From contig JAFQZS010000001.1 of NCBI GenBank assembly GCA_017405765.1, positions 1,874 to 65,873 on the forward strand: a stretch of DNA of 64,000 nucleotides, in the 5' to 3' direction. The first letter of the stretch is position 1. Every line of letters starts with the position of its first letter. Both the position numbers and the translations under genes were made by a program. This document shows, in pieces, positions 1 through 64,000 of the stretch. Under the pieces are notes generated by a model that was given only the letters and a program-made list of their open reading frames with translations, ran no database searches and was not told the origin of the DNA. Source of the stretch: Clostridia bacterium. GTDB taxonomy: Bacteria; Bacillota; Clostridia; Oscillospirales; RGIG577.

Positions 1-151
1 TCACCGCCTGACCATTGGAGACTTATGAAGATTAATGAGGACTTACGACGGGATATGACGGCATTTATTCTGCTTTGCATCAAATGCAAAAATGATTTAT
101 TCTTGATTATTCGGTCCGAATAGTTTATAATATTCACACGAGGTGATTTTC

Positions 152-688
152 ATGGAAACACGGCTCGGAAGGATTACTGCCAGCAAAGCCGGCGGCACCG
201 CAGGGAGCGGATCGAAGACGTATAAGCTGTCTTTGCCTTCATCATGGGTTTCGGCAATGGGTTTTTCCGACGACGGCGGGCGTGTGATCCTTTCCTTTGA
301 CGGCGATGCGATCATTATTCAGCCACAGCAGAGCGTGAAACAGTACAGGGCGTCTCGACTTGCTTCGGGGCATGAGTTACTTGAGATCCGATATTATAAC
401 GGAGAGGACCTGTGTACGCTGATCTGCGCAGACCGAACGGTCAAGGATCTTCGAGCGGAGAACTATACGGACAATCTCGTAAAAACTGCATTCGGAAAAA
501 ACCTGCTGCCCTCATGGGTGGATCTGGAAGCTTTTCTTGAGGAGCGCTGTATTCCGCGTCAGCGGGCCGGGCTTCGAGAGTATTTGGAAATGCTGGGGCT
601 GGACGAGTACGATCCTCTCGCCATCATTGCTAAAACACAGGGCCGCATGGCTGGGGACAATCAATGGATGGAGGTGCGTGAGGTCTAA
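152..688 (+). CDS. Putative partner/antitoxin of the downstream HipA-like kinase: an AbrB/SpoVT-like N-terminal segment fused to a HipA N-terminal-subdomain-like (HipS-like) segment
   Basis: ORF 143..688. A GAGGTGA RBS is followed by ATG at 152. The stop overlaps the kinase start (TAATG, 686-690). The N-terminus 'YKLSLPSSWVSAMGF..GRVILSFDGDAIIIQP' looks AbrB/MazE-like. The C-terminus 'LPSWVDLEAFLEERCIPRQRAGLREYLEMLGLDEYDPLAII' resembles the HipA N-terminal coupling subdomain. Confidence 0.45.
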   Translation: METRLGRITASKAGGTAGSGSKTYKLSLPSSWVSAMGFSDDGGRVILSFDGDAIIIQPQQSVKQYRASRLASGHELLEIRYYNGEDLCTLICADRTVKDLRAENYTDNLVKTAFGKNLLPSWVDLEAFLEERCIPRQRAGLREYLEMLGLDEYDPLAIIAKTQGRMAGDNQWMEVREV

Positions 689-1506
689 TGACTATTCGAT
701 TTGTAACAGACGAAAAGGTAGCTGAGACCTCCTCAAAGGGAAACCAGGAAAAATGGCAGGACGGCGGGCGCTGGTACAAGCTGGATCAGTTTGGTTATGA
801 AGGACTCGCAGAGACCGTTATATCCCACCTACTGGAGTACAGCAATATCGAAACGCACACACCATTTTGCTTCGTTCGCTATCGGATGGAGCGTATGAAC
901 GTTCACGGAAGAGACCGAAGCGGCTGTTCCAGCGCAGATTTTCTGCAGCCGGGGGAGTCTATCATCACGCTGTCCCATCTGTATAAAAGGACTAACCGCT
1001 CCTTGAAGGAGGCATTGACGCGCCTGCCCAGCGACAAGAAAAGGATGGAGTGGCTTGCCGGGGAGACGGCAGCATTTACCGGTCTTGAAATGTTCCCGCA
1101 GTATTTGACACTGCTCTTTGAGGTGGACGCGCTGTTTTTGAACGACGACCGTCATCTGAACAACATCGCCGTGCTGGAAAAGGACGGGCAGTTCGACTAT
1201 TGCCCCATCTTTGACAACGGGGCAGGGCTTTTGTCCAATATCCGGGCGGCGCTGATGGATATCGATCCTGCGGCGCTGATCCGCTCCGCCAAGGCGCGGC
1301 CGTTCAATACGACATTCAATCGACAGGTCATTCATGCGAGAAATCTTTTCGGCTCACAACTGCAAATCCCAAAACTCACAGAGGAAGCGATCCGGCGGGA
1401 GCTGGAAGAACCGCTGAGCTTCTATGCGCAGCGCGATCGGGAGTACATTGCGGATCGGGTTTGCCGAACGATCTTGACGCGGCAGAAGGCGGCCGCACAA
1501 GTATAA
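688..1506 (+). CDS. HipA-family serine/threonine kinase, short form with kinase core only (type II toxin-like)
   Basis: 272 aa. Gly-rich loop 'SSKGNQEKW' (compare HipA 'GAQEK'), catalytic loop 'NDDRHLNNIAV' (D-x-H-x-x-N) and metal-binding 'IFDNGAG'. Translationally coupled to the upstream ORF. Confidence 0.7.
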   Translation: MTIRFVTDEKVAETSSKGNQEKWQDGGRWYKLDQFGYEGLAETVISHLLEYSNIETHTPFCFVRYRMERMNVHGRDRSGCSSADFLQPGESIITLSHLYKRTNRSLKEALTRLPSDKKRMEWLAGETAAFTGLEMFPQYLTLLFEVDALFLNDDRHLNNIAVLEKDGQFDYCPIFDNGAGLLSNIRAALMDIDPAALIRSAKARPFNTTFNRQVIHARNLFGSQLQIPKLTEEAIRRELEEPLSFYAQRDREYIADRVCRTILTRQKAAAQV

Positions 1507-1539
1507 GAATATCAGAACGAAAGAGAGGATCACATTGCC

Positions 1540-2133
1540 ATGGCAAACGTTTATACTATAAAAGTCATTTATCAAGGATGCGAAAACAGGATCTTTAGAG
1601 AACTGCAAATCTCCTCCAACGCGCCGCTCAGCCAGTTGGGTTATACTGTTCTTGCGACCTTTGATACTCTGGCGTATCACTTGTTCTCCATCTCCTGTGA
1701 CGGAGACTCCTACGAGCTTCCCGACGAAGACATGGAGATTTCGAAAAGCGAGTGTCTGTTCTGCGTAAAACTCTCTGACTTGGATCTAAAGGTCGGAAGC
1801 ATGCTGGAAATGATATACGACTTCGGATGCGAGCAAGTATTTTCCTTGGAGATCACGGATATTCAGCCAATGAAGAAGGGGGCAGGACGCTCCTATCCGA
1901 AGATCACCGCCGGCGCGGGATCAGGTATCATCGACGATATGCCGGCAGACGAATTGCTTGCGCTCATACAGGATATTGACAAAAACGGAAGCTCCTCGTT
2001 TTATTATGAGGCAAAGCGGCCGGATGTCGTATGGGATTACAGGAAGTACGACTTGATGCTTGACAATCTGCTGCTTAAGGGCAAGATCGAAGAGATCGCA
2101 GACGGATACAGCGCATTTGAGGCATATTTGTAA
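1540..2133 (+). CDS. pRiA4b ORF-3-like family protein (plasmid/mobile-element associated domain)
   Basis: 197 aa. The N-terminus 'VYTIKVIYQGCENRIFRELQISSNAPLSQLGYTVLATFDTLAYHLFSI' fits the PRiA4_ORF3 pattern (vYqlkV.L.g..P.iWRr..v....tL..LH..iq.a.gW...HLh.F). RBS AGAGAGGA. Confidence 0.5.
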   Translation: MANVYTIKVIYQGCENRIFRELQISSNAPLSQLGYTVLATFDTLAYHLFSISCDGDSYELPDEDMEISKSECLFCVKLSDLDLKVGSMLEMIYDFGCEQVFSLEITDIQPMKKGAGRSYPKITAGAGSGIIDDMPADELLALIQDIDKNGSSSFYYEAKRPDVVWDYRKYDLMLDNLLLKGKIEEIADGYSAFEAYL

Positions 2134-2263
2134 AATGGGCTTTTGCCATCCTCCAATAAACTTAGGAGAAACCCTTGCATTTTCTGCCTGAAAACATAGG
2201 TTTTGCAGCGTTTTTTTAATGCACTTGCTCTAGTGCGTTATTCACCGCCTGACCAAATAAAAA

Positions 2264-2291
2264 CAGTCTGCACGAATGTGCAGGCTGTTTT
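2264..2291 (+). terminator. Rho-independent terminator after the pRiA4b-like gene
   Basis: Stem 'cagtctgcac'/'gtgcaggctg' (one G-U pair), 4-nt loop, followed by TTTT. Confidence 0.5.
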
Positions 2292-2301
2292 GCAATTTCC
2301 C

Positions 2302-2409
2302 TCACTTCACCTCTACAGGGACGTCGGTGCTTGCGCGCACGATGCGCGCAAAGGCTTCGGCGTCGGCTTTATCCATGAATTTATCGCGGTCGTACTTCGA
2401 CGTTCTGCC
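2302..2409 (-). pseudogene. Detached duplicate of the last 35 codons plus stop of the glycyl-radical activase gene (repeat copy A)
   Basis: 106 of 108 nt are identical to 3608..3715. Both mismatches are synonymous third-position changes (GCC/GCT Ala, TTT/TTC Phe). No upstream activase body is present. Confidence 0.85.
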
Positions 2410-2498
2410 TTTTGCCGCAAATAAATCAACGATCCGTGCAAATGCGAGGACTGTTTTGTAATATATATATCGCATAGTATTGCAAAGGGCAGCAAACG

Positions 2499-2831
2499 TC
2501 AGTAAATAATGGTCAGATCGTCGCTGTTAAAACGACATTCGATGACGCCGTAACCGTCGGGGCCATCACCCCAATATTTGGCATAAATGTTGCATTCAGC
2601 ATTATACTTCGTTACACCCGTTACAAGCACAATCGTTCCGTCCGGAATCTCCAATTCTTCGCCGTTCACATTAACGGGAGGATATTCGCTGACCTGCCTG
2701 TATTCCGCTATTAAGGCTCCATGCCTTGGCGGAATATCTATTATGTCCTGTTGTGTCCAATATGCCGTCGAGGAATAATTTTGGAAAGCGATATAGAAGC
2801 GTGATTTGTCATCCTTCCGTTCGACAAACAA
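2499..2831 (-). CDS. Hypothetical small protein (110 aa)
   Basis: Open frame only. TTG start, no convincing RBS, no recognisable motif. Confidence 0.3.
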   Translation of the reverse strand: MFVERKDDKSRFYIAFQNYSSTAYWTQQDIIDIPPRHGALIAEYRQVSEYPPVNVNGEELEIPDGTIVLVTGVTKYNAECNIYAKYWGDGPDGYGVIECRFNSDDLTIIY

Positions 2832-2878
2832 ATAAGAAGGCTTACTGTATCCTCTCTTAAAAACCTGATTAAGGATAA

Positions 2879-3562
2879 CTACTTCCGTTTTATGAGGCAG
2901 CGATCCGGTTTTAATCCAACGACTACCGTTCCGCTCATAAGTCGGCGCAGTCCAAAGCTCCTTGTTTTGGAAATCGTCTGTACTTTAATCACATATTTCT
3001 CATCACTGGAAATCACAACGTAACCGCTTTCTCCGGCGTAACTCCACCGATCACGCCCTTCCGGTATCACTTCGCCAAGCACTCCGAACAAAATGGCGAT
3101 GTATGTAAAGATTGCAACCAACATGATAAATATGCGGGCGCCTTCCCCCGGCTTCTTCTTCGTTGACATCACCATTGCCAGAGGTAGCGGAAAAATGAAT
3201 ATCCAGCCCAAAATCCAGAATATCCAAACCCACGGCCGGCGTTCCTTTTTGACCGGCTCGACCGGCTCGGCGGGCCTTTCCCGCGGCGGATTATATTTCG
3301 GGGGTTCTCTGTAATCGTCCCCCGGAGGCGGGGTATAATGCGTCTGCGAGGAGGAAGAGGCCCGATTTGCTTCCGCCTGCGCGCGCTGTCTGCCCTTTTC
3401 AAAGTTGTAGCCGACTTCCTCCGCGTCCTCAACTCTTATGGTCCGCACTTCATAGTCGATCAAAAGCACGGCGCCGCAATGCTCGCAGTGCGCTTGTGTA
3501 TTCGACGGGTCGACCTTCAGCACCGCTCCGCAGCGCGGGCATGACAATTCTATCAGTTTCAT
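2879..3562 (-). CDS. Zinc-ribbon membrane protein (hypothetical)
   Basis: Strong RBS AGGAGGAGG. N-terminal 'CPRCGAVLKVD...CEHCGAVLLID' zinc ribbon, a Pro-rich linker, two hydrophobic helices ('WVWIFWILGWIFIFPLPLAMV', 'IFIMLVAIFTYIAILFGVLG') and a C-terminal beta-rich domain. Confidence 0.55.
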   Translation of the reverse strand: MKLIELSCPRCGAVLKVDPSNTQAHCEHCGAVLLIDYEVRTIRVEDAEEVGYNFEKGRQRAQAEANRASSSSQTHYTPPPGDDYREPPKYNPPRERPAEPVEPVKKERRPWVWIFWILGWIFIFPLPLAMVMSTKKKPGEGARIFIMLVAIFTYIAILFGVLGEVIPEGRDRWSYAGESGYVVISSDEKYVIKVQTISKTRSFGLRRLMSGTVVVGLKPDRCLIKRK

Positions 3563-3607
3563 AATGCCTCCTCCTTTCCGCTAAAGCGTTACGTTTTTCG
3601 CTATACT

Positions 3608-3715
3608 TCACTTCACCTCTACAGGGACGTCGGTGCTTGCGCGCACGATGCGCGCGAAAGCTTCGGCGTCGGCTTTATCCATGAATTTATCGCGGTCGTA
3701 CTTCGACGTTCTGCC
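3608..3715. repeat. Repeat copy B of the 108-bp duplication (functional 3' end of the activase gene)
   Basis: Pairs with 2302..2409 as a direct repeat. The two copies are separated by 1198 bp. Confidence 0.85.
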
Positions 3716-4516
3716 GAAGCGCAGGCTCTTCGACACGCCGAGCGGATGATACGGCTCTATCTCGATTTTTATTACTCCGGCGTGCGCCTCCGCGAGCGCG
3801 GCGATATTCTCGGCGTGCTCCGTTCGGTCGTTCTTCCCCGGTATCAACGGGCAGCGAAGCACGATCTCTTTTCCCCTGTCGGAGAGAAGCCGCAGATTCG
3901 AAAGGATCGGCGTATTGTCAACTCCGGTAAACTCAATATGGCGCTCTTTTGACGTTTCCTTTATATCAAACAAAAACAGATCGACGTATTCAAGCAGCGA
4001 CTCAAAGCTTTCCTTCGACGCATAGCCGCTCGTTTCCATGCAAGTCGAAATACCACGTCTTTTTGCCTCCATGAGTATCTCTTTTGCAAAAGAAGGCTGA
4101 AACATCGGTTCTCCGCCCGAAAGCGTTATGCCTCCGCCGCTGGTTTTAAAAAACACTTCGTCCTTGTATGCCTCGTCTGCCGCTTCGTCTGCATCCATTT
4201 CCCTGCCCACAAGCTCAAGCGCGCCGAAATAACACTCCTCGACGCATTTTCCGCATGAAACGCAAGCGTCACGCATGAAGGTATGGCCTTTTTCATCCAC
4301 CTTATGGCATCCGTTGGGACATACGGCCGCGCATCGCCCGCACATGGCGCACTTTTTTTCAAGATACGATATCTCAGGCATATGTTTAAGCCCCTCGGGA
4401 TTGTGGCACCACAGACACCCAAGCGGACATCCCTTTAAAAAAAGATTTGTGCGGATGCCCGGCCCGTCATGTATCGAGAACCTTTGAATATCGAATATGA
4501 CTCCTTTGCTGCTCAT
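3608..4516 (-). CDS. Glycyl-radical enzyme activating protein (radical SAM, with ferredoxin-like insert)
   Basis: 'FSIHDGPGIRTNLFLKGCPLGCLWCHNPE' carries the CX3CX2C radical-SAM motif. Two extra 4Fe-4S motifs are present: 'CAMCGRCAAVCPNGC' and 'CVSCGKCVEEC'. The gene lies 15 bp downstream of the GRE gene. Confidence 0.9.
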   Translation of the reverse strand: MSSKGVIFDIQRFSIHDGPGIRTNLFLKGCPLGCLWCHNPEGLKHMPEISYLEKKCAMCGRCAAVCPNGCHKVDEKGHTFMRDACVSCGKCVEECYFGALELVGREMDADEAADEAYKDEVFFKTSGGGITLSGGEPMFQPSFAKEILMEAKRRGISTCMETSGYASKESFESLLEYVDLFLFDIKETSKERHIEFTGVDNTPILSNLRLLSDRGKEIVLRCPLIPGKNDRTEHAENIAALAEAHAGVIKIEIEPYHPLGVSKSLRFGRTSKYDRDKFMDKADAEAFARIVRASTDVPVEVK

Positions 4517-4531
4517 GGTCTTTTGCTCCTC

Positions 4532-6625
4532 TTAAAGCTTCGTGCGTTCTATTATCTCCTTCTGCTGCCACTTTGCGACATTGATAAAATACTCGGAAAA
4601 ACCGAAAAGTCTTACCGTAAGCGTTCTGTACGCCTGAGGATTTTCAAGCGCCGCTTCAAGCGTCGCGCGGTCTACGACGGTGAGCGCCGTATGTATGCCG
4701 TCTATATCGAAGTAGCCCTTTGTTATCGCGCCTATCATTTCGGGCGTAACGGGATTCGAGAACGTTAGGTTTATGCCGCCGGACGCAGTGCGTGTAAGCG
4801 GAAGCTTCGCCACGGATTTTAAAAGCGCCGTTACGCCCTTTTTGTCCGCGCCGTACACGGGCGACTGATTCTCCGAAAAGGCCTCGCCTCGCTTTCTGCC
4901 GTCCGGAGTCGCCTCCATCGCCCATCCGAAGTTGTTGTGATGGTTAAGCGAATAGAACGAGCCTATCGGGATATAATCCTCGGGCCACTGCATCTCGTCT
5001 ATCGCGTCTAAAACGGCGCTCATCGCCGCGTTCGCATATCTGTCGCCGTCCTCGTCGTCATTGCCGAATTTGGGGAATCTGTTTTTTATCTCAGCCCAAA
5101 GAAGCGGCTCGCCTTCAAAATTGTTCTTGAGAATATTTACGAACTGCTCAAGCGTATATCGTTTTTCTCTGAAAACAAGCTTGTCTACGGCAGTTATCGA
5201 GTCTATCACCGTAGCCGCACCGCAAAGATATACGTTCACAAGATGGCGTTTAACGCCGCCCTCAAGCGGATATCGGCAAGTTTCGGCGCAGTTTCCCATA
5301 AACATACCGTCAAACGTATGACCGAGCCTGTCCATAACGCGCCATATTGTAGAATTTCCGACTGTGAGCAGAAGATCGTTTTCAAGCGTTCTCCTTGCTT
5401 CGGCCTTAAAAAGTGAGATGAGCTCTTCTGCGGAACGTATATCGGGCACTTCTCCCCCATTTACGCCGAGCACGTTGTTCAGCCACTGAGGCATGGGCAG
5501 ATACCATTCGTTTCTTATGAGCCGCCAGTTGAGATCGACGCAGCAGCATCCCGAAAACGTGTGATCCGCCGCGATCTCGGGAGGTACGCCTTTTTTCACG
5601 AGCGTATTAAACACAAGCCTGTCGTTGTATATATGCATCTTGTCGGTTACCTTTGAAATGGTGCCATATACCTGCGCGGCGAAGTCAGGATCGGCCTCCT
5701 CGTTTACTCTGTTTACAATAACGGGCTCGGGCATGTTCGATATTTCCTCGGCCCGAAGTATTGCATACGACGCCGCGTTAGACATTGGTTTGCCGTTTTC
5801 GTCAAGACCGCCAAGCGTCATATATTGTTTGCTTGCACGGGACGGTATAGGCTTCATCGGCGGGTTGTACATGCCGATGCCGCACATGAAGTTAGGCATA
5901 ACGAGGAAGAACGCGATCATCGCGTCTAGCTCGTCTTGTGTTTTTCCGTTTGCGAGGTCCTTTTCGTAGAAGCGGTTCAAGTACTGGTCCGGACGACCGA
6001 AGCCGTAGTCGCGCGCGCCGACGCAGCAGCTTGCAATAAAATGGATGAACCACACGCTCTGAAGCGCGGAGAACAGATCGTATGCCGGCTCCATCGGCAC
6101 TATCGAAAGCGCGCGCGCAATGCGCCCGAAGCGTTCCTTCGCTTCGCCCTCAGACGCGTCGGCCCGCTTCCTTGCGGCCTCGGAATAGCGGCGCGCAAAG
6201 CTTTCTATGCCCTCGTATATTTTTCGCGAGTTTACCGCGAACACCTTCGACTGTACGTCGCCCAGCATGGAAGCGCGCTTTTCAATATTTTCAACTATGG
6301 CGCGAACGCCCAGGGTCAAAATATCGTCGTATCTTAAATGGATATGACCCGGATTGTCTATAACGTTCGTATGCGGAACTGCGCTCCACGAGGGATCCGG
6401 ATGTGCCTCCACCATACGACCCGCAAACACGTCTTCGTCAAAAAGCAGCGGCGAAAGCTCCTTTAACATAGCCGATATTATATCGGCATAGCCGGGACGC
6501 CTTATGAGGTAAGCCTTGGAAAACCGCTCAAGTATTTCTTCGCGCTCGTAAAAGCAGCACAGATTATCGGAATCAAGATATTTTTCCTTTAAAGCCTCAA
6601 TAAGCCTAATATCGGTCTCTGTCAT
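4532..6625 (-). CDS. Glycyl radical enzyme, PFL2/dehydratase-like family, short (697 aa), substrate unknown
   Basis: C-terminal glycyl-radical region 'TLTVRLFGFSEYFINVAKWQQKEIIERT'. Cys loop 'FSGCCCVDLN'. Adjacent activase. RBS GAGGAGGA. Confidence 0.85.
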   Translation of the reverse strand: MTETDIRLIEALKEKYLDSDNLCCFYEREEILERFSKAYLIRRPGYADIISAMLKELSPLLFDEDVFAGRMVEAHPDPSWSAVPHTNVIDNPGHIHLRYDDILTLGVRAIVENIEKRASMLGDVQSKVFAVNSRKIYEGIESFARRYSEAARKRADASEGEAKERFGRIARALSIVPMEPAYDLFSALQSVWFIHFIASCCVGARDYGFGRPDQYLNRFYEKDLANGKTQDELDAMIAFFLVMPNFMCGIGMYNPPMKPIPSRASKQYMTLGGLDENGKPMSNAASYAILRAEEISNMPEPVIVNRVNEEADPDFAAQVYGTISKVTDKMHIYNDRLVFNTLVKKGVPPEIAADHTFSGCCCVDLNWRLIRNEWYLPMPQWLNNVLGVNGGEVPDIRSAEELISLFKAEARRTLENDLLLTVGNSTIWRVMDRLGHTFDGMFMGNCAETCRYPLEGGVKRHLVNVYLCGAATVIDSITAVDKLVFREKRYTLEQFVNILKNNFEGEPLLWAEIKNRFPKFGNDDEDGDRYANAAMSAVLDAIDEMQWPEDYIPIGSFYSLNHHNNFGWAMEATPDGRKRGEAFSENQSPVYGADKKGVTALLKSVAKLPLTRTASGGINLTFSNPVTPEMIGAITKGYFDIDGIHTALTVVDRATLEAALENPQAYRTLTVRLFGFSEYFINVAKWQQKEIIERTKL

Positions 6626-6710
6626 ACGCTATTCCTCCTCATCGTTTTATATCTTAATTTATTATCTGTATCGCCTGTATTTGTTCAAAAACACCAATAT
6701 TATCAATTAT

Positions 6711-6739
6711 ATTTTAATAAAAATATACATTTTTGTCAA
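6711..6739 (-). promoter_or_regulatory. Putative sigma-A promoter of the GRE-activase operon
   Basis: On the minus strand: TTGACA, 17 nt, TAAAAT, about 80 nt upstream of the GRE start. Confidence 0.45.
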
Positions 6740-6756
6740 GAAAATTCGCCCTCTGA

Positions 6757-6785
6757 TTGACTTTGCGTGTGAAATATGCTATCGT
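6757..6785 (+). promoter_or_regulatory. Putative sigma-A promoter of the ACT-domain gene (divergent from the GRE promoter)
   Basis: TTGACT, 17 nt, TGcTATCGT (extended -10). Confidence 0.4.
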
Positions 6786-6821
6786 ATATTTGTAAATCAT
6801 AAAGAAAAGGAATAAGACGAA

Positions 6822-7187
6822 ATGGAGCTTAAAATACTGCCCTGCGAGTTTACCGTATGCAAGGTCTCTGATATGGGATCTTTTGACTTAAGGCGGAAAT
6901 TTTACTTTATAGGCAAAACAGACGAGGAAATATCCATAGTTTGCCCCAAAAGCGATACGCCGCCCAATACGCTTAAGCGCAGCGACGGCTGGAGAGGCTT
7001 TCGGATCAGTGGAACGCTCGATTTCTCACTCATCGGTATCTTATCAAAGCTGTCGGGCATTCTAGCTGATAACAATATCGGCATATTCGCCGTTTCCACC
7101 TTCAATACCGACTATATCCTCGTTAAAGAGGAAGATCTTGACCGTGCCGTATCGGCTCTGAGCGCGGCCGGATATACTATAGTGTAA
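6822..7187 (+). CDS. ACT-domain-containing protein (ACT_7/CASTOR-like small ligand-binding protein)
   Basis: 121 aa. 'LKILPCEFTVCKV...' followed by 'WRGFRISGTLDFSLIGILSKLSGILADNNIGIFAVSTFNTDYILV', typical of stand-alone ACT proteins. Confidence 0.55.
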   Translation: MELKILPCEFTVCKVSDMGSFDLRRKFYFIGKTDEEISIVCPKSDTPPNTLKRSDGWRGFRISGTLDFSLIGILSKLSGILADNNIGIFAVSTFNTDYILVKEEDLDRAVSALSAAGYTIV

Positions 7188-7210
7188 TCATGCTTAAAAC
7201 GAGAAGCGAA

Positions 7211-7247
7211 AAGCGAAAGTCCTTCCTCCCGGACTTTCGCTTGTTTT
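7211..7247. terminator. Bidirectional terminator between the convergent ACT gene and yunB
   Basis: 12-bp stem 'aagcgaaagtcc'/'ggactttcgctt' with T-runs on both strands. Confidence 0.6.
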
Positions 7248-7965
7248 AATGCATCTGATAATCGTTTATTATACCTACTGTGTCGCTTTTGTCGCCTATA
7301 ACGTAAGTAAAGCCGCTCGGCACCTCTCCTACTATTACGGTCTCTGCAACAGTTATGCGCGAGGCGACCTGTGTTTTTGCATGCTTCCTCGGCAGAATAA
7401 CGCTTATATCCACGCTTACGTCAAGAAAAATACGGTGTCTTACCTGATTTATGCCGGCTGCCCAAAAGTCGTTCGATATTTCAATATTTACGATACTTAT
7501 CGGCAAAAAGCGTATGGGGATCTTAGGCCCCCGCTCAAGAAGCATCTCATTTCCAAGCACCGTACCAAGCCTTATTGATATATCGGAGGGTTTTATCTCA
7601 TTTACCGCCCGAAGGACGTTCTGCGATACGCGCGACTTTAATCTGTTTATTCTCACAGTATCCACCTGCATCGCGCTTATCTTTTTGTTTTCGTCATAAG
7701 AAAACGTGACGAGGTCGTTATAGTCTATTCCCTCCTCTGACAGCGTTTCGGATATAGCCTCAAATATCGCTTCTGAGAAAACGTAGTTGATCTTTGATAA
7801 AGCTTCCGCTTCCACCACGGGAGCAAAACGCTTCTCTGCCGCAAACAAAAGCGCGACAATAAGAGCGCTTGTCATTATAAATACAGTTATCCTGTACGCC
7901 GTATTGCGCGCGCCTGTTTTTGATCTTACGCGCGCCGGGCGTTTCTTAAATCCCGCACGCCGCAT
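7246..7965 (-). CDS. yunB: Sporulation protein YunB
   Basis: 239 aa. Basic N-terminus plus a single TM helix. C-terminal 'GINQVRHRIFLDVSVDISVILP' is YunB-like. RBS GGAGGTG. Confidence 0.55.
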   Translation of the reverse strand: MRRAGFKKRPARVRSKTGARNTAYRITVFIMTSALIVALLFAAEKRFAPVVEAEALSKINYVFSEAIFEAISETLSEEGIDYNDLVTFSYDENKKISAMQVDTVRINRLKSRVSQNVLRAVNEIKPSDISIRLGTVLGNEMLLERGPKIPIRFLPISIVNIEISNDFWAAGINQVRHRIFLDVSVDISVILPRKHAKTQVASRITVAETVIVGEVPSGFTYVIGDKSDTVGIINDYQMH

Positions 7966-8050
7966 TTTGCCACCTCCGATATATCATACTATGTTGTTTT
8001 TCATAAAAACGTGATATAATTTTTAAAAAAGCGGGAAAGGAACAAAAAAA

Positions 8051-9226
8051 GTGGAAGATATAAAAAGCGCGCTTGAGCGCCTTTTTTCGAAAGATATAAT
8101 ACTTATAACGGTGAGCAACTGCAGAAAAAAAGACGAAAGCGTAAGAAAAGTTTCTGTGCGCCCGTTTATTCTTCGCGAAAAGACACATTTTCAGTTTGAA
8201 CGCATAGTAAATGATCAGGCGTTTCATGAAAACATGCCTAAGGAAGCCGCCATGCATGAGCTTGAAGAAATGCTTATGCGTGATTACCGTCAGCTTGACG
8301 CGCGCACCGTCGGATGTGACGTTTTAATAAAGCTTTCAAAAAAAGAAAAGCTCCTTTATTCGGAGCATAAAAACGACAATAAAAGCAATGAGTACAGACA
8401 TAACAGAACAAAGAAGTATATTTTAAGCGAAGGCGAGTTTTCGCCCGTATTGTGCGAGCTTGGCGTTCAGACGAAGGACGGCCGCATATCTGCGCCGATG
8501 TATGATAAATTCAAGCAGATAAACCGTTTTTTAGAGTTTATCGACGATATCGTATCAAAGGATGCTGCCGAAGAATATAAAATAATCGATTTCGGCTGCG
8601 GCAAGTCATACCTTACGTTTCTTGTATATGAATACTTTATGAAGCGCGGGCGCAAGGTGCGTATAGTAGGCCTTGACCTTAAGCGCGAAGTCATCGAAAA
8701 ATGCCGCAATATCGCCGCGCGATATAATTACACCGGGCTAACCTTTGAAGTGGGAGACATAAAGGATCATTCCCCTTCTTTTATCCCCGATATGGTGATC
8801 TCGCTCCACGCGTGCGATACGGCTACCGATTTTGCGATATTTAACGCGATAAGCTGGGGTGCTCGCTGCATTTTAGCCATTCCGTGTTGTCAGCACGAGC
8901 TTAATCTCCAGGTGAAAAAATCCTACGGACTCATGTCGTCCTACGGCTTGTTGAAAGAACGCTTTTTGGCGCTTTCGACCGATGCGATACGCGCAAAGCT
9001 TTTGGAATACTCCGACTACGACGTTTCCGTTATGGAATTTATCGACATGGAGCACTCGCCTAAGAATATAATGATACGCGCAAAAAAGAGACGCCTTGGG
9101 CAAAGCAAGGAAAAAAAGGCAAAACTTTTAAACGAAGTGGTGACCTTCTTAAATGAATACAATCTCACTCAGACTCTCCATACGCTTATAACGAAGAACC
9201 ATCACATAAAAAACGGCGGCGCATAA
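8051..9226 (+). CDS. Class I SAM-dependent methyltransferase (Methyltransf_32-like)
   Basis: Motif I 'IIDFGCGKSYLT'. 'VGLDL' and 'ISLHACDTATD' are also present. GTG start after GGAAAGGAA. Confidence 0.65.
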   Translation: MEDIKSALERLFSKDIILITVSNCRKKDESVRKVSVRPFILREKTHFQFERIVNDQAFHENMPKEAAMHELEEMLMRDYRQLDARTVGCDVLIKLSKKEKLLYSEHKNDNKSNEYRHNRTKKYILSEGEFSPVLCELGVQTKDGRISAPMYDKFKQINRFLEFIDDIVSKDAAEEYKIIDFGCGKSYLTFLVYEYFMKRGRKVRIVGLDLKREVIEKCRNIAARYNYTGLTFEVGDIKDHSPSFIPDMVISLHACDTATDFAIFNAISWGARCILAIPCCQHELNLQVKKSYGLMSSYGLLKERFLALSTDAIRAKLLEYSDYDVSVMEFIDMEHSPKNIMIRAKKRRLGQSKEKKAKLLNEVVTFLNEYNLTQTLHTLITKNHHIKNGGA

Positions 9227-9241
9227 GCGCCGCCGTTTTTT
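9208..9241. terminator. Bidirectional terminator between the methyltransferase gene and hpf
   Basis: Perfect 15-bp stem 'aaaaaacggcggcgc'/'gcgccgccgtttttt' overlapping the TAA stop. Confidence 0.7.
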
Positions 9242-9272
9242 ATGTATCAAATCATGTTATAAGCCGAATATT

Positions 9273-9803
9273 TTATTCAACAGCCTCTATAACAGCATAG
9301 TTTCCGTCTTTTCTTCTATATACGATCGAATAAACTCCGGAAATGCTCTTGAAAGTAAAGAAGTTGTGGTTCAGCATGTTCATCTGAAGTATCGCTTCTT
9401 CGGTCGTCATGGGCTTTAAGGGGAATTTCTTCACCTTCACCACATTAAACTCGCCTTCCTCTTCGACAGGCTCGGCGGGTGCGACGTCTATCTCAGTCTT
9501 GTCAAATCCGCTTCTTAATTTTTTCTCAAGGCGCGTTTTGTTCTTGCGGATCTGACGCTCTACAATATCGATATCCTCCGCTAAGGATTCCATCATATCT
9601 TTTGTAGTGCTCTGCGCCCGGAAAATGAGTGAGCCTTGGTAGATGGTGAGCTCGACAGTTTCCCTGTCTCTTTCCCGCGTGATAGTTACGTTTGCCTTTG
9701 ACTCATTGGCAAAGTACTTGTCGAGCTTCTTTAACTTTTTCTCGACCTTCTCCCTAAGCGAATCGCCCAGTTCAAACTTTCTTGCTGTGATTGTAATGTT
9801 CAT
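9273..9803 (-). CDS. hpf: Ribosome hibernation promoting factor (long HPF)
   Basis: 'MNITITARKFELGDSLREKVEKKLKKLDKYF' plus a C-terminal dimerisation domain 'KVKKFPLKPMTTEEAILQMNMLNHNFFTF'. The start is moved to the ATG at 9803, behind an AAAGGAG RBS. Confidence 0.9.
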   Translation of the reverse strand: MNITITARKFELGDSLREKVEKKLKKLDKYFANESKANVTITRERDRETVELTIYQGSLIFRAQSTTKDMMESLAEDIDIVERQIRKNKTRLEKKLRSGFDKTEIDVAPAEPVEEEGEFNVVKVKKFPLKPMTTEEAILQMNMLNHNFFTFKSISGVYSIVYRRKDGNYAVIEAVE

Positions 9804-9933
9804 AATCTCACTCCTTTGCATCTTTTATGCAACTATATTATACAACATTCAGGAGAAAATGCAAGGTGTTTTTGTTGCTTTTCACATGAAATTCACAAAA
9901 AATATATCTCAAACTATATAAAATGCCTATATC

Positions 9934-10776
9934 TCATATCACCGCTGTTTTATGACGCGTTACATGACAGCTTATGTTTACTGCTACGGGGAGTCCCGCT
10001 ATATGAGTGGCATACGTTTTTATCTTTACGCCCAGCGCAGTATTCTTTCCTCCTATGCCCTGAGGGCCGACGCCTGTTTTATTTATGCTTTCAAGCATTC
10101 GCTTCTCAAGGGCCGCGTAACGCGGGCTTTCATTTTCAATGTCAAGCGGTATCTGAAGCGCCTCCTTGGCAAGCCGCGCGCACACCTCGAACGTGCCTCC
10201 AACGCCTACCCCCACCACAACGGGCGGACAGGGATTGCTTCCTGCCGAAACAACACACTGTGTCACAAAATCTATTATATCGTCCTCTGATGCGGCAGGC
10301 GTAAACATTTTAAGCCTGCTCATATTTTCACTTCCAAAGCCCTTCGGAGCCGCCGTTATCTTCACCTTGTCGCCGGCGACTATCGAAAAATGCACGACTG
10401 CCGGCGTGTTGTCATCGGTGTTTACGCGTTCAAGCGGATCGGATACAACGCTTTTTCGAAGATATCCGCCCACATATGCGCGCCTTACGCCTTCGTTTAT
10501 CGCCTCGTTCAGATCGCCGCCCGTAAAATGGACGTCCTGCCCTATCTCCATAAATACCACCGCCATGCCCGTGTCTTGACATATCGGTACGTTAAGCTCC
10601 TTTGCGGCGTCTAAGTTCTTCAAAAGATCGCCTAAAATGTTTTTCCCCGCCGGAGATATCTCGCTGTCTTTTGCACGGCATATCGACTGCTCCACATCTT
10701 CCGGCAAAAAAAGATTTGCCTCAACGAAAAGTCTCTCCAGCGTATCGCGCACAACGCCAACGTCAATTTCCCTCAT
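9934..10776 (-). CDS. Fe-S type hydro-lyase alpha subunit (class I fumarate hydratase / L(+)-tartrate dehydratase alpha)
   Basis: 280 aa. 'LNVPICQDTGMAVVFMEIGQDVHF' and 'KGFGSENMS' are typical of the FumA/TtdA N-terminal domain. Confidence 0.75.
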   Translation of the reverse strand: MREIDVGVVRDTLERLFVEANLFLPEDVEQSICRAKDSEISPAGKNILGDLLKNLDAAKELNVPICQDTGMAVVFMEIGQDVHFTGGDLNEAINEGVRRAYVGGYLRKSVVSDPLERVNTDDNTPAVVHFSIVAGDKVKITAAPKGFGSENMSRLKMFTPAASEDDIIDFVTQCVVSAGSNPCPPVVVGVGVGGTFEVCARLAKEALQIPLDIENESPRYAALEKRMLESINKTGVGPQGIGGKNTALGVKIKTYATHIAGLPVAVNISCHVTRHKTAVI

Positions 10777-10788
10777 TTATATACCCCC

Positions 10789-11958
10789 TTAGATCGGCAT
10801 TCCCCATGAAAGCCTGCCGTCAGAAAATACATATCTTATCTTTGAACCAAAGTCCAAAGGCTCCCCTTCGATTATTACGATATCGGCGTCTTTGCCGCAA
10901 GAGAGCGACCCTACGCGGTCGTCTATATTAAGGATGCGCGCGGGCGTTATCGTTATGGCCCGAAGCGCTTCGTTGCGTGAAAGCCCTGCCTTAACATACA
11001 TCATTGCGCACAGGCGCAGATAATCTATCGGCGTTTCGGGATGATCCGTTATAATCGAAAATGGAACTTTGTTTTTAAGCATGGCCTGCGCCGCCTCAAA
11101 CGACAGATTTTTAAGCTCCGGCTTCGACCTTCCCGCCATGACAGGCCCAAGCATCACGCGCGCTTCAGCCTCTTTAAGCTCGTCTGCTATAAGAGCGGCG
11201 TCTGTCGCGTGTACTACTACTGCGTCCAGCGAGAATTCGCGCGCTATACGTATCGCCGTAAATATATCGTCGGCGCGGTGCGCGTGGAAATGCGCCTGTA
11301 TCTCACGCTTTAAAAGCGGTATAAGGCTTTCGCATTTCATATCGAACTCCGGCTCGTCAAGCTCGCTGTCCTCTGCCGCCCGCTCTTTATCCTCAAGATA
11401 TCTTTTCGCCTTGAATAGATTTTCGCGTATTATCGCCGCAGTAGCCATTCGCGTAGTTGGCGTCTGGCCTTTCGCATTGTACGCGCCCTTCGGATTCTCA
11501 CCAAGCGCGAACTTTATTGCAATAGGACCGCGCAGTATCATTTTGTCGATGACGCGCCCATACGTCTTTATTGCCGCAAGCTGTCCGCCTATCGGATTTG
11601 CGCTGCCCGGTCCTGTTACTACTGTAGTAACACCGCCCGAAAGCGCCTCTAAAAAGCCGCGGTCAAGCGGGTTTATGGCGTCTATCGCCCTAAGCTGCGG
11701 CGTTGCGGGATCGGTGTCCTCGTTTCCGTCGTCGCCCTCAAAGCCGAGCGAATCCTCCCACATGCCGAGATGACAGTGCGAATCCACAAAACCGGGACAT
11801 GCGCAAAGGCCGCTCATATCACGCGTATCGTCGTCGCCAAAATCAAGCTCGTCCATAGCGCCGACTGAGACGATTTTCCCGTCTTCTCCTATATGTATGA
11901 AGCCGTTTTCCACGGCTTTGCCTTCCATAGTATATATTTTTAAATTTGTAAGGAGCAT
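10789..11958 (-). CDS. Amidohydrolase-family metal-dependent hydrolase
   Basis: 'PGFVDSHCHLGM' (HxH), 'HFHAHRADD' and 'SIITDHP'. 389 aa. Confidence 0.7.
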   Translation of the reverse strand: MLLTNLKIYTMEGKAVENGFIHIGEDGKIVSVGAMDELDFGDDDTRDMSGLCACPGFVDSHCHLGMWEDSLGFEGDDGNEDTDPATPQLRAIDAINPLDRGFLEALSGGVTTVVTGPGSANPIGGQLAAIKTYGRVIDKMILRGPIAIKFALGENPKGAYNAKGQTPTTRMATAAIIRENLFKAKRYLEDKERAAEDSELDEPEFDMKCESLIPLLKREIQAHFHAHRADDIFTAIRIAREFSLDAVVVHATDAALIADELKEAEARVMLGPVMAGRSKPELKNLSFEAAQAMLKNKVPFSIITDHPETPIDYLRLCAMMYVKAGLSRNEALRAITITPARILNIDDRVGSLSCGKDADIVIIEGEPLDFGSKIRYVFSDGRLSWGMPI

Positions 11959-11967
11959 ATTGACCTC

Positions 11968-12885
11968 TTATATCGAAAGCTCTTCGTTTATATATCTGCC
12001 CGCCATATGCGCGGCAATAGCGCCGTCTGCTGCGGCAGTTACAACTTGACGTAATTCTTTCTTTCTTATATCTCCGGCCGCAAAAATGCCCGGGATATTT
12101 GTTTTTAGCGTCTCGTCTGTTATGATATAGCCCGCTTCATCAAGCGTTATGAGCCCCTTTACTATGCCCGTTTCGGGAACGGTGCCAACGGCGATGAATA
12201 CACCGTCCATCGGAAGCTCTTTTTTCTCTTTTGTTTTTACGTTTTCGGCAGTTACTGCGTTTACGTTGAATTTTCCTGATATCTCCGTTAATACCGTATC
12301 GTACATTACGTTTATCTTATCGTTGGCTAAAACGAGCCGAGACAGGTGGCGCGCTCCTCTGAATTCATCGCGGCGGTGAACAAGCGTCACGCCGCTCGCA
12401 AAATTCGACAGATACAGCGCATCTTCAAGAGCAGTATTTCCTCCGCCGACAACTGTCACGTTCTTATTCTTAAAAAAGCTTCCGTCGCACGTTGCGCAGT
12501 AGGAAACACCGCTTCCCGTGAAGCGTTCTTCTCCGTTTATACCGAGCTTTCTTCTGTAAGCTCCCATAGCAAGCACTATTACCTTGGCTTCAAGCTTTTC
12601 TGCTTCTAAAAGCACTTCCTTTACGGCGCCTTTGTCGCTTATCTTTAACACATCGGCCTCCATAAATTCGCATCCGAGCGCTTCGGCGCTTTCCCTCATG
12701 GCTTCGGCAAGGTCAAATCCGCTTATCTGTTTTATGCCGGGATAATTTTCTATAGAATAAGTCGTTGTCATCTGCCCGCCGATAAAGCCGCGTTCAACGA
12801 CAACGCAGGAAAGGCCGGCGCGCCTGGCATAAATGGCGCATGAAAGCCCTGCCGGTCCTCCGCCTATTATAATAATATCGTACAT
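11968..12885 (-). CDS. trxB: Thioredoxin-disulfide reductase
   Basis: 'YDIIIIGGGPAG', redox centre 'SYCATCDG' and 'VVGGGNTALEDALYL'. The start is moved to the ATG at 12885, behind a GGAGGGGA RBS. Confidence 0.9.
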   Translation of the reverse strand: MYDIIIIGGGPAGLSCAIYARRAGLSCVVVERGFIGGQMTTTYSIENYPGIKQISGFDLAEAMRESAEALGCEFMEADVLKISDKGAVKEVLLEAEKLEAKVIVLAMGAYRRKLGINGEERFTGSGVSYCATCDGSFFKNKNVTVVGGGNTALEDALYLSNFASGVTLVHRRDEFRGARHLSRLVLANDKINVMYDTVLTEISGKFNVNAVTAENVKTKEKKELPMDGVFIAVGTVPETGIVKGLITLDEAGYIITDETLKTNIPGIFAAGDIRKKELRQVVTAAADGAIAAHMAGRYINEELSI

Positions 12886-12935
12886 AATGATCCCCTCCAT
12901 ATCGTAGTATAGCCTTTACCGAAAAAAATATAAAA

Positions 12936-12965
12936 CAGGGACGCAAACAAAGCCTTGCGTCCCTG
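12936..12965. terminator. Terminator downstream of yabR
   Basis: Stem 'cagggacgcaa'/'ttgcgtccctg', followed on the minus strand by TTTTATATTTTTTT. Confidence 0.65.
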
Positions 12966-12971
12966 CATATT

Positions 12972-13475
12972 TTAATATCTTCCCGACGTTCCGCGTCTTG
13001 ACGCAGCTCCGCGTTTTGATTCCATATACTTCTTGAGGTCGTGCATCTTTTCGTCGCTGTCCTGCTTAAAGCGGCTCATTTTTTCCTCAAAAGTAAGATT
13101 TTCCGGATCCTTTCGGAGTGGTTCAAAGTCTATTTGAATAGGAGTATTATTCGCGGTACTCTGTCTGTGCTTTGATTTGCTGCGAGACTGGCCCTTTTCA
13201 CCCGAAGCAGGTTTCTTTGCCGCCTGATTTGCGTCTTCCGACTGCGGGACCTGTTTCATAGACAAACTTATCTTTCCGTCTTCGCTTATGTTAATGATTT
13301 TTACCTTAACGATTTGGTTGTCGCTTACGTGGTCACGAATATCCTTGACAAAGGTATGCGTTATCTCCGATATATGTACCATACCGGCCTTACCGCCGCC
13401 CAAGGCAACAAACGCGCCGAACTTTGTAATGCCCGTGACACGGCCCTCCAAAACAGAGCCTACCTCCAGATTCAT
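12972..13475 (-). CDS. yabR: S1 RNA-binding domain protein (YabR-like)
   Basis: 'GSVLEGRVTGITKFGAFVAL..GKAGMVHISEI' S1 fold. Conserved yabP-yabQ-divIC-yabR gene order. Confidence 0.75.
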   Translation of the reverse strand: MNLEVGSVLEGRVTGITKFGAFVALGGGKAGMVHISEITHTFVKDIRDHVSDNQIVKVKIINISEDGKISLSMKQVPQSEDANQAAKKPASGEKGQSRSKSKHRQSTANNTPIQIDFEPLRKDPENLTFEEKMSRFKQDSDEKMHDLKKYMESKRGAASRRGTSGRY

Positions 13476-13524
13476 AAGTAAACAAATCCCCCTTAATTTG
13501 ATAAATGTAAGCCTTTATTTAAAG

Positions 13525-13821
13525 TTAATTGCTGTCAACATTTACAAATACTCGCTCGTTCGGATAAGCCAGTCCAAGTTTTTCACGTGCCACACGTTCA
13601 ACATATTCAGCGTCGATCGGCTGTTCAAGTGTGCGTTCAAGCTGCTCGTTAATTATCTTTTGTTCTTCCACCTGTGTACGCAGCGACTCTAAGTCCCGTG
13701 TCTTTTTTTCTATCATGGAGCCGAGCGTTGCCATCTGGTATATAATATATACTATAAAGACTGCCAATATAATTATAAGAATTATACGTCTGCGTCCCCT
13801 CGTTTTGGTAGCACCTTCCAT
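13525..13821 (-). CDS. divIC: Septum formation initiator (FtsB/DivIC family)
   Basis: 98 aa. N-terminal TM helix plus a coiled coil, and 'YVERVAREKLGLAYPNERVF'. Confidence 0.7.
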   Translation of the reverse strand: MEGATKTRGRRRIILIIILAVFIVYIIYQMATLGSMIEKKTRDLESLRTQVEEQKIINEQLERTLEQPIDAEYVERVAREKLGLAYPNERVFVNVDSN

Positions 13822-13872
13822 GATATTTTTCCTCCGAAGCGGTACATATATTATCTTCCGCAGGATATGCTT

Positions 13873-14355
13873 TCATTTTTTGCATATACCCAAATTCATT
13901 CTAACAGACTTTAACTTGAATTTAAAGACTTTTTTCAACTTTATCAAAAAATTCCTTGACTTTTTCTCTCTTTTTTTAATTCTTTTGATAAAAAGGCGAC
14001 ATATTATCATAAAAGGGCGCAGTAAAACCTTTATGATTTTTTCCAAAATCATAAAAACTGCGCCCATTACTGCCGAAACGGGACGGCTTAAAGCGGCAAA
14101 ATATAAAAATGCTCCCATTATCGCCCCTATCGCCAAGAAGGCTCTCAGCTCGCCCGAATTTGTATTATAAACAAACACAAAGATCGAAGCGCATGCAACA
14201 AGCCAGAATATAACGTCTTCTATCATTACCGCAAAATCAAGATGACGCAGCCGTTTTCTTATCACTCTGAAAAAATCATAAAAAAAAGCAATAGCCGCGC
14301 CCAGCAGTATCGACCACAAAAAAACAACGGTCTGATGAGCAACCGATATACCCAT
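13873..14355 (-). CDS. yabQ: Spore cortex biosynthesis protein YabQ
   Basis: Polytopic membrane protein directly after yabP. The start is taken at the ATG at 14355, 4 nt after the yabP stop. The ORF-track TTG start at 14424 would overlap yabP by 65 nt. Confidence 0.6.
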   Translation of the reverse strand: MGISVAHQTVVFLWSILLGAAIAFFYDFFRVIRKRLRHLDFAVMIEDVIFWLVACASIFVFVYNTNSGELRAFLAIGAIMGAFLYFAALSRPVSAVMGAVFMILEKIIKVLLRPFMIICRLFIKRIKKREKKSRNFLIKLKKVFKFKLKSVRMNLGICKK

Positions 14356-14359
14356 GACG

Positions 14360-14653
14360 CTACTTAAAGAGACGCGAAATAAATCCTCCGCCGTCGCGCT
14401 CGGCTGATGCGTCGGAATATTCAAAGCTGTCGATATCTCCCTCTATCATGACCTCTCCCGTTTCAATACTAAGCTTGTTTATCCTAATGCCCATGCCTCG
14501 TACCGTGAGAGCGCCCATCGCCGTTATAAGCGTCACCGTCGATTCGTCGAAATTATCGACGTCTTCAACGCCGGAAACGCTCAGCTTTCTGCGATTTTCC
14601 ATGATAACGTTGTGCGCCGATTCCGGCCTTTTAAAATTTTTCCTTTCATCCAT
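14360..14653 (-). CDS. yabP: Sporulation protein YabP
   Basis: 'HNVIMENRRKLSVSGVEDVDNFDESTVTLITAMGALTVRGMGIRINKLSIETGEVMIEG'. Confidence 0.85.
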   Translation of the reverse strand: MDERKNFKRPESAHNVIMENRRKLSVSGVEDVDNFDESTVTLITAMGALTVRGMGIRINKLSIETGEVMIEGDIDSFEYSDASAERDGGGFISRLFK

Positions 14654-14712
14654 CGCGTGTCCCGCCTTTCATCATTTTGTAAAAATATATGACGCGGCGA
14701 GACTTGTTATGT

Positions 14713-15948
14713 TTATATTTGAAGTTTTTTTGCGTATGCCAAAAGAGCCTTTCGCTCATTTGGAATTTTTCCTTCTATGACTGCCGAAAGCAATTCGTCA
14801 AGTATTGCTCCCAAATGCGGCGAAGGCTTAAATCCCAGCTTTATCAGATCTTTTCCGTCTATTGAAAGCGCGCCCAACGTAAAGCACTCGCCCGAATCGA
14901 TTATCGCATCCGTCTTCTTTTGCGCCTCTGTATACAGCGTTATGCTTTTTTCATCATTCGAAACCTTTGCCGCAGCCGTTCTTATACGGATGGCGTCCTT
15001 TACGGCGCGTTCTCCCGCGCGCGACAGCGCTTTTTTAAGCGTCACGTCCGACGTGTCGACAAGCGCCCAAAACGCCGCAATAATATTATCTGTACGCGTT
15101 CTGTCCTCACGGCTGCTTTTAAGTGAACAAAAAAGGCCGCGCGCGCGCGCCGCTGCGTCGTCGATCCCGCCGCAGACGTAAAGCGCGGCAAGGCGCGTAT
15201 AAAAATCCGGCGGCAAATATGATATGACCGCGCAGGCAAACGAAAGGCTTCGCGCCCTGCTTATATCGGGCGCAAAAACGGCTATGACTTCGGCATATTC
15301 GCTTATGACATGCGAAGCGCCGCCGCCCGTTACAAGCTTTTTAAACTCGTCGTATATGCGCTCGCGTGCGACGCGCTCAAGAAGTCCGCGGCAGCGAAAT
15401 ACGGCCGCGCGCGTCTCTTTTTCCAGTGAAAAGCCGAGTACGCCACAAAATCTTATCGCGCGCATTATCCGAAGCGCATCCTCGTGAAAGCGCGCCTCTG
15501 CGTCTCCCACGGCGCGAAGGAGCCCGCGCTCAAGGTCGCTGCATCCGCCGAAGCAGTCGATTACTTCGCCGCTTTCGTCAAAGGCGAGCGCGTTTACGGT
15601 AAAATCACGGCGCGAAAGGTCCTCCTTTAGATCGTCGGAGAAATATACGCGGTCGGGGCGGCGCAGATCGGAATAAACATCCTCGCGCCGAAACGTCGTT
15701 ATCTCTATCTTTTCGCCGCCTGCCATAACTGCCACCGTACCGAATTTTTGGCCCTCGTCAAAGCATGTTAAGTCGGCAAAAACTCGCTTTATATCGTCGG
15801 GACGCGCCGACGACGCAATATCCCAGTCGTGTACGGCGCGTCCGAGCAGCGTATCGCGCACGCATCCTCCGACAGGGTACGCCTTAAATCCGTTTTCGTT
15901 TAAACGGCGCAATACGAAGCGCACGCTTTGGGGAATATAGTGTCCCAT
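14713..15948 (-). CDS. cca: CCA tRNA nucleotidyltransferase (poly(A) polymerase family)
   Basis: 'AYPVGGCVRDTLLGRAVHDWDI' and 'RRDFTVNALA'. 411 aa. Confidence 0.8.
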   Translation of the reverse strand: MGHYIPQSVRFVLRRLNENGFKAYPVGGCVRDTLLGRAVHDWDIASSARPDDIKRVFADLTCFDEGQKFGTVAVMAGGEKIEITTFRREDVYSDLRRPDRVYFSDDLKEDLSRRDFTVNALAFDESGEVIDCFGGCSDLERGLLRAVGDAEARFHEDALRIMRAIRFCGVLGFSLEKETRAAVFRCRGLLERVARERIYDEFKKLVTGGGASHVISEYAEVIAVFAPDISRARSLSFACAVISYLPPDFYTRLAALYVCGGIDDAAARARGLFCSLKSSREDRTRTDNIIAAFWALVDTSDVTLKKALSRAGERAVKDAIRIRTAAAKVSNDEKSITLYTEAQKKTDAIIDSGECFTLGALSIDGKDLIKLGFKPSPHLGAILDELLSAVIEGKIPNERKALLAYAKKLQI

Positions 15949-15969
15949 AAAACGCCTCCGCTTATAAAG

Positions 15970-15997
15970 AAAACCGGCCGGAACAACGCCGGACGGT
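15970..15997 (-). terminator. Possible terminator after MDR paralog 1
   Basis: Short GC stem 'ccggc'/'gccgg', followed on the minus strand by TTTTCTTTAT. Confidence 0.35.
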
Positions 15998-16042
15998 ATA
16001 TCTTTAAACTAAATCTCTTGTTATAACGCGTAAAACTAAGCG

Positions 16043-17068
16043 TTAAAACTTGTTTACAACTACCTTCTCATACTTATGGTCGTCGCTTTTAAGCTCTTCA
16101 AATACGCGCTGAAGGTCGCCCAAGCCAACTGACGCCGAATAATATCTCTTTAAGTTTAGCTTCCTCGGATTTTCAGTAACAAGGCGCACCACTTCATCGA
16201 AATCGGCCGGAGTATGCGCGTTGAACGGGCGGATACGGATAAGCTTAGTACCCAGCATAAAAAAGTTTATCGGCGCGCTCTTATTATACATGGCAAGGGT
16301 AGCGATAGTCGAATTGCGCCTGAGCGTTAGAATGCCGGTGTTCAAAAATCTTGCGTTGCCGGAGCATTCAAAATGAGCGTTTAGGCCGCGCGAATCCGAA
16401 AGGAGTATATCGATTATTTCGGGATCTTCGGGGTCAAGCACCTTCGTTACCTCTCCGTAATCCATTACATTCAAAGCGCGAGTTTTGTTCTTCTCAAACA
16501 TGGCAATGTATTTCGCGCCGAAGAATTTGCACCACATGGCGACGAGAGCGCCCATGACGCCGCCTCCGCTTATGAGCACCTTCCAGCCGGGCCGAACGCC
16601 CATCTCGCGCACCATATGATACGCCGTAGCCGCAGGCGAAAGCATAAGCGCCTCAAAATCGGAAAACTTGTCCGGTATCTTTTTTACAAATTCGGGGCGA
16701 GCCTCGAAATACTCCGAAAAGGTGCCTTGTGCAAGCTTGCTCTTTCCGGGGGTGTTGCGGTTTTTATAGCAGAGGTTTTCCTGCCCGCTTTTGCAGAAAT
16801 CGCACTCAAGACAGGCGGCAAGCGGCAAAACGGTCACCCTGTCGCCTTCTTTTAAATCATCGCGCGGGCCGGCGTCCGCTACCGTTCCCACGATCTCGTG
16901 GCCCGGCACAGTTTCGCCCGTTATATCGCCCAATCCCCAAAGCGTAGTATCATATCCCGTTACACCGGCCAGCTTTGTTTTTATTATAACCTGTTTGCCG
17001 TTCGGCTCGGGGTCGTGTACCTGAGTCACTTCGATTTTTTCCTTGCCCATTATCATAGCTGCGCGCAT
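16043..17068 (-). CDS. MDR-superfamily dehydrogenase paralog 1 (divergent; catalytic-zinc ligands substituted)
   Basis: 341 aa. 'PGHEIVG', structural-Zn 'CLECDFCKSGQENLC' and Rossmann 'VLISGGGVMGAL' are present. However, the catalytic Cys site reads 'GVTGYD' (Thr) and the 'EP' Glu site reads 'LSP'. Confidence 0.8.
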   Translation of the reverse strand: MRAAMIMGKEKIEVTQVHDPEPNGKQVIIKTKLAGVTGYDTTLWGLGDITGETVPGHEIVGTVADAGPRDDLKEGDRVTVLPLAACLECDFCKSGQENLCYKNRNTPGKSKLAQGTFSEYFEARPEFVKKIPDKFSDFEALMLSPAATAYHMVREMGVRPGWKVLISGGGVMGALVAMWCKFFGAKYIAMFEKNKTRALNVMDYGEVTKVLDPEDPEIIDILLSDSRGLNAHFECSGNARFLNTGILTLRRNSTIATLAMYNKSAPINFFMLGTKLIRIRPFNAHTPADFDEVVRLVTENPRKLNLKRYYSASVGLGDLQRVFEELKSDDHKYEKVVVNKF

Positions 17069-17089
17069 GAGAAGACCTCCAAACTAAAA

Positions 17090-17120
17090 ATAAAGACGGT
17101 ACATAGAGTACCGTCTTTAT
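17090..17120 (-). terminator. Terminator after the MFS gene, abutting the RBS of paralog 1
   Basis: 13-bp stem 'ataaagacggtac'/'gtaccgtctttat'. On the minus strand it is followed by TTTTTAGTTTGGAGG and then ATG. Confidence 0.6.
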
Positions 17121-17155
17121 AATAACTTATATTACCGTGAAAATCAAGCCAAAGC

Positions 17156-18457
17156 TTAGATAGCTTCGCCAACTTCTCTCCAGTACTTAGCTCTTGCCTT
17201 CTTACCTGCAGCAAATACAATGATAACAAATACTATACCGATTACGTTGCAGACTGCGTTGAAGATGTAGGAGCCCATGTAGGAGCCAACAGCCTCAAGG
17301 AATACTGCGTTAAGAGAGTAAGTAAGACCGGTACCTGCGGACATACCCATGAATACGATAGGATAAAGCAGACCATAGTCTCTCATACCGAATATCTCAC
17401 GGATGATAACCGGGCCCTGCATGGTGGTCAGCGATACGGTAGTACCGTAGAGAACTGCGCAGAGAGCGATTACGCCCAAGGAAGGATTGCTGTGCTGGAT
17501 CATCATGATGATCATTGCAACAGTACCGATTATCGAGAAGATGATGAACGTGTTTCTCGGACCGATCTTCTTGGAGTCGTTCATTGCGCCGCCGATGATC
17601 TTAAATGCTGCAGCTGCAAGCATTGCTGCGGTAGCGAGGAACGATGCGGATACGAGGTCGAAGCCGTAGGTTACGCCTGCGTTTACCCAGTGCTGGTTGA
17701 AGCCGGTGCAGAAGCCGCTGAACATGATCGTTACGAGAGCGAGCCAGAGAGCAGCGGACTTGTAAGCGTATTTCTTCGGGATACCGGGGAACTCTTTTAT
17801 CTCGACCTGATCCTTAATGTCCTTCATTTCCTCGGACTCTTCGATACCGTAGGGCTTTAAGCCCATATCAGCCGGCTTACTTCTTAAGAAGATAAGCGTT
17901 ACGATAGGGAAGATAAGTGCGATGATACCTGCTACTCTGTAGCCGTATCTCCAGTCGTGGTTAACGATGATGGTTGCAAAAATCGGGTTGTAAAGCGCGC
18001 CGCCGATACCGGTCATCATGTAAGAGATACCCATAACGAGCGCTCTGTGCTTTATAAACCAGTTGTTGATAAGAACCGGAACAACGTTTAACGCTGCGAA
18101 TGCGCCCATAGCGCCGCAAAGAGCAGCGGTTAAATAGAAGTGCCAGATCTGAGTGGAAGATGCGTAAAGGAACATGCAGGCAGCAATTACAAAGCCGCCG
18201 ATCGTGGTAACCTTTCTCGGACCCCACTTAGCGAATGCCTTACCACCGAGCCAATAGAATGCAACGGTGATCCAAGATGCGATCGTCATTATAAGCGAAA
18301 CCTGCGAGGTCTGGAAGCCGAGGTCTATAGCAATCGGGCCCATAAACAGACCGTACGTATTACTGATAAGACCAACGCCGCAAAGACCGGCTAAGCAGCA
18401 AATAATGAAGATTACCCAACAATACCTGTTCTTTTTTACCGGTTGTTGTTCTGCCAT
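17156..18457 (-). CDS. MFS transporter (OFA/monocarboxylate-transporter-like)
   Basis: 433 aa, about 12 hydrophobic helices arranged 6+6 with a central charged loop 'GIEESEEMKDIKDQVEIKE'. Confidence 0.8.
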   Translation of the reverse strand: MAEQQPVKKNRYCWVIFIICCLAGLCGVGLISNTYGLFMGPIAIDLGFQTSQVSLIMTIASWITVAFYWLGGKAFAKWGPRKVTTIGGFVIAACMFLYASSTQIWHFYLTAALCGAMGAFAALNVVPVLINNWFIKHRALVMGISYMMTGIGGALYNPIFATIIVNHDWRYGYRVAGIIALIFPIVTLIFLRSKPADMGLKPYGIEESEEMKDIKDQVEIKEFPGIPKKYAYKSAALWLALVTIMFSGFCTGFNQHWVNAGVTYGFDLVSASFLATAAMLAAAAFKIIGGAMNDSKKIGPRNTFIIFSIIGTVAMIIMMIQHSNPSLGVIALCAVLYGTTVSLTTMQGPVIIREIFGMRDYGLLYPIVFMGMSAGTGLTYSLNAVFLEAVGSYMGSYIFNAVCNVIGIVFVIIVFAAGKKARAKYWREVGEAI

Positions 18458-18590
18458 AGTAAAAAAACCTCCTATAAAATAAATTTAATAAATAAACCTG
18501 TTCCCTTTTCCCCGAACCTAAATGCAATCTGTGTTTTTTAGAGCGAGAGCAAATTAGGCAAAAATAGGGGAACAATTGTTTATACAAAGT

Positions 18591-18619
18591 ATGATAACAC
18601 CAAGTTCACAATTTGTCAA
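18591..18619 (-). promoter_or_regulatory. Putative sigma-A promoter of the MFS gene
   Basis: On the minus strand: TTGACA, 17 nt, TGtTATCAT (extended -10). Confidence 0.5.
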
Positions 18620-18634
18620 ACTATTTGTCAAACT
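18611..18634. repeat. Perfect tandem 12-mer (atttgtcaaact x2) overlapping the stop of paralog 2 and the -35 of the MFS promoter
   Basis: 18611-18622 and 18623-18634 are identical. Each copy contains TTGACA on the minus strand. Confidence 0.8.
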
Positions 18635-19664
18635 TTATCATTATTTTTATGTCTGTGCCGTTCGGGTTCTCAAGATCTTCAAACGCCTGCTGAACCTCTT
18701 CGAGCTTTATATCTCTCGAATACTGCTTCAGAACGTTGAATTCCTTGTTAGCGATTATCTGCATAACTTCCTTGAACTCGGGTGCGGTATAGCCGAGGAT
18801 GCCTATAACCGTAAGTCTGTAAAGCATCGTGTGGAAAATTGAGAACGGCTTCGGCTGAAGCTGTACGCCGATGAGGGCAACCTTGCCGCGCATCTTCATA
18901 GCTGCAAGACCGGTGTTCGTACCGTTTATGTTGCCGGAGCACTCGATGAAGTAATCGAAGCCCTTGCCGCCCGTTGCAACGCGGAGCTTTTCAACTATCT
19001 TTTCATCCTTGCCGTCAAACAGCTCGTCTATGTAGCCGTCGGCCTTTACCTTATTACCGCGGAACTCGTTTACCTCGGTCATTGCAACATATTTTGCACC
19101 GAAATACTTTGCCCACTGTGCGGCGCAGGAACCTATGATGCCGCCGCCGGAAACGAGGACGGTCGCGCCTCTCGAAATACCGAGCTGCTTGCATGCCGAA
19201 TACGGCGTGGAAGCGGGCTCTATCATAGCAGCCTCTTCGTCGCTCATTGTGTCTGGAAGCTTAACTACCAGATGCGGAGCCGCAGCCATAAGGTCTGCAT
19301 ACGAGCCTCTTGCAGCTTCCTGCGGATAGTTGCCGGGAGCGGGAATTTTAGCGGTACAGTTGTCGAAATCGCCTCTGAGACATGCTTCGCAGCGGCCGCA
19401 GTAGGTCGTCAGCGGGATAGTGGTTATTCTGTCGCCTACCTTCAGGTCGGTCCTGCAGCCGGGATCGGCAACAACGCCTGCGTGCTCGTGTCCGGGAACG
19501 GTGCTGTTATACATGGCACCCGAGCCAACCTGCCAGAAATGCACGTCGGATCCGCAGATACCTACAGCCGTAGGCTTCATAAGTACCTTGTAACCGTCCG
19601 CCTTGGGAGCGTCGATCTGAACTATTTCTATTTTCTTGTCCGCGGTAATCATTGCAGCTTTCAT
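18621..19664 (-). CDS. Zinc-type MDR dehydrogenase paralog 2
   Basis: 347 aa. 'GICGSDVH', 'PGHEHAG', 'CGRCEACLRGDFDNC', 'MIEP', 'VLVSGGGIIGS' and 'VAMTEVN'. Confidence 0.85.
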   Translation of the reverse strand: MKAAMITADKKIEIVQIDAPKADGYKVLMKPTAVGICGSDVHFWQVGSGAMYNSTVPGHEHAGVVADPGCRTDLKVGDRITTIPLTTYCGRCEACLRGDFDNCTAKIPAPGNYPQEAARGSYADLMAAAPHLVVKLPDTMSDEEAAMIEPASTPYSACKQLGISRGATVLVSGGGIIGSCAAQWAKYFGAKYVAMTEVNEFRGNKVKADGYIDELFDGKDEKIVEKLRVATGGKGFDYFIECSGNINGTNTGLAAMKMRGKVALIGVQLQPKPFSIFHTMLYRLTVIGILGYTAPEFKEVMQIIANKEFNVLKQYSRDIKLEEVQQAFEDLENPNGTDIKIMIKFDK

Positions 19665-19711
19665 AATACATACACCTCTCTTGATTATTTTTCGATATGC
19701 TTTCTCGTATT

Positions 19712-19743
19712 ATTGAAAATCAGCAAAAATGCATATTTTCAAT
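19712..19743. promoter_or_regulatory. 9-bp perfect inverted repeat in the 5' UTR/operator position of paralog 2
   Basis: 'attgaaaat', 14 nt, 'attttcaat', located between the putative -10 and the RBS. Confidence 0.4.
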
Positions 19744-19749
19744 GATACT

Positions 19750-19778
19750 ATTTTATCATTATTGCATAAAAAACCCAA
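19750..19778 (-). promoter_or_regulatory. Putative sigma-A promoter of paralog 2
   Basis: On the minus strand: TTGGGT, 17 nt, TAAAAT. Confidence 0.4.
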
Positions 19779-19799
19779 TCGGAAAATTTGCCTATTTTT

Positions 19800-19819
19800 T
19801 TGTTTACACTTTGTTTACA
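19800..19819. repeat. Direct repeat TTGTTTACA x2 with 11-bp phasing, upstream of the paralog 2 promoter
   Basis: 19800-19808 and 19811-19819 are identical, spaced one helical turn apart. Confidence 0.6.
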
Positions 19820-20051
19820 TTTTATTAGGATTTTATTATTGAATGATAAAAAATCACCTTTTTTGACTATGTTTATAATACATTTCCTCATTTTTTACAT
19901 TATACAGGCAAGTTTTTTCTTCAAATTAGCTTGCTTAATATAAAAAACACTTCTTAATACTTAAAAAATCAGTGATTTTATAATTCTTTTTTCTTATCTG
20001 ATTTATTTTTACAGCACAGATCCTGCATCATAAGCTTTCTTAATAACAAAC

Positions 20052-20080
20052 GCGGTGCAGACTAAAACTGCCTGCACCGC
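20052..20080 (-). terminator. Terminator after paralog 3
   Basis: Stem 'gcggtgcag'/'ctgcaccgc', followed on the minus strand by GTTTGTTATT. Confidence 0.5.
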
Positions 20081-20105
20081 AAGTATTTATACTGTTATGC
20101 TATTA

Positions 20106-21149
20106 TCAGCCGCGCGGGAACTGTACCATGATCTTTACTTTGTCGCTGTCGGGCTTCTTTAATTCTTCATATGCAGCCTGGATGTCCTCTAACTTCCAGT
20201 CGCAGCTGTAGTGACGCATTACGTCTATCTTCTTGTCTGCGATGAGCTGTATAACTTCGTCGAACTCATCGAACGAATAGCAAAGGTGGAACTTGAGCGT
20301 AGGACGCTTGTAAAGCGCGGGAATAAGATTGAGCTGCGCCGGCTTGTCGGACGAACCGATCATAGTGATTGTCGCGCCGATCTTGCAGGCAAGAACAGCC
20401 GTATTTATCGGGACGGACTGACCGGTGCACTCGAAAGCAAAGTCAAAGCCCTTGCCGCCCGTCGCCTTTAAAAGCTTCTGTACAAGCTCGGGATCAGCGC
20501 CGTCGAACAGCTCGTCTATGTTGCCGTCCTTTAAGTTCTTTTCTCCTCTGAACTTATTTACCTCTACCATTGCAACGTAGCCTGCGCCGAAATATTTTGC
20601 CCACTGTGCAGCAAACGAACCGATTATGCCGCCGCCGAATACCAAAACCTTCTCGCCTGTCAGTATTCTTTGACGCTTAACAGCCGAATAGAGCGTTGCG
20701 CACGGCTCAACCATTGCTGCCTCTTCGTTAGACATGCTGTCGGGGATCTTTCTTACAAGCGAGGGAGCCGTTGCGAAATACTCGGCCATGGAGCCAGCGG
20801 GACCGTTCGGGAAGTTGCCTACGCCCGTTTCTCTGTTTTCGCAGCGGTCAAACTTATGTTCAAGGCAGGGGCCGCACTTTCCGCACGGAGCGGGAAGCGG
20901 TATGGACGTAACTCTGTCGCCCGGCTTTAAGTCGGTGCGTGCTCCGGGGTCAACGACTACGAGCGAATGCTCGTGTCCCACACGGGTGAATTTATGAGCG
21001 GGAAGGTCTCCAAGATCCCAGAAATGAAGGTCGGATCCACAGATACCTACGGTCTCAACTCTCGTTATTACGTGATAGCCGTCAGACTCGGGCATCGGGA
21101 AATCCTGTACTTCGATCTTTTTTGCGCCTGTGATTATTGCACCTTTCAT
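20106..21149 (-). CDS. Zinc-type MDR dehydrogenase paralog 3
   Basis: 347 aa. 'GICGSDLH', 'VGHEHS', 'CGKCGPCLEHKFDRC', 'MVEP', 'VFGGGIIGS' and 'VAMVEVN'. Confidence 0.85.
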   Translation of the reverse strand: MKGAIITGAKKIEVQDFPMPESDGYHVITRVETVGICGSDLHFWDLGDLPAHKFTRVGHEHSLVVVDPGARTDLKPGDRVTSIPLPAPCGKCGPCLEHKFDRCENRETGVGNFPNGPAGSMAEYFATAPSLVRKIPDSMSNEEAAMVEPCATLYSAVKRQRILTGEKVLVFGGGIIGSFAAQWAKYFGAGYVAMVEVNKFRGEKNLKDGNIDELFDGADPELVQKLLKATGGKGFDFAFECTGQSVPINTAVLACKIGATITMIGSSDKPAQLNLIPALYKRPTLKFHLCYSFDEFDEVIQLIADKKIDVMRHYSCDWKLEDIQAAYEELKKPDSDKVKIMVQFPRG

Positions 21150-21270
21150 GTTATGTATTCCTCCTATGATTATTTGGTTTGCTTAATAAGTATTGTTATC
21201 ATATCATATCTTTACAAAAAAGAAAATAGTTTTTTGAATTTTTTTGTTTAAATTTATCCATAGCAACCTT

Positions 21271-21747
21271 CTAATTCATAACTGCAACAAAAAAATTCAA
21301 AACTGCGGCGAATATTATCCACAAAAGATAAGGAATAAAAAGATAAAAAGAGACTTTATCAGCATCGCACATCTTGAAAAATGATGCGCCCGCCGTACCG
21401 ATAAGCAAAAGGAGCCAAAAAAACGCCGCCCAGAAATTGTTTAAAAGAAAAAATATCGGCGTCCACAAAAGGTTTATAACAAGCTGCACAGTAAAATAAT
21501 TAAGCGCATCCGCAACTTTTTCCGAGTCATTCTTTTCGGGCAGGTAAAAACGCAAACGATAAAGAACTACGCCCAAAACACCGTATAGTATCGGCCACAC
21601 GACCCCAAACACACCGGCGTGAGGCGCAAATGCGGGAAGCCTAAGGCTTTCGTATACTTCGGCCGCTCCCATCGCCGCCAGTCCCGATATGAATCCCAGC
21701 GCCTGAACAGCAGCAAGCGAAAGGATAAGTCTGCCGACTTGTTTCAT
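21271..21747 (-). CDS. tspO: TspO/MBR family tryptophan-rich sensory protein
   Basis: 158 aa, five TM helices. 'FGVVWPILYGVLGV' and 'LLWTPIFFLLNNFW' match TspO signatures. Confidence 0.75.
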   Translation of the reverse strand: MKQVGRLILSLAAVQALGFISGLAAMGAAEVYESLRLPAFAPHAGVFGVVWPILYGVLGVVLYRLRFYLPEKNDSEKVADALNYFTVQLVINLLWTPIFFLLNNFWAAFFWLLLLIGTAGASFFKMCDADKVSFYLFIPYLLWIIFAAVLNFFVAVMN

Positions 21748-21826
21748 ATGGATATCCTCCGAATTTCTTTTTTATAAGTATATCGCGGATATCACAATAT
21801 TATTCCGATCATAAAAGAACGCATAA

Positions 21827-21852
21827 AAGAACGCGGCTCGCTTGAGCCGCGT
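21827..21852 (-). terminator. Terminator after paralog 4
   Basis: Perfect 11-bp stem 'gaacgcggctc'/'gagccgcgttc', 4-nt loop, followed on the minus strand by TTTTAT. Confidence 0.65.
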
Positions 21853-21871
21853 TCTATAAGCATTATAATTA

Positions 21872-22915
21872 TCAGTCGCGCGGGAACTGTATCATTATCT
21901 TTACCTTATTGCAATCGGGCGACTGAAGTTCTCTGTAGCAGTCCTCTACATCCTCAAGTTTGCAGTCTGCGGAGTAGTATCTTGAAACGTCAAACTTCTT
22001 CGAAGCGATAAGATCCATTACCTCGCCGAACTCAGCGTCGGTGTAGCAAAGATATGCCTGAAGGCGTGCGCGCTTAAAGAGAGCAACAACGTTGTTGAAC
22101 TGTATCGGCTGTGCTGCTACGCCGATTATAGCGATGCGCGCATACATCTTGCTTGCGAGCATTGCCGTGTTGAGCGGTCCTGCCTGACCGGTACATTCGA
22201 GCACGAAGTCGAAGCCCTTGCCGCCGGAAGCCTTTATGAGCTTTTGTAAAAGCTCGGGGTCCTTGCCGTCGAACAGCTCGTCTATGTTGCCTACCTCGAG
22301 GTTTCGGTTGCCTCTGAACTTGTTTACCTCTACCATTGCAACATAATCTGCGCCGAAGTATTTAGCCCACTGTGCGGCAAACGATCCGATAATGCCGCCG
22401 CCGAATACGAGTACCTTGTGGCCGCGCTTTATGCCCATATCCTTAACTGCGGAATAGGGGGTCGCACAGGGCTCTACCATCGACGCTTCTTCATTAGTCA
22501 TGCCGTCCGGTATCTTTCTTACGAGATTGGGAGCAGTGATAAAATATTCAGCATACGTTCCCGCAGGGCCGTCGGCAAAGTTTCCTACGCCCTTTATTCT
22601 GTTCGTGCATTCGTCATAGCGATGCTCCATGCACGCCGTGCATTTTCCGCAGGGAGCGCTTACAGGAAGCGAAGTGATCCTGTCGCCCACTTTAAGGTCG
22701 GTACGCGATCCGGGGTCAACTACTATGCCGGCATGCTCATGACCGGGGCGTATGCCCTGATAGCCCGGCAGATTGCCCATCTCCCACATATGTATGTCGG
22801 AGCCGCAGATGCCGCAGGTCTGCACCTTCATAATTACGTTTCTACCGTCCGGCTCGGGATTCGGGAAATCCTTGATCTCAAGCTTCTTATAATCGGTAAT
22901 TATTGCGCCTTTCAT
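21872..22915 (-). CDS. Zinc-type MDR dehydrogenase paralog 4
   Basis: 347 aa from the ATG at 22915 (RBS AGGAGGAA). 'GICGSDIH', 'GHEHAG', 'CGKCTACMEHRYDEC', 'MVEP' and 'VFGGGIIGS'. Confidence 0.88.
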   Translation of the reverse strand: MKGAIITDYKKLEIKDFPNPEPDGRNVIMKVQTCGICGSDIHMWEMGNLPGYQGIRPGHEHAGIVVDPGSRTDLKVGDRITSLPVSAPCGKCTACMEHRYDECTNRIKGVGNFADGPAGTYAEYFITAPNLVRKIPDGMTNEEASMVEPCATPYSAVKDMGIKRGHKVLVFGGGIIGSFAAQWAKYFGADYVAMVEVNKFRGNRNLEVGNIDELFDGKDPELLQKLIKASGGKGFDFVLECTGQAGPLNTAMLASKMYARIAIIGVAAQPIQFNNVVALFKRARLQAYLCYTDAEFGEVMDLIASKKFDVSRYYSADCKLEDVEDCYRELQSPDCNKVKIMIQFPRD

Positions 22916-22970
22916 TTTACACATTCCTCCTGTTTATATATTTTTTAATGGCCTGTTTCAAGTTATATAT

Positions 22971-22998
22971 ATTATATCACTTTGTTTAAAAAATCCAA
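22971..22998 (-). promoter_or_regulatory. Putative sigma-A promoter of paralog 4
   Basis: On the minus strand: TTGGAT, 16 nt, TGaTATAAT, with an A/T-rich tract upstream. Confidence 0.5.
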
Positions 22999-23062
22999 TA
23001 CCTTTTTTGTGTTTTTTGTATGTTTTTTCAAAATAAAGTCATACCGTGAAAAACACATCGGT

Positions 23063-24106
23063 CTAATCTCTCGGGAACTGTATCATTATCTTTATCTTAT
23101 TGCAGTCAGGAGACTGAAGCTCCCTATAGCAATCCTCTACCTCTTCTAACTTGCAGTCCGCCGAGTAGTATTTTAAAACGTCGAACTTCTTTTCGGCGAT
23201 CAGCCTCATTACCTCGTCGAACTCGGCGTCGGTATAGGTAAAATATGCCTGAAGGCGGGCGCGTTTGAAAAGTGCTGCGACGCTGTTGAAGGTAAGCGGA
23301 GCGGACGCCGAGCCTATCAGCGCTATGCGGGCGCGCATCTTGCTAGCCATGATCGCCATATTCAAGGGGTCGGACTGGCCCGTGCATTCAACTACATAGT
23401 CAAATCCGCGTCCTCCCGTCGCCTTTAAAAGCTTACCTAAAAGCTCGGGGTCTTTCCCGTTGAACAGCTCGTCTATATTGCCTAATTCAAGGTTCTTTTT
23501 TCCTCTGAATTCATTTACCTCAACCATCGCAACATAGCTTGCGCCGAAGTATTTCGACCACTGCGCTGCAAACGAACCGATTATGCCGCCGCCGAATACC
23601 AAGACCTTATCTTGGCGCTTTATGCCCATATCCTTGACTGCGGAGTACGGAGTCGCGCACGGTTCTATCATCGCCGCTTCCTCGTTCGTCATGGTGTCTG
23701 GTATCTTTCTTACGAGAAACGGCGGTGTGATAAAATATTCCGCGTACGTTCCGGCCGGGCCGTCGGAATAGCATCCCACGCCCTTCGTTCTGTTCACGCA
23801 GTCGTCATAGCGATGCTCAAGACATGCGGTACACACGCCGCACTCGGTATTTCTCGGGATCGAGGTTATCCTGTCCCCCACTTTAAGGTCGGTGCGCGAT
23901 CCGGGATCTATAACTATGCCCGCATGCTCATGTCCCGGGCGCACGTTATGAAATCCGGGCTGATCGCCCAGCTCCCATATATGTATGTCGGAACCGCAAA
24001 TTCCGCAGGTCTGCACTTTCATGATAACGTTTTTGCCGTCCGGCTCGGGCTTAGGAAAGTCTCTTATCTCAAGCTTCTTATGATCGGTGATTATTGCGCC
24101 CTTCAT
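23063..24106 (-). CDS. Zinc-type MDR dehydrogenase paralog 5
   Basis: 347 aa with the same motif set ('GICGSDIH', 'GHEHAG', 'CGVCTACLEHRYDDC', 'MIEP', 'VFGGGIIGS'). Confidence 0.88.
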   Translation of the reverse strand: MKGAIITDHKKLEIRDFPKPEPDGKNVIMKVQTCGICGSDIHIWELGDQPGFHNVRPGHEHAGIVIDPGSRTDLKVGDRITSIPRNTECGVCTACLEHRYDDCVNRTKGVGCYSDGPAGTYAEYFITPPFLVRKIPDTMTNEEAAMIEPCATPYSAVKDMGIKRQDKVLVFGGGIIGSFAAQWSKYFGASYVAMVEVNEFRGKKNLELGNIDELFNGKDPELLGKLLKATGGRGFDYVVECTGQSDPLNMAIMASKMRARIALIGSASAPLTFNSVAALFKRARLQAYFTYTDAEFDEVMRLIAEKKFDVLKYYSADCKLEEVEDCYRELQSPDCNKIKIMIQFPRD

Positions 24107-24158
24107 TTCACAGTTCTCCTCATATGGTTTTTTAAAACTATTGTCCTGATTTATGTTT

Positions 24159-24186
24159 ATTATATCATATTATCACAAAAATCCAA
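24159..24186 (-). promoter_or_regulatory. Putative sigma-A promoter of paralog 5
   Basis: On the minus strand: TTGGAT, 16 nt, TGaTATAAT. Confidence 0.5.
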
Positions 24187-24262
24187 GCCATTTTTTATGA
24201 CTTTTTGTGTATTGTTATTATTGGACGATTTCTGATTAGCTCATTCGTTTTTCCGGCAAAAA

Positions 24263-24291
24263 TTAAGCGCGGTGTTTTAAACCGCGCTTAA
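24263..24291 (-). terminator. Terminator after paralog 6
   Basis: Stem 'ttaagcgcggt'/'accgcgcttaa', followed on the minus strand by TTTTTG. Confidence 0.65.
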
Positions 24292-24309
24292 AATGTATTT
24301 CGCTGTAAT

Positions 24310-25353
24310 TTAATCTCTCGGGAACTGGATCATTATCTTTATCTTATCGCAGTTGGGAGACTGAAGCTCATGATAGCAATCCTGTACTTCCTCAAGCTTG
24401 CAGTCTGCGGAGTAATATCTTAAAACGTCGAACTTCTTCGCCGCAATAAGGTTCATTACCTCGTTAAATTCAGCGTCCGTGTAGGTAAGGTATGCCTGAA
24501 GACGTGCGCGCTTAAAGAGAGCAACAACGTTGTTGAAGAGTATCGGCGTTGCCGATACGCCGATTATTGCAACGCGTGCGCGCATCTTGCTTGCGAGCAT
24601 TGCCGTGTTGAGCGGTCCTGCCTGGCCTGTGCATTCAAGCACGTAATCGAAGCCCTTGCCGTCCGTAACCTTTAAAAGCTTATTGAGAAGCTCGGGGTCC
24701 TTTCCGTCGAACAACTCGTCGATATTGCCCATCTCGAGGTTTTTCTTGCCTCTGAATTCGTTTACCTCTACCATTGCAACGTAATCAGCGCCGAAGAATT
24801 TTGCCCACTGTGCGGAAACGGAACCGATTATGCCGCCGCCGAATACCAAAACCTTATCTCCGCGTTTTATACCCATATCCTTGACTGCGGAATACGGAGT
24901 TGCGCAGGGTTCTATCATTGCAGCCTCTTCGTTCGTCATGGTGTCGGGTATCTTTCTTACGAGGTTGGGCGCCGTGCTGAAATACTCAGCATAAGTTCCG
25001 GCGGGACCGTCCGGGAAGTTGCCTACGCCTTTTATTATATGAGTACAATCGTCGAAACGGCGCTCCATGCACGCCGTACACTCGCCGCACGCGGTTCTGT
25101 TCGGAAGCGAAGTGATCCTGTCGCCTACTTTAAGGTCGGTACGCGATCCGGGGTCAACTACTATGCCGGCATGCTCGTGTCCGGGACGTATGCCTTTATT
25201 GCGCGCATCTCCGCCTCCCTCCCACATATGTATGTCGGAGCCGCAAATACCGCAGGTCTGTACCTTCATGATAACGTTTTTGCCGTCCGGCTCGGGTTTT
25301 GGAAAATCCCTGATCTCAAGCTTCTTGTAATCGGTAATTATTGCACCTTTCAT
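24310..25353 (-). CDS. Zinc-type MDR dehydrogenase paralog 6
   Basis: 347 aa with the same motif set ('GICGSDIH', 'GHEHAG', 'CGECTACMERRFDDC', 'MIEP', 'VFGGGIIGS'). Confidence 0.88.
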   Translation of the reverse strand: MKGAIITDYKKLEIRDFPKPEPDGKNVIMKVQTCGICGSDIHMWEGGGDARNKGIRPGHEHAGIVVDPGSRTDLKVGDRITSLPNRTACGECTACMERRFDDCTHIIKGVGNFPDGPAGTYAEYFSTAPNLVRKIPDTMTNEEAAMIEPCATPYSAVKDMGIKRGDKVLVFGGGIIGSVSAQWAKFFGADYVAMVEVNEFRGKKNLEMGNIDELFDGKDPELLNKLLKVTDGKGFDYVLECTGQAGPLNTAMLASKMRARVAIIGVSATPILFNNVVALFKRARLQAYLTYTDAEFNEVMNLIAAKKFDVLRYYSADCKLEEVQDCYHELQSPNCDKIKIMIQFPRD

Positions 25354-25411
25354 TTCACGTTCCTCCTTAATATATAATGTTTATAAGATTTGCTCGTATA
25401 AGTATATAATT

Positions 25412-25439
25412 GTTATATCATATTATTACAAAAATCCAA
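25412..25439 (-). promoter_or_regulatory. Putative sigma-A promoter of paralog 6
   Basis: On the minus strand: TTGGAT, 16 nt, TGaTATAAC. Confidence 0.45.
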
Positions 25440-25507
25440 GCCCCTTTTTTATATTTTTTGTGTATTTTATTTATTAGTCTAAAAGAGCATTTTTGCGCAT
25501 ATAAAAA

Positions 25508-25535
25508 GGGGCGCGGCAAGAATACCGCGCTCCCC
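25508..25535 (-). terminator. Terminator after paralog 7
   Basis: GC stem 'ggggcgcgg'/'ccgcgctcccc', followed on the minus strand by CTTTTTAT. Confidence 0.6.
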
Positions 25536-25551
25536 CAAAAATCGGCGTTTT

Positions 25552-26595
25552 TTAATCCCTCGGGAACTGTATCATCATCTTGACCTTTTGCGACGTCGGC
25601 GAGTGCAGCTCCTCAAATACCTCGTTTAAACTTTCAAGGCTGCAGCCTCCTGAATAATGGCGCGATACGTCAAATTTCTTTTCGGCTATAAGCTTCATCA
25701 CCTCGTCGAATTCTTCGTTCGAATATCCCAGATATGCCTGAAGACGGGCGCGTTTAAACAGCGCTACTACATTATTAAAAGCTATCGGCTTTACCGACAC
25801 TCCTATCACTGCGATGCGCGCATACATTTTACTTGCCATCATCGCCGTGTTCAGCGGTTCGGCATGTCCCGTGCATTCAAGCACATAGTCAAATCCCTTG
25901 CCGCCGGAAGCCTTTAAAAGCTTTCCTAACAGCTCGGGGTCCTTGCCGTCGAACAACTCGTCAATATTGCCGTCCGCCAGGTTTTTCTTGCCGCGGAACT
26001 CATTGACCTCAACCATAGCGACGTAGTCCGCGCCGAAATATTTTGACCACTGAGCCGAGAAAGATCCTATAATACCGCCGCCGAATACCAAAACCTTATC
26101 TCCACGCTTTATGCCCATATCCTTTACTACGGAATACGGCGTTGCGCACGGCTCGACCATCGCGGCTTCTTCGTTTGTCATATTGTCCGGTATCTTTCTT
26201 ACGAGCGACGGATCGGCTGTGAAATACTCCGCATATGAGCCGGGCAGTCCGGCCGCCGAAAGGCCCATGCCCGATACTCTGTGCTCGCACTCCAAAAACC
26301 TGTGCTCAAGACATGCGGTGCACACGCCGCAGCCAACGCTTACAGGGATGGTCGTTACTCTGTCGCCCGGCCTTAGGTCGCTTCGCGCGCCGGGATCAAC
26401 CACTATTCCGGCGTGCTCGTGCCCCATAACGGTGCCCTTATACGTCGGCTGGTCGCCCATCTCCCAAACATGGATATCGCCGCCGCATATGCCCACCGTC
26501 TGCGTTTTTACAATAACGTTTCTCCCATCGGATTCGGGTTTGTTTACATCCCTGACTTCAATATTTTTTGCGTCCGTTACAACTGCCGCTTTCAT
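25552..26595 (-). CDS. Zinc-type MDR dehydrogenase paralog 7
   Basis: 347 aa. 'GICGGDIH', 'GHEHAG', 'CGVCTACLEHRFLEC', 'MVEP' and 'VFGGGIIGS'. Confidence 0.88.
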   Translation of the reverse strand: MKAAVVTDAKNIEVRDVNKPESDGRNVIVKTQTVGICGGDIHVWEMGDQPTYKGTVMGHEHAGIVVDPGARSDLRPGDRVTTIPVSVGCGVCTACLEHRFLECEHRVSGMGLSAAGLPGSYAEYFTADPSLVRKIPDNMTNEEAAMVEPCATPYSVVKDMGIKRGDKVLVFGGGIIGSFSAQWSKYFGADYVAMVEVNEFRGKKNLADGNIDELFDGKDPELLGKLLKASGGKGFDYVLECTGHAEPLNTAMMASKMYARIAVIGVSVKPIAFNNVVALFKRARLQAYLGYSNEEFDEVMKLIAEKKFDVSRHYSGGCSLESLNEVFEELHSPTSQKVKMMIQFPRD

Positions 26596-26621
26596 AATAT
26601 GGCTCCTCCCGTTTTTATTTT

Positions 26622-26650
26622 ATAATATCATACTTTGTGCTTTTAAACAA
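26622..26650 (-). promoter_or_regulatory. Putative sigma-A promoter of paralog 7
   Basis: On the minus strand: TTGTTT, 17 nt, TGaTATTAT. Confidence 0.4.
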
Positions 26651-26686
26651 CATAAAATAAAAACTCTTACATTATTATGCAAAAAA

Positions 26687-26712
26687 CAAAGGGCGCTTTT
26701 CGCGCCCCTTGT
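26687..26712 (-). terminator. Terminator after spo0A
   Basis: GC stem 'aagggcgc'/'gcgcccctt', followed on the minus strand by GTTTTTTGC. Confidence 0.6.
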
Positions 26713-26716
26713 TTCA

Positions 26717-27514
26717 TCATATTATTTTTATTCCGGCAGCTTTTCTGTCCATTTTTATCTTCAGTCTCAGCTTGTCCGCTATCATCGCTATAAACTCCGA
26801 GTTGGTCGGCTTGCCCTTTTCGTTTTGTATCGTATAGCCGAATATGCTGTCCAACGCGTCGATGTCGCCTCTGTCCCACGCCACCTCTATCGCATGGCGT
26901 ATTGCTCTTTCAACACGCGAGGGAGTCGTCTGAAACCGTTTGGCCACCGATGGATACAAAAGCTTTGTGATAGAGTTTATAACTTCCATATCCTCTACAG
27001 CCATCATTATGGCCTCTCTCATATATTGATACCCCTTTATATGCGCAGGGACGCCCAGCTCATGCATTATCTTTGTTATCTGTGCCTCGAGCGAAAGCTC
27101 CCCTTCATCGGAGAATATAAGCATTGCATCGCGCCTTTTCGTGCCTTTTGTGCCGAAACTTACGATCCTGTCCTCAAGCGCTCCGAAATCAAGAGGCTTG
27201 CGCATATAATAATCCGCGCCAAGCTCAATGGCTTCCTCCATCACTCTGTCGCTTCTTATTGCCGTTATGACAATGAATACAGGCCTTTTAGTCAATATTT
27301 CGGCATTTTTAAGGATCTGCAGTCCATCAAGCCCCGAGAGCACGATATCCATAAGCACCACATGCGGCGAAAGCTTTTCTACAGCGTCTATAACCTCCAC
27401 GCCATTGGAAGCCGTGCCTATTATCTCAACTTTCTCCTTCGATAAATTTTCCTTGAGCGCACTGATAAAATCAGGACTGTCGTCAGCGACGAATACTTTA
27501 ATTTTCTGCATCAT
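26717..27514 (-). CDS. spo0A: Sporulation master regulator Spo0A
   Basis: Receiver domain '[11 protein letters not shown]...[12 protein letters not shown]'. C-terminal Spo0A-specific '[16 protein letters not shown]...[15 protein letters not shown]...[15 protein letters not shown]'. The start is taken at the ATG at 27514, behind AAAGGA. Confidence 0.95.
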
Positions 27515-27563
27515 ATTTCTCTGTCCTTTCTTAAATTGTATCTTTATTTTCGGCCGCAACAGT

Positions 27564-27592
27564 ATATTACCATATATTTACAACAATTTCAA
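27564..27592 (-). promoter_or_regulatory. Putative promoter of spo0A
   Basis: On the minus strand: TTGAAA, 17 nt, TGgTAATAT. I did not evaluate a sigma-H alternative. Confidence 0.4.
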
Positions 27593-27635
27593 GTGTTAAT
27601 TTACAGAAAATGTAAATATTTTGGTAGTTTTACGC

Positions 27636-28715
27636 TCAGGCTGCGTATGCCGAATTTGAAAACGATTCTTTATCCGCCAGCATGTTCTCTATTGATATGG
27701 CATATCCGCGCGTCGGGTCGTGAACGAGAACATGAGTTACGGCGCCGACAAGCTTTCCGTTCTGTATTATGGGGCTTCCGCTCATCCCCTGTATTATGCC
27801 TCCGGTCGCATTTAGAAGCCTTTTATCAACTATTCTTATAAGCATATTCTTAGAATTGTTTGTTCTCGAATTGTACACCTTTTCAATCTCGATTTCAAAC
27901 TTTTCGACATTATCCGACAGAATATTCGATAAAATTTCGGCTTTGCCGACAGTTATCTCATCATTTTGCGCTGTTTTAAACGATTCAAGCTTTAAAAGCG
28001 GCGAATCAGGCGCTACTTTTCCGTATACGCCGTTTTCAGTATTCAGATATACGTCTCCTGTTTTTTCGCCGTCTTCCAAAAACATACCTGTGATCTCTCC
28101 GGGCTCATCCTTATATCCCTTAATAATGCCGGTTATAATAACATTGGAAGCATCTCCCCTTGCCATATCGAAAAGCCTTCCTGTATTCGGATCCTGTATC
28201 CCGTGTCCGAGGCCGCCGAACGCGCCTGTAAGCGGATTGAGATACGTAAGCGTTCCTATTCCCGCTTCGCTGTCGCGTATTGTCAGCCCCAGCTTATACT
28301 TGCCGCTTTCCCGCGAGAGCGCCGGAAGTATAGACGCAGTTTTTTCCACGTTCCCGCGCATAAAGCCTATTTTCAGTTCCTCTCCCGTACACTCCTCCAT
28401 AAAAGCGATAACATCGTCGATACCGCCGATACTTACGCCGTTAATAGAGGTGATTATATCGCCCGGCTTTATTCCGGCGTCTTTAGCCGGTTTTTCCCTT
28501 TTTTTGTCTGTTTCAACTTCATTTATTCCGACTACGGCCGCACCTTGGCAAAAAAGGCGAATCCCCGACGCTATTCCAAGAGGTATAAGCTCTTTCGCAG
28601 GTTCCATATCTGCCGAGACCTCGATATAATTCTCATGCGCGCCGCTGTAAAGTGCAAATAAACCCGCTGTAAGCGCACATGCCGCAAAAAGACATATTAT
28701 TCTTTTTCTTAGCAT
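27636..28715 (-). CDS. spoIVB: SpoIVB peptidase (S55), stage IV sporulation signalling protease
   Basis: N-terminal TM helix, PDZ region 'AGIKPGDIITSINGVSI', 'GIGTLTYLNP..GAFGGLGHGI' and catalytic 'GMSGSPIIQNGKLVGAVTHV'. Confidence 0.9.
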   Translation of the reverse strand: MLRKRIICLFAACALTAGLFALYSGAHENYIEVSADMEPAKELIPLGIASGIRLFCQGAAVVGINEVETDKKREKPAKDAGIKPGDIITSINGVSIGGIDDVIAFMEECTGEELKIGFMRGNVEKTASILPALSRESGKYKLGLTIRDSEAGIGTLTYLNPLTGAFGGLGHGIQDPNTGRLFDMARGDASNVIITGIIKGYKDEPGEITGMFLEDGEKTGDVYLNTENGVYGKVAPDSPLLKLESFKTAQNDEITVGKAEILSNILSDNVEKFEIEIEKVYNSRTNNSKNMLIRIVDKRLLNATGGIIQGMSGSPIIQNGKLVGAVTHVLVHDPTRGYAISIENMLADKESFSNSAYAA

Positions 28716-28835
28716 TATCTACCCCTATTCCTGATTTTTTGTACGCGCAGTTCTTGTCGCGTACATATTGTATTTTCACCTTTAAGTAGATAAACAAACG
28801 TGGGAATAACTTAAGCGACGTTTACATAAATAAAA

Positions 28836-28856
28836 AGTGCGCTGTTTACGCGCACA
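28836..28856 (-). terminator. Terminator after pfkA
   Basis: Stem 'gtgcgc'/'gcgcac', followed on the minus strand by TTTTTATTTAT. Confidence 0.5.
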
Positions 28857-28883
28857 TTTTATTTATATTAGGCAATTTTTAAA

Positions 28884-29879
28884 TCATAATGATACCTCTA
28901 TAGACGTTTCATAAAAATCATGGCTTACCTCTTTTTTCATTTGAAGACCCTCCTCCAAAGAATAATCGCATATGAGTCCGCCGCTTACGGCCACGATCCT
29001 GCCGTGCTTTCCTTCTGTCAAAAGCTTCACTGCGCGCACTCCCATCTGAGTCGCGCGTATCCTGTCAAGCGCCGACGGCACTCCTCCGCGCTGGATATGA
29101 CCGAGGATGGTCACTCTGAGATCAACGTCTGTAAGCGCGCGTAAGACCTCCGCTATGCGTGCGGCGCCGCCGTCGATGCCCTCGGCCACTATTATTATAT
29201 TATGGCTCTTTCCCGACGCTTTGGCGCTTTTTAACATCTCCACGACGTCGCGCATTATATCGTACTTTTTTTCGGGGATCATAACTATCGCCGCGCCCGC
29301 AGCTATGCCACACGAAAGGGCAAGCTGGCCGCTCGTGTGCCCCATCACCTCGACTACGCTCGTGCGTTCGTGCGATGTGGTCGTGTCTCTTAATCTGTCC
29401 ACGGCCTCGACCGCCGTATTCAGCGCGCTGTCAAAGCCTATCGAATATTCGCTGCAGCCAACGTCGTTGTCTATCGTCGCCGGTATGCAGACGACTTTTA
29501 CGCCCTCGCGGGAAAGCTTCTCGGCGCCCCGAAACGACCCGTCACCGCCTATTATCAAAACGGCGTCAAGCCCAAGCGCCCTTACATTCGCGGCCGCTTT
29601 TTTTACGCCCTCCGGCGTCATAAGCTCTTTGCATCTCGCCGTTTTTAATATAGTCCCGCCTCTGTTTATGATATTCGACACGGATTTAAAATCGAGCCTC
29701 ACGGCGTCTCCCTCGACGAGGCCGTTATATCCGCGCTGCACACCGTAAACGTCCATGCCGTTCTTTATCGCCGTGCGGCACGCCGCGCGTATTGCCGCAT
29801 TCATGCCGGGCGCGTCGCCGCCTGAAGTAAGTATGCCTATCGTCCTTACGACGCCGTTACTTTCATACATAGATACCAT
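28884..29879 (-). CDS. pfkA: ATP-dependent 6-phosphofructokinase
   Basis: 'IGILTSGGDAPGMNAAIRA', 'IGGDGS', 'IPATIDND' and 'LGHIQRGG'. Confidence 0.92.
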   Translation of the reverse strand: MVSMYESNGVVRTIGILTSGGDAPGMNAAIRAACRTAIKNGMDVYGVQRGYNGLVEGDAVRLDFKSVSNIINRGGTILKTARCKELMTPEGVKKAAANVRALGLDAVLIIGGDGSFRGAEKLSREGVKVVCIPATIDNDVGCSEYSIGFDSALNTAVEAVDRLRDTTTSHERTSVVEVMGHTSGQLALSCGIAAGAAIVMIPEKKYDIMRDVVEMLKSAKASGKSHNIIIVAEGIDGGAARIAEVLRALTDVDLRVTILGHIQRGGVPSALDRIRATQMGVRAVKLLTEGKHGRIVAVSGGLICDYSLEEGLQMKKEVSHDFYETSIEVSL

Positions 29880-29931
29880 CCCAATTTATATTCTTGTCAT
29901 GCCGTTCTGCCGGAAGTTTTTTGACACGCTG

Positions 29932-32900
29932 TTATTTTATTTTTACGTGTTCTTTCGGCAGTATCCCACAGAGCTCCTCTATAAGCTCGTTGGTTATCTC
30001 TACCCAAAGGTCGCTTCTCAGCGCGAAAAGCTTTCCTACGTCTTCAAAATAAATAAGTACCTTGGAGTTCCCCGGATGCTCTTTAAGGATTTTGCGTGTT
30101 TTTATCATTTCAAAGCTTCGCTCTGACGGAAGCTTTATATAGAGCTTTGACGCGGCCGCTTCTTTCGGCGCGCTCACGTTCTCAATCGGATCGACGCTGT
30201 CAGCTATAAGCGTAGGCGTCGGCGCTCCCTCGGAAGCGGCGTCGCGCACGCCGCTTTTTGCAAATCTGCCGTCGCTTTCGCGAAACTGCACCTTTGCCCT
30301 CATATATATTACCCTTCCGGGCTTTAAAATATGGCTGCACGTTTCATACAGATTGGGAAATATCACGGCCTCCGCCGATCCGTATTGGTCCTCCAGCTCT
30401 AAAAAGGCCATCATTTTATCGTTTCGCGTCGTTTTGTTCTTGCGCGTACTGATAACGCCTATGACCTTAACGCTGTCTCCGTCTCTGAGCTTTGCGCCGT
30501 GTTCCGAAGCTGCGCTTATTATATCGCCTATAGTTATTGCTCCAAGTGTGCGCACGAGCGGCTCGTATTCATTCATAGGATGACTTGAAAGATAAAGGCC
30601 CGTGACCTCTTTTTCCATTTCAAGGCGCTTCATAAGCGGCAGCTCCTCCACGTCGGGAAGCTCGACCTCATCTTTCTTCTTTTCCTGCCCTTCCGAAAGA
30701 ATGTCAAACATGCTTAGCTGTCCGCTCACTGTTGAAGCGTTTTTTCTCGCCGTATCGTCCATAAGCTGTTCAAACACCAAAAGAAGCTGTGCCCGCTTTA
30801 GCCCCAGGCTGTCGAATGCGCCGCATTTTATAAGGCTTTCAACGGCGCGCTTATTTATCTCGCGCCCGCTCATACGCTCGCAAAAATCGGAAAAAGTAGT
30901 GAAAACGCCGTTTTTTTCGCGTTCGTTTATAAGTGTGTCTATCAGCGACACGCCTATATTTTTAACAGCAACCAGGCCGAATCGCACGTTATCGCCGTCT
31001 ATGGAAAATCCCGACTGGCTCTTGTTTATATCCGGCGGAAGCACGGCAACACCCAGTCTCTTTGCCTCAGCGGTATATTGGCTCACCTTGTCGCTGCTTT
31101 GCAGGGATGCGGTAAGCAGCGCCGCCATAAATTCCTTTGTATGGTGGCATTTAAGATATGCCGTCTGATAAGCTATAAAAGCGTATGCCGCCGCGTGAGA
31201 CTTGTTAAAGGCATACGACGCGAAATCCATAAGCTCGTCAAATATGGATATGGCGGCGTCCTTTGGCACTCCCCGCCTTATCGCGCCTTCCACGACTGTT
31301 TTCCCGTTTTCATCTACTACGCCGTTTAAAAAAGCATCGCGCTCTTTGGCCATTACGTCAGCCTTTTTTTTACTCATCGCGCGGCGCACCATGTCGGCGC
31401 GTCCCAGTGAATATCCGCCGAGCTTTCTTACTATCTGCATTACCTGCTCCTGATATACAACGCAGCCGTAAGTCACGTCGAGAATATCGCGGAGGCTCTC
31501 ATGCTTATATCTCACCTTTGAAGGATCGTTTTTCCATTCGATATAGCGCGGTATGGATTCCATGGGGCCGGGGCGGTAAAGCGAAATAACGGCTATGATA
31601 TCCTCGATGCTTTTGGGTTTTAATCCCTTTAAGACCTGCTTCATGCCGCCGCTCTCAAGCTGAAATACGCCGTCGGTATTGGCGCTCGTAATAAAATCGT
31701 ATACGGCTTTGTCGTCATAATCTATTTTATCCAAATCAAAATCGGGATCGCTTTCCCTTATCATTTTAACGGCGTCGTAAATAATTGTAAGCGTGCGAAG
31801 ACCGAGAAAGTCCATTTTTAAAAGTCCCAGGTTCTCTATGGTCTTCATCGGGAACTGTGTGACCACCGATTCGTCGTTCAATGCGAGCGGCACGAATTCG
31901 TCAAGCGGGCTGCTTGCTATAACTATGCCTGCCGCGTGAGTCGAAGCGTGACGAGGCATGCCCTCAAGACGGCGCGACATATCTATTATACGCTTCACAT
32001 TTATATCGTTCTTATACCTTTCTGCAAGCTCCGGCGACTTTACAAGCGCCTTTTCTATCGTTATGCCGAGGTCTGTGGGTACAAGCTTCGCCACGGCGTC
32101 CGTTTCGGCATATGATATATTGAGCGCGCGTCCCACGTCTCTTATCGCCGCCCTGGCCGCCATCGTACCAAATGTTATTATCTGCGCAACGTGATCTGCG
32201 CCGTATTTATGCACCACATAATCTATTACCCGCTGTCTCTTTTCATAACAGAAGTCTATATCTATATCAGGCATCGTTATTCTTTCGGGATTTAAAAATC
32301 GCTCGAAAAGCAGGTTATATTTTATAGGATCTATCGATGTTATATAAAGGCAGTAAGACACTATACTGCCCGCTGCGCTGCCTCTTCCCGGGCCTACGGG
32401 AATATCGTTTTCGCGCGCGAAGCGCACGAAGTCGTGCACTATTAAAAAATAGTCGACGAATCCCATGCTTTTTATCGTCGAAAGCTCATATTCCAAACGC
32501 TCGGCGTGCGTATTATCGTCTCCGTACCTCTTTTTAAGCCCGTCGTAACACAGCTCTTTAAGCGTGATATAATTTATCTCTTCGTTTCCGTCTCCGAATT
32601 TGGGCAGATGTCTTTTGGAAAAGTCAAATTCCACATTGCACATATCGGCGATCTTTTTTGTATTTTCTATCGCCTCGGGCGCATATGAAAAAAGCTCGGC
32701 CATTTCCTCAGAGCTTTTTACATAAAACTCATTGTTGTCAAAGCCCATTTTCCCCGGGTCGTCAACAGTTTTGCCCATTTGTATGCACATCAGCACATTA
32801 TGCGCTTCAAAGTCCCGTGCCGATATATAATGAGCGTCATTTGTGGCTACGAGCGGTATGCCCGTCTCGCGCGACATACGCAAAAGCGCCTCGTTTACCG

Positions 32901-33453
32901 TCTTTTGCTCCTCGATACGGTGATCCTGCATCTCCAAAAAGAAGTTGCCGCTTCCGAATATTTCATTATAAGTTAGCGCCGCAGCCTTTGCCGCCTCGTA
33001 ATCTCCCGCCGTTATCGTGCGCGCTATTTTTCCCGCAAGGCAGGCCGAGAGAGCCACGATACCCTCGCTGTGGGCGCGAAGCAACTCCTCATCGGCGCGC
33101 GGCCTGCGGTAAAACCCTTCCGTATATGCTGCAGAAACGATCTTTATAAGGTTTTTATAGCCCGTTTCGTTTTTCGCAAGCAGTATAAAATGATAATTCT
33201 CCGAATCATATTCGCTCATTTTATCAAAACGGGTCCTCTTCGCAAGATAGACCTCGCAGCCTATTATAGGCTTTATGCCCTCGGCCTTGGCCGCGTTATA
33301 AAAATCTATAACGCCGTACATATTTCCGTGATCCGTTATAGCAACGGCGGACTGCCCAAGCGCCTTTACGCGCTTCATAAGCTCGCCGATCTTGCACGCG
33401 CCGTCAAGCAGGCTGTATTCGGTATGAAGATGCAGATGTACAAAATCAGTCAT
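29932..33453 (-). CDS. dnaE: DNA polymerase III alpha subunit
   Basis: PHP N-terminus 'FVHLHLHTEYSLLDG', 'GPGRGSAAGS' and an OB fold near the C-terminus. The start is taken at the ATG at 33453, behind GAGGTGG. Confidence 0.95.
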   Translation of the reverse strand: MTDFVHLHLHTEYSLLDGACKIGELMKRVKALGQSAVAITDHGNMYGVIDFYNAAKAEGIKPIIGCEVYLAKRTRFDKMSEYDSENYHFILLAKNETGYKNLIKIVSAAYTEGFYRRPRADEELLRAHSEGIVALSACLAGKIARTITAGDYEAAKAAALTYNEIFGSGNFFLEMQDHRIEEQKTVNEALLRMSRETGIPLVATNDAHYISARDFEAHNVLMCIQMGKTVDDPGKMGFDNNEFYVKSSEEMAELFSYAPEAIENTKKIADMCNVEFDFSKRHLPKFGDGNEEINYITLKELCYDGLKKRYGDDNTHAERLEYELSTIKSMGFVDYFLIVHDFVRFARENDIPVGPGRGSAAGSIVSYCLYITSIDPIKYNLLFERFLNPERITMPDIDIDFCYEKRQRVIDYVVHKYGADHVAQIITFGTMAARAAIRDVGRALNISYAETDAVAKLVPTDLGITIEKALVKSPELAERYKNDINVKRIIDMSRRLEGMPRHASTHAAGIVIASSPLDEFVPLALNDESVVTQFPMKTIENLGLLKMDFLGLRTLTIIYDAVKMIRESDPDFDLDKIDYDDKAVYDFITSANTDGVFQLESGGMKQVLKGLKPKSIEDIIAVISLYRPGPMESIPRYIEWKNDPSKVRYKHESLRDILDVTYGCVVYQEQVMQIVRKLGGYSLGRADMVRRAMSKKKADVMAKERDAFLNGVVDENGKTVVEGAIRRGVPKDAAISIFDELMDFASYAFNKSHAAAYAFIAYQTAYLKCHHTKEFMAALLTASLQSSDKVSQYTAEAKRLGVAVLPPDINKSQSGFSIDGDNVRFGLVAVKNIGVSLIDTLINEREKNGVFTTFSDFCERMSGREINKRAVESLIKCGAFDSLGLKRAQLLLVFEQLMDDTARKNASTVSGQLSMFDILSEGQEKKKDEVELPDVEELPLMKRLEMEKEVTGLYLSSHPMNEYEPLVRTLGAITIGDIISAASEHGAKLRDGDSVKVIGVISTRKNKTTRNDKMMAFLELEDQYGSAEAVIFPNLYETCSHILKPGRVIYMRAKVQFRESDGRFAKSGVRDAASEGAPTPTLIADSVDPIENVSAPKEAAASKLYIKLPSERSFEMIKTRKILKEHPGNSKVLIYFEDVGKLFALRSDLWVEITNELIEELCGILPKEHVKIK

Positions 33454-33463
33454 TGATACCACC

Positions 33464-34354
33464 TCACGATCTGGAAAGCTCAACTAGTTTTTTAAGCCGG
33501 TGATTTACTCCGCTTCGTGAAAGCGGAGGGCTTAAACGTTCGCCAAGCTGTGCAAGCGACATGTCCGGATTTTCAAGCCTCAGTTCAGCCAGCTCCTTAA
33601 GATGCGCCGGCAAAAACTCAAATCCTTTTTCGCGCTTTATCTTTTCTATCGCCTCTATCTGTTCGGCCGAAGCAGAAGCCGTTTTTAAAAGATTTGCCGT
33701 TTCAAAATTAACTCGGCGGTTTATGTTGTTGCGCACTTCCTTTATGACCTTCGCTTCCATAAGGCGAAGCGACGCCGATGATGCGCCCAGCATATTTAAA
33801 AATGCAAATACTTCATCGGCGTTTTTCATATAAGCGCGCGTTTTTTTGCCCCTTTGCGGCGCCGTTTTAAGCTCTGCTCCAAGCGAGGCCGAAACCTGCG
33901 TAATAAGTAAGCACAGCTTTTCGTCGGGCGCGTCTATCTCAAGATGATACGATGACTCCGGCTCCGACACGTATCCGGCCGCGCAAAAAGCCCCTCTTAA
34001 AAAAGCTGCCCTGTCGCATTTTTTTATAAGCGCGCCCTCTTCCAAAGAAAGCGGCATAGAATGAGCCGCTTCATAAAGATGTAAGACAGTGCTGCCCGTA
34101 AGTTCGATTTTATAAAGAATGCGCCCCGCGCGCGAAAACTCGGCAATATCCGATACTTCGATCCCCACAAGCTTGCGAAGAGAAGCCACAGTTCTGTCGA
34201 GAAATTCCTTGCAATCGGACGAAAGCACGATTCTTTCCTCTGTAAAAACCTGCGAAAAAAGCAGCACCCCCGTAAGGAACGCATCGGCGCAGCACGGCTT
34301 TTTAGTATATTTGAAGTTGCAAAGCTCGTCCTTAACCTTTGTTGAAAAGCTCAT
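33464..34354 (-). CDS. whiA: DNA-binding protein WhiA
   Basis: 'MSFSTKVKDELC', LAGLIDADG-like core 'AAFLRGAFCAAGYVSEPESSYHLEI' and C-terminal HTH 'LSLAQLGERLSPPLSRSGVNHRLKKL'. Strong RBS GGAGGAG before the ATG at 34354. Confidence 0.9.
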   Translation of the reverse strand: MSFSTKVKDELCNFKYTKKPCCADAFLTGVLLFSQVFTEERIVLSSDCKEFLDRTVASLRKLVGIEVSDIAEFSRAGRILYKIELTGSTVLHLYEAAHSMPLSLEEGALIKKCDRAAFLRGAFCAAGYVSEPESSYHLEIDAPDEKLCLLITQVSASLGAELKTAPQRGKKTRAYMKNADEVFAFLNMLGASSASLRLMEAKVIKEVRNNINRRVNFETANLLKTASASAEQIEAIEKIKREKGFEFLPAHLKELAELRLENPDMSLAQLGERLSPPLSRSGVNHRLKKLVELSRS

Positions 34355-34760
34355 TTTCTCCTCCGAGTTCACGATGATAAACGCGCGCATCATATCCGTT
34401 TCTTTTGCAGTCAAGGAAAAACCGGTGCGCAAAATATACCGATCGGTGTCTGCCGCCCGTACATCCGAACGCAACGGATACGCTTTTATCCGCCTTTTTG
34501 CTTTCTTCTATATAATAAAAGGCAAAACGCGACATTTTTTCGTAAAAATCATTGCATTCGCCGTGCTCCTCCATAAACTTTCGTATCGGCTCATCCATGC
34601 CGCAGAAATCCCGCAGGCTTTCGTCATAATACGGATTCGGCATAATACGCACGTCAAAAAGCAGATTTACATTTGCAGGCGCGCCGTATTTATATCCGAA
34701 AGAGCTGATATCTATTGTAAATGTCTCGTTATTCTCCACTTTTACACCCGTCTTTCGCAT
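34332..34760 (-). CDS. RapZ (YvcJ) C-terminal domain only; the N-terminal P-loop ATPase domain is absent
   Basis: 142 aa. 'SSFGYKYGAPANVNLLFDVRIMPNPYY...L' and 'AFGCTGGRHRSV' match the RapZ C-terminal half. No Walker A motif. The start overlaps the murB stop. Confidence 0.7.
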   Translation of the reverse strand: MRKTGVKVENNETFTIDISSFGYKYGAPANVNLLFDVRIMPNPYYDESLRDFCGMDEPIRKFMEEHGECNDFYEKMSRFAFYYIEESKKADKSVSVAFGCTGGRHRSVYFAHRFFLDCKRNGYDARVYHRELGGENELFNKG

Positions 34761-35667
34761 ATGAAAAATCGCCTATGAGCTTCACCTCTGTCTGAAGCTC
34801 GACTCCCTTATGCTTTTTTACTTCATTTTGTACATGGCGTATAAGCTCGTAAACATCGCGCGCACTTGCGCTGCCCGTATTTATTATAAATCCGGCGTGC
34901 TTCTCGCTGACCTGCGCGCCGCCGCACGACGCGCCCTTTAATCCGCTCGCCTCTATAAGGCGGCCGGCAAAGTCGCCTGTCGGGCGCTTGAAAGTACTTC
35001 CCGCGCTGGGAAACGATAGTGGCTGCTTATCGGCGCGGCGCTTGTTCATATCTTTCATAAGCGCCGTTATCTCGGCGCGTTCGCCGTGCTTCAGTTTGAT
35101 ATACGAGCCCGTGATTATCTTATCCGAGTCGCAAAACGAGCTGCTGCGATAAGAAAAGCCATGTTCATTTCCTGTCGTTTCTCCCGTTTTACCGTCAAAA
35201 GTCACATATTTCGTGCGTATAACTACATCCTTGATCTCGCCGCCGTACGCTCCTGCATTCATATATACCGCGCCCCCCAGCGTTCCCGGTATCCCGCTTG
35301 CAAATTCAAGCCCCGAGAGCGCGCAGTCTCTCGCAAACGCCGCAATACGTGACATTCTTACGCCTGCGCCCGCAAATATCGTATCGTCGGAAACGAGCGA
35401 AAGCTCCGAAAAGCCCTCCATATTTATTACCATGCCTCTTAGACCATCGTCAGACACGAGTATATTTGAGCCGCCGCCGAGTATAAATACGGGCAGCCTG
35501 CTTTTTTTTGCAAACGCGAGCGCCGCTTTTAGCGCATCGTCGTCATATGCAGTCACCATTGCGTCGGCCGGACCGCCTATCTTGAAAGAAGTATACTCTT
35601 TAAGCGGCACGTCGAACTCTGTCTTTAAATTATACTTGTCAAGAATAGAAAAACTGCTTTTATCCAT
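34729..35667 (-). CDS. murB: UDP-N-acetylenolpyruvoylglucosamine reductase
   Basis: 'FKIGGPADAMV', 'ILGGGSNILV' and 'PSAGSTFKRP'. 312 aa. Confidence 0.9.
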   Translation of the reverse strand: MDKSSFSILDKYNLKTEFDVPLKEYTSFKIGGPADAMVTAYDDDALKAALAFAKKSRLPVFILGGGSNILVSDDGLRGMVINMEGFSELSLVSDDTIFAGAGVRMSRIAAFARDCALSGLEFASGIPGTLGGAVYMNAGAYGGEIKDVVIRTKYVTFDGKTGETTGNEHGFSYRSSSFCDSDKIITGSYIKLKHGERAEITALMKDMNKRRADKQPLSFPSAGSTFKRPTGDFAGRLIEASGLKGASCGGAQVSEKHAGFIINTGSASARDVYELIRHVQNEVKKHKGVELQTEVKLIGDFSYAKDGCKSGE

Positions 35668-36376
35668 TTGTACCTCTCTTTTGAGAAACGATCTCCATTA
35701 TTAGCTCTGGAGAATAATTAAGCACGAGATCTTTATCGTAACCCATATCTTCTATCAGCCGCTGCGCGTCGGACACCTCTCCCACGTCAAAGCATACGTG
35801 CGCGTCGGAGTTTATCGCGAGAAGTACGCCGTATTTTTTGCATACGCGCACGATATCCTCGATGTCGCGCGTGCTTCCGCGCTTCATTCTGAAGGAGTGG
35901 TTGTTTATCTCTACGACTTTCCCATATTCGCGGCAGGCCTTTATGACCGTCTCATGGTCGAACTCGAACGGCAGCCTGTCGGGGTGTCCCAACATATTTA
36001 CGTGCGGATTCTTAATAATATTCAGCCAAGTCTTCGTATTCGTGCTTATATCCGCGCCACGGTATGCGTCGTCGTGAAACGATGCTATCACCCAGTCAAG
36101 AGAAGAAAGAAGCTTTTCCGGCATATCGAGAGTGCCGTTCTCATCCGTTATATTGGCTTCGACTCCGCGCAATATCCTTATTCCCTCGTATTCGTCGGGC
36201 AGAGTTCTCAAATTTCTGAAATGCCATATATTCGGCGAATCCGGAAGCGCCGGCGCGTGATCCGTCATTGCCAAAACTTCAAGGCCTTTCTTTTTTGCAA
36301 AGGTCAAAAGCTCCAAAAGCGTGCTGTACGCATGCGCGCTTGCAAGCGTATGGCAATGTAAATCCGCTTTTATCAT
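35660..36376 (-). CDS. PHP-family metal-dependent phosphoesterase (YcdX-like)
   Basis: 'IKADLHCHTLASAHAYS', 'AMTDHAP' and 'INSDAH'. Confidence 0.7.
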   Translation of the reverse strand: MIKADLHCHTLASAHAYSTLLELLTFAKKKGLEVLAMTDHAPALPDSPNIWHFRNLRTLPDEYEGIRILRGVEANITDENGTLDMPEKLLSSLDWVIASFHDDAYRGADISTNTKTWLNIIKNPHVNMLGHPDRLPFEFDHETVIKACREYGKVVEINNHSFRMKRGSTRDIEDIVRVCKKYGVLLAINSDAHVCFDVGEVSDAQRLIEDMGYDKDLVLNYSPELIMEIVSQKRGTNG

Positions 36377-36388
36377 ACGTCTGCCTCC

Positions 36389-37345
36389 TTACATTCCCTT
36401 CGCCTTATCTATGCGTTCCTTCAGCTCCTGCTGCTTCATACGCTGGTCAAGCTCGTCGAGCGCATTGTATCCCATGCGCTTCTGACGGTTGTTCATTGCC
36501 GCCGTTTCGATAATAACTGCCAGGTTTCGTCCGGGCTTTACGGGTATCGTCACCGAGGGGATCTTAACGTCGAAAAACTGAGAATACTCACCGTCTGTTC
36601 CGAGCCTGTCGTAATATTTATTATCGTCCCACGTCTCTAAATTTATAACGAGATCGATAACTGTCGAATCCTTTACGGCGCCTATACCGAACAAGTTCTT
36701 TATGTCTATTATTCCTATGCCTCGTATTTCCATAAGGTGCTTTATAAGGTCCGGCGCCATGCCGAGTATTTCCCTGTCGGATATCTTGCGGATGAGCACC
36801 GCGTCGTCGGCTATCAGAATGTGTCCGCGCTTTATAAGCTCTATTGCCGTCTCACTTTTACCAACGCCGCTTTCTCCCATAAAAAGCACGCCCTCGCCGT
36901 ATACCTCAACAAGCACTCCGTGGCACGAGATCACCTTTGACAGGCGGCGGTTCAGGTAGTATACAAGCTCACTCACAAACTGGGATGTCTTTGCGCTTGT
37001 GCGAAGTATAGGAGTATTGTACTTGTGCGCAAGCGGCGCCATCTCGGTAAATACGGGCAGATTGCGCGCTATCACCACAACGGAAAGCTCCTTTTGAAAG
37101 TATGCCTCAAGCGCCTTTGAGCGTTCCTGCGCCGAAAGCTTTTCAAGATAACTCATCTCCACCCTGCCGAAGATCTGTACTCGTCCGGGGTCAAAGTGGT
37201 CGAAATATCCGGCAAGCTGAAGTCCCGGACGCATCATATCCGAGGAGTATATCCTCTTGTTTTCAAATCCGTCGGGGGCGATTATCACTTCAAGATTAAA
37301 GTCGTCTATCAAATCTTTTACTAAAATATAAGCGCGTTCTTCCAT
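36389..37345 (-). CDS. hprK: HPr kinase/phosphorylase
   Basis: 'HGVLVEVYGEGVLFMGESGVGKSETAIELIKRGH.LIADD' and 'IRGIGIIDIKNLFG'. Confidence 0.93.
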   Translation of the reverse strand: MEERAYILVKDLIDDFNLEVIIAPDGFENKRIYSSDMMRPGLQLAGYFDHFDPGRVQIFGRVEMSYLEKLSAQERSKALEAYFQKELSVVVIARNLPVFTEMAPLAHKYNTPILRTSAKTSQFVSELVYYLNRRLSKVISCHGVLVEVYGEGVLFMGESGVGKSETAIELIKRGHILIADDAVLIRKISDREILGMAPDLIKHLMEIRGIGIIDIKNLFGIGAVKDSTVIDLVINLETWDDNKYYDRLGTDGEYSQFFDVKIPSVTIPVKPGRNLAVIIETAAMNNRQKRMGYNALDELDQRMKQQELKERIDKAKGM

Positions 37346-37463
37346 TGCAATACACCTCGTTTTCGTGATAATATAATTATATATCTATTCGCTGCTTTTG
37401 GCTATGCTTTTTTAATGCGCACAGGCGTTTAAGTAAATTTTTTTGAAAATACGAAAAAAAGGC

Positions 37464-37492
37464 TTGCATTTAGCCGATTTCTCTGATAAACT
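37464..37492 (+). promoter_or_regulatory. Putative sigma-A promoter of rpmB
   Basis: TTGCAT, 17 nt, TAAACT. Confidence 0.4.
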
Positions 37493-37559
37493 ATACAAGT
37501 TGAAATATGTATGTATCCGTTTTCGGATTTTTCTGATCAATCAAGGGGAGGTGTAGATC

Positions 37560-37748
37560 GTGGCAAAATGTGATATCTGCGGAAAGGGCGTTACTTTCGG
37601 CATCGCTGTATCCCACTCGCACAGAAGAAGCAACCGCAGTTGGAAGCCGAATGTAAAGAAGGTCAATGCAATCGTAAACGGCAGCAAAAAGAAAATAAAT
37701 GTTTGCACCAGATGCTTAAGATCTAATAAGGTTGAACGTGCGGTTTAA
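37560..37748 (+). CDS. rpmB: 50S ribosomal protein L28 (Cys-containing form)
   Basis: 'MAKCDICGKGVTFGIAVSHSHRRSNRSWKPNV...CTRCL'. GTG start behind AAGGGGAGG. Confidence 0.93.
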   Translation: MAKCDICGKGVTFGIAVSHSHRRSNRSWKPNVKKVNAIVNGSKKKINVCTRCLRSNKVERAV

Positions 37749-37776
37749 TCAGAAGTCGGTTTAAAAAGTACGCAAT

Positions 37777-37806
37777 AAAAGAACGTGCCGTGGCACGTTC
37801 TTTTTT
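37777..37806. terminator. Bidirectional terminator between rpmB and ispH-S1
   Basis: Stem 'gaacgtg'/'cacgttc' flanked by AAAA and TTTTTT. Confidence 0.6.
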
Positions 37807-37863
37807 CGTATCAAAAAACGGGGGCGGACTCATACCGATCCCGTTTTTTACATTTTTTGTTTC

Positions 37864-39918
37864 TTACTCTGCGTCTGCCGGAGCCTCTGCGGGAGCCGCT
37901 TCGCTCTCTGCAGTCTCTTCAGTCTGAGCTGCCTGTGCTTCAGCGTTCTCTGAAACTTCCTTTGATGCTGCGTCGAGAAGCGCGCGTATGCTCAGGTTGA
38001 CCTTCTTCTTCTCGAAGTCGATAGCCGTTATCTTCGCGTCGACTACCTGATCGATAGAAAGCTCGCTTTCGGGGCTCGGAATATGCTTCTGAGCGATCTG
38101 CGATACATGGATAAGACCGTCCACTCCGGGCACTATCTGTGCAAATGCACCGAAAGGCATAAGCTTGATTATACGGCAGGAAACAACGTCACCTACGTTG
38201 TACTTGGACTTGAAGATCTCCCACGGATTGTCCTCGGGCTTTTTGTGACCAAGCGATATCTTCTTCTTCTCACCTTCCGTGTCAAGCTTTAAAATGAATA
38301 CGTCGATCTCATCGCCTACTGCCATGATCTCAGACGGATTCTTTATGCGCTGCCATGACATCTCGGAAATATGTAACATACCGTCAACGCCGCCAATATC
38401 AACAAAAGCGCCGTAGGGCATTATAGACTTAACTATACCCTTGTAAGCCTTGCCTACTTCGATCTCGTCCCAGATCTTCTTAGCGGCTTCCGCCTTGCGC
38501 TCAACAAGAACGCTCTTTATAGAGCCGATAACTCTTTTTCTCTGGCGATTGATCTCAAGTATGCGTAAATCAACATTTGTGCCTACAAGGCCGGAAAGAT
38601 CTTCGGTGTAGCGCTCTGCCGCAAGTGACGCCGGCACGAATACTCTTACGCCGTTTACCATAACTACAACGCCGCCTCTTACGGCCTCTGTAACAACGCC
38701 GGAAAGTACTCTCTGATCTTCTACAGCCGCTTCTACTTCTTTCCACATCTTCATAGAGTCGATCTTCTTCTTTGAGAGCATGATAACGCCTTCAACGTCA
38801 GATACTCTCACAACAAACGCTTCGACCTCGTCGCCGACCTTAACAAGATCGTTTAAGTTAGCGTTGGGATCGGAAGTGAACTCATCCGCCGGAATGTAGC
38901 CGTCCTGCTTAGTGCCCAGGTCCAGTCTTATCTCTCCGGGTAAAATCTTGCTTACAATACCGGTTACAACGTCTCCTGTATGTAAAGATTTGATGGATTG
39001 TTCAACAGCCTCCGCAAAGCTTAACTCCTCGTTGTTGTCCATGATTATTTTTTCGTCTTCCATTCTTTCAATAACCTCCCTAATTATAAAGGCGGGTGTA
39101 GACGCGCCGGCAGTTATACCTACCTTGTCGTCTCTCCCAATCGTGATGCTCTTAAGCTCTTTTGGCGTTTCAATATGAAACACGTTCTTGCAATGCTCAC
39201 GGCATACTTCAACAAGCTTCAATGTATTGGAGCTTTTTCTGCCGCCGATAACTATCACGGTATCGGAAACCTTTGATATCTCGGCCGCATCATTCTGCCG
39301 TTCTTCAGTTGCAAGGCAGATCGTGTCGTGCGTTTTCGCATTCGGTATGTTTGCTTTAACGTATGACAGACATCTGCGCCAGTTTGCTTTATTGATAGTC
39401 GTCTGAGCTACCAAGCATACGTTAGTATTCATTATATCAAATGCGACAGAATTTTCAAGCCCTGTTTGCAATTCATTTAAAGTTTTATAAATATTTGCGC
39501 TGTCTTCGCACCATCCGTTGATGCCTATCACCTCCGGATGCGCCTTGTCGCCTATTATTATTATCTCATCGCCCGCTTCGTGGTGCTTTTCGACTATGCG
39601 ATGTATCTTTCTTACGAACGGGCAGGTCGTATCGATGCACTCTACTCCCAGCTCGCCCAGTCTGTCGTAGATTTTTTTTGCCTCGCCGTGAGCGCGGATT
39701 ATAACGCGGGCATTCTCTCCCTTTATCTCGTCGGGCGAATGTATAAGCTTGACCCCTTTTTTTATGAGCTCGTTTACTACAAGGTCGTTATGTATTATCT
39801 CACCCAGCATATATAGATTCTGCGAGTTCTGCTCCACTGCACCGTAGGCCATTTCCACCGAACGCTTTACGCCGAAGCAAAATCCGGCGTGCGGCGAGAG
39901 GATTATTTTACGCGGCAT
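37864..39918 (-). CDS. ispH: Bifunctional 4-hydroxy-3-methylbut-2-enyl diphosphate reductase (IspH) / S1-repeat RNA-binding protein
   Basis: N-terminal 'GFCFGVKRSV' IspH domain (about 280 aa) followed by four S1 repeats ('G.V..I...G..V.L', 'GMLHISEMS', 'GLIHVSQIA'). Acidic Ala/Glu-rich tail. Confidence 0.88.
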   Translation of the reverse strand: MPRKIILSPHAGFCFGVKRSVEMAYGAVEQNSQNLYMLGEIIHNDLVVNELIKKGVKLIHSPDEIKGENARVIIRAHGEAKKIYDRLGELGVECIDTTCPFVRKIHRIVEKHHEAGDEIIIIGDKAHPEVIGINGWCEDSANIYKTLNELQTGLENSVAFDIMNTNVCLVAQTTINKANWRRCLSYVKANIPNAKTHDTICLATEERQNDAAEISKVSDTVIVIGGRKSSNTLKLVEVCREHCKNVFHIETPKELKSITIGRDDKVGITAGASTPAFIIREVIERMEDEKIIMDNNEELSFAEAVEQSIKSLHTGDVVTGIVSKILPGEIRLDLGTKQDGYIPADEFTSDPNANLNDLVKVGDEVEAFVVRVSDVEGVIMLSKKKIDSMKMWKEVEAAVEDQRVLSGVVTEAVRGGVVVMVNGVRVFVPASLAAERYTEDLSGLVGTNVDLRILEINRQRKRVIGSIKSVLVERKAEAAKKIWDEIEVGKAYKGIVKSIMPYGAFVDIGGVDGMLHISEMSWQRIKNPSEIMAVGDEIDVFILKLDTEGEKKKISLGHKKPEDNPWEIFKSKYNVGDVVSCRIIKLMPFGAFAQIVPGVDGLIHVSQIAQKHIPSPESELSIDQVVDAKITAIDFEKKKVNLSIRALLDAASKEVSENAEAQAAQTEETAESEAAPAEAPADAE

Positions 39919-40119
39919 AAAAGAAACTCCTTAAAATTTATTTTTTCATAAAACGTCGTATTTTTTTATTATACACTATTTTGCTTTGATGTGAAGTCTT
40001 TTATAAAAAAACAGTTTTTATATATATAAATAAGTTGCGCTTTCATGTTTTATGCTGTATATTAGAAATATAAGTCAATATTTATGTACTATATTTACTT
40101 AATAACGGGAGGTGTTGAC

Positions 40120-41964
40120 GTGAAAAAACGGATAATATGTGTTTTTGTTTGCGTCGTTATTTTATTAGGTATGATGTCTACGGGCGCGTTGGCCGCGCAG
40201 GCGCGCGACACCTCGTTTGAAGCCGGTCTTGCCGTTTCTTTAAAGTCGCTCGGCCTCTTTCGCGGCGTTTCCGACAGCGATTTCGACTTGGAGAGAGCGC
40301 CGACGCGCACGGAAGCGCTCGTCATGCTCATACGAACGCTCGGGCGTGAGAGCGAAGCTCTTGACTGCACGTATTCTCACCCGTTCACCGACGTGCCGTC
40401 ATGGGCTGACAGATACGTGGCGTATGGATACGAAAACGGACTGACAAACGGCATTTCTTCCACGCGATTCGGCGGCTAGGCTGCGGCAAATTCAAATATT
40501 TATCTCACCTTTATGCTTCGCGCGCTCGGTTATTCCGATGAGAACGGCGCCGATTTTGATTGGACTTCACCCTTTGCGCTTTCAAAAACCGTCGGGATAC
40601 TCCCCTCTTACGTTGATACGCAAGATTTCATTCGCGCCGACGTCGTAAGCGTGTCGTATGCCGCGCTTTCGGCCTACCTCAAAAATTCCAGTCAGACGCT
40701 TGCGCAGAAGCTCATTTCAATGGGCGTATTCACGGAAGGACAGTTCGACTCCGTTTACGACGTTTCGCTTATAAATGCAAAGACATCATCGGGCGAAAAC
40801 GCAAAACAGGAGCTTACGGCGGAACAGATATACGCAGATTGCGCTCCCGCAGTTTTCTACATCGAGACGTATGATTCTCACGGAAACGCACTTATGAGCG
40901 GAAGCGGATTCTTTATAGGCTCCGACGGTACGGCAATAACAAATTATCATGTGATCGAGAATGCAAAAAGTGCAAAAATAGCGCTCTCGGAAACGGGACG
41001 CACACTTGACGTTGAGGGCGTTTACGGCTATAACGAATCGGAAGACTGGGCCGTTATAAAGATAAGCGGCACCGGCTTCCCTGTCCTCGCAATGAATACC
41101 ACCCCCTCGACAGGCGGTGCGACAGTCTACGCCATAGGAAGTCCTCTGGGCCTTCAGAACACCATATCCCAGGGCATCATATCAAATCCCTCCCGCCTGA
41201 TCGAGGGACAGTATTATATACAGACGAGCGCGGCTATCTCAAGCGGTTCTAGCGGCGGAGCGCTCATAAATAAATACGGCGAAGCGATAGGCATAACGTG
41301 CGGCTCGTACGTTGACGGCCAGCTATTAAATCTTGCCGTGCCTCTCTCTTACGTTACCGGATATAGTAAAGCATCTCTTACACCGCTTTCAAAAGCGACC
41401 GTCTTGCAGACGGGAGGCGCATCCGCAGCACAGTCGCCCGAAAGGCAGAAGGCGGCCTTCGGCGCGCTCAAATCGTGGATAATGCAGAACGGAAGCCTTG
41501 ATACGGTCGAGGACGGTACGAAGGCCTATATGTTCAGTGCGTCCGACAACGACGAATACGGCGGCGCATCGCTTTATCTTATAGGATATTACCCCTCTAG
41601 CGGAAATATCGCCATTACCACTTCATACGTGTCTTCCGATATGGGGATAATGATGCTGACGACCGTTTTATTCGAAGAGACTCCGCCGTATATATACGGA
41701 TATGAATATTTGCCTAACGCATACTCCTCCGATAAGCTTGAGGCTGCTGGATTTTTCTACGCGCCCACGCTCGATGAATCGACCGAGCTGAGCTTTTACA
41801 GCACAGGCGGCGCATTGAGCCAAGATGAAGACGTTGTTTACACGCACGAGGCGATCGCCCAGGTCTTGCTTCTTGAAGCGTTTGAACTGACCGATTATAT
41901 TTTCCAAACGGAGATCCCCGCATACTCCATAGCCGATTTCGGATTTGCAATGCTTGCCCGTTAA
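40120..41964 (+). pseudogene. Secreted SLH-like repeat / trypsin-like (S1C) serine protease gene, interrupted by one in-frame TAG at 40477-40479
   Basis: ORFs 40084..40479 and 40513..41964 share a frame, and the sequence reads through as '...GISSTRFGG*AAANSNIYLTFMLRALGYSD...'. GTG start at 40120 behind GGGAGGTG. Signal peptide present. His 'NYHVIE', Asp 'DWAVIKI' and Ser 'SSGSSGGALI'. Confidence 0.7.
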
Positions 41965-41996
41965 GTTTGAACTCTCTCACGGAAAAGAAAACAAAA

Positions 41997-42028
41997 ACGT
42001 GATGGTCTTCTCATGAAGATCATCACGT
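41997..42028. terminator. Bidirectional terminator between the protease gene and the ABC ATPase gene
   Basis: 14-bp stem 'acgtgatggtcttc'/'gaagatcatcacgt' (one G-U pair) with T-runs on both strands. Confidence 0.7.
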
Positions 42029-42048
42029 TTATTCTTTTTATAAAGCTT

Positions 42049-42843
42049 TTACGAAAGCAGGGCTTTATCGTTCGCAAATTCCTCGCCGCTTTTTGCGCTG
42101 AATTTTTCAAGCAGGTCTTCGACCGTAAGATTTTTCTTGTCGTCGCCCGAAATGTCGAACATGATCTTTCCTTCGTTCATCATGACAAGACGGTTGCCGT
42201 AGGCAATGGCGTCGCGCATATTATGCGTTATCATGAGCGTCGTAAGATTGTGATCGGAGATTATCTTGTCCGAAAGCGCAAGCACCTTCTGCGCCGTTTT
42301 CGGGTCAAGCGCCGCCGTATGCTCATCTAAGAGCAGCACCTTCGGCTTCTTTATCGAAGCCATGAGCAGCGTAATTGCCTGGCGCTGACCGCCCGATAAA
42401 AGACCTACCTTCGTGGTGAGTCTGTCCTCAAGGCCAAGGTCGAGCGTTTTAAGCATCTCTCGATACTCCGTCTTTTCGGCGGTCGTTATGCCCCAGCCGA
42501 GACCGCGCATCTGTCCGCGCCTTGCGGCAAGCGCAAGATTCTCAAGTATGCTCATCGTCGCGGCAGTACCCATCATCGGGTCCTGGAACACTCGTCCCAG
42601 ATACTTTGCTCTTTTAAACTCTGGCATCGAAGTAACATTGGTGCTGTCTATCATTATAGTGCCGCGGTCGGGCTTCCATACGCCTGCTATGGCGTTGAGC
42701 ATGGTGCTCTTGCCGGCGCCGTTGCCGCCTATGACCGTTACGAAGTCGCCCTCGTTCAATACCAGGTCAACGCCGGCAAGCGCAGTCTTTGCGTTGACAG
42801 TGCCGGGATTGAACGTCTTGTGTATATCTTTAAGCTCAAGCAT
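42049..42843 (-). CDS. ABC transporter ATP-binding protein
   Basis: Walker A 'GGNGAGKST', signature 'LSGGQRQ' and Walker B 'LLLDE'. Confidence 0.9.
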   Translation of the reverse strand: MLELKDIHKTFNPGTVNAKTALAGVDLVLNEGDFVTVIGGNGAGKSTMLNAIAGVWKPDRGTIMIDSTNVTSMPEFKRAKYLGRVFQDPMMGTAATMSILENLALAARRGQMRGLGWGITTAEKTEYREMLKTLDLGLEDRLTTKVGLLSGGQRQAITLLMASIKKPKVLLLDEHTAALDPKTAQKVLALSDKIISDHNLTTLMITHNMRDAIAYGNRLVMMNEGKIMFDISGDDKKNLTVEDLLEKFSAKSGEEFANDKALLS

Positions 42844-43756
42844 TCTTCTTTCCCCCTTTTGACCCCGAACCGTAATGCGATTTCCAGTAAGGTATTCCGA
42901 GGAAAAGCGCTACCACTATCGCCGAGAGCATTTTCAAAAGGTCGGTGTCTATTCCGCACCAGATAACTATCTGATAAACTATGTAATAAACGACGCCGCC
43001 GAGGGCGACAGCCAAAAGCTGTACCGCAAAATTTGAGAAAAATCTGCCGATGATCGCCTCACCTATGATAACTGCGGCTAGGCCTATAACTATTGCGCCG
43101 CGTCCCATCTGAACGTCGGCGAAGCCCTGATACTGTGCAAGAAGCGCGCCTGACAGCGCAACGATGCCGTTTGAAAGCATAAGCGCAAACACGGTGTTGA
43201 AGTTCGTATTTATGCCCTGCGCGCGGCTCATATTCAGGTTGCATCCGGTTGCCCTTATCGAACTGCCGAATTCCGTACCGAAGAACCAATACAGTACAGC
43301 GATGAGCACGATCACGATAACTGCAATAACGAATATCGAGTTTTTATAAAACGGCACATCCCTTAAATACTGCAGCGAAACGAGCAGGTCATAATTTCGG
43401 ACGCTCAGCGCCTGATTTGCCTTGCCCATTATCTTCAGATTGACAGAATACAGCGCAAGCTGTGACAAAATACCTGCAAGTATTGCCGGTATGCCCATAA
43501 ACGTATGGAACAGGCCCGTAACGAGACCGGTTATCATACCGACGATGACGGCCACGAGGAACGATACGAATATGCTGTGACCGCTTATCATCATCATTAC
43601 GCATACCGCGCCGCCCGTACACATCGAGCCGTCGACGGTAAGGTCGGCAAAATCAAGTATTTTGAAAGTTATGTAAACGCCTATCGCCATTATGCCCCAG
43701 ATAAAGCCCTGGGCCACGGCGCCCGGCATACTGCCTAACAAGCTTAGAATGTTCAT
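42836..43756 (-). CDS. ABC transporter permease
   Basis: 306 aa polytopic membrane protein, overlapping the ATPase start by 8 nt. Confidence 0.8.
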   Translation of the reverse strand: MNILSLLGSMPGAVAQGFIWGIMAIGVYITFKILDFADLTVDGSMCTGGAVCVMMMISGHSIFVSFLVAVIVGMITGLVTGLFHTFMGIPAILAGILSQLALYSVNLKIMGKANQALSVRNYDLLVSLQYLRDVPFYKNSIFVIAVIVIVLIAVLYWFFGTEFGSSIRATGCNLNMSRAQGINTNFNTVFALMLSNGIVALSGALLAQYQGFADVQMGRGAIVIGLAAVIIGEAIIGRFFSNFAVQLLAVALGGVVYYIVYQIVIWCGIDTDLLKMLSAIVVALFLGIPYWKSHYGSGSKGGKKNA

Positions 43757-43787
43757 TAAAAGGCCTCCGAACTATACTTGGCGAAAA

Positions 43788-44885
43788 TTAAGCTTCCGGT
43801 TCAGTTTCAGCTTCTGCCTCAGCCTCAGCCTCCACCTCTGCCTCTGCCTCTGCATCAGCGTCAGCTTCTGCTTCCGCATCTGCTTCGGTTGCGATAGCAA
43901 CGTAATCTTCGGGTACTGCTACGCCAAGCTCTGCGCATATTTCAGCATTGTACTTCTTGGTAACCTGCGGAGCGTATTCGATGGGCATCGTGGAGATGTC
44001 AGCGCCCTCTGCAAGGATCTTTGCAGCCATAAGACCGGTTGCATAGCCAAGGTCATAGTAGTCTATCGACAGGGTAACGGTGCCGCATACAGAGCAGATG
44101 CCCTCTTCGCCTGCAACTACCGGAACCTTTGCCGGACGGCAGATACCGTCAACTATACCTGCGGAGGAAGCAACGGTGTTGTCAGTGGGAACGTAGATAA
44201 GGTCGCACTCGGAAACTGCGGTGGTGCATACAGCCGCGATGTCGTTAGCGTCGGAGAAGGAGTAAAGCTTAACGGTCTTGCCCTGTGCCGTAAGCTCTGC
44301 GGATACAACGTCGATCTGATACTGCGAGTTCGGCTCAGCCGAGCAGTAGAGAAGGCCGATGTTCTGTGCATCGGGGAATAATTCCACGATCATAGCTGCC
44401 TGCTGATCAAGCGGAGCAAGGTCGGACGTACCGGAGATGTTGCCGCCTACGGTGCCGTTAAAGTCGGCGATCTCAAGAGCTACGCCATACTCAGTGATGG
44501 AGGTACCAAGGATCGGGATATCAGCGGTAGCCGATGCAGCGGCCTGGAGTGCAGGCGTTGCGTTGGCCATGATAAGGTCGTATTTCTTGGAAACGAAGTT
44601 GTTTACGATAGTCGAGCAAGCGTTCGAGTCGCCGGAAGCGTTCTGAACGTCAATGTTCACGCTGTCTTCGCCGAGCGTCGCAACGAGCGCGTCGCAGAAG
44701 CCCTGAGTTGCAGCGTCAAGTGCAACGTGCTGAATGAGCTGGCATACGCCTACGTTGTAAACAACAGCTTCGCCCGCGCCGTCATCGGTAGCAGGCTCTT
44801 CGGTTTTGCTCTGGTTGCTGCATGCTGCGAATGCAAACGCAAATATAATCGCAAGCACGAGAGCCAGAATTCTTTTTGCATTCAT
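43788..44885 (-). CDS. ABC transporter substrate-binding lipoprotein (ABC_sub_bind type) with an acidic (E/D-A)n C-terminal tail
   Basis: Lipobox 'AFAFAAC'. Periplasmic-binding-fold body. Tail 'EADAEAEADADAEAEAEVEAEAEAEAETEPEA'. Confidence 0.75.
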   Translation of the reverse strand: MNAKRILALVLAIIFAFAFAACSNQSKTEEPATDDGAGEAVVYNVGVCQLIQHVALDAATQGFCDALVATLGEDSVNIDVQNASGDSNACSTIVNNFVSKKYDLIMANATPALQAAASATADIPILGTSITEYGVALEIADFNGTVGGNISGTSDLAPLDQQAAMIVELFPDAQNIGLLYCSAEPNSQYQIDVVSAELTAQGKTVKLYSFSDANDIAAVCTTAVSECDLIYVPTDNTVASSAGIVDGICRPAKVPVVAGEEGICSVCGTVTLSIDYYDLGYATGLMAAKILAEGADISTMPIEYAPQVTKKYNAEICAELGVAVPEDYVAIATEADAEAEADADAEAEAEVEAEAEAEAETEPEA

Positions 44886-45035
44886 TTTTCTTTACCCCTT
44901 TTATTTTATTTTTATATACAATAAGCAGTCGGAAAATACCGGCCGCGTATCGCTTTTGTTTTTGCCTTGCGGCTACTTCGCTAAACCGCCGTTTTTCGGC
45001 GTCAATACTTTAATCATCTAAATAAATACTATTTA

Positions 45036-45064
45036 ATTATATATTCAGCCATTATAAAAGTCAA
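45036..45064 (-). promoter_or_regulatory. Putative sigma-A promoter of the ABC importer operon
   Basis: On the minus strand: TTGACT, 17 nt, TATAAT, leaving a leader of about 145 nt. Confidence 0.55.
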
Positions 45065-45101
45065 CCGAAATTCATAATATCAACGCAAAAGCGGTCGGGC
45101 G

Positions 45102-45938
45102 TCAATATTTTTCCAAAAAAACGTGCGTCTCACCTTTCGTCTTATACGCAGGAAACGTATCAAGCACGACGGAATGGATACTGTTGAAAATGCACTTTTC
45201 TATATCGGGATTATTCTTCTTTAACTCCTTTAAGAGCATTTTCACTTCCTGCCGCTTCGACGTCTCTCCCGCGCCGCCCGCTTCGTCGATCTTCTCCGTA
45301 AAGCGGCATGCGCATCTTATGAATTCAAGGCCGTTATAATTCTTCCAGCGTATTATGCTGTCCTCGTGGACGCAGTAGAGCGGACGGATAAGCTCCATAC
45401 CTTCGAAGTTCGTGCTGTGCAGCTTCGGCATCATGCCCTGAAGCTGCGCGCCGTAGAACATACCCATCACGGTTGTTTCGATAACGTCGTTAAAATGATG
45501 TCCCAACGCTATCTTATTGCAGCCGAGAGACTTTGCCTTGCTGTACAGGTGGCCGCGACGCATACGTGCGCAAAGGTAGCAAGGCGATTTTTCCGTATTG
45601 TTCGCAACGTCGAAAATATCAGTCTCAAAAACTGTTATGGGTATATTCAAAAGCTTCGCGTTGTACTCGATCTTTTCCCGGTTCTCTTTGTTATATCCCG
45701 GATCCATCACGAGAAACACAAGCTCAAACGGAAATTCGCTGAATCGCAAAAGAAGCTGAAGAAGCTTTGCCATTGCCATCGAATCCTTGCCTCCGGAAAT
45801 GCACACGGCTATGCGGTCGCCCTCGCTGATAAGCTCATATCGCTTTACCGCAGCAATAAAGGGATTCCACAGCTCCTTACGGAATTTTTTCGATATGCTG
45901 CGTTCCACAAGCTGATATTTTTCAAGCTCTCTGCTCAT
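45102..45938 (-). CDS. ttcA: PP-loop ATPase, tRNA 2-thiocytidine synthase TtcA family
   Basis: 'CISGGKDSMAMAKLL' PP-loop. Cys motifs 'CYLCARMRRGHLY' and 'CACRF'. Confidence 0.75.
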   Translation of the reverse strand: MSRELEKYQLVERSISKKFRKELWNPFIAAVKRYELISEGDRIAVCISGGKDSMAMAKLLQLLLRFSEFPFELVFLVMDPGYNKENREKIEYNAKLLNIPITVFETDIFDVANNTEKSPCYLCARMRRGHLYSKAKSLGCNKIALGHHFNDVIETTVMGMFYGAQLQGMMPKLHSTNFEGMELIRPLYCVHEDSIIRWKNYNGLEFIRCACRFTEKIDEAGGAGETSKRQEVKMLLKELKKNNPDIEKCIFNSIHSVVLDTFPAYKTKGETHVFLEKY

Positions 45939-45970
45939 TTTAAGCTCCTTTTAAATACTCGCGCACCGCG

Positions 45971-46639
45971 TTACTGGCCGTATGATTTGAACTTCTCCAT
46001 AAGGCGCCGCATCTCGTCCTCGGGGAGAATGAGCGGCTTTCCCATGCTTCTCGCAAGCTGATAAGTGCGGCAGCATTCCTCTATCGTCATGGCGATATGA
46101 AATGCGCTTTTTATATCGCCCGCGCCGGCCACAAGGCCGTGATTTGCAAGAAGCACGCAGTTTCGCCCTTCCATATATTCACATGCGGCCGAAGCAAGCT
46201 CCGCCGTGCCGTATGTGCGATACGGAGCGCAGCGCACGTCCGGCCCCGCGAACGCCACGAGATAGCTAGAAGCGGGAAGCCCCTCGCCAAGCGTCGCAAG
46301 CGCCGTCGCGTAAGGCGAATGAGTATGCACGACGGCTCGTACGTCAGGCCTGTTCTGATAAAAGATGCTGTGGAGCCTGTATTCGCTTGAGGGCTTCATA
46401 TCTCCGTCAAGCTTTTCATGGTCGGCCGCACGCATCACGACTACGTCGGCGGGAGTCGTCTCAAAATAATCGACTCCGCTCGGGCTTATCGCCATAAGCC
46501 CCGTTGAGGAATCGAAAATGCTTATATTTCCTCCCGTGCCGGTAGTCAGCCCGTTAGTTATAAGCTTTTTCCCGTATTCTACTACGAGACTGCGCTCTTT
46601 TTCCATTAACATAAGACCGTCTCCGTTCCAAAAATCCAT
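45971..46639 (-). CDS. Class II aldolase/adducin-domain protein (FucA/AraD-like)
   Basis: 'TGTGGNISIF' and 'VVHTHSPYATALA'. An internal start (MLMEKER) is possible. Confidence 0.72.
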   Translation of the reverse strand: MDFWNGDGLMLMEKERSLVVEYGKKLITNGLTTGTGGNISIFDSSTGLMAISPSGVDYFETTPADVVVMRAADHEKLDGDMKPSSEYRLHSIFYQNRPDVRAVVHTHSPYATALATLGEGLPASSYLVAFAGPDVRCAPYRTYGTAELASAACEYMEGRNCVLLANHGLVAGAGDIKSAFHIAMTIEECCRTYQLARSMGKPLILPEDEMRRLMEKFKSYGQ

Positions 46640-46652
46640 GCTGCTTTCAATG

Positions 46653-46686
46653 AAACGGGCGGAAACATCGCTGCTTCCGCCCGTTT
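46653..46686 (-). terminator. Terminator after rplQ (end of the ribosomal supercluster)
   Basis: Perfect 12-bp stem 'aaacgggcggaa'/'ttccgcccgttt'. Confidence 0.6.
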
Positions 46687-46702
46687 ATTAACTTATACTC
46701 GA

Positions 46703-47044
46703 TTATACAAGCTCGATAATCGCCATCTCTGCTGCGTCGCCGCGGCGGGGACCGATTTTAACTATGCGCGTATAACCGCCGTTGCGGCCTTCATAACCGG
46801 GAGCTATCTCAGTAAAGAGCTTGTGTACAACTTCCTCCTTAGTGATATAAGCCATTGCGCGGCGGCGCGCATGAAGCGTATTCTTCTTTCCGAGCGTTAT
46901 CATTTTTTCGGCAATGGGGCCAACCTCCATCGCTCTGGTAACGGTCGTCTCTATTTTGCCATTCTCAAGCAGATAAGTAACCATTGCGCGAAGCATCGCA
47001 CGGCGATGGTCGGTAGGTCTGCCGAGCTTACGTGCTTTAGACAT
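46703..47044 (-). CDS. rplQ: 50S ribosomal protein L17
   Basis: '[29 protein letters not shown]'. Follows rpoA. Confidence 0.95.
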
Positions 47045-47082
47045 TGTTCGTGAACCTCCTTATTAAAAATCTCAGAGAGGCT

Positions 47083-48039
47083 TTATTCTTCCTCTTTCTT
47101 TAAGTTAAGTCCTAATGCGATAAGCTTGTTGACTACTTCGTCAAGTGATTTTCTACCGAGATTACGAACTTTCATCATGTCGTCCTCAGTTCGGTTTGTC
47201 AAATCCTCAACCGTATTTATTCCCGCGCGCTTCAGACAGTTGAAGGAGCGAACGGAAAGATCCAGCTCTTCAATAGTCATTTCGAGCACCTTTTCCTTGT
47301 TGACTTCTTCCTTGCCGACCATGATCTCAGCGTTCATGGCGTCATCGGAAAGCTCAACAAAGAGCGACAGGTGTTCATTTAATATCTTAGCGCCCAGAGA
47401 AACGCTCTCATTCGGAGATATCGTACCGTCGGTCCATATTTCTATCGTAAGACGGTCGTAGTCTGTTATCTGACCTACGCGGTGAGCTTCAACGTAATAA
47501 TTTACCTTGAGCACAGGCGTATAAATCGAATCTACCGGGATCGTGTCAACGGCAGGAAACTGGTACAACGTCTTGTTGCGTTCTGCGGAAATGTATCCTC
47601 GTCCCTTGTTTATGGTTATCTCCATATGAAGCTTGGCATCAGGTCCAAGTGTCGCTATGTGCAAATCCGGATTTAATATTTCAACATCGGAATCTTCCTT
47701 TATGCTGCCCGCAGTGACTTCGCATTCGCCCTGCGCAGAGATATAAAGGGTCTTCATGCCTTCCGAGTGAAGCTTTGCCGTAAGCTGCTTTAAATTAAGT
47801 ATTATCTCGCTTACGTCCTCTTTAACTCCCGGGATTGTTGTGAATTCATGCTGTACGCCGTCTATCTTTACGCTCGTAACGGCAACGCCCGGAAGCGAAG
47901 AAAGCAGCACGCGGCGAAGTGAATTGCCGAGTGTCGTTCCGTATCCGCGCTCTAAAGGCGCAATAACGAATTTACCGTAGCACGGGTCTTTATCAGCGGC
48001 GTTCTCGTGTGTTATATTAGGCTTTTGAATCTCGATCAC
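47083..48039 (-). CDS. rpoA: DNA-directed RNA polymerase alpha subunit
   Basis: 'IEIQKPNI...[31 protein letters not shown]'. GTG start at 48039, 9 nt after AAGGAGG. Confidence 0.95.
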
Positions 48040-48200
48040 AAAAATAACCCTCCTTGGAATCATCTGTTTTAATGGATAATGTCATGTATGTTTCGCAGTA
48101 CACACATCACACAATCTGGTTCGTTGCCTTTCGAGGGTAATATATAGGACTTGCAGCCTTCGCCGAAAAGGTAAACAACTGCAAGCGCCGTACCCGAATT

Positions 48201-48812
48201 TTACTTGGAGTACAACTCAACGATAAGATGTTCTTGAACATCAAAGTCAATATCTTCTCTAAGAGGCAGTCTCGTTATTGTAGCTTTAAGCTCCGTCTTC
48301 TCACGCTCTATCCATGCGGGGATGGTGAACTTGGGCGCATCCTCGCCGAGCAGGCGCTTGAAAGCAACAGACTCGCGGCTTCTGTCCTTTATAGTTATAA
48401 CGTCGCCGGAATTGATAAGATAGGACGGGATGTTCACAGATTTTCCGTTTACTAAGAAATGGCCGTGATTTACGAGCTGGCGAGCTTCTCTTCTCGTCAT
48501 AGCGAAGCCTGCGCGGTAAACGACGTTATCAAGGCGTCTTTCAATAGTCGTAAGCAAAACCTCACCGGTGATGCCGCGCGCTCTAACTGCCTTCTCGTAA
48601 TACATACGGAACTGCTTCTCCAGAATACCGTATATGAACTTTACCTTCTGCTTTTCCTTTAACTGAATGCCATATTCGCTGGACTTTCTGCGTCTGTCCT
48701 TTTTGGGATCGCGGATGGATTCACTCTTCGAAGCAGACGTATAGCCCATAACTGACGGCGAAATACCAAGCTCTCTGCAGCGCTTTACTATAGGTTGCAT
48801 ATTCTTTGCCAT
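48201..48812 (-). CDS. rpsD: 30S ribosomal protein S4
   Basis: '[16 protein letters not shown]' and '[25 protein letters not shown]'. Confidence 0.95.
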
Positions 48813-48829
48813 GATTTTTCCTCCTTTAA

Positions 48830-49228
48830 TTAGACACGTCTGCGCTTAGGCGGTCTGCATCCGTTGTGCGGGATGAGAGTAACGTCCTTTATCATGCTTA
48901 CTTCAAGACCGGCAGTCTGTAATGCACGTATTGCCGCTTCTCTGCCCGAACCGGGGCCCTTTACAAAAACCTCAACATACTTGAGTCCATGCTCCATTGC
49001 TGCCTTGGCTGCGGTCTCCGCTGCCGTCTGAGCTGCGAACGGAGTGGATTTTCTCGAACCTCTGAAGCCCAGTCCGCCTGCCGACGCCCAGGAAATAGCA
49101 TTGCCCTGCGTATCGGTTATCGTTACTATCGTATTGTTAAACGAGGAGCGGATATGAGCTGCGCCGCGCTCGATATTCTTTCTTACGATGCGCTTTCTTC
49201 CGCCCTTCTTCTGCGTTGCTTTAGCCAA
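48830..49228 (-). CDS. rpsK: 30S ribosomal protein S11
   Basis: '[22 protein letters not shown]' and '[12 protein letters not shown]'. Confidence 0.95.
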
Positions 49229-49245
49229 ATCTGTCCCTCCCCTTC

Positions 49246-49614
49246 TTACTTCTTCTTATTGGCGATTGTCTTCTTGGGACCTTTTCTCGTGCGAGCGTTA
49301 GTCTTTGTACGCTGTCCGCGAACGGGAAGGCCTCTTCTGTGTCTTATACCGCGATAGCAGCCTATTTCGGTAAGGCGCTTTATGTCAAGCGCAACAGTAC
49401 GTCTAAGGTCGCCCTCAACCTCAAAGTGCTTATCTATATAATCTCTTATAAGCGCTACTTCATCCTCGCTCAGATCCTTTACTCTCGTATCGGGATTGAT
49501 ACCGGAGTTCTTTAATATCTCCTGAGCATGGCTTCTGCCTATTCCGTAGATATACGTGAGTCCTATTTCAACTCTCTTATCTCTGGGAAGGTCAATGCCT
49601 GCTATTCTAGCCAT
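49246..49614 (-). CDS. rpsM: 30S ribosomal protein S13
   Basis: '[26 protein letters not shown]'. Confidence 0.95.
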
Positions 49615-49638
49615 TAAACTTTCACCTCCATTAAAATT

Positions 49639-49812
<174 letters not shown>

Positions 49813-50031
49813 TTATTTCGCGCGCCACGTTATCCTGCCGCGCGTAAGATCATACGGGCTCATCTCGAGGGTCACCTTGTCGCCGGGCAGAATCCTTATG
49901 AAATTCAATCTGAGTTTTCCGGAAATGTGCGACAAAACCTTGTGACCGTTGGGAAGCTCAACCATGAATGTAGCATTAGGAAGCGCTTCAACTACTTTAC
50001 CCTCTACTTCAATTACATCATCCTTAGCCAT
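49813..50031 (-). CDS. infA: Translation initiation factor IF-1
   Basis: '[41 protein letters not shown]'. Confidence 0.95.
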
Positions 50032-50033
50032 GA

Positions 50034-50351
50034 TTAAATACCCCCTGTCATAGAATCTGAAGCTTCGTCGGAACAGTTTTCCACTCCGGCGATCTCTCTT
50101 CGCAATTCGGCATTTGTGACCTTATCGCCTGTGCGCAGCTTCTGCGCCGTGCGCGTGCTGCTTTGCGTTACAAGCTCAATATGCTTGAGCTTCTTTATCT
50201 TAGGCGATTCGATCTTACGCTGTCTGCCGTTAGCAATCGATACATGATTTTCTTTCGGAAAACCTATGACCACGAACAACCTTCCCTCGTCGCGTCCGTT
50301 GAGTGAACGGACGATGCTGGAAATAATGATGTCATCCATGACGTACCTCAT
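50034..50351 (-). CDS. KOW-domain RNA-binding protein (small conserved ORF between map and infA in Clostridia)
   Basis: '[17 protein letters not shown]' KOW-like segment, in the conserved position. Confidence 0.6.
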
Positions 50352-51097
50352 TCCACAAGAGTCGTTATTATAGGTTCATCTCCCGTAATAACCACCGTGT
50401 TCTCATAATGCGCCGACAGCCTTGCGTCAGCCGTGTGAACCGTCCATTTATCATCGTCAACGTATACGTCGCGCGTGCCGGCGTTTATCATTGGCTCTAT
50501 TGCCAGCGCCAGGCCTTCTCTTAGGCGTATACCGTGACCTGCCCTTCCGAAATTCGGTACAGGCGGATCCTCGTGAAGCTCTCTGCCGATACCGTGGCCC
50601 ACGTACTTGTCAACAACGCCGTATCCAAAGCTTTCGGCATACGTGCCGATTGCGTTTGAAATGTCGCCCAGGCGATTGCCCTCTTTCGCCATTTTCAACC
50701 CTTCAAAGAAAGATTGCCTTGTCACTTCGATAAGCTTTTTTGCCTCATCGGAAACATCTCCCACGGGTATCGTATCGGCACAGTCTCCGTGAAAGCCCTT
50801 ATAAAGCGCACCCACGTCGATGCTCACGATATCTCCCTCTTTCAGTTTTCTTTCCGAGGGTATGCCGTGTATTACAACGTCGTTGATCGAAATGCATACG
50901 CTGTTAGGGAAACCACCGTAGTTTAAAAACGACGGCGTCGCCTTGTGGCGCGTGATGTAGGCATGGACCTTTCTGTCGATGTCGAGCATGGAAACGCCCG
51001 GCTTGCACAGCGAGGCCGCCAGCGCCCTGGCGCCTCCGGCTATCTTCCCCGCTTCGCGCATACACTCAATCTCCAAACGGGATTTGATGTAGATCAT
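50348..51097 (-). CDS. map: Type I methionyl aminopeptidase
   Basis: 'VCISINDVVIHGIP', 'DVGALYKGFHGD' and 'YVGHGIG'. Confidence 0.93.
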   Translation of the reverse strand: MIYIKSRLEIECMREAGKIAGGARALAASLCKPGVSMLDIDRKVHAYITRHKATPSFLNYGGFPNSVCISINDVVIHGIPSERKLKEGDIVSIDVGALYKGFHGDCADTIPVGDVSDEAKKLIEVTRQSFFEGLKMAKEGNRLGDISNAIGTYAESFGYGVVDKYVGHGIGRELHEDPPVPNFGRAGHGIRLREGLALAIEPMINAGTRDVYVDDDKWTVHTADARLSAHYENTVVITGDEPIITTLVE

Positions 51098-51103
51098 ATC
51101 CCT

Positions 51104-51736
51104 CTAACCTTTCAGGGCGGCTAAAATATCAGCGGTAACTGCTTTAAGTTCGCGCTTACCGTCGATATTTATCAGCTTATCCTTTTTAGCATAAAAATCT
51201 TCAAGCGGCTGAGTCTGTTCGTGGTAAATCTTCAGACGGTTTACAACGGTCTCGGGTTCGTCGTCTTTTCTTAAAATAAGCTTCTTACCGCATTTGTCGC
51301 AGTGAACGTTGTCCTTTGACGGCAAGCTTATAAGATGATAAGTCGCTCCGCAGCCTTCGCACACGCGTCTGTTCGTAAGGCGGTCGATTATTACGTCGTC
51401 GCCTAAAACGATGTTTACCACACGGTCTATATCTATTCCCATGCTCTCAAGAGCCTCAGCCTGTACGACAGTGCGCGGAAATCCGTCTAAAAGAAAACCG
51501 TTCTTGCAGTCGTCCTCTCCGAGACGTTCCTTGATGATCTCGATAACTACCTCATCGGGAACGAGCGCGCCGGACTTCATGTAGGACTCAGCCTTACGAC
51601 CGAGCTCAGTCTGATTTTTCAGCGCCGCTCTGATTATAGCTCCCGTAGATATTGCGGGAATGTTAAGCTCCTTGCAAACAAATTCCGCCTGAGTTCCTTT
51701 GCCTGCGCCGGGAGCGCCCAAAAATATAAGTTTCAT
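51104..51736 (-). CDS. adk: Adenylate kinase (zinc-lid form)
   Basis: 'LGAPGAGKGTQA'. Lid 'CEGCGATYH...CDKCG'. Confidence 0.95.
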   Translation of the reverse strand: MKLIFLGAPGAGKGTQAEFVCKELNIPAISTGAIIRAALKNQTELGRKAESYMKSGALVPDEVVIEIIKERLGEDDCKNGFLLDGFPRTVVQAEALESMGIDIDRVVNIVLGDDVIIDRLTNRRVCEGCGATYHLISLPSKDNVHCDKCGKKLILRKDDEPETVVNRLKIYHEQTQPLEDFYAKKDKLINIDGKRELKAVTADILAALKG

Positions 51737-51748
51737 CTGAGTTTCCTC

Positions 51749-53032
51749 CTATTCCAAGAAGCCCTTGTAATGTCTCATAAGCATCTGGGACTCCATCTGC
51801 TTTACGGTATCAAGTGCAACGCCTACTACTATGAGGAGCGAGGTGCCGCCGAAGTAGAGGTTCATGCCGAGCGCTCTCGAGAAGAATATCGGAAGCACTG
51901 CGATAAGGCCTAAGAAGATAGCGCCTATAACTATGACCTTCGACAGTATCTTGGAAATATAGTCGCTGGTGGGCTTGCCGGGGCGAATGCCCGGTACAAA
52001 TCCGCCGTTTTTCTTTAAATTGTTTGCAACTTCTATCGGGTTGAACTGGATCGACACGTAGAAGAAGTTGAAGAATATGATAAGCAGGAAGTAAATGACC
52101 GCATAGAGCCACGAAGACGAGCTTATCAGGTTCAGTACGAGATATCCGAAGCTTCCTACTTCGGGAGCGGGCAAAAATCTTGCTATAAGCTCAGGCAAGC
52201 TTACGATGGACGATGCAAAGATTATCGGAAGCACGCCGGACATATTGACCTTTAACGGAATATGCGTGGACTGACCGCCGTACATCTTGCGTCCTACAAC
52301 GCGCTTTGCGTACTGTACAGGTATTCTTCTTTCGGCATTTGTCATAAATACAACAAATGCAACGATGAGTACTGCAACGATAATAAGGATTATCGTAGTC
52401 AGAACGTTAAGCTGGCCGGACTCATTCATTGCGATGACCGACTTCACCATAGCGGGGCCTCTCGAAATAATACCTGCAAAAAGGATTATCGATATGCCGT
52501 TGCCTATGCCGTATTCGGTTATCTGCTCGCCGAGCCACATGATGAATGCCGTGCCCGCCGTAAACGTCAGTATAATTACGAACGCCACAAAAACATTGCT
52601 GGGATAAAGCACTGCGTTGAACTGGTTTCTGAGCACCATATAATAGGCAAATCCCATGAGAAGACCAATAAGCACGGTGAGGTATCTCGTGTACTTTGCG
52701 ATCTTCTTTCTTCCCTCAACGCCTTCTTTTGCAAGTCTTTCGAGTGCCGGGATCGCCACAGTCAAAAGCTGCATAATGATCGATGCGTTGATATACGGGG
52801 TTATAGACAGAGCGAATATCGTTGCCGAGGCAAACGCACCGCCGGTCAAAGTATCTAAAAATCCGAATATTGTTCCGCCTGTCGCTTCCATAAAAGCGTT
52901 CATCGCAACGGGGTCTATATAGGGCACCGGGATTACCGATCCTATTCTGAATATCACGATCATCAGGATCGTAAACAGGATCTTTTTACGAAGCTCCGGT
53001 ATCGCCCATGCGTTCTTTATGGTCTCTACCAT
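51749..53032 (-). CDS. secY: Preprotein translocase subunit SecY
   Basis: 427 aa, 10 TM helices. 'GGAFASATIFALSITPYINASII'. Confidence 0.95.
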   Translation of the reverse strand: MVETIKNAWAIPELRKKILFTILMIVIFRIGSVIPVPYIDPVAMNAFMEATGGTIFGFLDTLTGGAFASATIFALSITPYINASIIMQLLTVAIPALERLAKEGVEGRKKIAKYTRYLTVLIGLLMGFAYYMVLRNQFNAVLYPSNVFVAFVIILTFTAGTAFIMWLGEQITEYGIGNGISIILFAGIISRGPAMVKSVIAMNESGQLNVLTTIILIIVAVLIVAFVVFMTNAERRIPVQYAKRVVGRKMYGGQSTHIPLKVNMSGVLPIIFASSIVSLPELIARFLPAPEVGSFGYLVLNLISSSSWLYAVIYFLLIIFFNFFYVSIQFNPIEVANNLKKNGGFVPGIRPGKPTSDYISKILSKVIVIGAIFLGLIAVLPIFFSRALGMNLYFGGTSLLIVVGVALDTVKQMESQMLMRHYKGFLE

Positions 53033-53035
53033 AGG

Positions 53036-53476
53036 CTATATCACCTCAGTTTGGCCGCCGGCGTTCGTAATTTTCTCCTGAGCGGTTTTTGAGAACTTAG
53101 CTGCTTTGACCGTAAGCTTCTTGGTAAGCTCGCCGCCTCCGAGGATCTTTATGCCGTCGCACTCCTTTTTGATGATACCTGCTTCAAGCAAAGCAGCGCT
53201 GTCAACAGTTGCGCCCGACTCGAAAGCTTCAAGCGCAGATACGTTAACGCTTACATAAGTTTTAGCAAAGATGTTGTTAAAACCTCTCTTGGGGAGGCGT
53301 CTCTGCAGCGGCATCTGACCGCCTTCAAAGCCTATTCTTACACCGCCGCCGCTTCTTGCGTTCTGGCCCTTATGACCTCTGCCGGCCGTCTTGCCGTTGC
53401 CGGAGCCGGGACCTCTGCCCTTTCTGTACGCGGGCTTTACGGAGCCGGCCTGGGGAGCAAGTTCATGTAAATTCAT
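53036..53476 (-). CDS. rplO: 50S ribosomal protein L15
   Basis: '[12 protein letters not shown]...[14 protein letters not shown]'. ATG at 53476 behind AAGGAGGTG. Confidence 0.93.
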
Positions 53477-53494
53477 CTCGCAATACACCTCCTT

Positions 53495-53677
53495 TTAATT
53501 TTCCTCTTGTACTTCTACCAAGTGTATAATGCGTTTTATTTTTCCCTGAGTCTGAGCGTTATCGGGCTGTAAGGTCACATCGTTTATCTTCCTCAAGCCT
53601 AAAGAGTGAGCGGTCAATATCTGCTTTTCGCCTCTTCCGATAAGGCTCTTTTTGAGCGTAATCTTTAATTTCGCCAT
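53495..53677 (-). CDS. rpmD: 50S ribosomal protein L30
   Basis: 'MAKLKITLKKSLIGRGEKQILTAHSLGLRK'. ATG at 53677 behind GGAGGT. Confidence 0.93.
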   Translation of the reverse strand: MAKLKITLKKSLIGRGEKQILTAHSLGLRKINDVTLQPDNAQTQGKIKRIIHLVEVQEEN

Positions 53678-53690
53678 GATGTTTGACCTC

Positions 53691-54194
53691 CTATCCAATA
53701 ATCTCCTCAACAGTCCTGCCGCGAGTGGAAGCTACCTTTTCGGCGTCTCTCATGCTTGCAAGACCAGCTATCGTTGCCATTACAACATTTCTCGGATTGT
53801 TAGATCTGAGAGATTTTGTTCTTATATCCTTTATGCCTGCGAGCTCCAAAACGGCACGAACGGGGCCGCCTGCGATAACGCCGGTACCGGGTGCGGCCGG
53901 CTTTAAGAGAACTCTTGCCGCTCCGAAAGCGCCTATGGTCTCATGAGGCACGGTAGATTCGTCCAAAGAGACCTTTATGATGTTCTTTTTCGCGTCTTCT
54001 ATTCCCTTTCTTATTGCCTCGGGAACCTCGGCTGCCTTGCCCATGCCGCAGCCTACGTGTCCGTCGCCGTCGCCAACGACTACAAGCGCTGCGAACTTGT
54101 AGATACGGCCGCCCTTAACGACCTTCGTAACGCGGTTTATCGTTACGACCTTCTCGCTGAGCTCCAATGCATTTGCATCAATTTTCTCTAACAT
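53691..54194 (-). CDS. rpsE: 30S ribosomal protein S5
   Basis: '[33 protein letters not shown]'. Confidence 0.95.
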
Positions 54195-54210
54195 GGCTCT
54201 CCTCCTTATC

Positions 54211-54570
54211 TTAGAATTTCAGTCCGCCTTCTCTAGCGCCGTCCGCAAGTTCCTTTATGCGGCCGTGATAGAGATATCCGCCTCTGTCGAATACGACACT
54301 CTCAATGCCTGCGTCAATCGCCTTCTTGGCAATGAGCTTTCCGACAGTCTTTGCGCCCTCTTTATTGGAGCCAATACCCTCAAATTCTTTATCAAGCGAA
54401 GAAGCCGCAACCAAAGTTCTGCCCGCTACGTCATCGATGATCTGAGCATAGATGTGCTTTCCGCTGCGGAACACGTTAAGTCTCGGTCTTTGGGGAGTAC
54501 CGGAAAGTGTGCGCCTTATTTTGTTATGGCGTTTTGCGCGCGCCTTGTATTTATCGGGTTTCGTTACCAC
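54211..54570 (-). CDS. rplR: 50S ribosomal protein L18
   Basis: '[20 protein letters not shown]' and '[26 protein letters not shown]'. Confidence 0.95.
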
Positions 54571-54587
54571 TGACAGTCACTCCTCTC

Positions 54588-55133
54588 TTACTTCTTCTTA
54601 GCGCCGGTCTTACCTTCCTTGCGCTTTATAACTTCGTCTGCATACTTTATGCCCTTGCCCTTATACGGTTCGGGCGGTCTCTTCTCTCTTATCTCGGCTG
54701 CAAACTGACCTACGGCCTGCTTGTCATATCCCGAAACAACGATCTTATTGGGAGTGGGGCACTCTATCGTGATGCCTTCGGGCTCATCCATTATTACCTG
54801 GTGCGAATAACCAAGACCCATAACGAGCTGCTTGCCCTGCTTCTGCACTCTGTAGCCGACGCCGTTTACATCGAGTTCCTTTTTAAAGCCATCTTTGGTG
54901 CCGACAACCATGTTGTTTATAAGAGATCTCGTAAGGCCGTGCAGTGAACGGTGAAGCTTGTCGTCGCTCGGACGCTTAACCGTTATCGTATTGCCTTCCA
55001 TCTCAATTATCATGTCCTTGTGAAGTTCCCGCGTTAAGGTGCCCTTAGGGCCTTTAACGGTAATCGTGTTTCCGTCTAAAGTGACTTTAACGTCGGAGGG
55101 AACCACAACGGGCATTCTGCCTATTCTCGACAT
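54588..55133 (-). CDS. rplF: 50S ribosomal protein L6
   Basis: '[31 protein letters not shown]'. Confidence 0.95.
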
Positions 55134-55151
55134 ACTGCTTTTCCTCCTTAA

Positions 55152-55550
55152 TTACCAAATAAACGCTAAAACTTCGCCGCCGACGTTCTGCTTTCTTGCT
55201 TCCTTGTCGGTCATAATGCCCTTCGACGTAGAGATTATCGCAATGCCGAGTCCCTTCAGTACTCTGGGGAGCTCGTCGCAGCTTGCATAAACTCTGAGGC
55301 CGGGCTTCGATATACGCTTGAGACCCGTTAAGGAGTTTACCTTGCCGGGGCCGTATTTCAGCGTGATTCTGATAACGCCCTGCTTGTCGTCGTTGATTAT
55401 CTGAAAGTTCTTGATATAACCTTCGTCGAGAAGTATCTGCGCAATGGCCTTCTTCATGTTTGACGCAGGTATATCGACACTGTCATGCTTTGCCTTCGAT
55501 GCATTTCTTATGCGCGTAAGCATATCCGCGATCGGATCAGTCAAATACAT
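55152..55550 (-). CDS. rpsH: 30S ribosomal protein S8
   Basis: '[13 protein letters not shown]'. Confidence 0.95.
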
Positions 55551-55583
55551 TCTTTCACTACCTCCTTCTCATTTCCAAGGTAA

Positions 55584-55769
55584 TTACCAGCTTGCCTTTT
55601 TTACGCCGGGAATATGTCCCTTGTAAGCAAGCTCTCTGAAGCAGATACGGCAAATACCGAATTTTCTTAAATAGCCGTGGGGACGGCCGCAGATCTTGCA
55701 TCTGTTATATGCTCTGGTGGAAAATTTAGGCTCCGCCTGCTGCTTTAAAACCATCGCTTTTTTAGCCAT
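55584..55769 (-). CDS. rpsZ: 30S ribosomal protein S14 type Z (zinc form)
   Basis: 61 aa. '[23 protein letters not shown]'. Confidence 0.95.
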
Positions 55770-55784
55770 TATTTACCTCCTAAT

Positions 55785-56327
55785 TTAAGCGCGTACGAAC
55801 GGAGCGCCAAGAAGCGACAACAGTTCGCGGGCCTCTTCATCGGTTTTTGCCGTCGTAACGAATATGATATCCATACCACGGATAGCATCGATCTTATCGT
55901 ACTCTATTTCGGGGAATATAAGCTGTTCCTTAATGCCGAGCGCATAGTTGCCGCGTCCGTCAAATGCGTTGGGGTTTATGCCTCTGAAGTCACGAACTCG
56001 CGGAAGCGCTACCGAAAAGAGCTTGTCAACGAATTCGTACATCTTCTCGGAACGTAAGGTGACCTTTGCGCCGATGTTCATGCCTTCTCTTAACTTGAAG
56101 GCTGCAACCGACTTCTTAGCCTTGGTTATAACCGCCTTCTGACCCGTTATGTTAGCGAGGTCCGAAAGCGCGCCTTCCAATGCCTTCTGGTTATCCTTTG
56201 CTTCGCCTAATCCTATGTTTATAACGACCTTGTCGAGCTTCGGTATCTGCATGGGACTCTTATATTCAAACTTCTTCATAAGCGCCGGAGCTGCTTCATT
56301 TGTATATTTTTCTTTTAAACGAGACAT
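55785..56327 (-). CDS. rplE: 50S ribosomal protein L5
   Basis: 'MSRLKEKY' and '[28 protein letters not shown]'. Confidence 0.95.
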
Positions 56328-56347
56328 TTCATATCCTCCTTTCGCGC

Positions 56348-56668
56348 TTACAGGGTCTCGCCGCAGTGCTTGCAGACGCGGACCTTTTTGCCGTTCTCTA
56401 AGAACTTGTGGCCAAGGCGGGTCGGCTTATTGCACTTGGGGCAGATGTTTATGACCTTACTTGCGTAGAGCGGGATCTCCTTCTTTATTATGCCTCCGCG
56501 CTCTCCCTGACGCTTGGGGCGAACATGAGTAGTTGCAACGTTTATACCGTCTACAACAACTTTTCTGTCAGCGGGGATAACTCTCAAGACCTTGCCGGTC
56601 TTGCCCTTATCCTTGCCGGAAAGTATCTTTACGGTGTCGCCTTTTTTAACGTGTACTTTATTATTCAC
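56348..56668 (-). CDS. rplX: 50S ribosomal protein L24 (with Cys4 zinc-ribbon-like C-terminus)
   Basis: '[22 protein letters not shown]' KOW segment. C-terminus '[28 protein letters not shown]'. Confidence 0.93.
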
Positions 56669-56682
56669 TTCCTGGCACCTCC

Positions 56683-57051
56683 TTAAAGTACTTCCGGAGC
56701 AAGCGAAAGGATCTTAATGTATTCCTTATCGCGGAGCTCTCTTGCAACAGGGCCGAATATACGGGTTCCCCTGGGGTTTTTGTCTTCTTTGATTATTACG
56801 GCTGCATTATCGTCAAATCTGATATATGTTCCGTCTGCACGTCTCAAGCCCTTAGCCGAACGAACTATTACGCACCTAACAACATCGCCTTTTTTAACCA
56901 TGCCGCCGGGAGCAGCTTTCTTAACAGAAGCCACTATTACGTCTCCGATGTTAGCGTACTTTCTCTTCGAGCCGCCGAGGACCTTAATGCACATGATTTC
57001 CTTCGCGCCGGTATTATCGGCTACTCTCAAAAATGATTGTGCCTGAATCAA
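56683..57051 (-). CDS. rplN: 50S ribosomal protein L14
   Basis: '[28 protein letters not shown]'. Confidence 0.95.
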
Positions 57052-57127
57052 GGTGCTTTCCTCCTTCTTTGTTGAACTTCGAAAACGGATTATATGTGCT
57101 AAACATATGTCCGCATTCTTAAAGCGA

Positions 57128-57382
57128 TTATTTTGCTTTTTCTATGATTTCCACAAGACGCCATCTCTTGTCCTTAGAAAGCGGTCTTGTTTCCATTACT
57201 TTGATCTTGTCGCCGATACGGCACTCGTTGTTTTCATCATGTGCCTTAAGCTTGTAGGTGCGCTTTACTATCTTCTTGTAAAGCGGATGCTTAACGCTGT
57301 CCACGATGGCAACTACAACGGTCTTATCCATCTTGTCGCTTACTACCATACCGACTCTGGTTTTTCTATTGCCTCTTTCCAT
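57128..57382 (-). CDS. rpsQ: 30S ribosomal protein S17
   Basis: '[21 protein letters not shown]' and '[15 protein letters not shown]'. Confidence 0.95.
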
Positions 57383-57396
57383 AGCTGTCCTCCCGA

Positions 57397-57591
57397 TTAA
57401 GCATTAAGCTCTTTTTGACGAAGGATCGTCTTGCACCTTGCGATATCCTTCTTAACGTGAACTATCTTCATGGGGTTGTCAAGCTGATTCGTGGCATGCT
57501 GGAATCTTAAGTTGAAAAGCTCGCTTTTAAGCTCGGTGATCTTTTCATTAAGCTCCACAGCCGTCATCTCTCTGATTTCCTGAGCTCTCAT
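57397..57591 (-). CDS. rpmC: 50S ribosomal protein L29
   Basis: '[28 protein letters not shown]'. Confidence 0.93.
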
Positions 57592-57593
57592 TC

Positions 57594-58022
57594 TTATTCA
57601 ACCTCCGTTTCCGCAGTCTCTTTCTTGACAAATTTACATTTGAGCGGCAGCTTGTGGCTTGCAAGTCTTAATGCCTCGCGAGCAACTTCCTCGCTCACTC
57701 CGCCAATCTCGAACATAACTCTGCCGGGCTTAACGACTGCAACCCAATACTCGGGCGAACCCTTACCGGAACCCATTCGAGTCTCGGCAGGCTTCTCGGT
57801 CACCGGCTTGTCGGGGAATATCTTTATCCAAACCTGACCGCCTCTCTTTATATAACGGGTCATGGCAATACGGGCAGCCTCTATCTGGTTCGACGTTACC
57901 CATGCCGGCTCCGTAGCCTGAATACCGTAATCTCCGTATACGACCTTGTTGCCTCTTAAAGCCTTGCCCTTCATGCGGCCTCTGTGTACTCTTCTGTATT
58001 TAACTCTCTTAGGCATTAACAT
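57594..58022 (-). CDS. rplP: 50S ribosomal protein L16
   Basis: '[19 protein letters not shown]'. Confidence 0.95.
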
Positions 58023-58822
58023 CAGCGAGCATCTCCCTTCTGGAAGTTATTGCGTCTGTCTCCGTCGCGTCTGTCGTGTCCGTCGCGGCGATCGCGTCTG
58101 TCACGTCTGTCGCGTCTGTCGCGTCTCTCCTGAGGCGGAAGCGCGGGCTCGGGACGAACGTCGGTGCGCTTGGAATCGGGAAGTACTTCGCCCTTGTATA
58201 TCCAAACCTTTATGCCAAGCTTACCATAGGTGGTGTTTGCCTCGGCAAAGCCGTAATCGATGTCGGCGCGCAGCGTCTGCAGCGGTATCGAGCCCTCATG
58301 ATAGTGCTCGCTTCTCGCTATCTCGGCGCCGCCGAGTCTGCCCGATGCAGCAGTCTTTATGCCCTTAACGCCCATCTTCATGGCGCGCTCTATGGCCTGC
58401 TTCATCGCACGTCTGAAACCTACTCTGCGCTCAAGCGCTGATGCGATGCTCTCGGCAACGAGCTGTGCGTTCGTTTCGGGACGCTTTATCTCAACGATAT
58501 TTATCGAAACCTGCTTGCCAAGCATCTTTTCAAGGTTGGCCTTGAGCTTTTCTATCTCTGCGCCCTGACGGCCGATAACTATACCCGGCTTTGCGCAGTG
58601 AATGTTTATCTTAACTCTTGCAGAAGCTGCGTCAGCGCCTGCCTGACGCTCTATAGCGATCTTTGCAACTCCTGCAGCGTACAGAAGCTCTTTTAAATAT
58701 TTTCTTAAATTGTAGTCTTCAACGAGCGTGTCTCCGAAGTCTTTCTTATTTGCATACCACTTGGAGTCCCAGTCGTTAATAACGCCTACTCTGAAGCCTA
58801 CGGGGTTAACTTTCTGACCCAT
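58022..58822 (-). CDS. rpsC: 30S ribosomal protein S3 with an Arg/Asp-repeat C-terminal extension
   Basis: '[24 protein letters not shown]'. Tail '...[38 protein letters not shown]'. Confidence 0.95.
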
Positions 58823-58841
58823 GGTCTACCTCCTTTTCTTA

Positions 58842-59177
58842 TTACTCTTTCTCACGCAGTGTGATGGTGATGTGGGACGTGCGCTTGTTTATTCTGTATG
58901 CGCGGCCCTGTGCTCTCGGCATAACGCGCTTTAACGTCGGGCCGGGATTTGCAAAAATCTCGGCTACGTAAAGCTTTGAAACATCCATCGAATGGTTGTT
59001 CTCGGCGTTTGCCATAGCGCTCTTTAAAAGCTTAATAAGCGGCTCTCTTGCTATACGCTTTGAAAGCGTTAAAATCGTCATGGCCTCCCCCACCGGCTTG
59101 TTGCGGATGAGATCGGCTACTGCCTTAACTTTTCTGGGAGACATACGAATATATCTTGCATGTGCTCTCGCTTCCAT
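58842..59177 (-). CDS. rplV: 50S ribosomal protein L22
   Basis: 'ARYIRMSPRKVKAVADLIRNKPV'. Confidence 0.95.
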   Translation of the reverse strand: MEARAHARYIRMSPRKVKAVADLIRNKPVGEAMTILTLSKRIAREPLIKLLKSAMANAENNHSMDVSKLYVAEIFANPGPTLKRVMPRAQGRAYRINKRTSHITITLREKE

Positions 59178-59210
59178 GAAAATTTCCTCCTCTCGTAACA
59201 GATCCGGTGA

Positions 59211-59492
59211 TTATTTGCCGTTATTTGAAGTTCTCGAGCCGGCATGACCGCGGTAAGTTCTCGTCGGTGCGAACTCGCCGAGCTTGTGGCCTACCATATC
59301 CTCGGTAACGTATACGGGAACGTGCTTTCTTCCGTCATGTACCGCAATCGTATGACCTACGAAATCAGGGAATATAGTAGAGGCTCTCGACCAGGTCTTT
59401 AAAATTTTCTTATCGCCGCTTTCGTTCATCTCTTTTATGCGCTTTAACAGCACTTCCTGAACGTAGGGGCCTTTTTTAGTACTTCTGCTCAC
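59211..59492 (-). CDS. rpsS: 30S ribosomal protein S19
   Basis: '[11 protein letters not shown]' and '[29 protein letters not shown]'. Confidence 0.95.
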
Positions 59493-59505
59493 CAGCTTAT
59501 CCTCC

Positions 59506-60339
59506 TTACTTCGAATGTCTCGATTTAACGATCATCTTATTGCTCTTAGCCTTCTTGTTGCGCGTCTTATAACCGAGCGCAGGCTTGCCCCACGGAGTGA
59601 CCGGGCTGGGACGTCCTATCGGGGACTTGCCCTCACCGCCGCCGTGCGGATGGTCGTTCGGGTTCATAACTACGCCGCGCACCGTAGGACGTATGCCTCT
59701 GTGACGCGTGCGGCCGGCCTTGCCGAGGTTCACGTTCTCCTGGTCTATATTGGAGACCTGCCCTATCGTAGCCTTGCATTCGATTCTTATATAGCGAACC
59801 TCGCCCGAAGGAAGTCTGACCTGAGCGAGCTTGCCCTCTTTAGCCATGAGCTGCGCCATGTTGCCGGCTGCGCGCACGAGCTGAGCGCCCTTACCGGGGT
59901 GAAGCTCTATATTGTGGATGAACGTACCTACCGGTATGTTCGCGATGGGCAGCGTGTTGCCCGTCTTTATGTCCGCATGCTCGGAGCTTAATATCGTGTC
60001 GCCAACTTCAAGACCGTGGGGAGCGATTATATATCTCTTTTCGCCGTCCTCGTATTCGATGAGCGCGATGAACGCCGTTCTGTTGGGATCGTACTCGATC
60101 GTGAGCACCTTAGCGGGCATATCAAGCTTGTTGCGCTTGAAATCTATTATTCTGTACTTCTTTCTGTTGCCGCCGCCGCGATGACGAACAGTGATTCTGC
60201 CGTAAGAGTTTCTGCCGGCATTTTTCTTTATGGTATCCAAAAGGCTCTTTTCCGGTTTAACCTTGGACAATCCGTCGTAGTTCGTGACAGTCATGCCGCG
60301 TCTGCCGGGCGTCGTCGGGTTGTACTTTTTGATTGCCAT
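59506..60339 (-). CDS. rplB: 50S ribosomal protein L2
   Basis: '[14 protein letters not shown]' and '[14 protein letters not shown]'. Confidence 0.95.
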
Positions 60340-60378
60340 ATCGTGTCTCTCCTTCTTTCAATACTTAAACTTTGGGGC

Positions 60379-60672
60379 TTACATCATGCTCTCGAAGAAT
60401 TCGATGGGCTTCGAGTTTTCGGTAAGCTTTACGATGGCCTTTTTTCTGTCCGGGCGATAGCCGACGAAACGGCCCTGTCTCTTCTCTTTGCCCCAAACCT
60501 TAATGGTATTGACGTCCTTGACCGTTACGCCGAACACCGTTTCAACGGCTTTTTTTATCTCGACCTTGTTGGCGTTTACGTCAACGTAGAAAGTATATTT
60601 CTTATCGGCAATACCCATCATGGACTCCTCGGAGATTACGGGCTTAATGATTACATCGTATACGTTTTTCAT
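60379..60672 (-). CDS. rplW: 50S ribosomal protein L23
   Basis: '[14 protein letters not shown]' and '[17 protein letters not shown]'. Confidence 0.93.
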
Positions 60673-61295
60673 TATGCGTACACCTCCTCAAGTTTTGCAA
60701 GCGCCGCTTTCGTAAGTATAAGCTTGTTGTGAAGCAGCACGCTGTAAGTGTTTATGTTGGAAGCCATGCTCGTGGAAACGCCGGGGATGTTCTTTGCCGA
60801 ACGAACGAGCTTGTCGTTTGTTCCATCGGTAACGATGAGCGCCTTCTTGTCAACTCCGAAAGCCTTGAGCATTGCAACAACGCTCTTAGTCTTGTATTCC
60901 TCCAGCGTGATATCGTCTATTACGATAACGTCGCCCGATGCGGCTCTCGACGAAAGCGCGCTGTAAAGCGCCGTCTTTCTCAATTTCTTGTTTACTCTGA
61001 AGCGATAGCTTCTCGGCTTGGGCGCGAATACCACGCCGCCGTGAGTCCACTGAGGAGCGCGGGTGGAACCCTGTCTTGCGCGGCCGGTGCCCTTCTGGCG
61101 CCACGGCTTCTTGCCGCCGCCGGCAACCTCGCCGCGGGTAAGAGCGCTCTGTGTGCCCTGACGCTGTGCAGCAAGGTAATTTCTTACCATCATGTGCATG
61201 GCGGGAACGTTTACTTCGGAGCCGAAAAGAAGTTCGTTTAATTCAACTTCACCTATTTGCTCCGCTTTCATATTATATAAAGCAACCTTAGGCAT
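60672..61295 (-). CDS. rplD: 50S ribosomal protein L4
   Basis: '[19 protein letters not shown]'. Confidence 0.95.
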
Positions 61296-61324
61296 TAAAT
61301 TTTCCTCCTTCCCTTAATCTCGGC

Positions 61325-61963
61325 TCAGACACCGGCCTTGACGGAATTCTTAACATAAACAAGTCCGCCCTTAGGTCCGGGGATAGCGCCCTTGATAACA
61401 AGTATGTTGTTCTCGGCATCTACCTTTACTATGTCAAGGTTCTGAACAGTTACCTGCTCAGCGCCCATGTGTCCTGCCATCTTCTTGCCTTTGAAAATTC
61501 TGCTCGGGTCAGAGTTTGCGCCCACCGAACCTACCGAACGGTGAACGGGGCCCGTACCGTGCGTCGCACGGAGCTTTGCGTTGCCGTATCTCTTTACAAC
61601 GCCGGCATAGCCTTTACCTTTGGAAATGCCCGTTACGTCTACCTTGTCGCCTTCTGCGAAAACGTCGGCCTTTATAACGTCGCCCACGTTCATGTCGGCG
61701 GTGTTCTCAAGCCTGAATTCTTTTAAGTGACGCTTTAAAGGTGCGCCTGCCTTTGCGAAGTGACCCTTCTGGGGCTTGTTTGCCTTTCTCTCGGGGATGT
61801 CCTCGAAGCCGAGCTGTACGCTTTCGTAGCCGTCGTTTTCAAGGTCCTTCTTCTGTACTACCACGCAGGGACCCGCCGAAACCACGGTAACGGGGATCAC
61901 TCTGCCGTCCTCGGCAAAGAGCTGCGTCATGCCGATTTTCTTGCCGATAATTGCCTTTTTCAA
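61325..61963 (-). CDS. rplC: 50S ribosomal protein L3
   Basis: '[15 protein letters not shown]'. The start is taken at the TTG at 61963, 7 nt after GGAGGT. The ORF-track ATG at 62005 lacks an RBS. Confidence 0.93.
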
Positions 61964-62100
61964 TTTTCTTACCTCCGTATTAGTTATTGGTTGGCTTTTT
62001 GCCAACTTGACTTTGACCTGTCCGCTTTTTGTAAAAGCAGCATGTAAGCTTTATAAGGGGGATATCAGTCCTCTATCAGTCTAGAGCGTAACATCCGAAA

Positions 62101-62409
62101 TTAAAGCTTTATGTCTATTTCTACGCCTGCGGGAAGGTCGAGGCTCATAAGCGCTTCAACGGTCTTTGCCGTCGGCTTTATGATATCGATAAGTCTTTTG
62201 TGGGTTCTAAGCTCGAACTGCTCGCGCGAATCCTTGTACTTGTGTACTGCGCGAAGGATCGTTATTATCTCCTTTTTAGTGGGGAGCGGCACGGGGCCCG
62301 AAATGCTTGCACCCGTTCTTTTTGCCGTTTCAACGATCTTTTCACAAGACTGGTCGATAAGCAAATGATCATACGCCTTGAGTCTTATTCTGATTTTTTC
62401 CTGTGCCAT
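62101..62409 (-). CDS. rpsJ: 30S ribosomal protein S10
   Basis: '[17 protein letters not shown]' and 'SGPVPLPT'. Confidence 0.95.
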
Positions 62410-62742
62410 TTTTTCCTCCTTGAAAATCGTACGTTTGTTTTGTTCGTACGACGGTAAAACTCACTGCACACTTATCCGGGTGTTTCTTCTTTTTACATAA
62501 ACAAACCGGAAATTTGCTCTCTGCCGCCTGCGTAAAACCGCAATTTCACACAAGGGCGCAAATATTCCGGGGAATGTTCGAAAAACGAATCGCCATACCA
62601 GCGGGCGCATATGCCCTTGGGCATAAGTCCATAATATGCACAGTAATTTTTACGTCGCCCGGTTTAAAATCGGACATACTCCGCGGAAATTTCCTGCCGC
62701 AAGGGCAGCTACCTCCCGCATCATCGCTTGTCATGCCTAATT

Positions 62743-62771
62743 AGTATACTATACGGTGCCTTAAAAAGCAA
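62743..62771 (-). promoter_or_regulatory. Possible promoter of the S10 operon
   Basis: On the minus strand: TTGCTT, 17 nt, TATACT. It would give a leader of about 330 nt before rpsJ. Confidence 0.3.
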
Positions 62772-62884
62772 GCCTTTTTTATGTAAAATTATAATTTTAT
62801 TTTACAAAATTATTCTCAAAAAAGGCCTGTTTTTAATATATTCTCACAAAACATCTTTTCATTGCCTCGTCTGACGTGATATAA

Positions 62885-63094
62885 TTATATCATATCACGA
62901 TATCCGTCTGTCAGGGACAAATCATCATACGTCTGCCAAATGCGGGCTTCGGCCTGACTTGCGGCTTCCTTTTCGGCGTTCTCCCTTGCCAGCTTGGGTA
63001 TAGTGTTGTTAGCAAGCAGGATAAGCAGTACTATTACTATTGCCCATATCCACCAATACTTTGGATTGGGACCTCTTCTTTTTCTCGGTCTCAT
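62885..63094 (-). CDS. Small single-pass membrane protein (hypothetical)
   Basis: RBS GGAAGGTGA. Basic N-terminus 'MRPRKRRGPNPK' followed by TM helix 'YWWIWAIVIVLLILLA'. Confidence 0.45.
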   Translation of the reverse strand: MRPRKRRGPNPKYWWIWAIVIVLLILLANNTIPKLARENAEKEAASQAEARIWQTYDDLSLTDGYRDMI

Positions 63095-63183
63095 GGTATC
63101 ACCTTCCGAAAAAGAAGTATATCATATCAAAACGGCGCTGTCCATTGCGTATTTTACTAATTTGGAATGAGAGGTATTATATA

Positions 63184-63939
63184 ATGAAGAAAGAATTCAT
63201 AAAAGGCAAAAACGGCTACGATATTCCCTGCCTTCACAACATTTCGGGAAGCGACAGACTTGTCGTAATAATCATACATGAGTTTCGCAGCTTGAAATAT
63301 ACTCCAACTACTGCCGCAATTATACCCGCACTTGAAAACGAAGGCATATCATCTATCTGCTTTGACTTTCCCGGTCATGATGAAAGCCCCGTTGACGGCG
63401 AAAAGTTTTTGATGGGCAACTGTCTCGACGACCTTGCATCGGTTGAAGAGCATGTGCGCGCGATTTCGCCGGATGCTGAGATAGCATATTTTGCGTCGAG
63501 CTTCGGCGCATATACGCTGCTTCTTCATTTTGCAATGAGAAAGCCTTTAGGCCGCCGCGCTTTTTTAAGATGCGCCGCAGTCGATATGGCAAAGGTTATC
63601 GAGAGAGCCGCCGCGCCGGATGCTTTTCGTACGCTTAATGAGCAGGGGTACGTCGTTTTGGATAAAGGGCCGCTTCGCCCGCTCAAAATGATGAAGCAGC
63701 TCTACGAGGAATTCAAAGAATACCGTCCCATAAATCTTCTTAAAAAAGGACAGGGCGACTTCGTTATGATCCATGGCGCAAAAGACAAAAACGTTCCGCT
63801 CGAGTGGGTCAGCGAATTTTCAAATGCACTCGACATACCCCTTATTATAATAGAAGATACAGACCATTTCATGTTCAAGCCTGCGTCCGCGATGATAACG
63901 GTAGTCGATGAGGCAGTGAAGTTTTTTAAGCGCAGCTAG
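63184..63939 (+). CDS. Alpha/beta-fold hydrolase
   Basis: 'VVIIIHEF', nucleophile elbow 'FASSFGAY', 'IHGAKDKNVP' and a late 'DTDHF'. The start is taken at the ATG at 63184, because the ORF-track start at 63040 overlaps the divergent small gene. Confidence 0.65.
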   Translation: MKKEFIKGKNGYDIPCLHNISGSDRLVVIIIHEFRSLKYTPTTAAIIPALENEGISSICFDFPGHDESPVDGEKFLMGNCLDDLASVEEHVRAISPDAEIAYFASSFGAYTLLLHFAMRKPLGRRAFLRCAAVDMAKVIERAAAPDAFRTLNEQGYVVLDKGPLRPLKMMKQLYEEFKEYRPINLLKKGQGDFVMIHGAKDKNVPLEWVSEFSNALDIPLIIIEDTDHFMFKPASAMITVVDEAVKFFKRS

Positions 63940-63960
63940 TAAAAGGAAGAGGCTATTCAT

Positions 63961-64000
63961 ATGAAAAAGGCTCCCGAAGATATCAGGCAAGACAGCCGTT
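63961..64000 (+). CDS. 5' end of an unidentified CDS running off the window
   Basis: ATG behind AGGAAGAGG. Only 13 codons are visible. Confidence 0.25.
   Translation, partial: MKKAPEDIRQDSR

Follow-up and report, generated by a model that had tools for sequence, protein, structure and literature searches.

Distinct clade of PFL2-like glycyl radical enzymes with an altered Cys loop, represented by a two-gene locus of a Clostridia bacterium

A gene for a predicted glycyl radical enzyme (GRE), a type of enzyme that is oxygen-sensitive, and the gene for its cognate radical-SAM activase lie side by side on the minus strand of the DNA studied here, a stretch of 64,000 nucleotides from a Clostridia bacterium that is referred to below as the window. 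Both open reading frames were found where a sequence-only reading of this DNA had placed them, and both give full-length, highly significant domain matches, for which chance is not an issue. The pair and its expression signals are as follows.

4532..6625, minus strand: GRE gene, an open reading frame of 697 amino acids encoding a PFL-like barrel and a glycyl radical domain
3608..4516, minus strand: cognate radical-SAM activase gene, 302 amino acids, with TIGR02494 and with Radical_SAM and Fer4 Pfam matches
6711..6739, minus strand: sigma-70-like promoter TTGACA-17-TAAAAT, a consensus match only, with 11 of 12 consensus positions, some 85 nt before the start of the GRE gene
6634..6640, minus strand: GRE ribosome-binding site GAGGAGG, read from the sequence, 8 nt upstream of the ATG

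The GRE stop and the activase start codon are 15 nt apart, and the activase has the ribosome-binding site GAGGAG. An Rfam search of window positions 1–12000 (E ≤ 1) found no riboswitch or leader in the region upstream of the GRE (6626–6821) and elsewhere gave only sub-threshold matches at chance level. The divergent neighbour at 6822–7187 (plus strand) is an ACT_7 protein by Pfam, as had been noted earlier; it is not linked to the GRE, since the syntenic locus L001, which carries an orthologue of 92% identity, has no such gene, and the neighbour was rejected as a regulator on this ground. Two further candidates were also set aside. The downstream gene for a Zn-ribbon membrane protein, considered as a partner, is kept in L001 only and is missing from L081, L087 and L088. 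As for an anti-phage role, PADLOC gave no match to the GRE and only a weak, generic radical-SAM (viperin) similarity for the activase. The open reading frames and Pfam matches show no gene for a transporter, a shell protein or a dehydrogenase next to the pair in the window. The earlier statement that the operon contains nothing else holds for the window; it fails for the relatives, which are found in carbohydrate operons. When the window was searched by tblastn with the neighbour genes of related loci, none of DeoC, XylB, NHL, GH43, GDPD, Fe-alcohol dehydrogenase and the others was found, and only distant Zn-dehydrogenase paralogues were matched, at 16–26.6 kb.

The GRE scores 227.9 bits against the PFL-like domain PF02901 (cut-off 24.3; E = 3.6e-67) and 55.2 bits against the Gly_radical domain PF01228 (cut-off 22.2; E = 1.1e-14). 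It stays below the cut-off of the generic PFL2-3 subfamily model TIGR01774 (253.6 against 678.2 bits) and reaches none of the NCBIfam equivalog models (all at most 209 bits against cut-offs of at least 1000); the PflD-type model NF007437 gives 198.8 bits (cut-off 1109) and the PFL model TIGR01255 gives 85.4 bits (cut-off 994.2). Identity to any solved GRE is 20–22%. These values bear out the suggestion of a GRE subfamily without a characterised member, and a literature search that included GRE papers from 2024–2026 found no description of the clade; a paper on a limonene GRE was discarded as unrelated, since it concerns a BSS-type enzyme. The protein is indeed short, with 697 amino acids against 765–850 for its characterised PFL2-type relatives in the PDB, owing to an internal deletion of about 66 residues near the N-terminus. 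Its AlphaFold2 model (pLDDT 91.8, pTM 0.93) matches more than 50 GRE chains in Foldseek with a probability of 1.00 and TM scores of 0.79–0.86. The top structural matches (TM 0.86) are glycerol dehydratase (GDH), HplG, CutC and propanediol dehydratase (PD), and BSS, MASS and HPAD are weaker than these eliminases (E of 1e-24 to 1e-30; TM 0.79–0.82). By its sequence, the predicted enzyme is a member of a distinct, uncharacterised clade of PFL2-like GREs.

The activase matches TIGR02494 with 329 bits (cut-off 174.35), whereas TIGR02493, which better models the PFL activase, fits it much more poorly (180.6 bits). It contains the radical-SAM motif CX3CX2C (C30/C34/C37) and two ferredoxin-type CX2CX2CX3C motifs (C56/C59/C62/C66 and C85/C88/C91/C95), and several Fer4 Pfam matches are obtained. 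The two extra ferredoxin-type motifs of a PFL2-class activase had been read correctly from the sequence. Among the surveyed loci, an activase gene adjoins the family GRE at 48 of 78 clade-assigned genes.

The residues on which the catalytic interpretation depends are encoded at the following positions; conservation was counted over 80 family sequences.

5534..5554, minus strand: Cys-loop motif S358-G-C360-C361-C362-V-D364 (amino acids 358–364), from the translation, with the register taken from alignments
4592..4612, minus strand: Gly-loop motif R672-L-F-G675-F-S-E678 (amino acids 672–678), from the translation, with G675 as the predicted radical site
6011..6016, minus strand: codons of R205-D206, from alignments; pair invariant in 80 of 80 sequences
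6344..6346, minus strand: codon of H94 in the G-H motif, from alignments; invariant in 80 of 80 sequences

The register of the Cys loop was set by aligning the protein to solved structures with HMMER (three alignments) and by MAFFT, with HplG, PflD, GDH, EcPflB and EcYbiW as references. C360 aligns with C427 of HplG, the catalytic Cys of PflD and GDH, and C419 of PFL; all 80 family members have it, as do all of the 27 further GREs in the alignment, and it is predicted to be the thiyl-radical Cys. In the model the loop lies on a β-hairpin (strands 356–357 and 363–364). G675 aligns with G734 of PFL and with the Gly of RVAGYS in PflD and YbiW, and is present in 79 of the 80 members, the remaining one being a truncated sequence; R672, G675, S677 and E678 are invariant or nearly so. 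Both predicted catalytic residues fall within the SGCCCVD and RLFGFSE motifs that the sequence-only reading had pointed out, and the residue before the radical Gly, an aromatic one here, is a trait of the clade (Tyr, Phe or Thr). The Gly loop does not fit a stricter pattern of the PROSITE type ([IVT]-[CSA]-G-Y). Against the published glycyl radical fingerprint RVxG[FWY]x6-8[FL]x4Qx2[IV]x2R (PMC13450708), the stretch R672-L-F-G-F-SEYFIN-V-AKWQ-Q-KE-I-IE-R fits all fixed positions but two, where the changes are conservative (Leu673 for Val and Val683 for [FL]). H94 aligns with His164 of GDH, the corresponding His of PflD and YbiW, and Arg176 of PFL. R205-D206 lies on the barrel strand that carries H281-S282 in GDH and an Asp in HplG; N586 is invariant (80/80) and E585 is kept in 79 of 80 sequences.

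The C-x-E motif of the GRE 1,2-eliminases and isomerases is absent. All known GRE eliminases and isomerases retain it (2026 review, PMC13450708), the comparison set being GD, PD, HypD, CutC, IslA, HpsG, HplG, PflD and YbiW, in which the Glu is hydrogen-bonded to a substrate hydroxyl. It had been proposed that an Asp stands here in place of the Glu; the alignments instead put C362 at the Glu position (Cys+2) and D364 at Cys+4. Position 362 is Thr, Arg, Asn, Cys, Ala or Ser among the 80 members and never Glu, position 361 is Cys in 63, Asn in 16 and Ser in one, and position 364 is Asp in 66 and Glu in seven. Only C360 of the three Cys residues is therefore invariant, and the CCC triplet is not a feature of the family but is limited to the closest relatives; the wider family keeps the signature C-x3-[D/E]. 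As the Glu is missing, the chemistry may differ from that of the characterised eliminases and isomerases.

Elsewhere, a loop with more than one Cys has been described only for PFL and TdcE (PMC13450708). Together with the Cys–Cys dyad of 63 of the 80 members and an invariant Arg that alignment places in the pocket, this would suit a PFL-like acyl transfer, in which C360 and C361 serve as a pair for radical relay and covalent catalysis to cleave a 2-keto acid or a similar carbonyl compound and R205 binds the carboxylate. The earlier proposal that the loop combines features of PFL and of the eliminases does not stand, however: C418 of PFL corresponds to G359 and C419 to C360, and the resemblance is superficial because the extra Cys residues (+1 and +2) follow the radical Cys here and precede it in PFL. 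Position 361 is moreover not Cys in 17 members, PFL Arg176 is a His, and the PFL model TIGR01255 is far from its cut-off. The C-terminal glycyl radical domain (residues 511–695) aligns with that of PFL (E = 1.2e-24), whereas in HMMER the N-terminal two thirds do not. Eliminases rank first among the structural matches, the activase carries the ferredoxin insert that PFL2-class activases typically have, and no pta, ack or formate-channel genes were found nearby in the window or at the surveyed loci. We thus regard acyl transfer as unlikely. From the fold, the retained G-H motif and the type of activase, we infer that the enzyme groups with the PFL2-like 1,2-eliminases and isomerases and not with pyruvate formate-lyase.

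Within this group, the best structural match is the B12-independent glycerol dehydratase of C. butyricum (DhaB1; PDB entries 1R8W and 1R9D; TM 0.86 normalized to the query). The glycerol and 1,2-propanediol dehydratases share with the window GRE the ten-stranded barrel and the Cys and Gly finger loops, and in glycerol dehydratase the catalytic Cys and Gly, His164 (H94) and the ferredoxin-containing type of activase all correspond. The two enzymes are only about 21% identical, Glu435 of the C-x-E motif is replaced by Cys362 and H281-S282 by R205-D206, and the window GRE lacks about 66 residues in its N-terminal region, along with a portion of the segment after the Cys loop; its gene pair is accompanied by no 1,3-propanediol dehydrogenase or microcompartment genes in the window. 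By sequence, the best match among solved structures is HplG, a trans-4-hydroxy-D-proline C–N lyase/isomerase (PDB entry 7VUA; E = 3.4e-54; TM 0.86), in which the Asp of a G-G-D-H strand aligns with D206. HplG differs in keeping C427-x-E429, in its length of 785 amino acids and in its identity of only about 22%, and no proline-metabolism genes were found around the window gene or its relatives. A functional parallel is offered by PflD and YbiW, the anhydrohexitol-6-phosphate isomerases of 'anhydroglycolysis', PFL2-type GREs whose substrates are sugar phosphates and whose product goes to an aldolase (PMC13450708). The same logic is suggested by the operons of gut relatives with DeoC and a kinase, although PflD and YbiW keep the C-x-E motif and the full N-terminal region (765–810 amino acids) and their partner aldolase is of the FSA type, not DeoC.

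The clade occurs in at least 136 species genomes, in Clostridia, Syntrophomonadales, Smithellaceae, Victivallales, Kiritimatiellia, Spirochaetales, Brocadiaceae and Armatimonadia, and its gene context was surveyed at 80 loci. That the window pair is a decaying or non-catalytic paralogue, its odd motifs reflecting relaxed constraint, might be argued from their departure from the classical fingerprints and from the lack of pathway partners in the window. This is extremely improbable: the open reading frames are intact and have ribosome-binding sites and a promoter-like site, the unusual residues are kept across phyla in at least 80 sequences and 136 species genomes, the orthologue at the syntenic locus is 92% identical, and the model is of high confidence (pLDDT 91.8). 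The CCC clade of the window has no informative neighbour genes at its loci; it is encoded in every case as a bare GRE(-GRE)–activase module, which a serine recombinase sometimes accompanies, and in close relatives a large serine recombinase, one or more GREs and the activase interrupt or adjoin feoB. Such a bare module implies that substrate and product may need no dedicated partner enzymes. No conserved small neighbour gene was found at the 80 loci, nor were small Cys-rich open reading frames found in the window operon.

More distant relatives, at about 42% identity, belong to carbohydrate operons that also encode DeoC, a XylB-like kinase, a Zn-dehydrogenase and GH43, or adjoin an Fe-alcohol dehydrogenase. 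At the 54 gut-Clostridia loci a XylB-type kinase occurs 18 times (411.8 bits; cut-off 380) and DeoC 11 times (229 bits; cut-off 117), besides an NHL propeller (19), IclR (18), a Zn-dehydrogenase (14) and GH43 (7); an Fe-alcohol dehydrogenase is adjacent at 6 of 16 Victivallales-type loci. These informative contexts belong to relatives of 34–44% identity that have other residues at Cys+1 to Cys+3. Ructibacterium gallinarum DSM 107454 is a cultured host of the clade with an informative operon. In the syntrophic Syntrophomonadales and Smithellaceae, relatives of 60–63% identity lie near acyl-CoA ligases (AMP-ligase genes near three of five genes of the GCCNVE type), which would fit a GRE that resembles X-succinate synthases or decarboxylases and takes a hydrophobic or acidic substrate. 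To our knowledge X-succinate synthases, judging from BSS, also have no C-x-E Glu. Against this stand the absence of small-subunit genes beside the GRE in the window and in relatives, the weaker likeness of BSS, MASS and HPAD than of the eliminases in both sequence and structure, the retention of His94 and the polar, carbohydrate-related gene contexts, which make it decidedly unlikely.

Judging from its intact motifs and their conservation, we consider it reasonably likely that the gene pair forms a self-contained, functional GRE system, most probably a thiyl-radical eliminase or isomerase that acts on a hydroxylated substrate. With SAM and its [4Fe–4S] cluster, the activase would remove a hydrogen from G675 in the C-terminal Gly loop; at every turnover the glycyl radical would oxidize C360, which would sit at the hairpin tip of the Cys loop, and the thiyl radical so formed would take a hydrogen atom from the substrate. 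H94 would be the equivalent of His164, the leaving-group acid of glycerol dehydratase. The general-base role of the absent Cys+2 Glu would most likely be taken by D364, D206 or E585, family-invariant acids of the putative pocket, of which D364 at Cys+4 would lie on the same face of the hairpin; only alignment and secondary structure underlie the placement of these acids and of R205 relative to C360. The invariance of R205 points to a substrate with an anionic or strongly polar group. Polyols, sugars and sugar phosphates are examples of the hydroxylated small molecules that the enzyme would most likely convert, by radical dehydration, by another elimination or by ring-opening isomerization. For the gut-Clostridia clade the probable product is a 2-deoxy-aldose or its phosphate, handed to the adjacent deoxyribose-phosphate aldolase in a putative DeoC-linked pathway; for Victivallales it is probably an aldehyde, with the neighbouring Fe-alcohol dehydrogenase as its reductase.

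The extra thiols beside the radical Cys, and the co-location of DeoC in the gut clade, could also be accommodated by a reductive, ribonucleotide reductase-like reaction, in which the thiyl radical starts the loss of a hydroxyl group and a C361–C362 disulfide supplies the reducing equivalents for a deoxy product, for example a deoxypentose for DeoC. We judge this very unlikely, in that neighbouring residues can form only a strained disulfide, C362 is confined to the closest clade, 17 of 80 members have no C361, no thioredoxin or formate-supply genes are linked at the surveyed loci, and the fold is PFL2-like and not NrdD-like. Returning to the eliminase or isomerase reading, a more far-reaching version may be put forward as a tentative and rather doubtful proposal. 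The clade would then be a mechanistically new GRE class in which the C-x3-[D/E] loop and the invariant Arg-Asp pair, mostly with a second thiol beside the thiyl Cys, replace the C-x-E base. In gut Clostridia it would dehydrate or isomerize a pentitol or pentitol phosphate by radical chemistry to a 2-deoxypentose or its phosphate, which DeoC would cleave, and the CCC type, the window enzyme included, would be a stand-alone form, spreading in serine-recombinase cassettes of two or three genes.

In the microbes of gut and sediment, GREs catalyse demanding anaerobic reactions, and the clades newly assigned so far (CutC, HypD, IslA, HplG and PflD/YbiW) have each given a new metabolic route. Thousands of GRE sequences are still unannotated, so an uncharacterised clade is in itself unsurprising. 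The present one, however, breaks two generalizations in the literature, namely that eliminase-like GREs keep the C-x-E motif and that more than one Cys on the loop is found only in PFL and TdcE. It is open to direct testing because a cultured host, R. gallinarum, has an informative operon. Once assigned, the function of the clade would reveal either a new mode of acid/base catalysis in the pocket of a GRE or a new pathway by which anaerobes of the ruminant and human gut handle carbohydrates and, if the reading as a C-x3-[D/E] class is true, a previously unrecognized anaerobic route for pentoses or pentitols.

The glycyl radical enzyme (GRE) and its radical-SAM activase are encoded by adjacent genes, and both reading frames lie exactly where the sequence-only reading had placed them.

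4532..6625, reverse strand: GRE gene, 697 aa, with a PFL-like barrel (PF02901, E=3.6e-67) and a glycyl radical domain (PF01228, E=1.1e-14) in the domain search
3608..4516, reverse strand: activase gene, 302 aa, matching TIGR02494 at 329 bits (cut-off 174)

Translation places the two motifs singled out in that reading, SGCCCVD and RLFGFSE, at GRE residues 358–364 and 672–678, respectively. The 302-aa protein is a genuine GRE activase: CX3CX2C and the two extra ferredoxin-type motifs already noticed (CX2CX2CX3C) can be read directly, and Fer4 matches agree. A ribosome-binding site (GAGGAGG) lies 8 nt 5′ of the GRE start codon and a near-consensus promoter-like site (TTGACA-17-TAAAAT) about 85 nt upstream of the gene. 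The GRE stop and the activase start are separated by 15 nt, and the activase has its own GAGGAG site; the expression signals of the pair thus look intact. Since reading frames, domains, motifs and expression signals are all in place, the original observation is confirmed.

The register of the Cys loop was established from HMMER alignments to three solved structures, HplG (7VUA), PflD (8YJO) and glycerol dehydratase (1R8W), which are mutually consistent and agree with a MAFFT alignment including Escherichia coli PflB, PflD and YbiW as extra references. In both, C360 is the counterpart of PFL C419 and of the cysteine in the G-C-[VI]-E motif, and is the putative catalytic cysteine. The position of the eliminase/isomerase glutamate is occupied by C362, D364 lies at Cys+4 and PFL C418 aligns with G359. 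The register assumed earlier therefore needs correction: D364 does not replace the glutamate, and the loop is not a PFL/eliminase hybrid, as its extra cysteines follow the radical cysteine, whereas the second cysteine of PFL precedes it. The radical glycine aligns with G675. In the older PROSITE pattern the residue preceding this glycine is [CSA]. Measured against the fingerprint RVxG[FWY]x6-8[FL]x4Qx2[IV]x2R of a 2026 review (PMC13450708), the GRE shows two deviations only, Leu673 and Val683, both conservative, and the residue before the glycine is an ‘x’.

A search of 5.8 billion proteins returned about 48 relatives of 650–715 aa with 34–78% identity, beyond which identity to ordinary GREs falls to 27% or less; no source in this search gives the family proteins a specific name. 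Exhaustive phmmer against 1.84 billion cluster representatives yielded 4152 representatives from the GRE superfamily, but full-length alignments with >280 bits were limited to about 30 of them. Screening GTDB with a single genome for each species turned up 136 loci that encode the enzyme. Among the hosts are Clostridia of gut and rumen (Oscillospiraceae, Acutalibacteraceae, Lachnospiraceae and, as an isolate, Ructibacterium gallinarum DSM 107454) as well as Syntrophomonadales, Smithellaceae, Victivallales/Lentisphaeria, Kiritimatiellia, Spirochaetales, Brocadiaceae and Armatimonadia. The GRE matches no NCBIfam equivalog and misses the generic PFL2-3 subfamily cut-off (253.6 bits versus 678.2), which bears out the proposal of an uncharacterized subfamily.

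Conservation at selected positions in 80 family sequences
H94, R205, D206, C360, N586: invariant, 80/80
G675: 79/80, the remaining sequence being truncated
E585: Glu 79/80
E678: Glu 78/80
Position 361: Cys 63, Asn 16, Ser 1
Position 362: Thr 48, Arg 18, Asn 5, Cys 4, Ala 3, Ser 2; Glu never
Position 364: Asp 66, Glu 7, Asn 6, Ser 1
Position 674 (before Gly): Tyr 59, Thr 11, Phe 9

The same Cys-loop pattern recurs in more distant representatives (e.g. GCCRLE, GCSTID, GCSSVE and ACSRLD). Together with the 80 sequences these therefore give a family signature of [ST]-[AG]-C-[CN]-x-x-[DE] for the Cys loop and R-x-[YFT]-G-F-S-E for the Gly loop. The CCC triplet, initially taken as the defining motif, is confined to the immediate clade of the window GRE (with the loci L001 and L002 and the related sequences P0002–P0004).

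The N-terminal helix of the GRE has its homologue in PflD and YbiW, and the protein is short mostly because 24+42 internal residues are deleted, following positions 74 and 81, with smaller loop deletions besides. The helix carries a motif, D-N-x-x-C-F-x-E-R-E, in which C24 (residues 23–24; DNA about 6554–6559) is invariant family-wide; this position is a serine in PflD. In the AlphaFold2 model (pLDDT 91.8, pTM 0.93; 55-sequence alignment) both the Cys loop and the Gly loop are β-hairpins. In Foldseek the top matches are glycerol dehydratase, HplG, CutC and propanediol dehydratase (query-normalized TM 0.86, 20–22% identity), with BSS, MASS and HPAD lower (TM 0.79–0.82). Four rival readings, PFL-like chemistry with two thiols, RNR-like reduction, a function like that of XSS or a decarboxylase, and a dead paralogue, are each disfavoured by the alignment register, by how variable C361 and C362 are, by this fold ranking and by the conservation of the family. 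What the data show is a GRE that is intact and conserved, has its cognate activase and folds like the eliminases.

We infer the pocket geometry from alignment only: D206 aligns with the aspartate of the G-G-D-H strand of HplG, and H94, R205 and D206 align with GDH residues H164, H281 and S282, respectively. In the mechanism that we propose, the G675 radical would generate a thiyl radical at C360, which would abstract hydrogen from a hydroxylated substrate. H94 would serve as the acid for the leaving group, one of D364, D206 or E585 might supply the base that the glutamate of the Cys-x-Glu (CXE) motif, missing here, would otherwise provide, and R205 could hold an anionic or polar group of the substrate.

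Gene context differs among the subclades. In the gut-Clostridia clade (about 42% identity; 54 genes surveyed) the gene often lies within a conserved operon in the order IclR, a second, unrelated short GRE, GH43, DeoC (TIGR00126, 229 bits, cut-off 117), Zn-dependent dehydrogenase, XylB-type FGGY kinase (411.8 bits, cut-off 380), NHL/SMP-30 propeller, family GRE and activase. The DeoC, kinase and dehydrogenase context suggests a 2-deoxy-aldose(-phosphate) as the product of this clade, e.g. via pentitol(-phosphate) dehydration. In the Victivallales clade (TACNRVD) an Fe-alcohol dehydrogenase gene is often found between GRE and activase, a context which suggests that an aldehyde is formed and then reduced. 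Neighbours in other subclades include DeoR, glycerophosphodiester phosphodiesterase, D-2-hydroxyacid dehydrogenase, PfkB and a xylose-isomerase-like TIM barrel.

Some of these loci carry additional GREs. The R. gallinarum locus L009 (770–12928) encodes three different short GREs and two activases within 13 kb (see also L011, L012, L021, L022 and L029). The co-operonic second GRE (about 685 aa) has the Cys loop N-S-C-M-G-I-S and the Gly loop RIGG[YF]S, likewise without CXE; the third (649 aa) has A-C-W-E and a tryptophan before the radical glycine (RIWGWS). Both are further uncharacterized GRE clades. At L058 (2429–4810) a 793-aa GRE homologue adjoins a family member; its Gly loop aligns as R-I-H-G-T-F, with no aromatic residue after the glycine, a result that an alignment error or an unusual radical site might explain.

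In the window the pair stands alone, so the earlier statement that the operon contains nothing else is correct locally and does not extend to the gut-Clostridia relatives. At the syntenic locus L001, the GRE orthologue of which is 92% identical, HPF, methyltransferase and YunB genes flank the pair as in the window and the Zn-ribbon gene again lies downstream, but the divergent ACT_7 gene is absent; this neighbour is therefore not linked to the pair, contrary to the weight first given to it. Other members with CCC or GCCN are likewise bare modules. On two independent metagenomic contigs (L081, region 7452–16052; L087, region 1649–9778) a large serine recombinase precedes the module, at feoB; the GRE homologues there are 72–78% identical and lie in a recombinase-GRE(-GRE)-activase cassette. 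In L081 feoB is split by a 6.7-kb recombinase-GRE-GRE-activase insert, the two flanking ORFs aligning to E. coli FeoB residues 2–392 and 399–513, and in L087 the order is FeoA, FeoB_N fragment, recombinase, GRE, activase, FeoA and intact FeoB. Because the module is stand-alone and mobile, these observations argue for a substrate and product manageable by housekeeping metabolism in the window clade.

Several other features of the window were recorded. A 123-nt direct repeat (2287–2409 and 3593–3715; 93% identity over 123 nt, 98% over 108 coding nt) comprises the last 35 codons of the activase, the stop and 15 nt, copied 1306 bp downstream. Its two copies bracket the Zn-ribbon membrane gene(s), the downstream copy is followed by a terminator-like hairpin (2283–2268, minus strand) and the repeat is absent from L001; it could be an insertion scar, a partial duplication or an assembly artefact. 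The Zn-ribbon/transmembrane gene 3′ of the activase (2499–3562, reverse strand) is split into ORFs of 227 and 110 aa, both matching one 357-aa L001 protein; the split probably marks a pseudogene (frameshift or nonsense mutation) or an error in sequencing. Seven paralogous genes for Zn-dependent medium-chain dehydrogenases (341–350 aa) lie in near-tandem at 16043–26595 (reverse strand), one at 16043–17068 and six within 18621–26595, with an MFS transporter (17156–18457) among them; their best NCBIfam similarities are to scyllo-inosose, threonine and idonate dehydrogenases, all far below cut-off. An accessory-looking block (143–2133, forward strand) comprises two overlapping ORFs (143–688 and 688–1506) that weakly match PDC-M03 B/A, a candidate defence pair in PADLOC, and then a PRiA4_ORF3-like gene (1540–2133).

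According to the superfamily review of June 2026, CXE is kept in all characterized 1,2-eliminases and isomerases and whole GRE clades are still unannotated (PMC13450708). The family resembles the PFL2-type eliminases and isomerases in fold and, presumably, in working, but lacks the CXE motif that defines them and scores below the curated cut-offs, and therefore falls outside every characterized class. Uncharacterized GRE clades are common, and for this one new chemistry is no more than a possibility. The GRE is nevertheless real, intact and uncharacterized, and its family is testable and breaks two current generalizations: that eliminase-like GREs keep CXE, and that more than one cysteine on the Cys loop is found only in PFL and TdcE.

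Follow-up and report, generated by a model that had tools for sequence, protein, structure and literature searches.

Zinc-dependent medium-chain dehydrogenases/reductases (MDRs) of the polyol/threonine/butanediol-dehydrogenase branch are normally encoded by single genes within substrate operons. A described relative from gut Clostridia is DesC of Clostridium scindens (PDB 4OH1), an NADH-dependent steroid 20α-hydroxysteroid dehydrogenase (HSDH) encoded in the desABCD operon. In one review on HSDHs, the only microbial MDR-type HSDH given is the glucocorticoid 20α-HSDH. The locus described here contains seven MDR genes in tandem, and no published description of such an array was found in a literature search, in keeping with the sequence-only reading, which had not recognized it as a described system.

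Gene content and catalytic residues of the array

The array occupies positions 16043-26595 on the minus strand of the window, that is, of the whole 64,000-nucleotide stretch of DNA that was analysed. The source belongs to uncultured Clostridia of the ruminant gut, and the window comes from a short-read metagenome-assembled genome (MAG). The seven genes, A1-A7, can be aligned end to end, and two Pfam domains are matched by every one of them, ADH_N with E 1e-16 to 1e-22 and ADH_zinc_N with E 5e-11 to 2e-24. Beyond these seven, the block holds just an MFS transporter gene and a TspO gene, the remaining ORFs being antisense overlaps of these genes; no regulator gene was found among the ORFs and Pfam matches of the block, and no partner catabolic enzyme at the locus. 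Core genes flank the block, cca (14713-15948, a PolyA_pol match in the orthologous loci) and yabQ/yabP at one end, spo0A/spoIVB at the opposite end, and the GC content, GC3 and codon usage of the array are similar to those of these neighbours. On all of these points, from the ORF coordinates and family to the flanks, the missing regulator and the non-foreign base composition, the sequence-only reading agrees with the results. The features, all on the minus strand, are as follows.

16043..17068 (-): A1, MDR-fold paralogue, 341 aa, without catalytic-zinc ligands or proton relay (Pfam, alignments); dN/dS 0.083
17069..17155 (-): MFS-A1 spacer, promoter-like TTGATT-17-TATTAT overlapping the hairpin AAAGACGGTAC-N5-GTACCGTCTTT, then a T run
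17156..18457 (-): MFS transporter, 433 aa, SLC16/OFA-like; Pfam MFS_1, E 1e-35
18458..18620 (-): putative MFS promoter TTGACA-17-TGTTATCAT and leader of about 110 nt with long-range stem TTGTTCCCC...GGGAACAGG
18621..19664 (-): A2, Zn-MDR dehydrogenase, 347 aa, oldest among the catalytically intact types (Pfam, alignment, tree); dN/dS 0.053
19665..20105 (-): A3-A2 spacer, 441 bp; A3 terminator 20051-20081, A2 promoter box about 19750-19778
20106..21149 (-): A3, Zn-MDR dehydrogenase, GHEHSL variant (Pfam, alignment, tree); dN/dS 0.035
21271..21747 (-): TspO/MBR membrane protein, 158 aa; Pfam TspO_MBR, 110 bits, E 1e-31
about 21829-21854 and about 22970-22998 (-): A4 terminator hairpin and A4 promoter box
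21872..22915 (-): A4, Zn-MDR dehydrogenase of the recent A4/A5/A6 triplet (Pfam, alignment, tree)
23063..24106 (-): A5, Zn-MDR dehydrogenase of the recent triplet (Pfam, alignment, tree)
about 24158-24186 (-): A5 promoter box
24263-24291 and about 25411-25439 (-): A6 terminator and A6 promoter box
24310..25353 (-): A6, Zn-MDR dehydrogenase of the recent triplet (Pfam, alignment, tree); AF2 pLDDT 94.6
25511-25530 (-): A7 terminator
25552..26595 (-): A7, Zn-MDR dehydrogenase with GICGGD (Pfam, alignment, tree)
26691..26708 (-): spo0A terminator hairpin, which separates spo0A from the array

A promoter-like box and a hairpin terminator, both of them consensus matches only, accompany each gene individually, and the box is conserved across genomes. 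The units look monocistronic rather than parts of one operon. The hairpin in the MFS-A1 spacer lies directly before the ribosome-binding site of A1 and is retained in the related loci L027/L028, where three base pairs differ by compensated changes (AAAGGTAGTAC/GTACTACCTTT). In the MFS leader, the stem has no compensatory pairs among four close sequences, and the leader has no Rfam match. Over roughly 200 nt upstream of A2, the identity to L001 is 88%. For A4, an alternative ATG is present at 22924, and the homologues favour the start at 22915.

A4, A5 and A6 share 80-84% amino-acid identity with one another; A7 is about 70% identical to them, A3 63-66%, A2 50-55% and A1 35-38%. A2-A7 all have the catalytic Cys-His-Glu plus Glu, a structural zinc lobe with four Cys, the GxGxxG motif and, following beta-2, an acidic residue. 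In MDR enzymes, such an acidic residue goes with NAD preference, and A2-A7 probably prefer NAD(H), as had been suggested from the same residue. The claim that six copies carry the full MDR signature stands for A2-A6 with respect to GICGSDxH, with the GHEHSL variant in A3, but not for A7, which shows GICGGD together with its orthologues, the relay Ser being replaced by Gly.

A1 had been recognized as lacking the full signature, but the loss is larger than was noted: its motifs are GVTGYDTT and MLSP, so that other residues stand in place of the Cys, Ser and His of C-G-S-D-x-H and of the Glu in 'EP'. It retains GHE, the four structural Cys, GGGVMG and the Glu after beta-2, and its AF2 model (pLDDT 95.5) has Zn-MDRs as Foldseek neighbours. 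Orthologues of A1 are present in L001, L012, L027/L028, L030 and L022, and wherever a locus shows both genes, A1 lies immediately downstream of the MFS one. In L022, the MFS/A1-type pair is present without the rest of the array, and L030, a partial contig, shows TspO, MFS and an A1-type gene before cca and nothing else of the array. The view of A1 as merely a degenerate copy was rejected; judged from the sequences, A1 is an old, separate, conserved subfamily, which has a dN/dS of 0.083 and pairs with the transporter. The catalytic zinc site is lost, yet the conservation is strong and the place after the transporter gene constant; A1 probably acts together with the carrier, doing something other than zinc-dependent catalysis.

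Conservation and history of the locus

The array locus is real, rare and conserved. Related MAGs that were assembled independently have it too, in each case between spo0A and cca; the dehydrogenase genes number five (L031/L012), six (L001/L013) or seven (the window), and L003 plus L028 show five together with three MFS genes, the transporter copies being 1-3 per locus. All full loci have TspO within the array. Of 185,579 species genomes, just 2 contain close relatives, namely the ruminant duodenum MAGs Dairy_cattle_Duodenum and Sheep_Duodenum. The dN/dS of A1-A7 is 0.035-0.10, compared with 0.14-0.40 for pfk, spoIVB and cca, and the seven genes are under strong purifying selection.

In the tree, the array family is monophyletic with respect to its relatives of roughly 42% identity, which in the contexts examined occur as single copies among unrelated neighbours, and its orthologous groups are common to several genomes. 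Five paralogue types were already present when at least three species-level lineages diverged. The sole recent expansion is that of the A4/A5/A6 type, which has one, two and three copies in three genomes; A6 has no one-to-one orthologue in the other genomes. Among the loci recovered, A3 is confined to the lineages of the window, L001 and L012/L031. A self-alignment of the array shifted by one unit holds, intergenic DNA included. The locus would be vertically inherited, its place between spo0A and cca being fixed across a small clade of uncultured Clostridia from the ruminant gut. Units of ~1.2 kb, each comprising promoter, gene and terminator, probably underwent serial tandem duplication to give the five old types, and a recent triplication of one type would then have brought the count in this genome to seven. 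The proposed lineage-specific expansion holds insofar as the family is restricted, intact, selected and monophyletic; however, it is mostly old, and only A4/A5/A6 are recent.

Probable pocket divergence and proposed function

The paralogues are hypervariable in segments 46-56, 85-88, 103-118, 245-252 and 267-278. We take these loops to be MDR pocket positions, as placed by motif anchors to horse liver ADH rather than by coordinates, and they are likely to line the substrate pocket, which accords with the differing pockets proposed earlier. For a loop set partly defined from the same sequences, the loop dN/dS is 0.22-0.30 among paralogues and 0.02-0.18 among orthologues, against 0.04-0.11 elsewhere; no value above 1 was obtained in the loop/non-loop comparison, and positive selection is thus not shown. 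Because the pocket loops appear to have diverged after each duplication and then stayed constant, the copies most likely act on distinct but related secondary-alcohol/ketone substrates, or on a shared scaffold at differing positions or stereocentres.

The MFS transporter appears closest to the SLC16/SfMCT lactate carriers. Its best NCBIfam models are SfMCT (113 bits, cut-off 320) and bile_salt_MFS (104 bits over the full length, cut-off 400), both below the cut-off, and it aligns over its full length to SfMCT (PDB 6g9x) with a weak score of 46 bits (E 2.7e-11, about 25% identity). The position of SfMCT Arg280 holds a Lys that is invariant in the clade, and that of Asn276 an Ala. A carrier with this conserved basic TM8 residue most likely moves substrates or products of the array enzymes; an SLC16/MCT-like carrier of this kind therefore suggests carboxylates bearing hydroxyl or oxo groups, namely hydroxy acids, sugar acids or cyclitol carboxylates, and possibly bile acids. 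That the substrate is an anion, and that transporter and enzymes are functionally linked, is inferred.

The best explanation of the observed gene content, family, synteny, copy-number variation, selection and sites of divergence, held with slightly better than even confidence, is a vertically inherited battery of zinc MDR oxidoreductases with diversified pockets and a carboxylate-type carrier. A2-A7 would be cytoplasmic, probably NAD(H)-dependent enzymes of the polyol/threonine/butanediol-dehydrogenase branch. Their nearest relatives from other clades likewise carry no functional assignment.

Catabolism of neutral plant sugar alcohols by sorbitol-, xylitol-, arabinitol-, butanediol- or inosose-type dehydrogenases is unlikely. 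GICGSDxHxW and the top fold and sequence neighbours (BDH, xylitol DH, SDH, arabinitol DH, ketose reductase) agree with it, as does the best NCBIfam model, IolM, a scyllo-inosose 3-dehydrogenase. However, the array dehydrogenases reach none of the curated NCBIfam thresholds, with scores about one third of the cut-offs (IolM about 150 versus 450); identity to the nearest solved structures is just 20-27%; the locus contains neither a kinase nor an isomerase, a PTS or a sugar-type porter; and the sole carrier is SLC16/OFA-like with the basic TM8 residue. In a tentative alignment, the presumed equivalent of human SDH Arg298 holds small residues.

A battery of MDR-type HSDHs acting on different positions or stereocentres of host bile acids or steroids, with the MFS importing the carboxylates and TspO as a sterol- or tetrapyrrole-binding partner, seems quite improbable. 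The duodenal names of both species genomes fit such a role, but duodenal digesta also contains organisms washed down from the forestomach. The full-length bile-salt MFS match and the constant presence of TspO inside the array are likewise compatible with it; the match is far below its cut-off. DesC, annotated as an iditol dehydrogenase of this branch, proved to be a steroid 20α-HSDH, and the structural distance of A6 to DesC is similar to that to sorbitol DH. However, DesC is only 20% identical (63.9 bits, rank 16th to about 50th among the PDB matches) and sorbitol and threonine dehydrogenases are at least as close to the array copies; neither the locus nor the scanned parts of the window showed a desAB, bai or bile-salt-hydrolase gene; and the review mentioned above gives only the glucocorticoid enzyme.

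We give equally little credence to the copies all doing the same job, as an NADH-consuming electron sink or in carbonyl detoxification, amplified for expression. Strong-looking extended -10 promoters and good ribosome-binding sites are present in all units, the youngest group and the transporter vary in copy number among close relatives, and the two MFS coding sequences of L001 are identical. Pure dosage copies, however, are usually homogenised or lost, whereas the five old types are distinct (50-70% identity) and each is kept as orthologues, with loop differences under purifying selection; the catalytic residues of A1 and A7 are altered. Finally, mis-assembly inflating the copy number of a short-read MAG, to which the end of the L013 contig at the point of L001's duplicated MFS might point, is ruled out to near certainty because the copies share at most 83% nucleotide identity, far too diverged for assembler duplicates, and the same locus recurs in independent MAG assemblies from other samples, where each copy has an orthologue or distinct sequence, all frames being intact and under purifying selection.

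Comparison with known systems

The array TspO resembles Rhodobacter TspO, Bacillus cereus TspO and mammalian TSPO in its full-length Pfam match, which is well above threshold, and five-helix size (PDB 2mgy, E 5e-10), but differs from the alphaproteobacterial TspO equivalog in scoring under its cut-off (66.6 versus 180 bits). No published description of a TspO embedded in a dehydrogenase array was found in the literature search. Among carriers, SfMCT/SLC16, the oxalate:formate antiporters and the CbsT-type bile salt carriers are the nearest to the array MFS; the basic residue at the Arg280 position and the full-length alignment are shared with SfMCT, and the Lys, the Ala, the low identity and the sub-cut-off scores set the two apart.

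DesC is similar in being a gut-Clostridia zinc MDR of the same branch with an adjoining transporter gene, and shows that substrates of the branch can be steroids. However, it is a single copy in an inducible operon with the desAB transketolase genes, which the array locus does not have, and DesD is a Na+/melibiose-type symporter, unlike the SLC16-like MFS of the array.

The confident AF2 models of A1 and A6 have the BDH, xylitol DH, TDH, SDH and idonate DH group as nearest structures. With this branch (sorbitol DH, xylitol DH, L-arabinitol 4-DH, L-threonine 3-DH, (R,R)-butanediol DH, L-idonate 5-DH, IolM), the array shares the two-domain fold (TM 0.82-0.88) and, in A2-A7, the catalytic and structural zinc sites, GxGxxG and the beta-2 acidic residue; GICGSDxHxW recurs in A2-A6 and becomes GICGGD in A7. 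It differs in its low identity, its sub-threshold scores and the one copy without a catalytic site, and, in place of a single gene in a substrate operon, five to seven genes without partner catabolic enzymes stand in tandem and are apparently monocistronic.

The dehydrogenase array and its occurrence in other assemblies

16043–26595, minus strand: seven MDR dehydrogenase genes, A1 (cca side) to A7 (spo0A side)
17156–18457, inside the array: MFS transporter gene
21271–21747, inside the array: TspO gene

The seven minus-strand open reading frames described in the sequence-only reading were all recovered, and their assignment to the medium-chain dehydrogenases was confirmed with Pfam, where ADH_N (59–77 bits, cut-off 23.5) and ADH_zinc_N (43–86 bits, cut-off 31.8) matched all seven copies well over threshold. 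The end-to-end alignment of the copies was also reproduced, with amino-acid identities ranging from 84% (A4/A6) down to 35–38% (A1 versus the others). The two intervening genes, read as an MFS transporter and TspO, match MFS_1 and TspO_MBR, respectively. The TspO match (PF03073, 110.1 bits, cut-off 24) covers profile positions 2–143 of 145, and the protein also has TSPO matches in the PDB.

As had been proposed, the core chromosome continues on both sides of the array, with a glycyl-radical enzyme, yunB, hpf, fumarase, trxB, S1, yabQ/yabP and cca on one side and spo0A, spoIVB, pfk, dnaE, whiA, murB, hprK, ispH and rpoA on the other. The impression of a native base composition is borne out by the GC content, GC3 and codon usage, which are like those of the surrounding core genes. 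A foreign origin of the array is ruled out by composition, codon usage and the conserved synteny at both flanks. The glycyl-radical enzyme (PFL-like with Gly_radical, 697 aa) is encoded together with a radical-SAM activase (302 aa) at 3608–6625 on the minus strand. The mechanically called spo0A frame (26717–27559) begins at TTG and encodes 280 aa; its start is more likely the ATG at 27514, because the orthologues have 264–265 aa.

The same locus was found in independent assemblies, which indicates that the position between spo0A and cca is robust across divergence. This position holds even in a lineage where Spo0A is just 64% identical. The orders are as follows, where ADH denotes a dehydrogenase gene and a name such as A1-type denotes an orthologous group named after a window copy.

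Gene order of the array locus in other assemblies
L001/L013 (RGIG5637, sheep duodenum): spoIVB-spo0A, three ADH, TspO, two ADH, two MFS, A1-type ADH, cca
L012/L031 (RGIG577, dairy-cattle duodenum, and a metagenome contig; complete five-copy array on one 9.5-kb contig): spo0A, A7-type, A4-type, TspO, A3-type, A2-type, MFS, A1-type, cca
L003 and L028 (JGI metagenomes; overlapping contigs, taken as one lineage): spo0A, ADH, TspO, three ADH, three MFS, A1-type, cca-yabP-yabQ

An assembly artefact behind the seven copies is essentially excluded by these independent assemblies and by the DNA identity between copies, which never exceeds 83%. The locus is real; it is conserved and lineage-restricted, and no version larger than that of the window is known.

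In L001, the two MFS genes (15671–16972 and 17252–18553) have identical coding DNA and different upstream leaders, and the sister assembly L013 breaks exactly at the duplicated MFS gene, ending at 15793. Either the gene was duplicated very recently, or the repeat was wrongly resolved in that assembly. Another contig, L023 (JGI 3300029305), bears three tandem short-chain dehydrogenase genes (17503–20119; 277, 277 and 273 aa) and an MFS homologue (59% identical), and is a second case of tandem dehydrogenase paralogues in this organism group.

The possibility that the array is common and already assigned is contradicted by its rarity, since close relatives occur in just two of 185,579 GTDB species representatives. 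Both are ruminant duodenum MAGs and come from the survey of ruminant guts by Xie et al. 2021 (PMC8199421). When 1.84 billion cluster representatives were searched exhaustively with HMMER, one full-length representative was above 50% identity and the next stood at 42%; the metagenome scan gave at least one complete five-copy array and at least one fragment among the matches listed. The view that the array is not a described system stands: no literature description of such a locus was found, and none linking TspO, an MDR array and an MFS carrier, so that the architecture is undescribed though the component families are known. PMC7229006 proved to be a false text match to 'tspo0A'.

Duplication history, selection and predicted transcription units

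In a neighbour-joining tree with 200 bootstraps (numpy), the array members form a single clade relative to the nearest outside relatives (92% bootstrap). Within it, the A1-, A2- and A3-type groups are each recovered at 100%, the A4/A5/A6 group at 98% and the A7-type group at 82%; the JGI lineage has one further paralogue type, which is absent from the window. Because the orthologous groups are common to several genomes, most duplications predate the species splits. The lineage-specific expansion that had been proposed is indeed lineage-restricted, but it is recent just for A4/A5/A6, a group with one copy in L012/L031, two in L001 and three in the window. In a self-comparison, the array aligns with itself at a one-unit shift, the intergenic DNA included.

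Between the window and L001, dN/dS is 0.035–0.10 for all seven copies, and 0.14, 0.24 and 0.40 for the neighbouring pfk, spoIVB and cca, respectively. Judged by these ratios, the array genes can be regarded as functional. Synonymous divergence between the same two loci is 0.40–0.55 for the contiguous A3, A2 and MFS genes (window 17156–21149; L001 12900–18553) and 0.9–2.5 for TspO, A7, A1 and the flanking core genes. This pattern points to a possible recombination event after the split of the two lineages, in which they would have exchanged some 4 kb; the alternative is unusually strong codon constraint.

A G+C-rich hairpin with a T run follows almost every array gene, and an extended −10 promoter-like sequence and an AGGAGG-type ribosome-binding site precede almost every one. 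These elements, which are consensus matches, indicate that the array would be a row of monocistronic units, not one operon. A recurrent box, ATTGGATTTTTGT-N-ATGATATAAT, lies in front of A2, A4, A5 and A6, as well as of ADH copies in L001, in L012 and in L003, which is distant. In the spacer between MFS and A1, a promoter-like element overlaps the terminator hairpin, which is kept in L027/L028 via three compensated base-pair changes. The intergenic regions contain no regulator gene, in agreement with the sequence-only reading, and gave no Rfam family at E ≤ 1 except a spurious miRNA match, no Spo0A box and no cre site.

Upstream of MFS (18458–18620, minus strand), a near-consensus promoter precedes a leader of about 110 nt, in which a long-range stem, TTGTTCCCC...GGGAACAGG, is combined with a T-rich tail. 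The same layout is present in L001 (15500–15670 and 17080–17251) and L012 (about 5075–5234), and the more distant L028 and L022 have long MFS leader hairpins of different sequence. No compensatory pairs were detected by RNAalifold among four close sequences, and the leader has no Rfam match. The leader may be cis-regulatory.

Catalytic sites, presumed pocket loops and the carrier

The catalytic zinc ligands C37, H59/E60 and E148 (A6 numbering) are present in A2–A7. The full signature attributed to six copies is thus correct for the zinc ligands but not for the GICGSD motif, which is GICGGD in A7. The Ser/Thr of GICGSD, usually the hydrogen-bonding partner of the substrate oxygen and the first member of the proton relay, is replaced by Gly throughout the group of A7 (25552–26595) and its orthologues L1_a, L3_a and P0009, and therefore a modified catalytic arrangement is implied in that paralogue. 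The four Cys of the structural zinc lobe, C-x2-C-x2-C-x7-C, are invariant in the seven copies and 74 aligned relatives. The acidic residue at the end of β2 of the Rossmann fold (Glu196, A6 numbering) was found in all seven as described, within VAM(V/T)EVN or, in A1, AMFEKN. By this residue, NAD rather than NADP would be the cofactor of every copy.

In A1, the Cys, Ser and His of C-G-S-D-x-H and the Glu of 'EP' are replaced (GVTGYDTT, MLSP). The four structural Cys, the glycine-rich loop and the acidic residue after β2 are retained; of the catalytic zinc ligands and the Ser/His proton relay sought in the alignment, only GHE is kept. The orthologues have T/N/S, Y/F, T/A/S and S/V/A at the four catalytic-site positions, which are replaced in all of them. 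The canonical zinc mechanism cannot be the chemistry of A1. Its AF2 model (pLDDT 95.5) has ordinary zinc MDRs as structural neighbours, and its dN/dS is 0.083 between the window and L001. The A1 type is rare: five clusters of such proteins were found, and their gene always lies directly downstream of MFS (L001, L012, L027/L028, L030 and L022). A1 is a conserved partner of the carrier. In L022 (ENA ERZ21878447 ctg32126l, 132–5713), three tandem MFS paralogues, 51–55% identical to that of the window, are followed by an A1-type MDR with 52% identity to A1, and none of the other array dehydrogenases is present in the 14.5 kb recovered; in this lineage, the transporter is amplified, not the enzyme.

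The best NCBIfam models for the MFS protein are SfMCT, an L-lactate carrier (113 bits; NF049980 cut-off 320), and a conjugated bile salt MFS (104 bits), both below cut-off, and its best solved relative is again SfMCT (6g9x, E 2.7e-11). A Lys of the MFS protein aligns with Arg280 in TM8 of SfMCT, which we take to be the carboxylate-binding residue, and is invariant in all clade members examined. Because of this Lys, an anionic, monocarboxylate-like substrate is weakly suggested. One to three MFS copies are present in the spo0A–cca loci, and three in L022. In L025 (JGI 3300031555), an MFS homologue with 49% identity is oriented divergently to a PaaK-like AMP-ligase and an ACT-domain protein (1328–4881), and about 6 kb away an SDR stands beside an Oxidored_FMN/Pyr_redox_2 enoate-reductase-type protein of 646 aa (11135–13939). 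As a possible hint, this context points to aryl or other organic carboxylates as substrates of the MFS family.

The 23 catalytically intact members compared vary mostly at residues 46–56, 85–88, 103–118, 245–252, 267–278 and 289–294 (A6 numbering). With the catalytic Cys and the structural-zinc Cys as anchor points and the numbering of horse liver ADH, the first three segments presumably correspond to pocket residues 57, 93, 110 and 116 of that enzyme. Among A4, A5 and A6, 35 of the 87 differences fall in the 70 loop positions (Fisher p about 4e-7), a test that is partly circular because the loops were defined partly from these copies. In the loops, dN/dS is 0.22–0.30 between paralogues versus 0.02–0.18 between orthologues, and outside them 0.04–0.11 for both. 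These values fit loops that would have diverged after duplication and then been conserved. Positive selection is not demonstrated, since the loop ratios are raised yet below 1. The claim of differing pockets thus gains support from the loop divergence and from the dN/dS of paralogues versus orthologues, the placement of the loops at the pocket being presumptive.

Interpretation and comparison with known dehydrogenases

On balance, we favour a battery of NAD(H)-dependent zinc MDR enzymes with diversified pocket loops. In this reading, the enzymes would be coupled to an SLC16-like carrier that moves hydroxylated or oxo carboxylates, and the locus also has TspO and a paralogue that lacks the zinc site and goes with the carrier. 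In bacteria, a dehydrogenase of this branch is as a rule encoded by a single gene, whose operon allows the substrate to be guessed. Here, five to seven diverged copies, predicted to be transcribed separately, have persisted in a core-chromosome locus of an uncultured organism since before several species diverged; the locus also holds a catalytic-site-less paralogue tied to a monocarboxylate-type carrier, plus TspO. If the copies differ in specificity, the array would be a compact natural panel of related oxidoreductases for one class of gut metabolites and a clean case of subfunctionalisation through pocket-loop change.

Assignment by curated models failed, as no NCBIfam score was over its cut-off for any copy or for the nearest outgroup proteins. 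The best models are IolM and Tdh. The copies score 101–152 bits for IolM (scyllo-inosose 3-dehydrogenase) against a cut-off of 450, and no other iol gene lies between cca and spo0A. For Tdh, the best scores are 133 and 133.5 bits against cut-offs of 458 (TIGR00692) and 380 (NF003808), and the partner gene kbl is absent from the array locus. The nearest outside relatives, about 42% identical, are single-copy in unrelated contexts among those examined; P0114 adjoins an epimerase in a glycosyltransferase locus, and P0018 is alone among thiamine genes, neither context giving a clue to function. Names in a large protein collection are just 'zinc-binding dehydrogenase' or 'alcohol dehydrogenase catalytic domain-containing protein'.

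Sorbitol, xylitol and butanediol dehydrogenases are top PDB matches by sequence and fold, but at 24–27% identity they are no better than TDH or YdjJ. The best PDB sequence match is E. coli YdjJ (5vm2, E 5e-32), and the AF2 model of A6 (pLDDT 94.6) is about equally close to (R,R)-butanediol DH, xylitol DH, TDH, sorbitol DH, arabinitol DH, YdjJ and idonate DH (TM 0.83–0.88, 20–27% identity). The A6 and A1 models both have TM 0.8–0.9 to Zn-MDR structures. Catabolism of neutral polyols by the array enzymes and pure dosage as the explanation of the copy number are both unlikely.

We regard as improbable a multi-position bile-acid or steroid battery of MDR rather than SDR type in small-intestinal Clostridia, in which the MCT-like carrier would import steroid acids, TspO would be a sterol-binding membrane partner, and A1 a non-catalytic or unconventional carrier partner. 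The clues that make it attractive are the duodenal MAG names, TspO, the resemblance of MFS to the bile-salt model and the precedent of DesC, each of them weak. If the substrates are bile acids or steroids, a second enzyme superfamily would be involved in gut bile-acid chemistry, and bacterial TspO would acquire a metabolic context.

Although the deposit names a putative iditol dehydrogenase, PDB 4OH1 is the structure of DesC, the 20α-HSDH of C. scindens that acts on steroids. The array enzymes are not DesC orthologues, because 4OH1 is 16th among the fold matches and much further down among the sequence matches (63.9 bits, E 1.3e-16, 20% identity); orthology is also ruled out by the desAB transketolase genes, which are absent from the array locus, and by DesD, a transporter of another type than the array MFS. 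As the example of DesC shows, members of this MDR branch should not be assumed to act on polyols.
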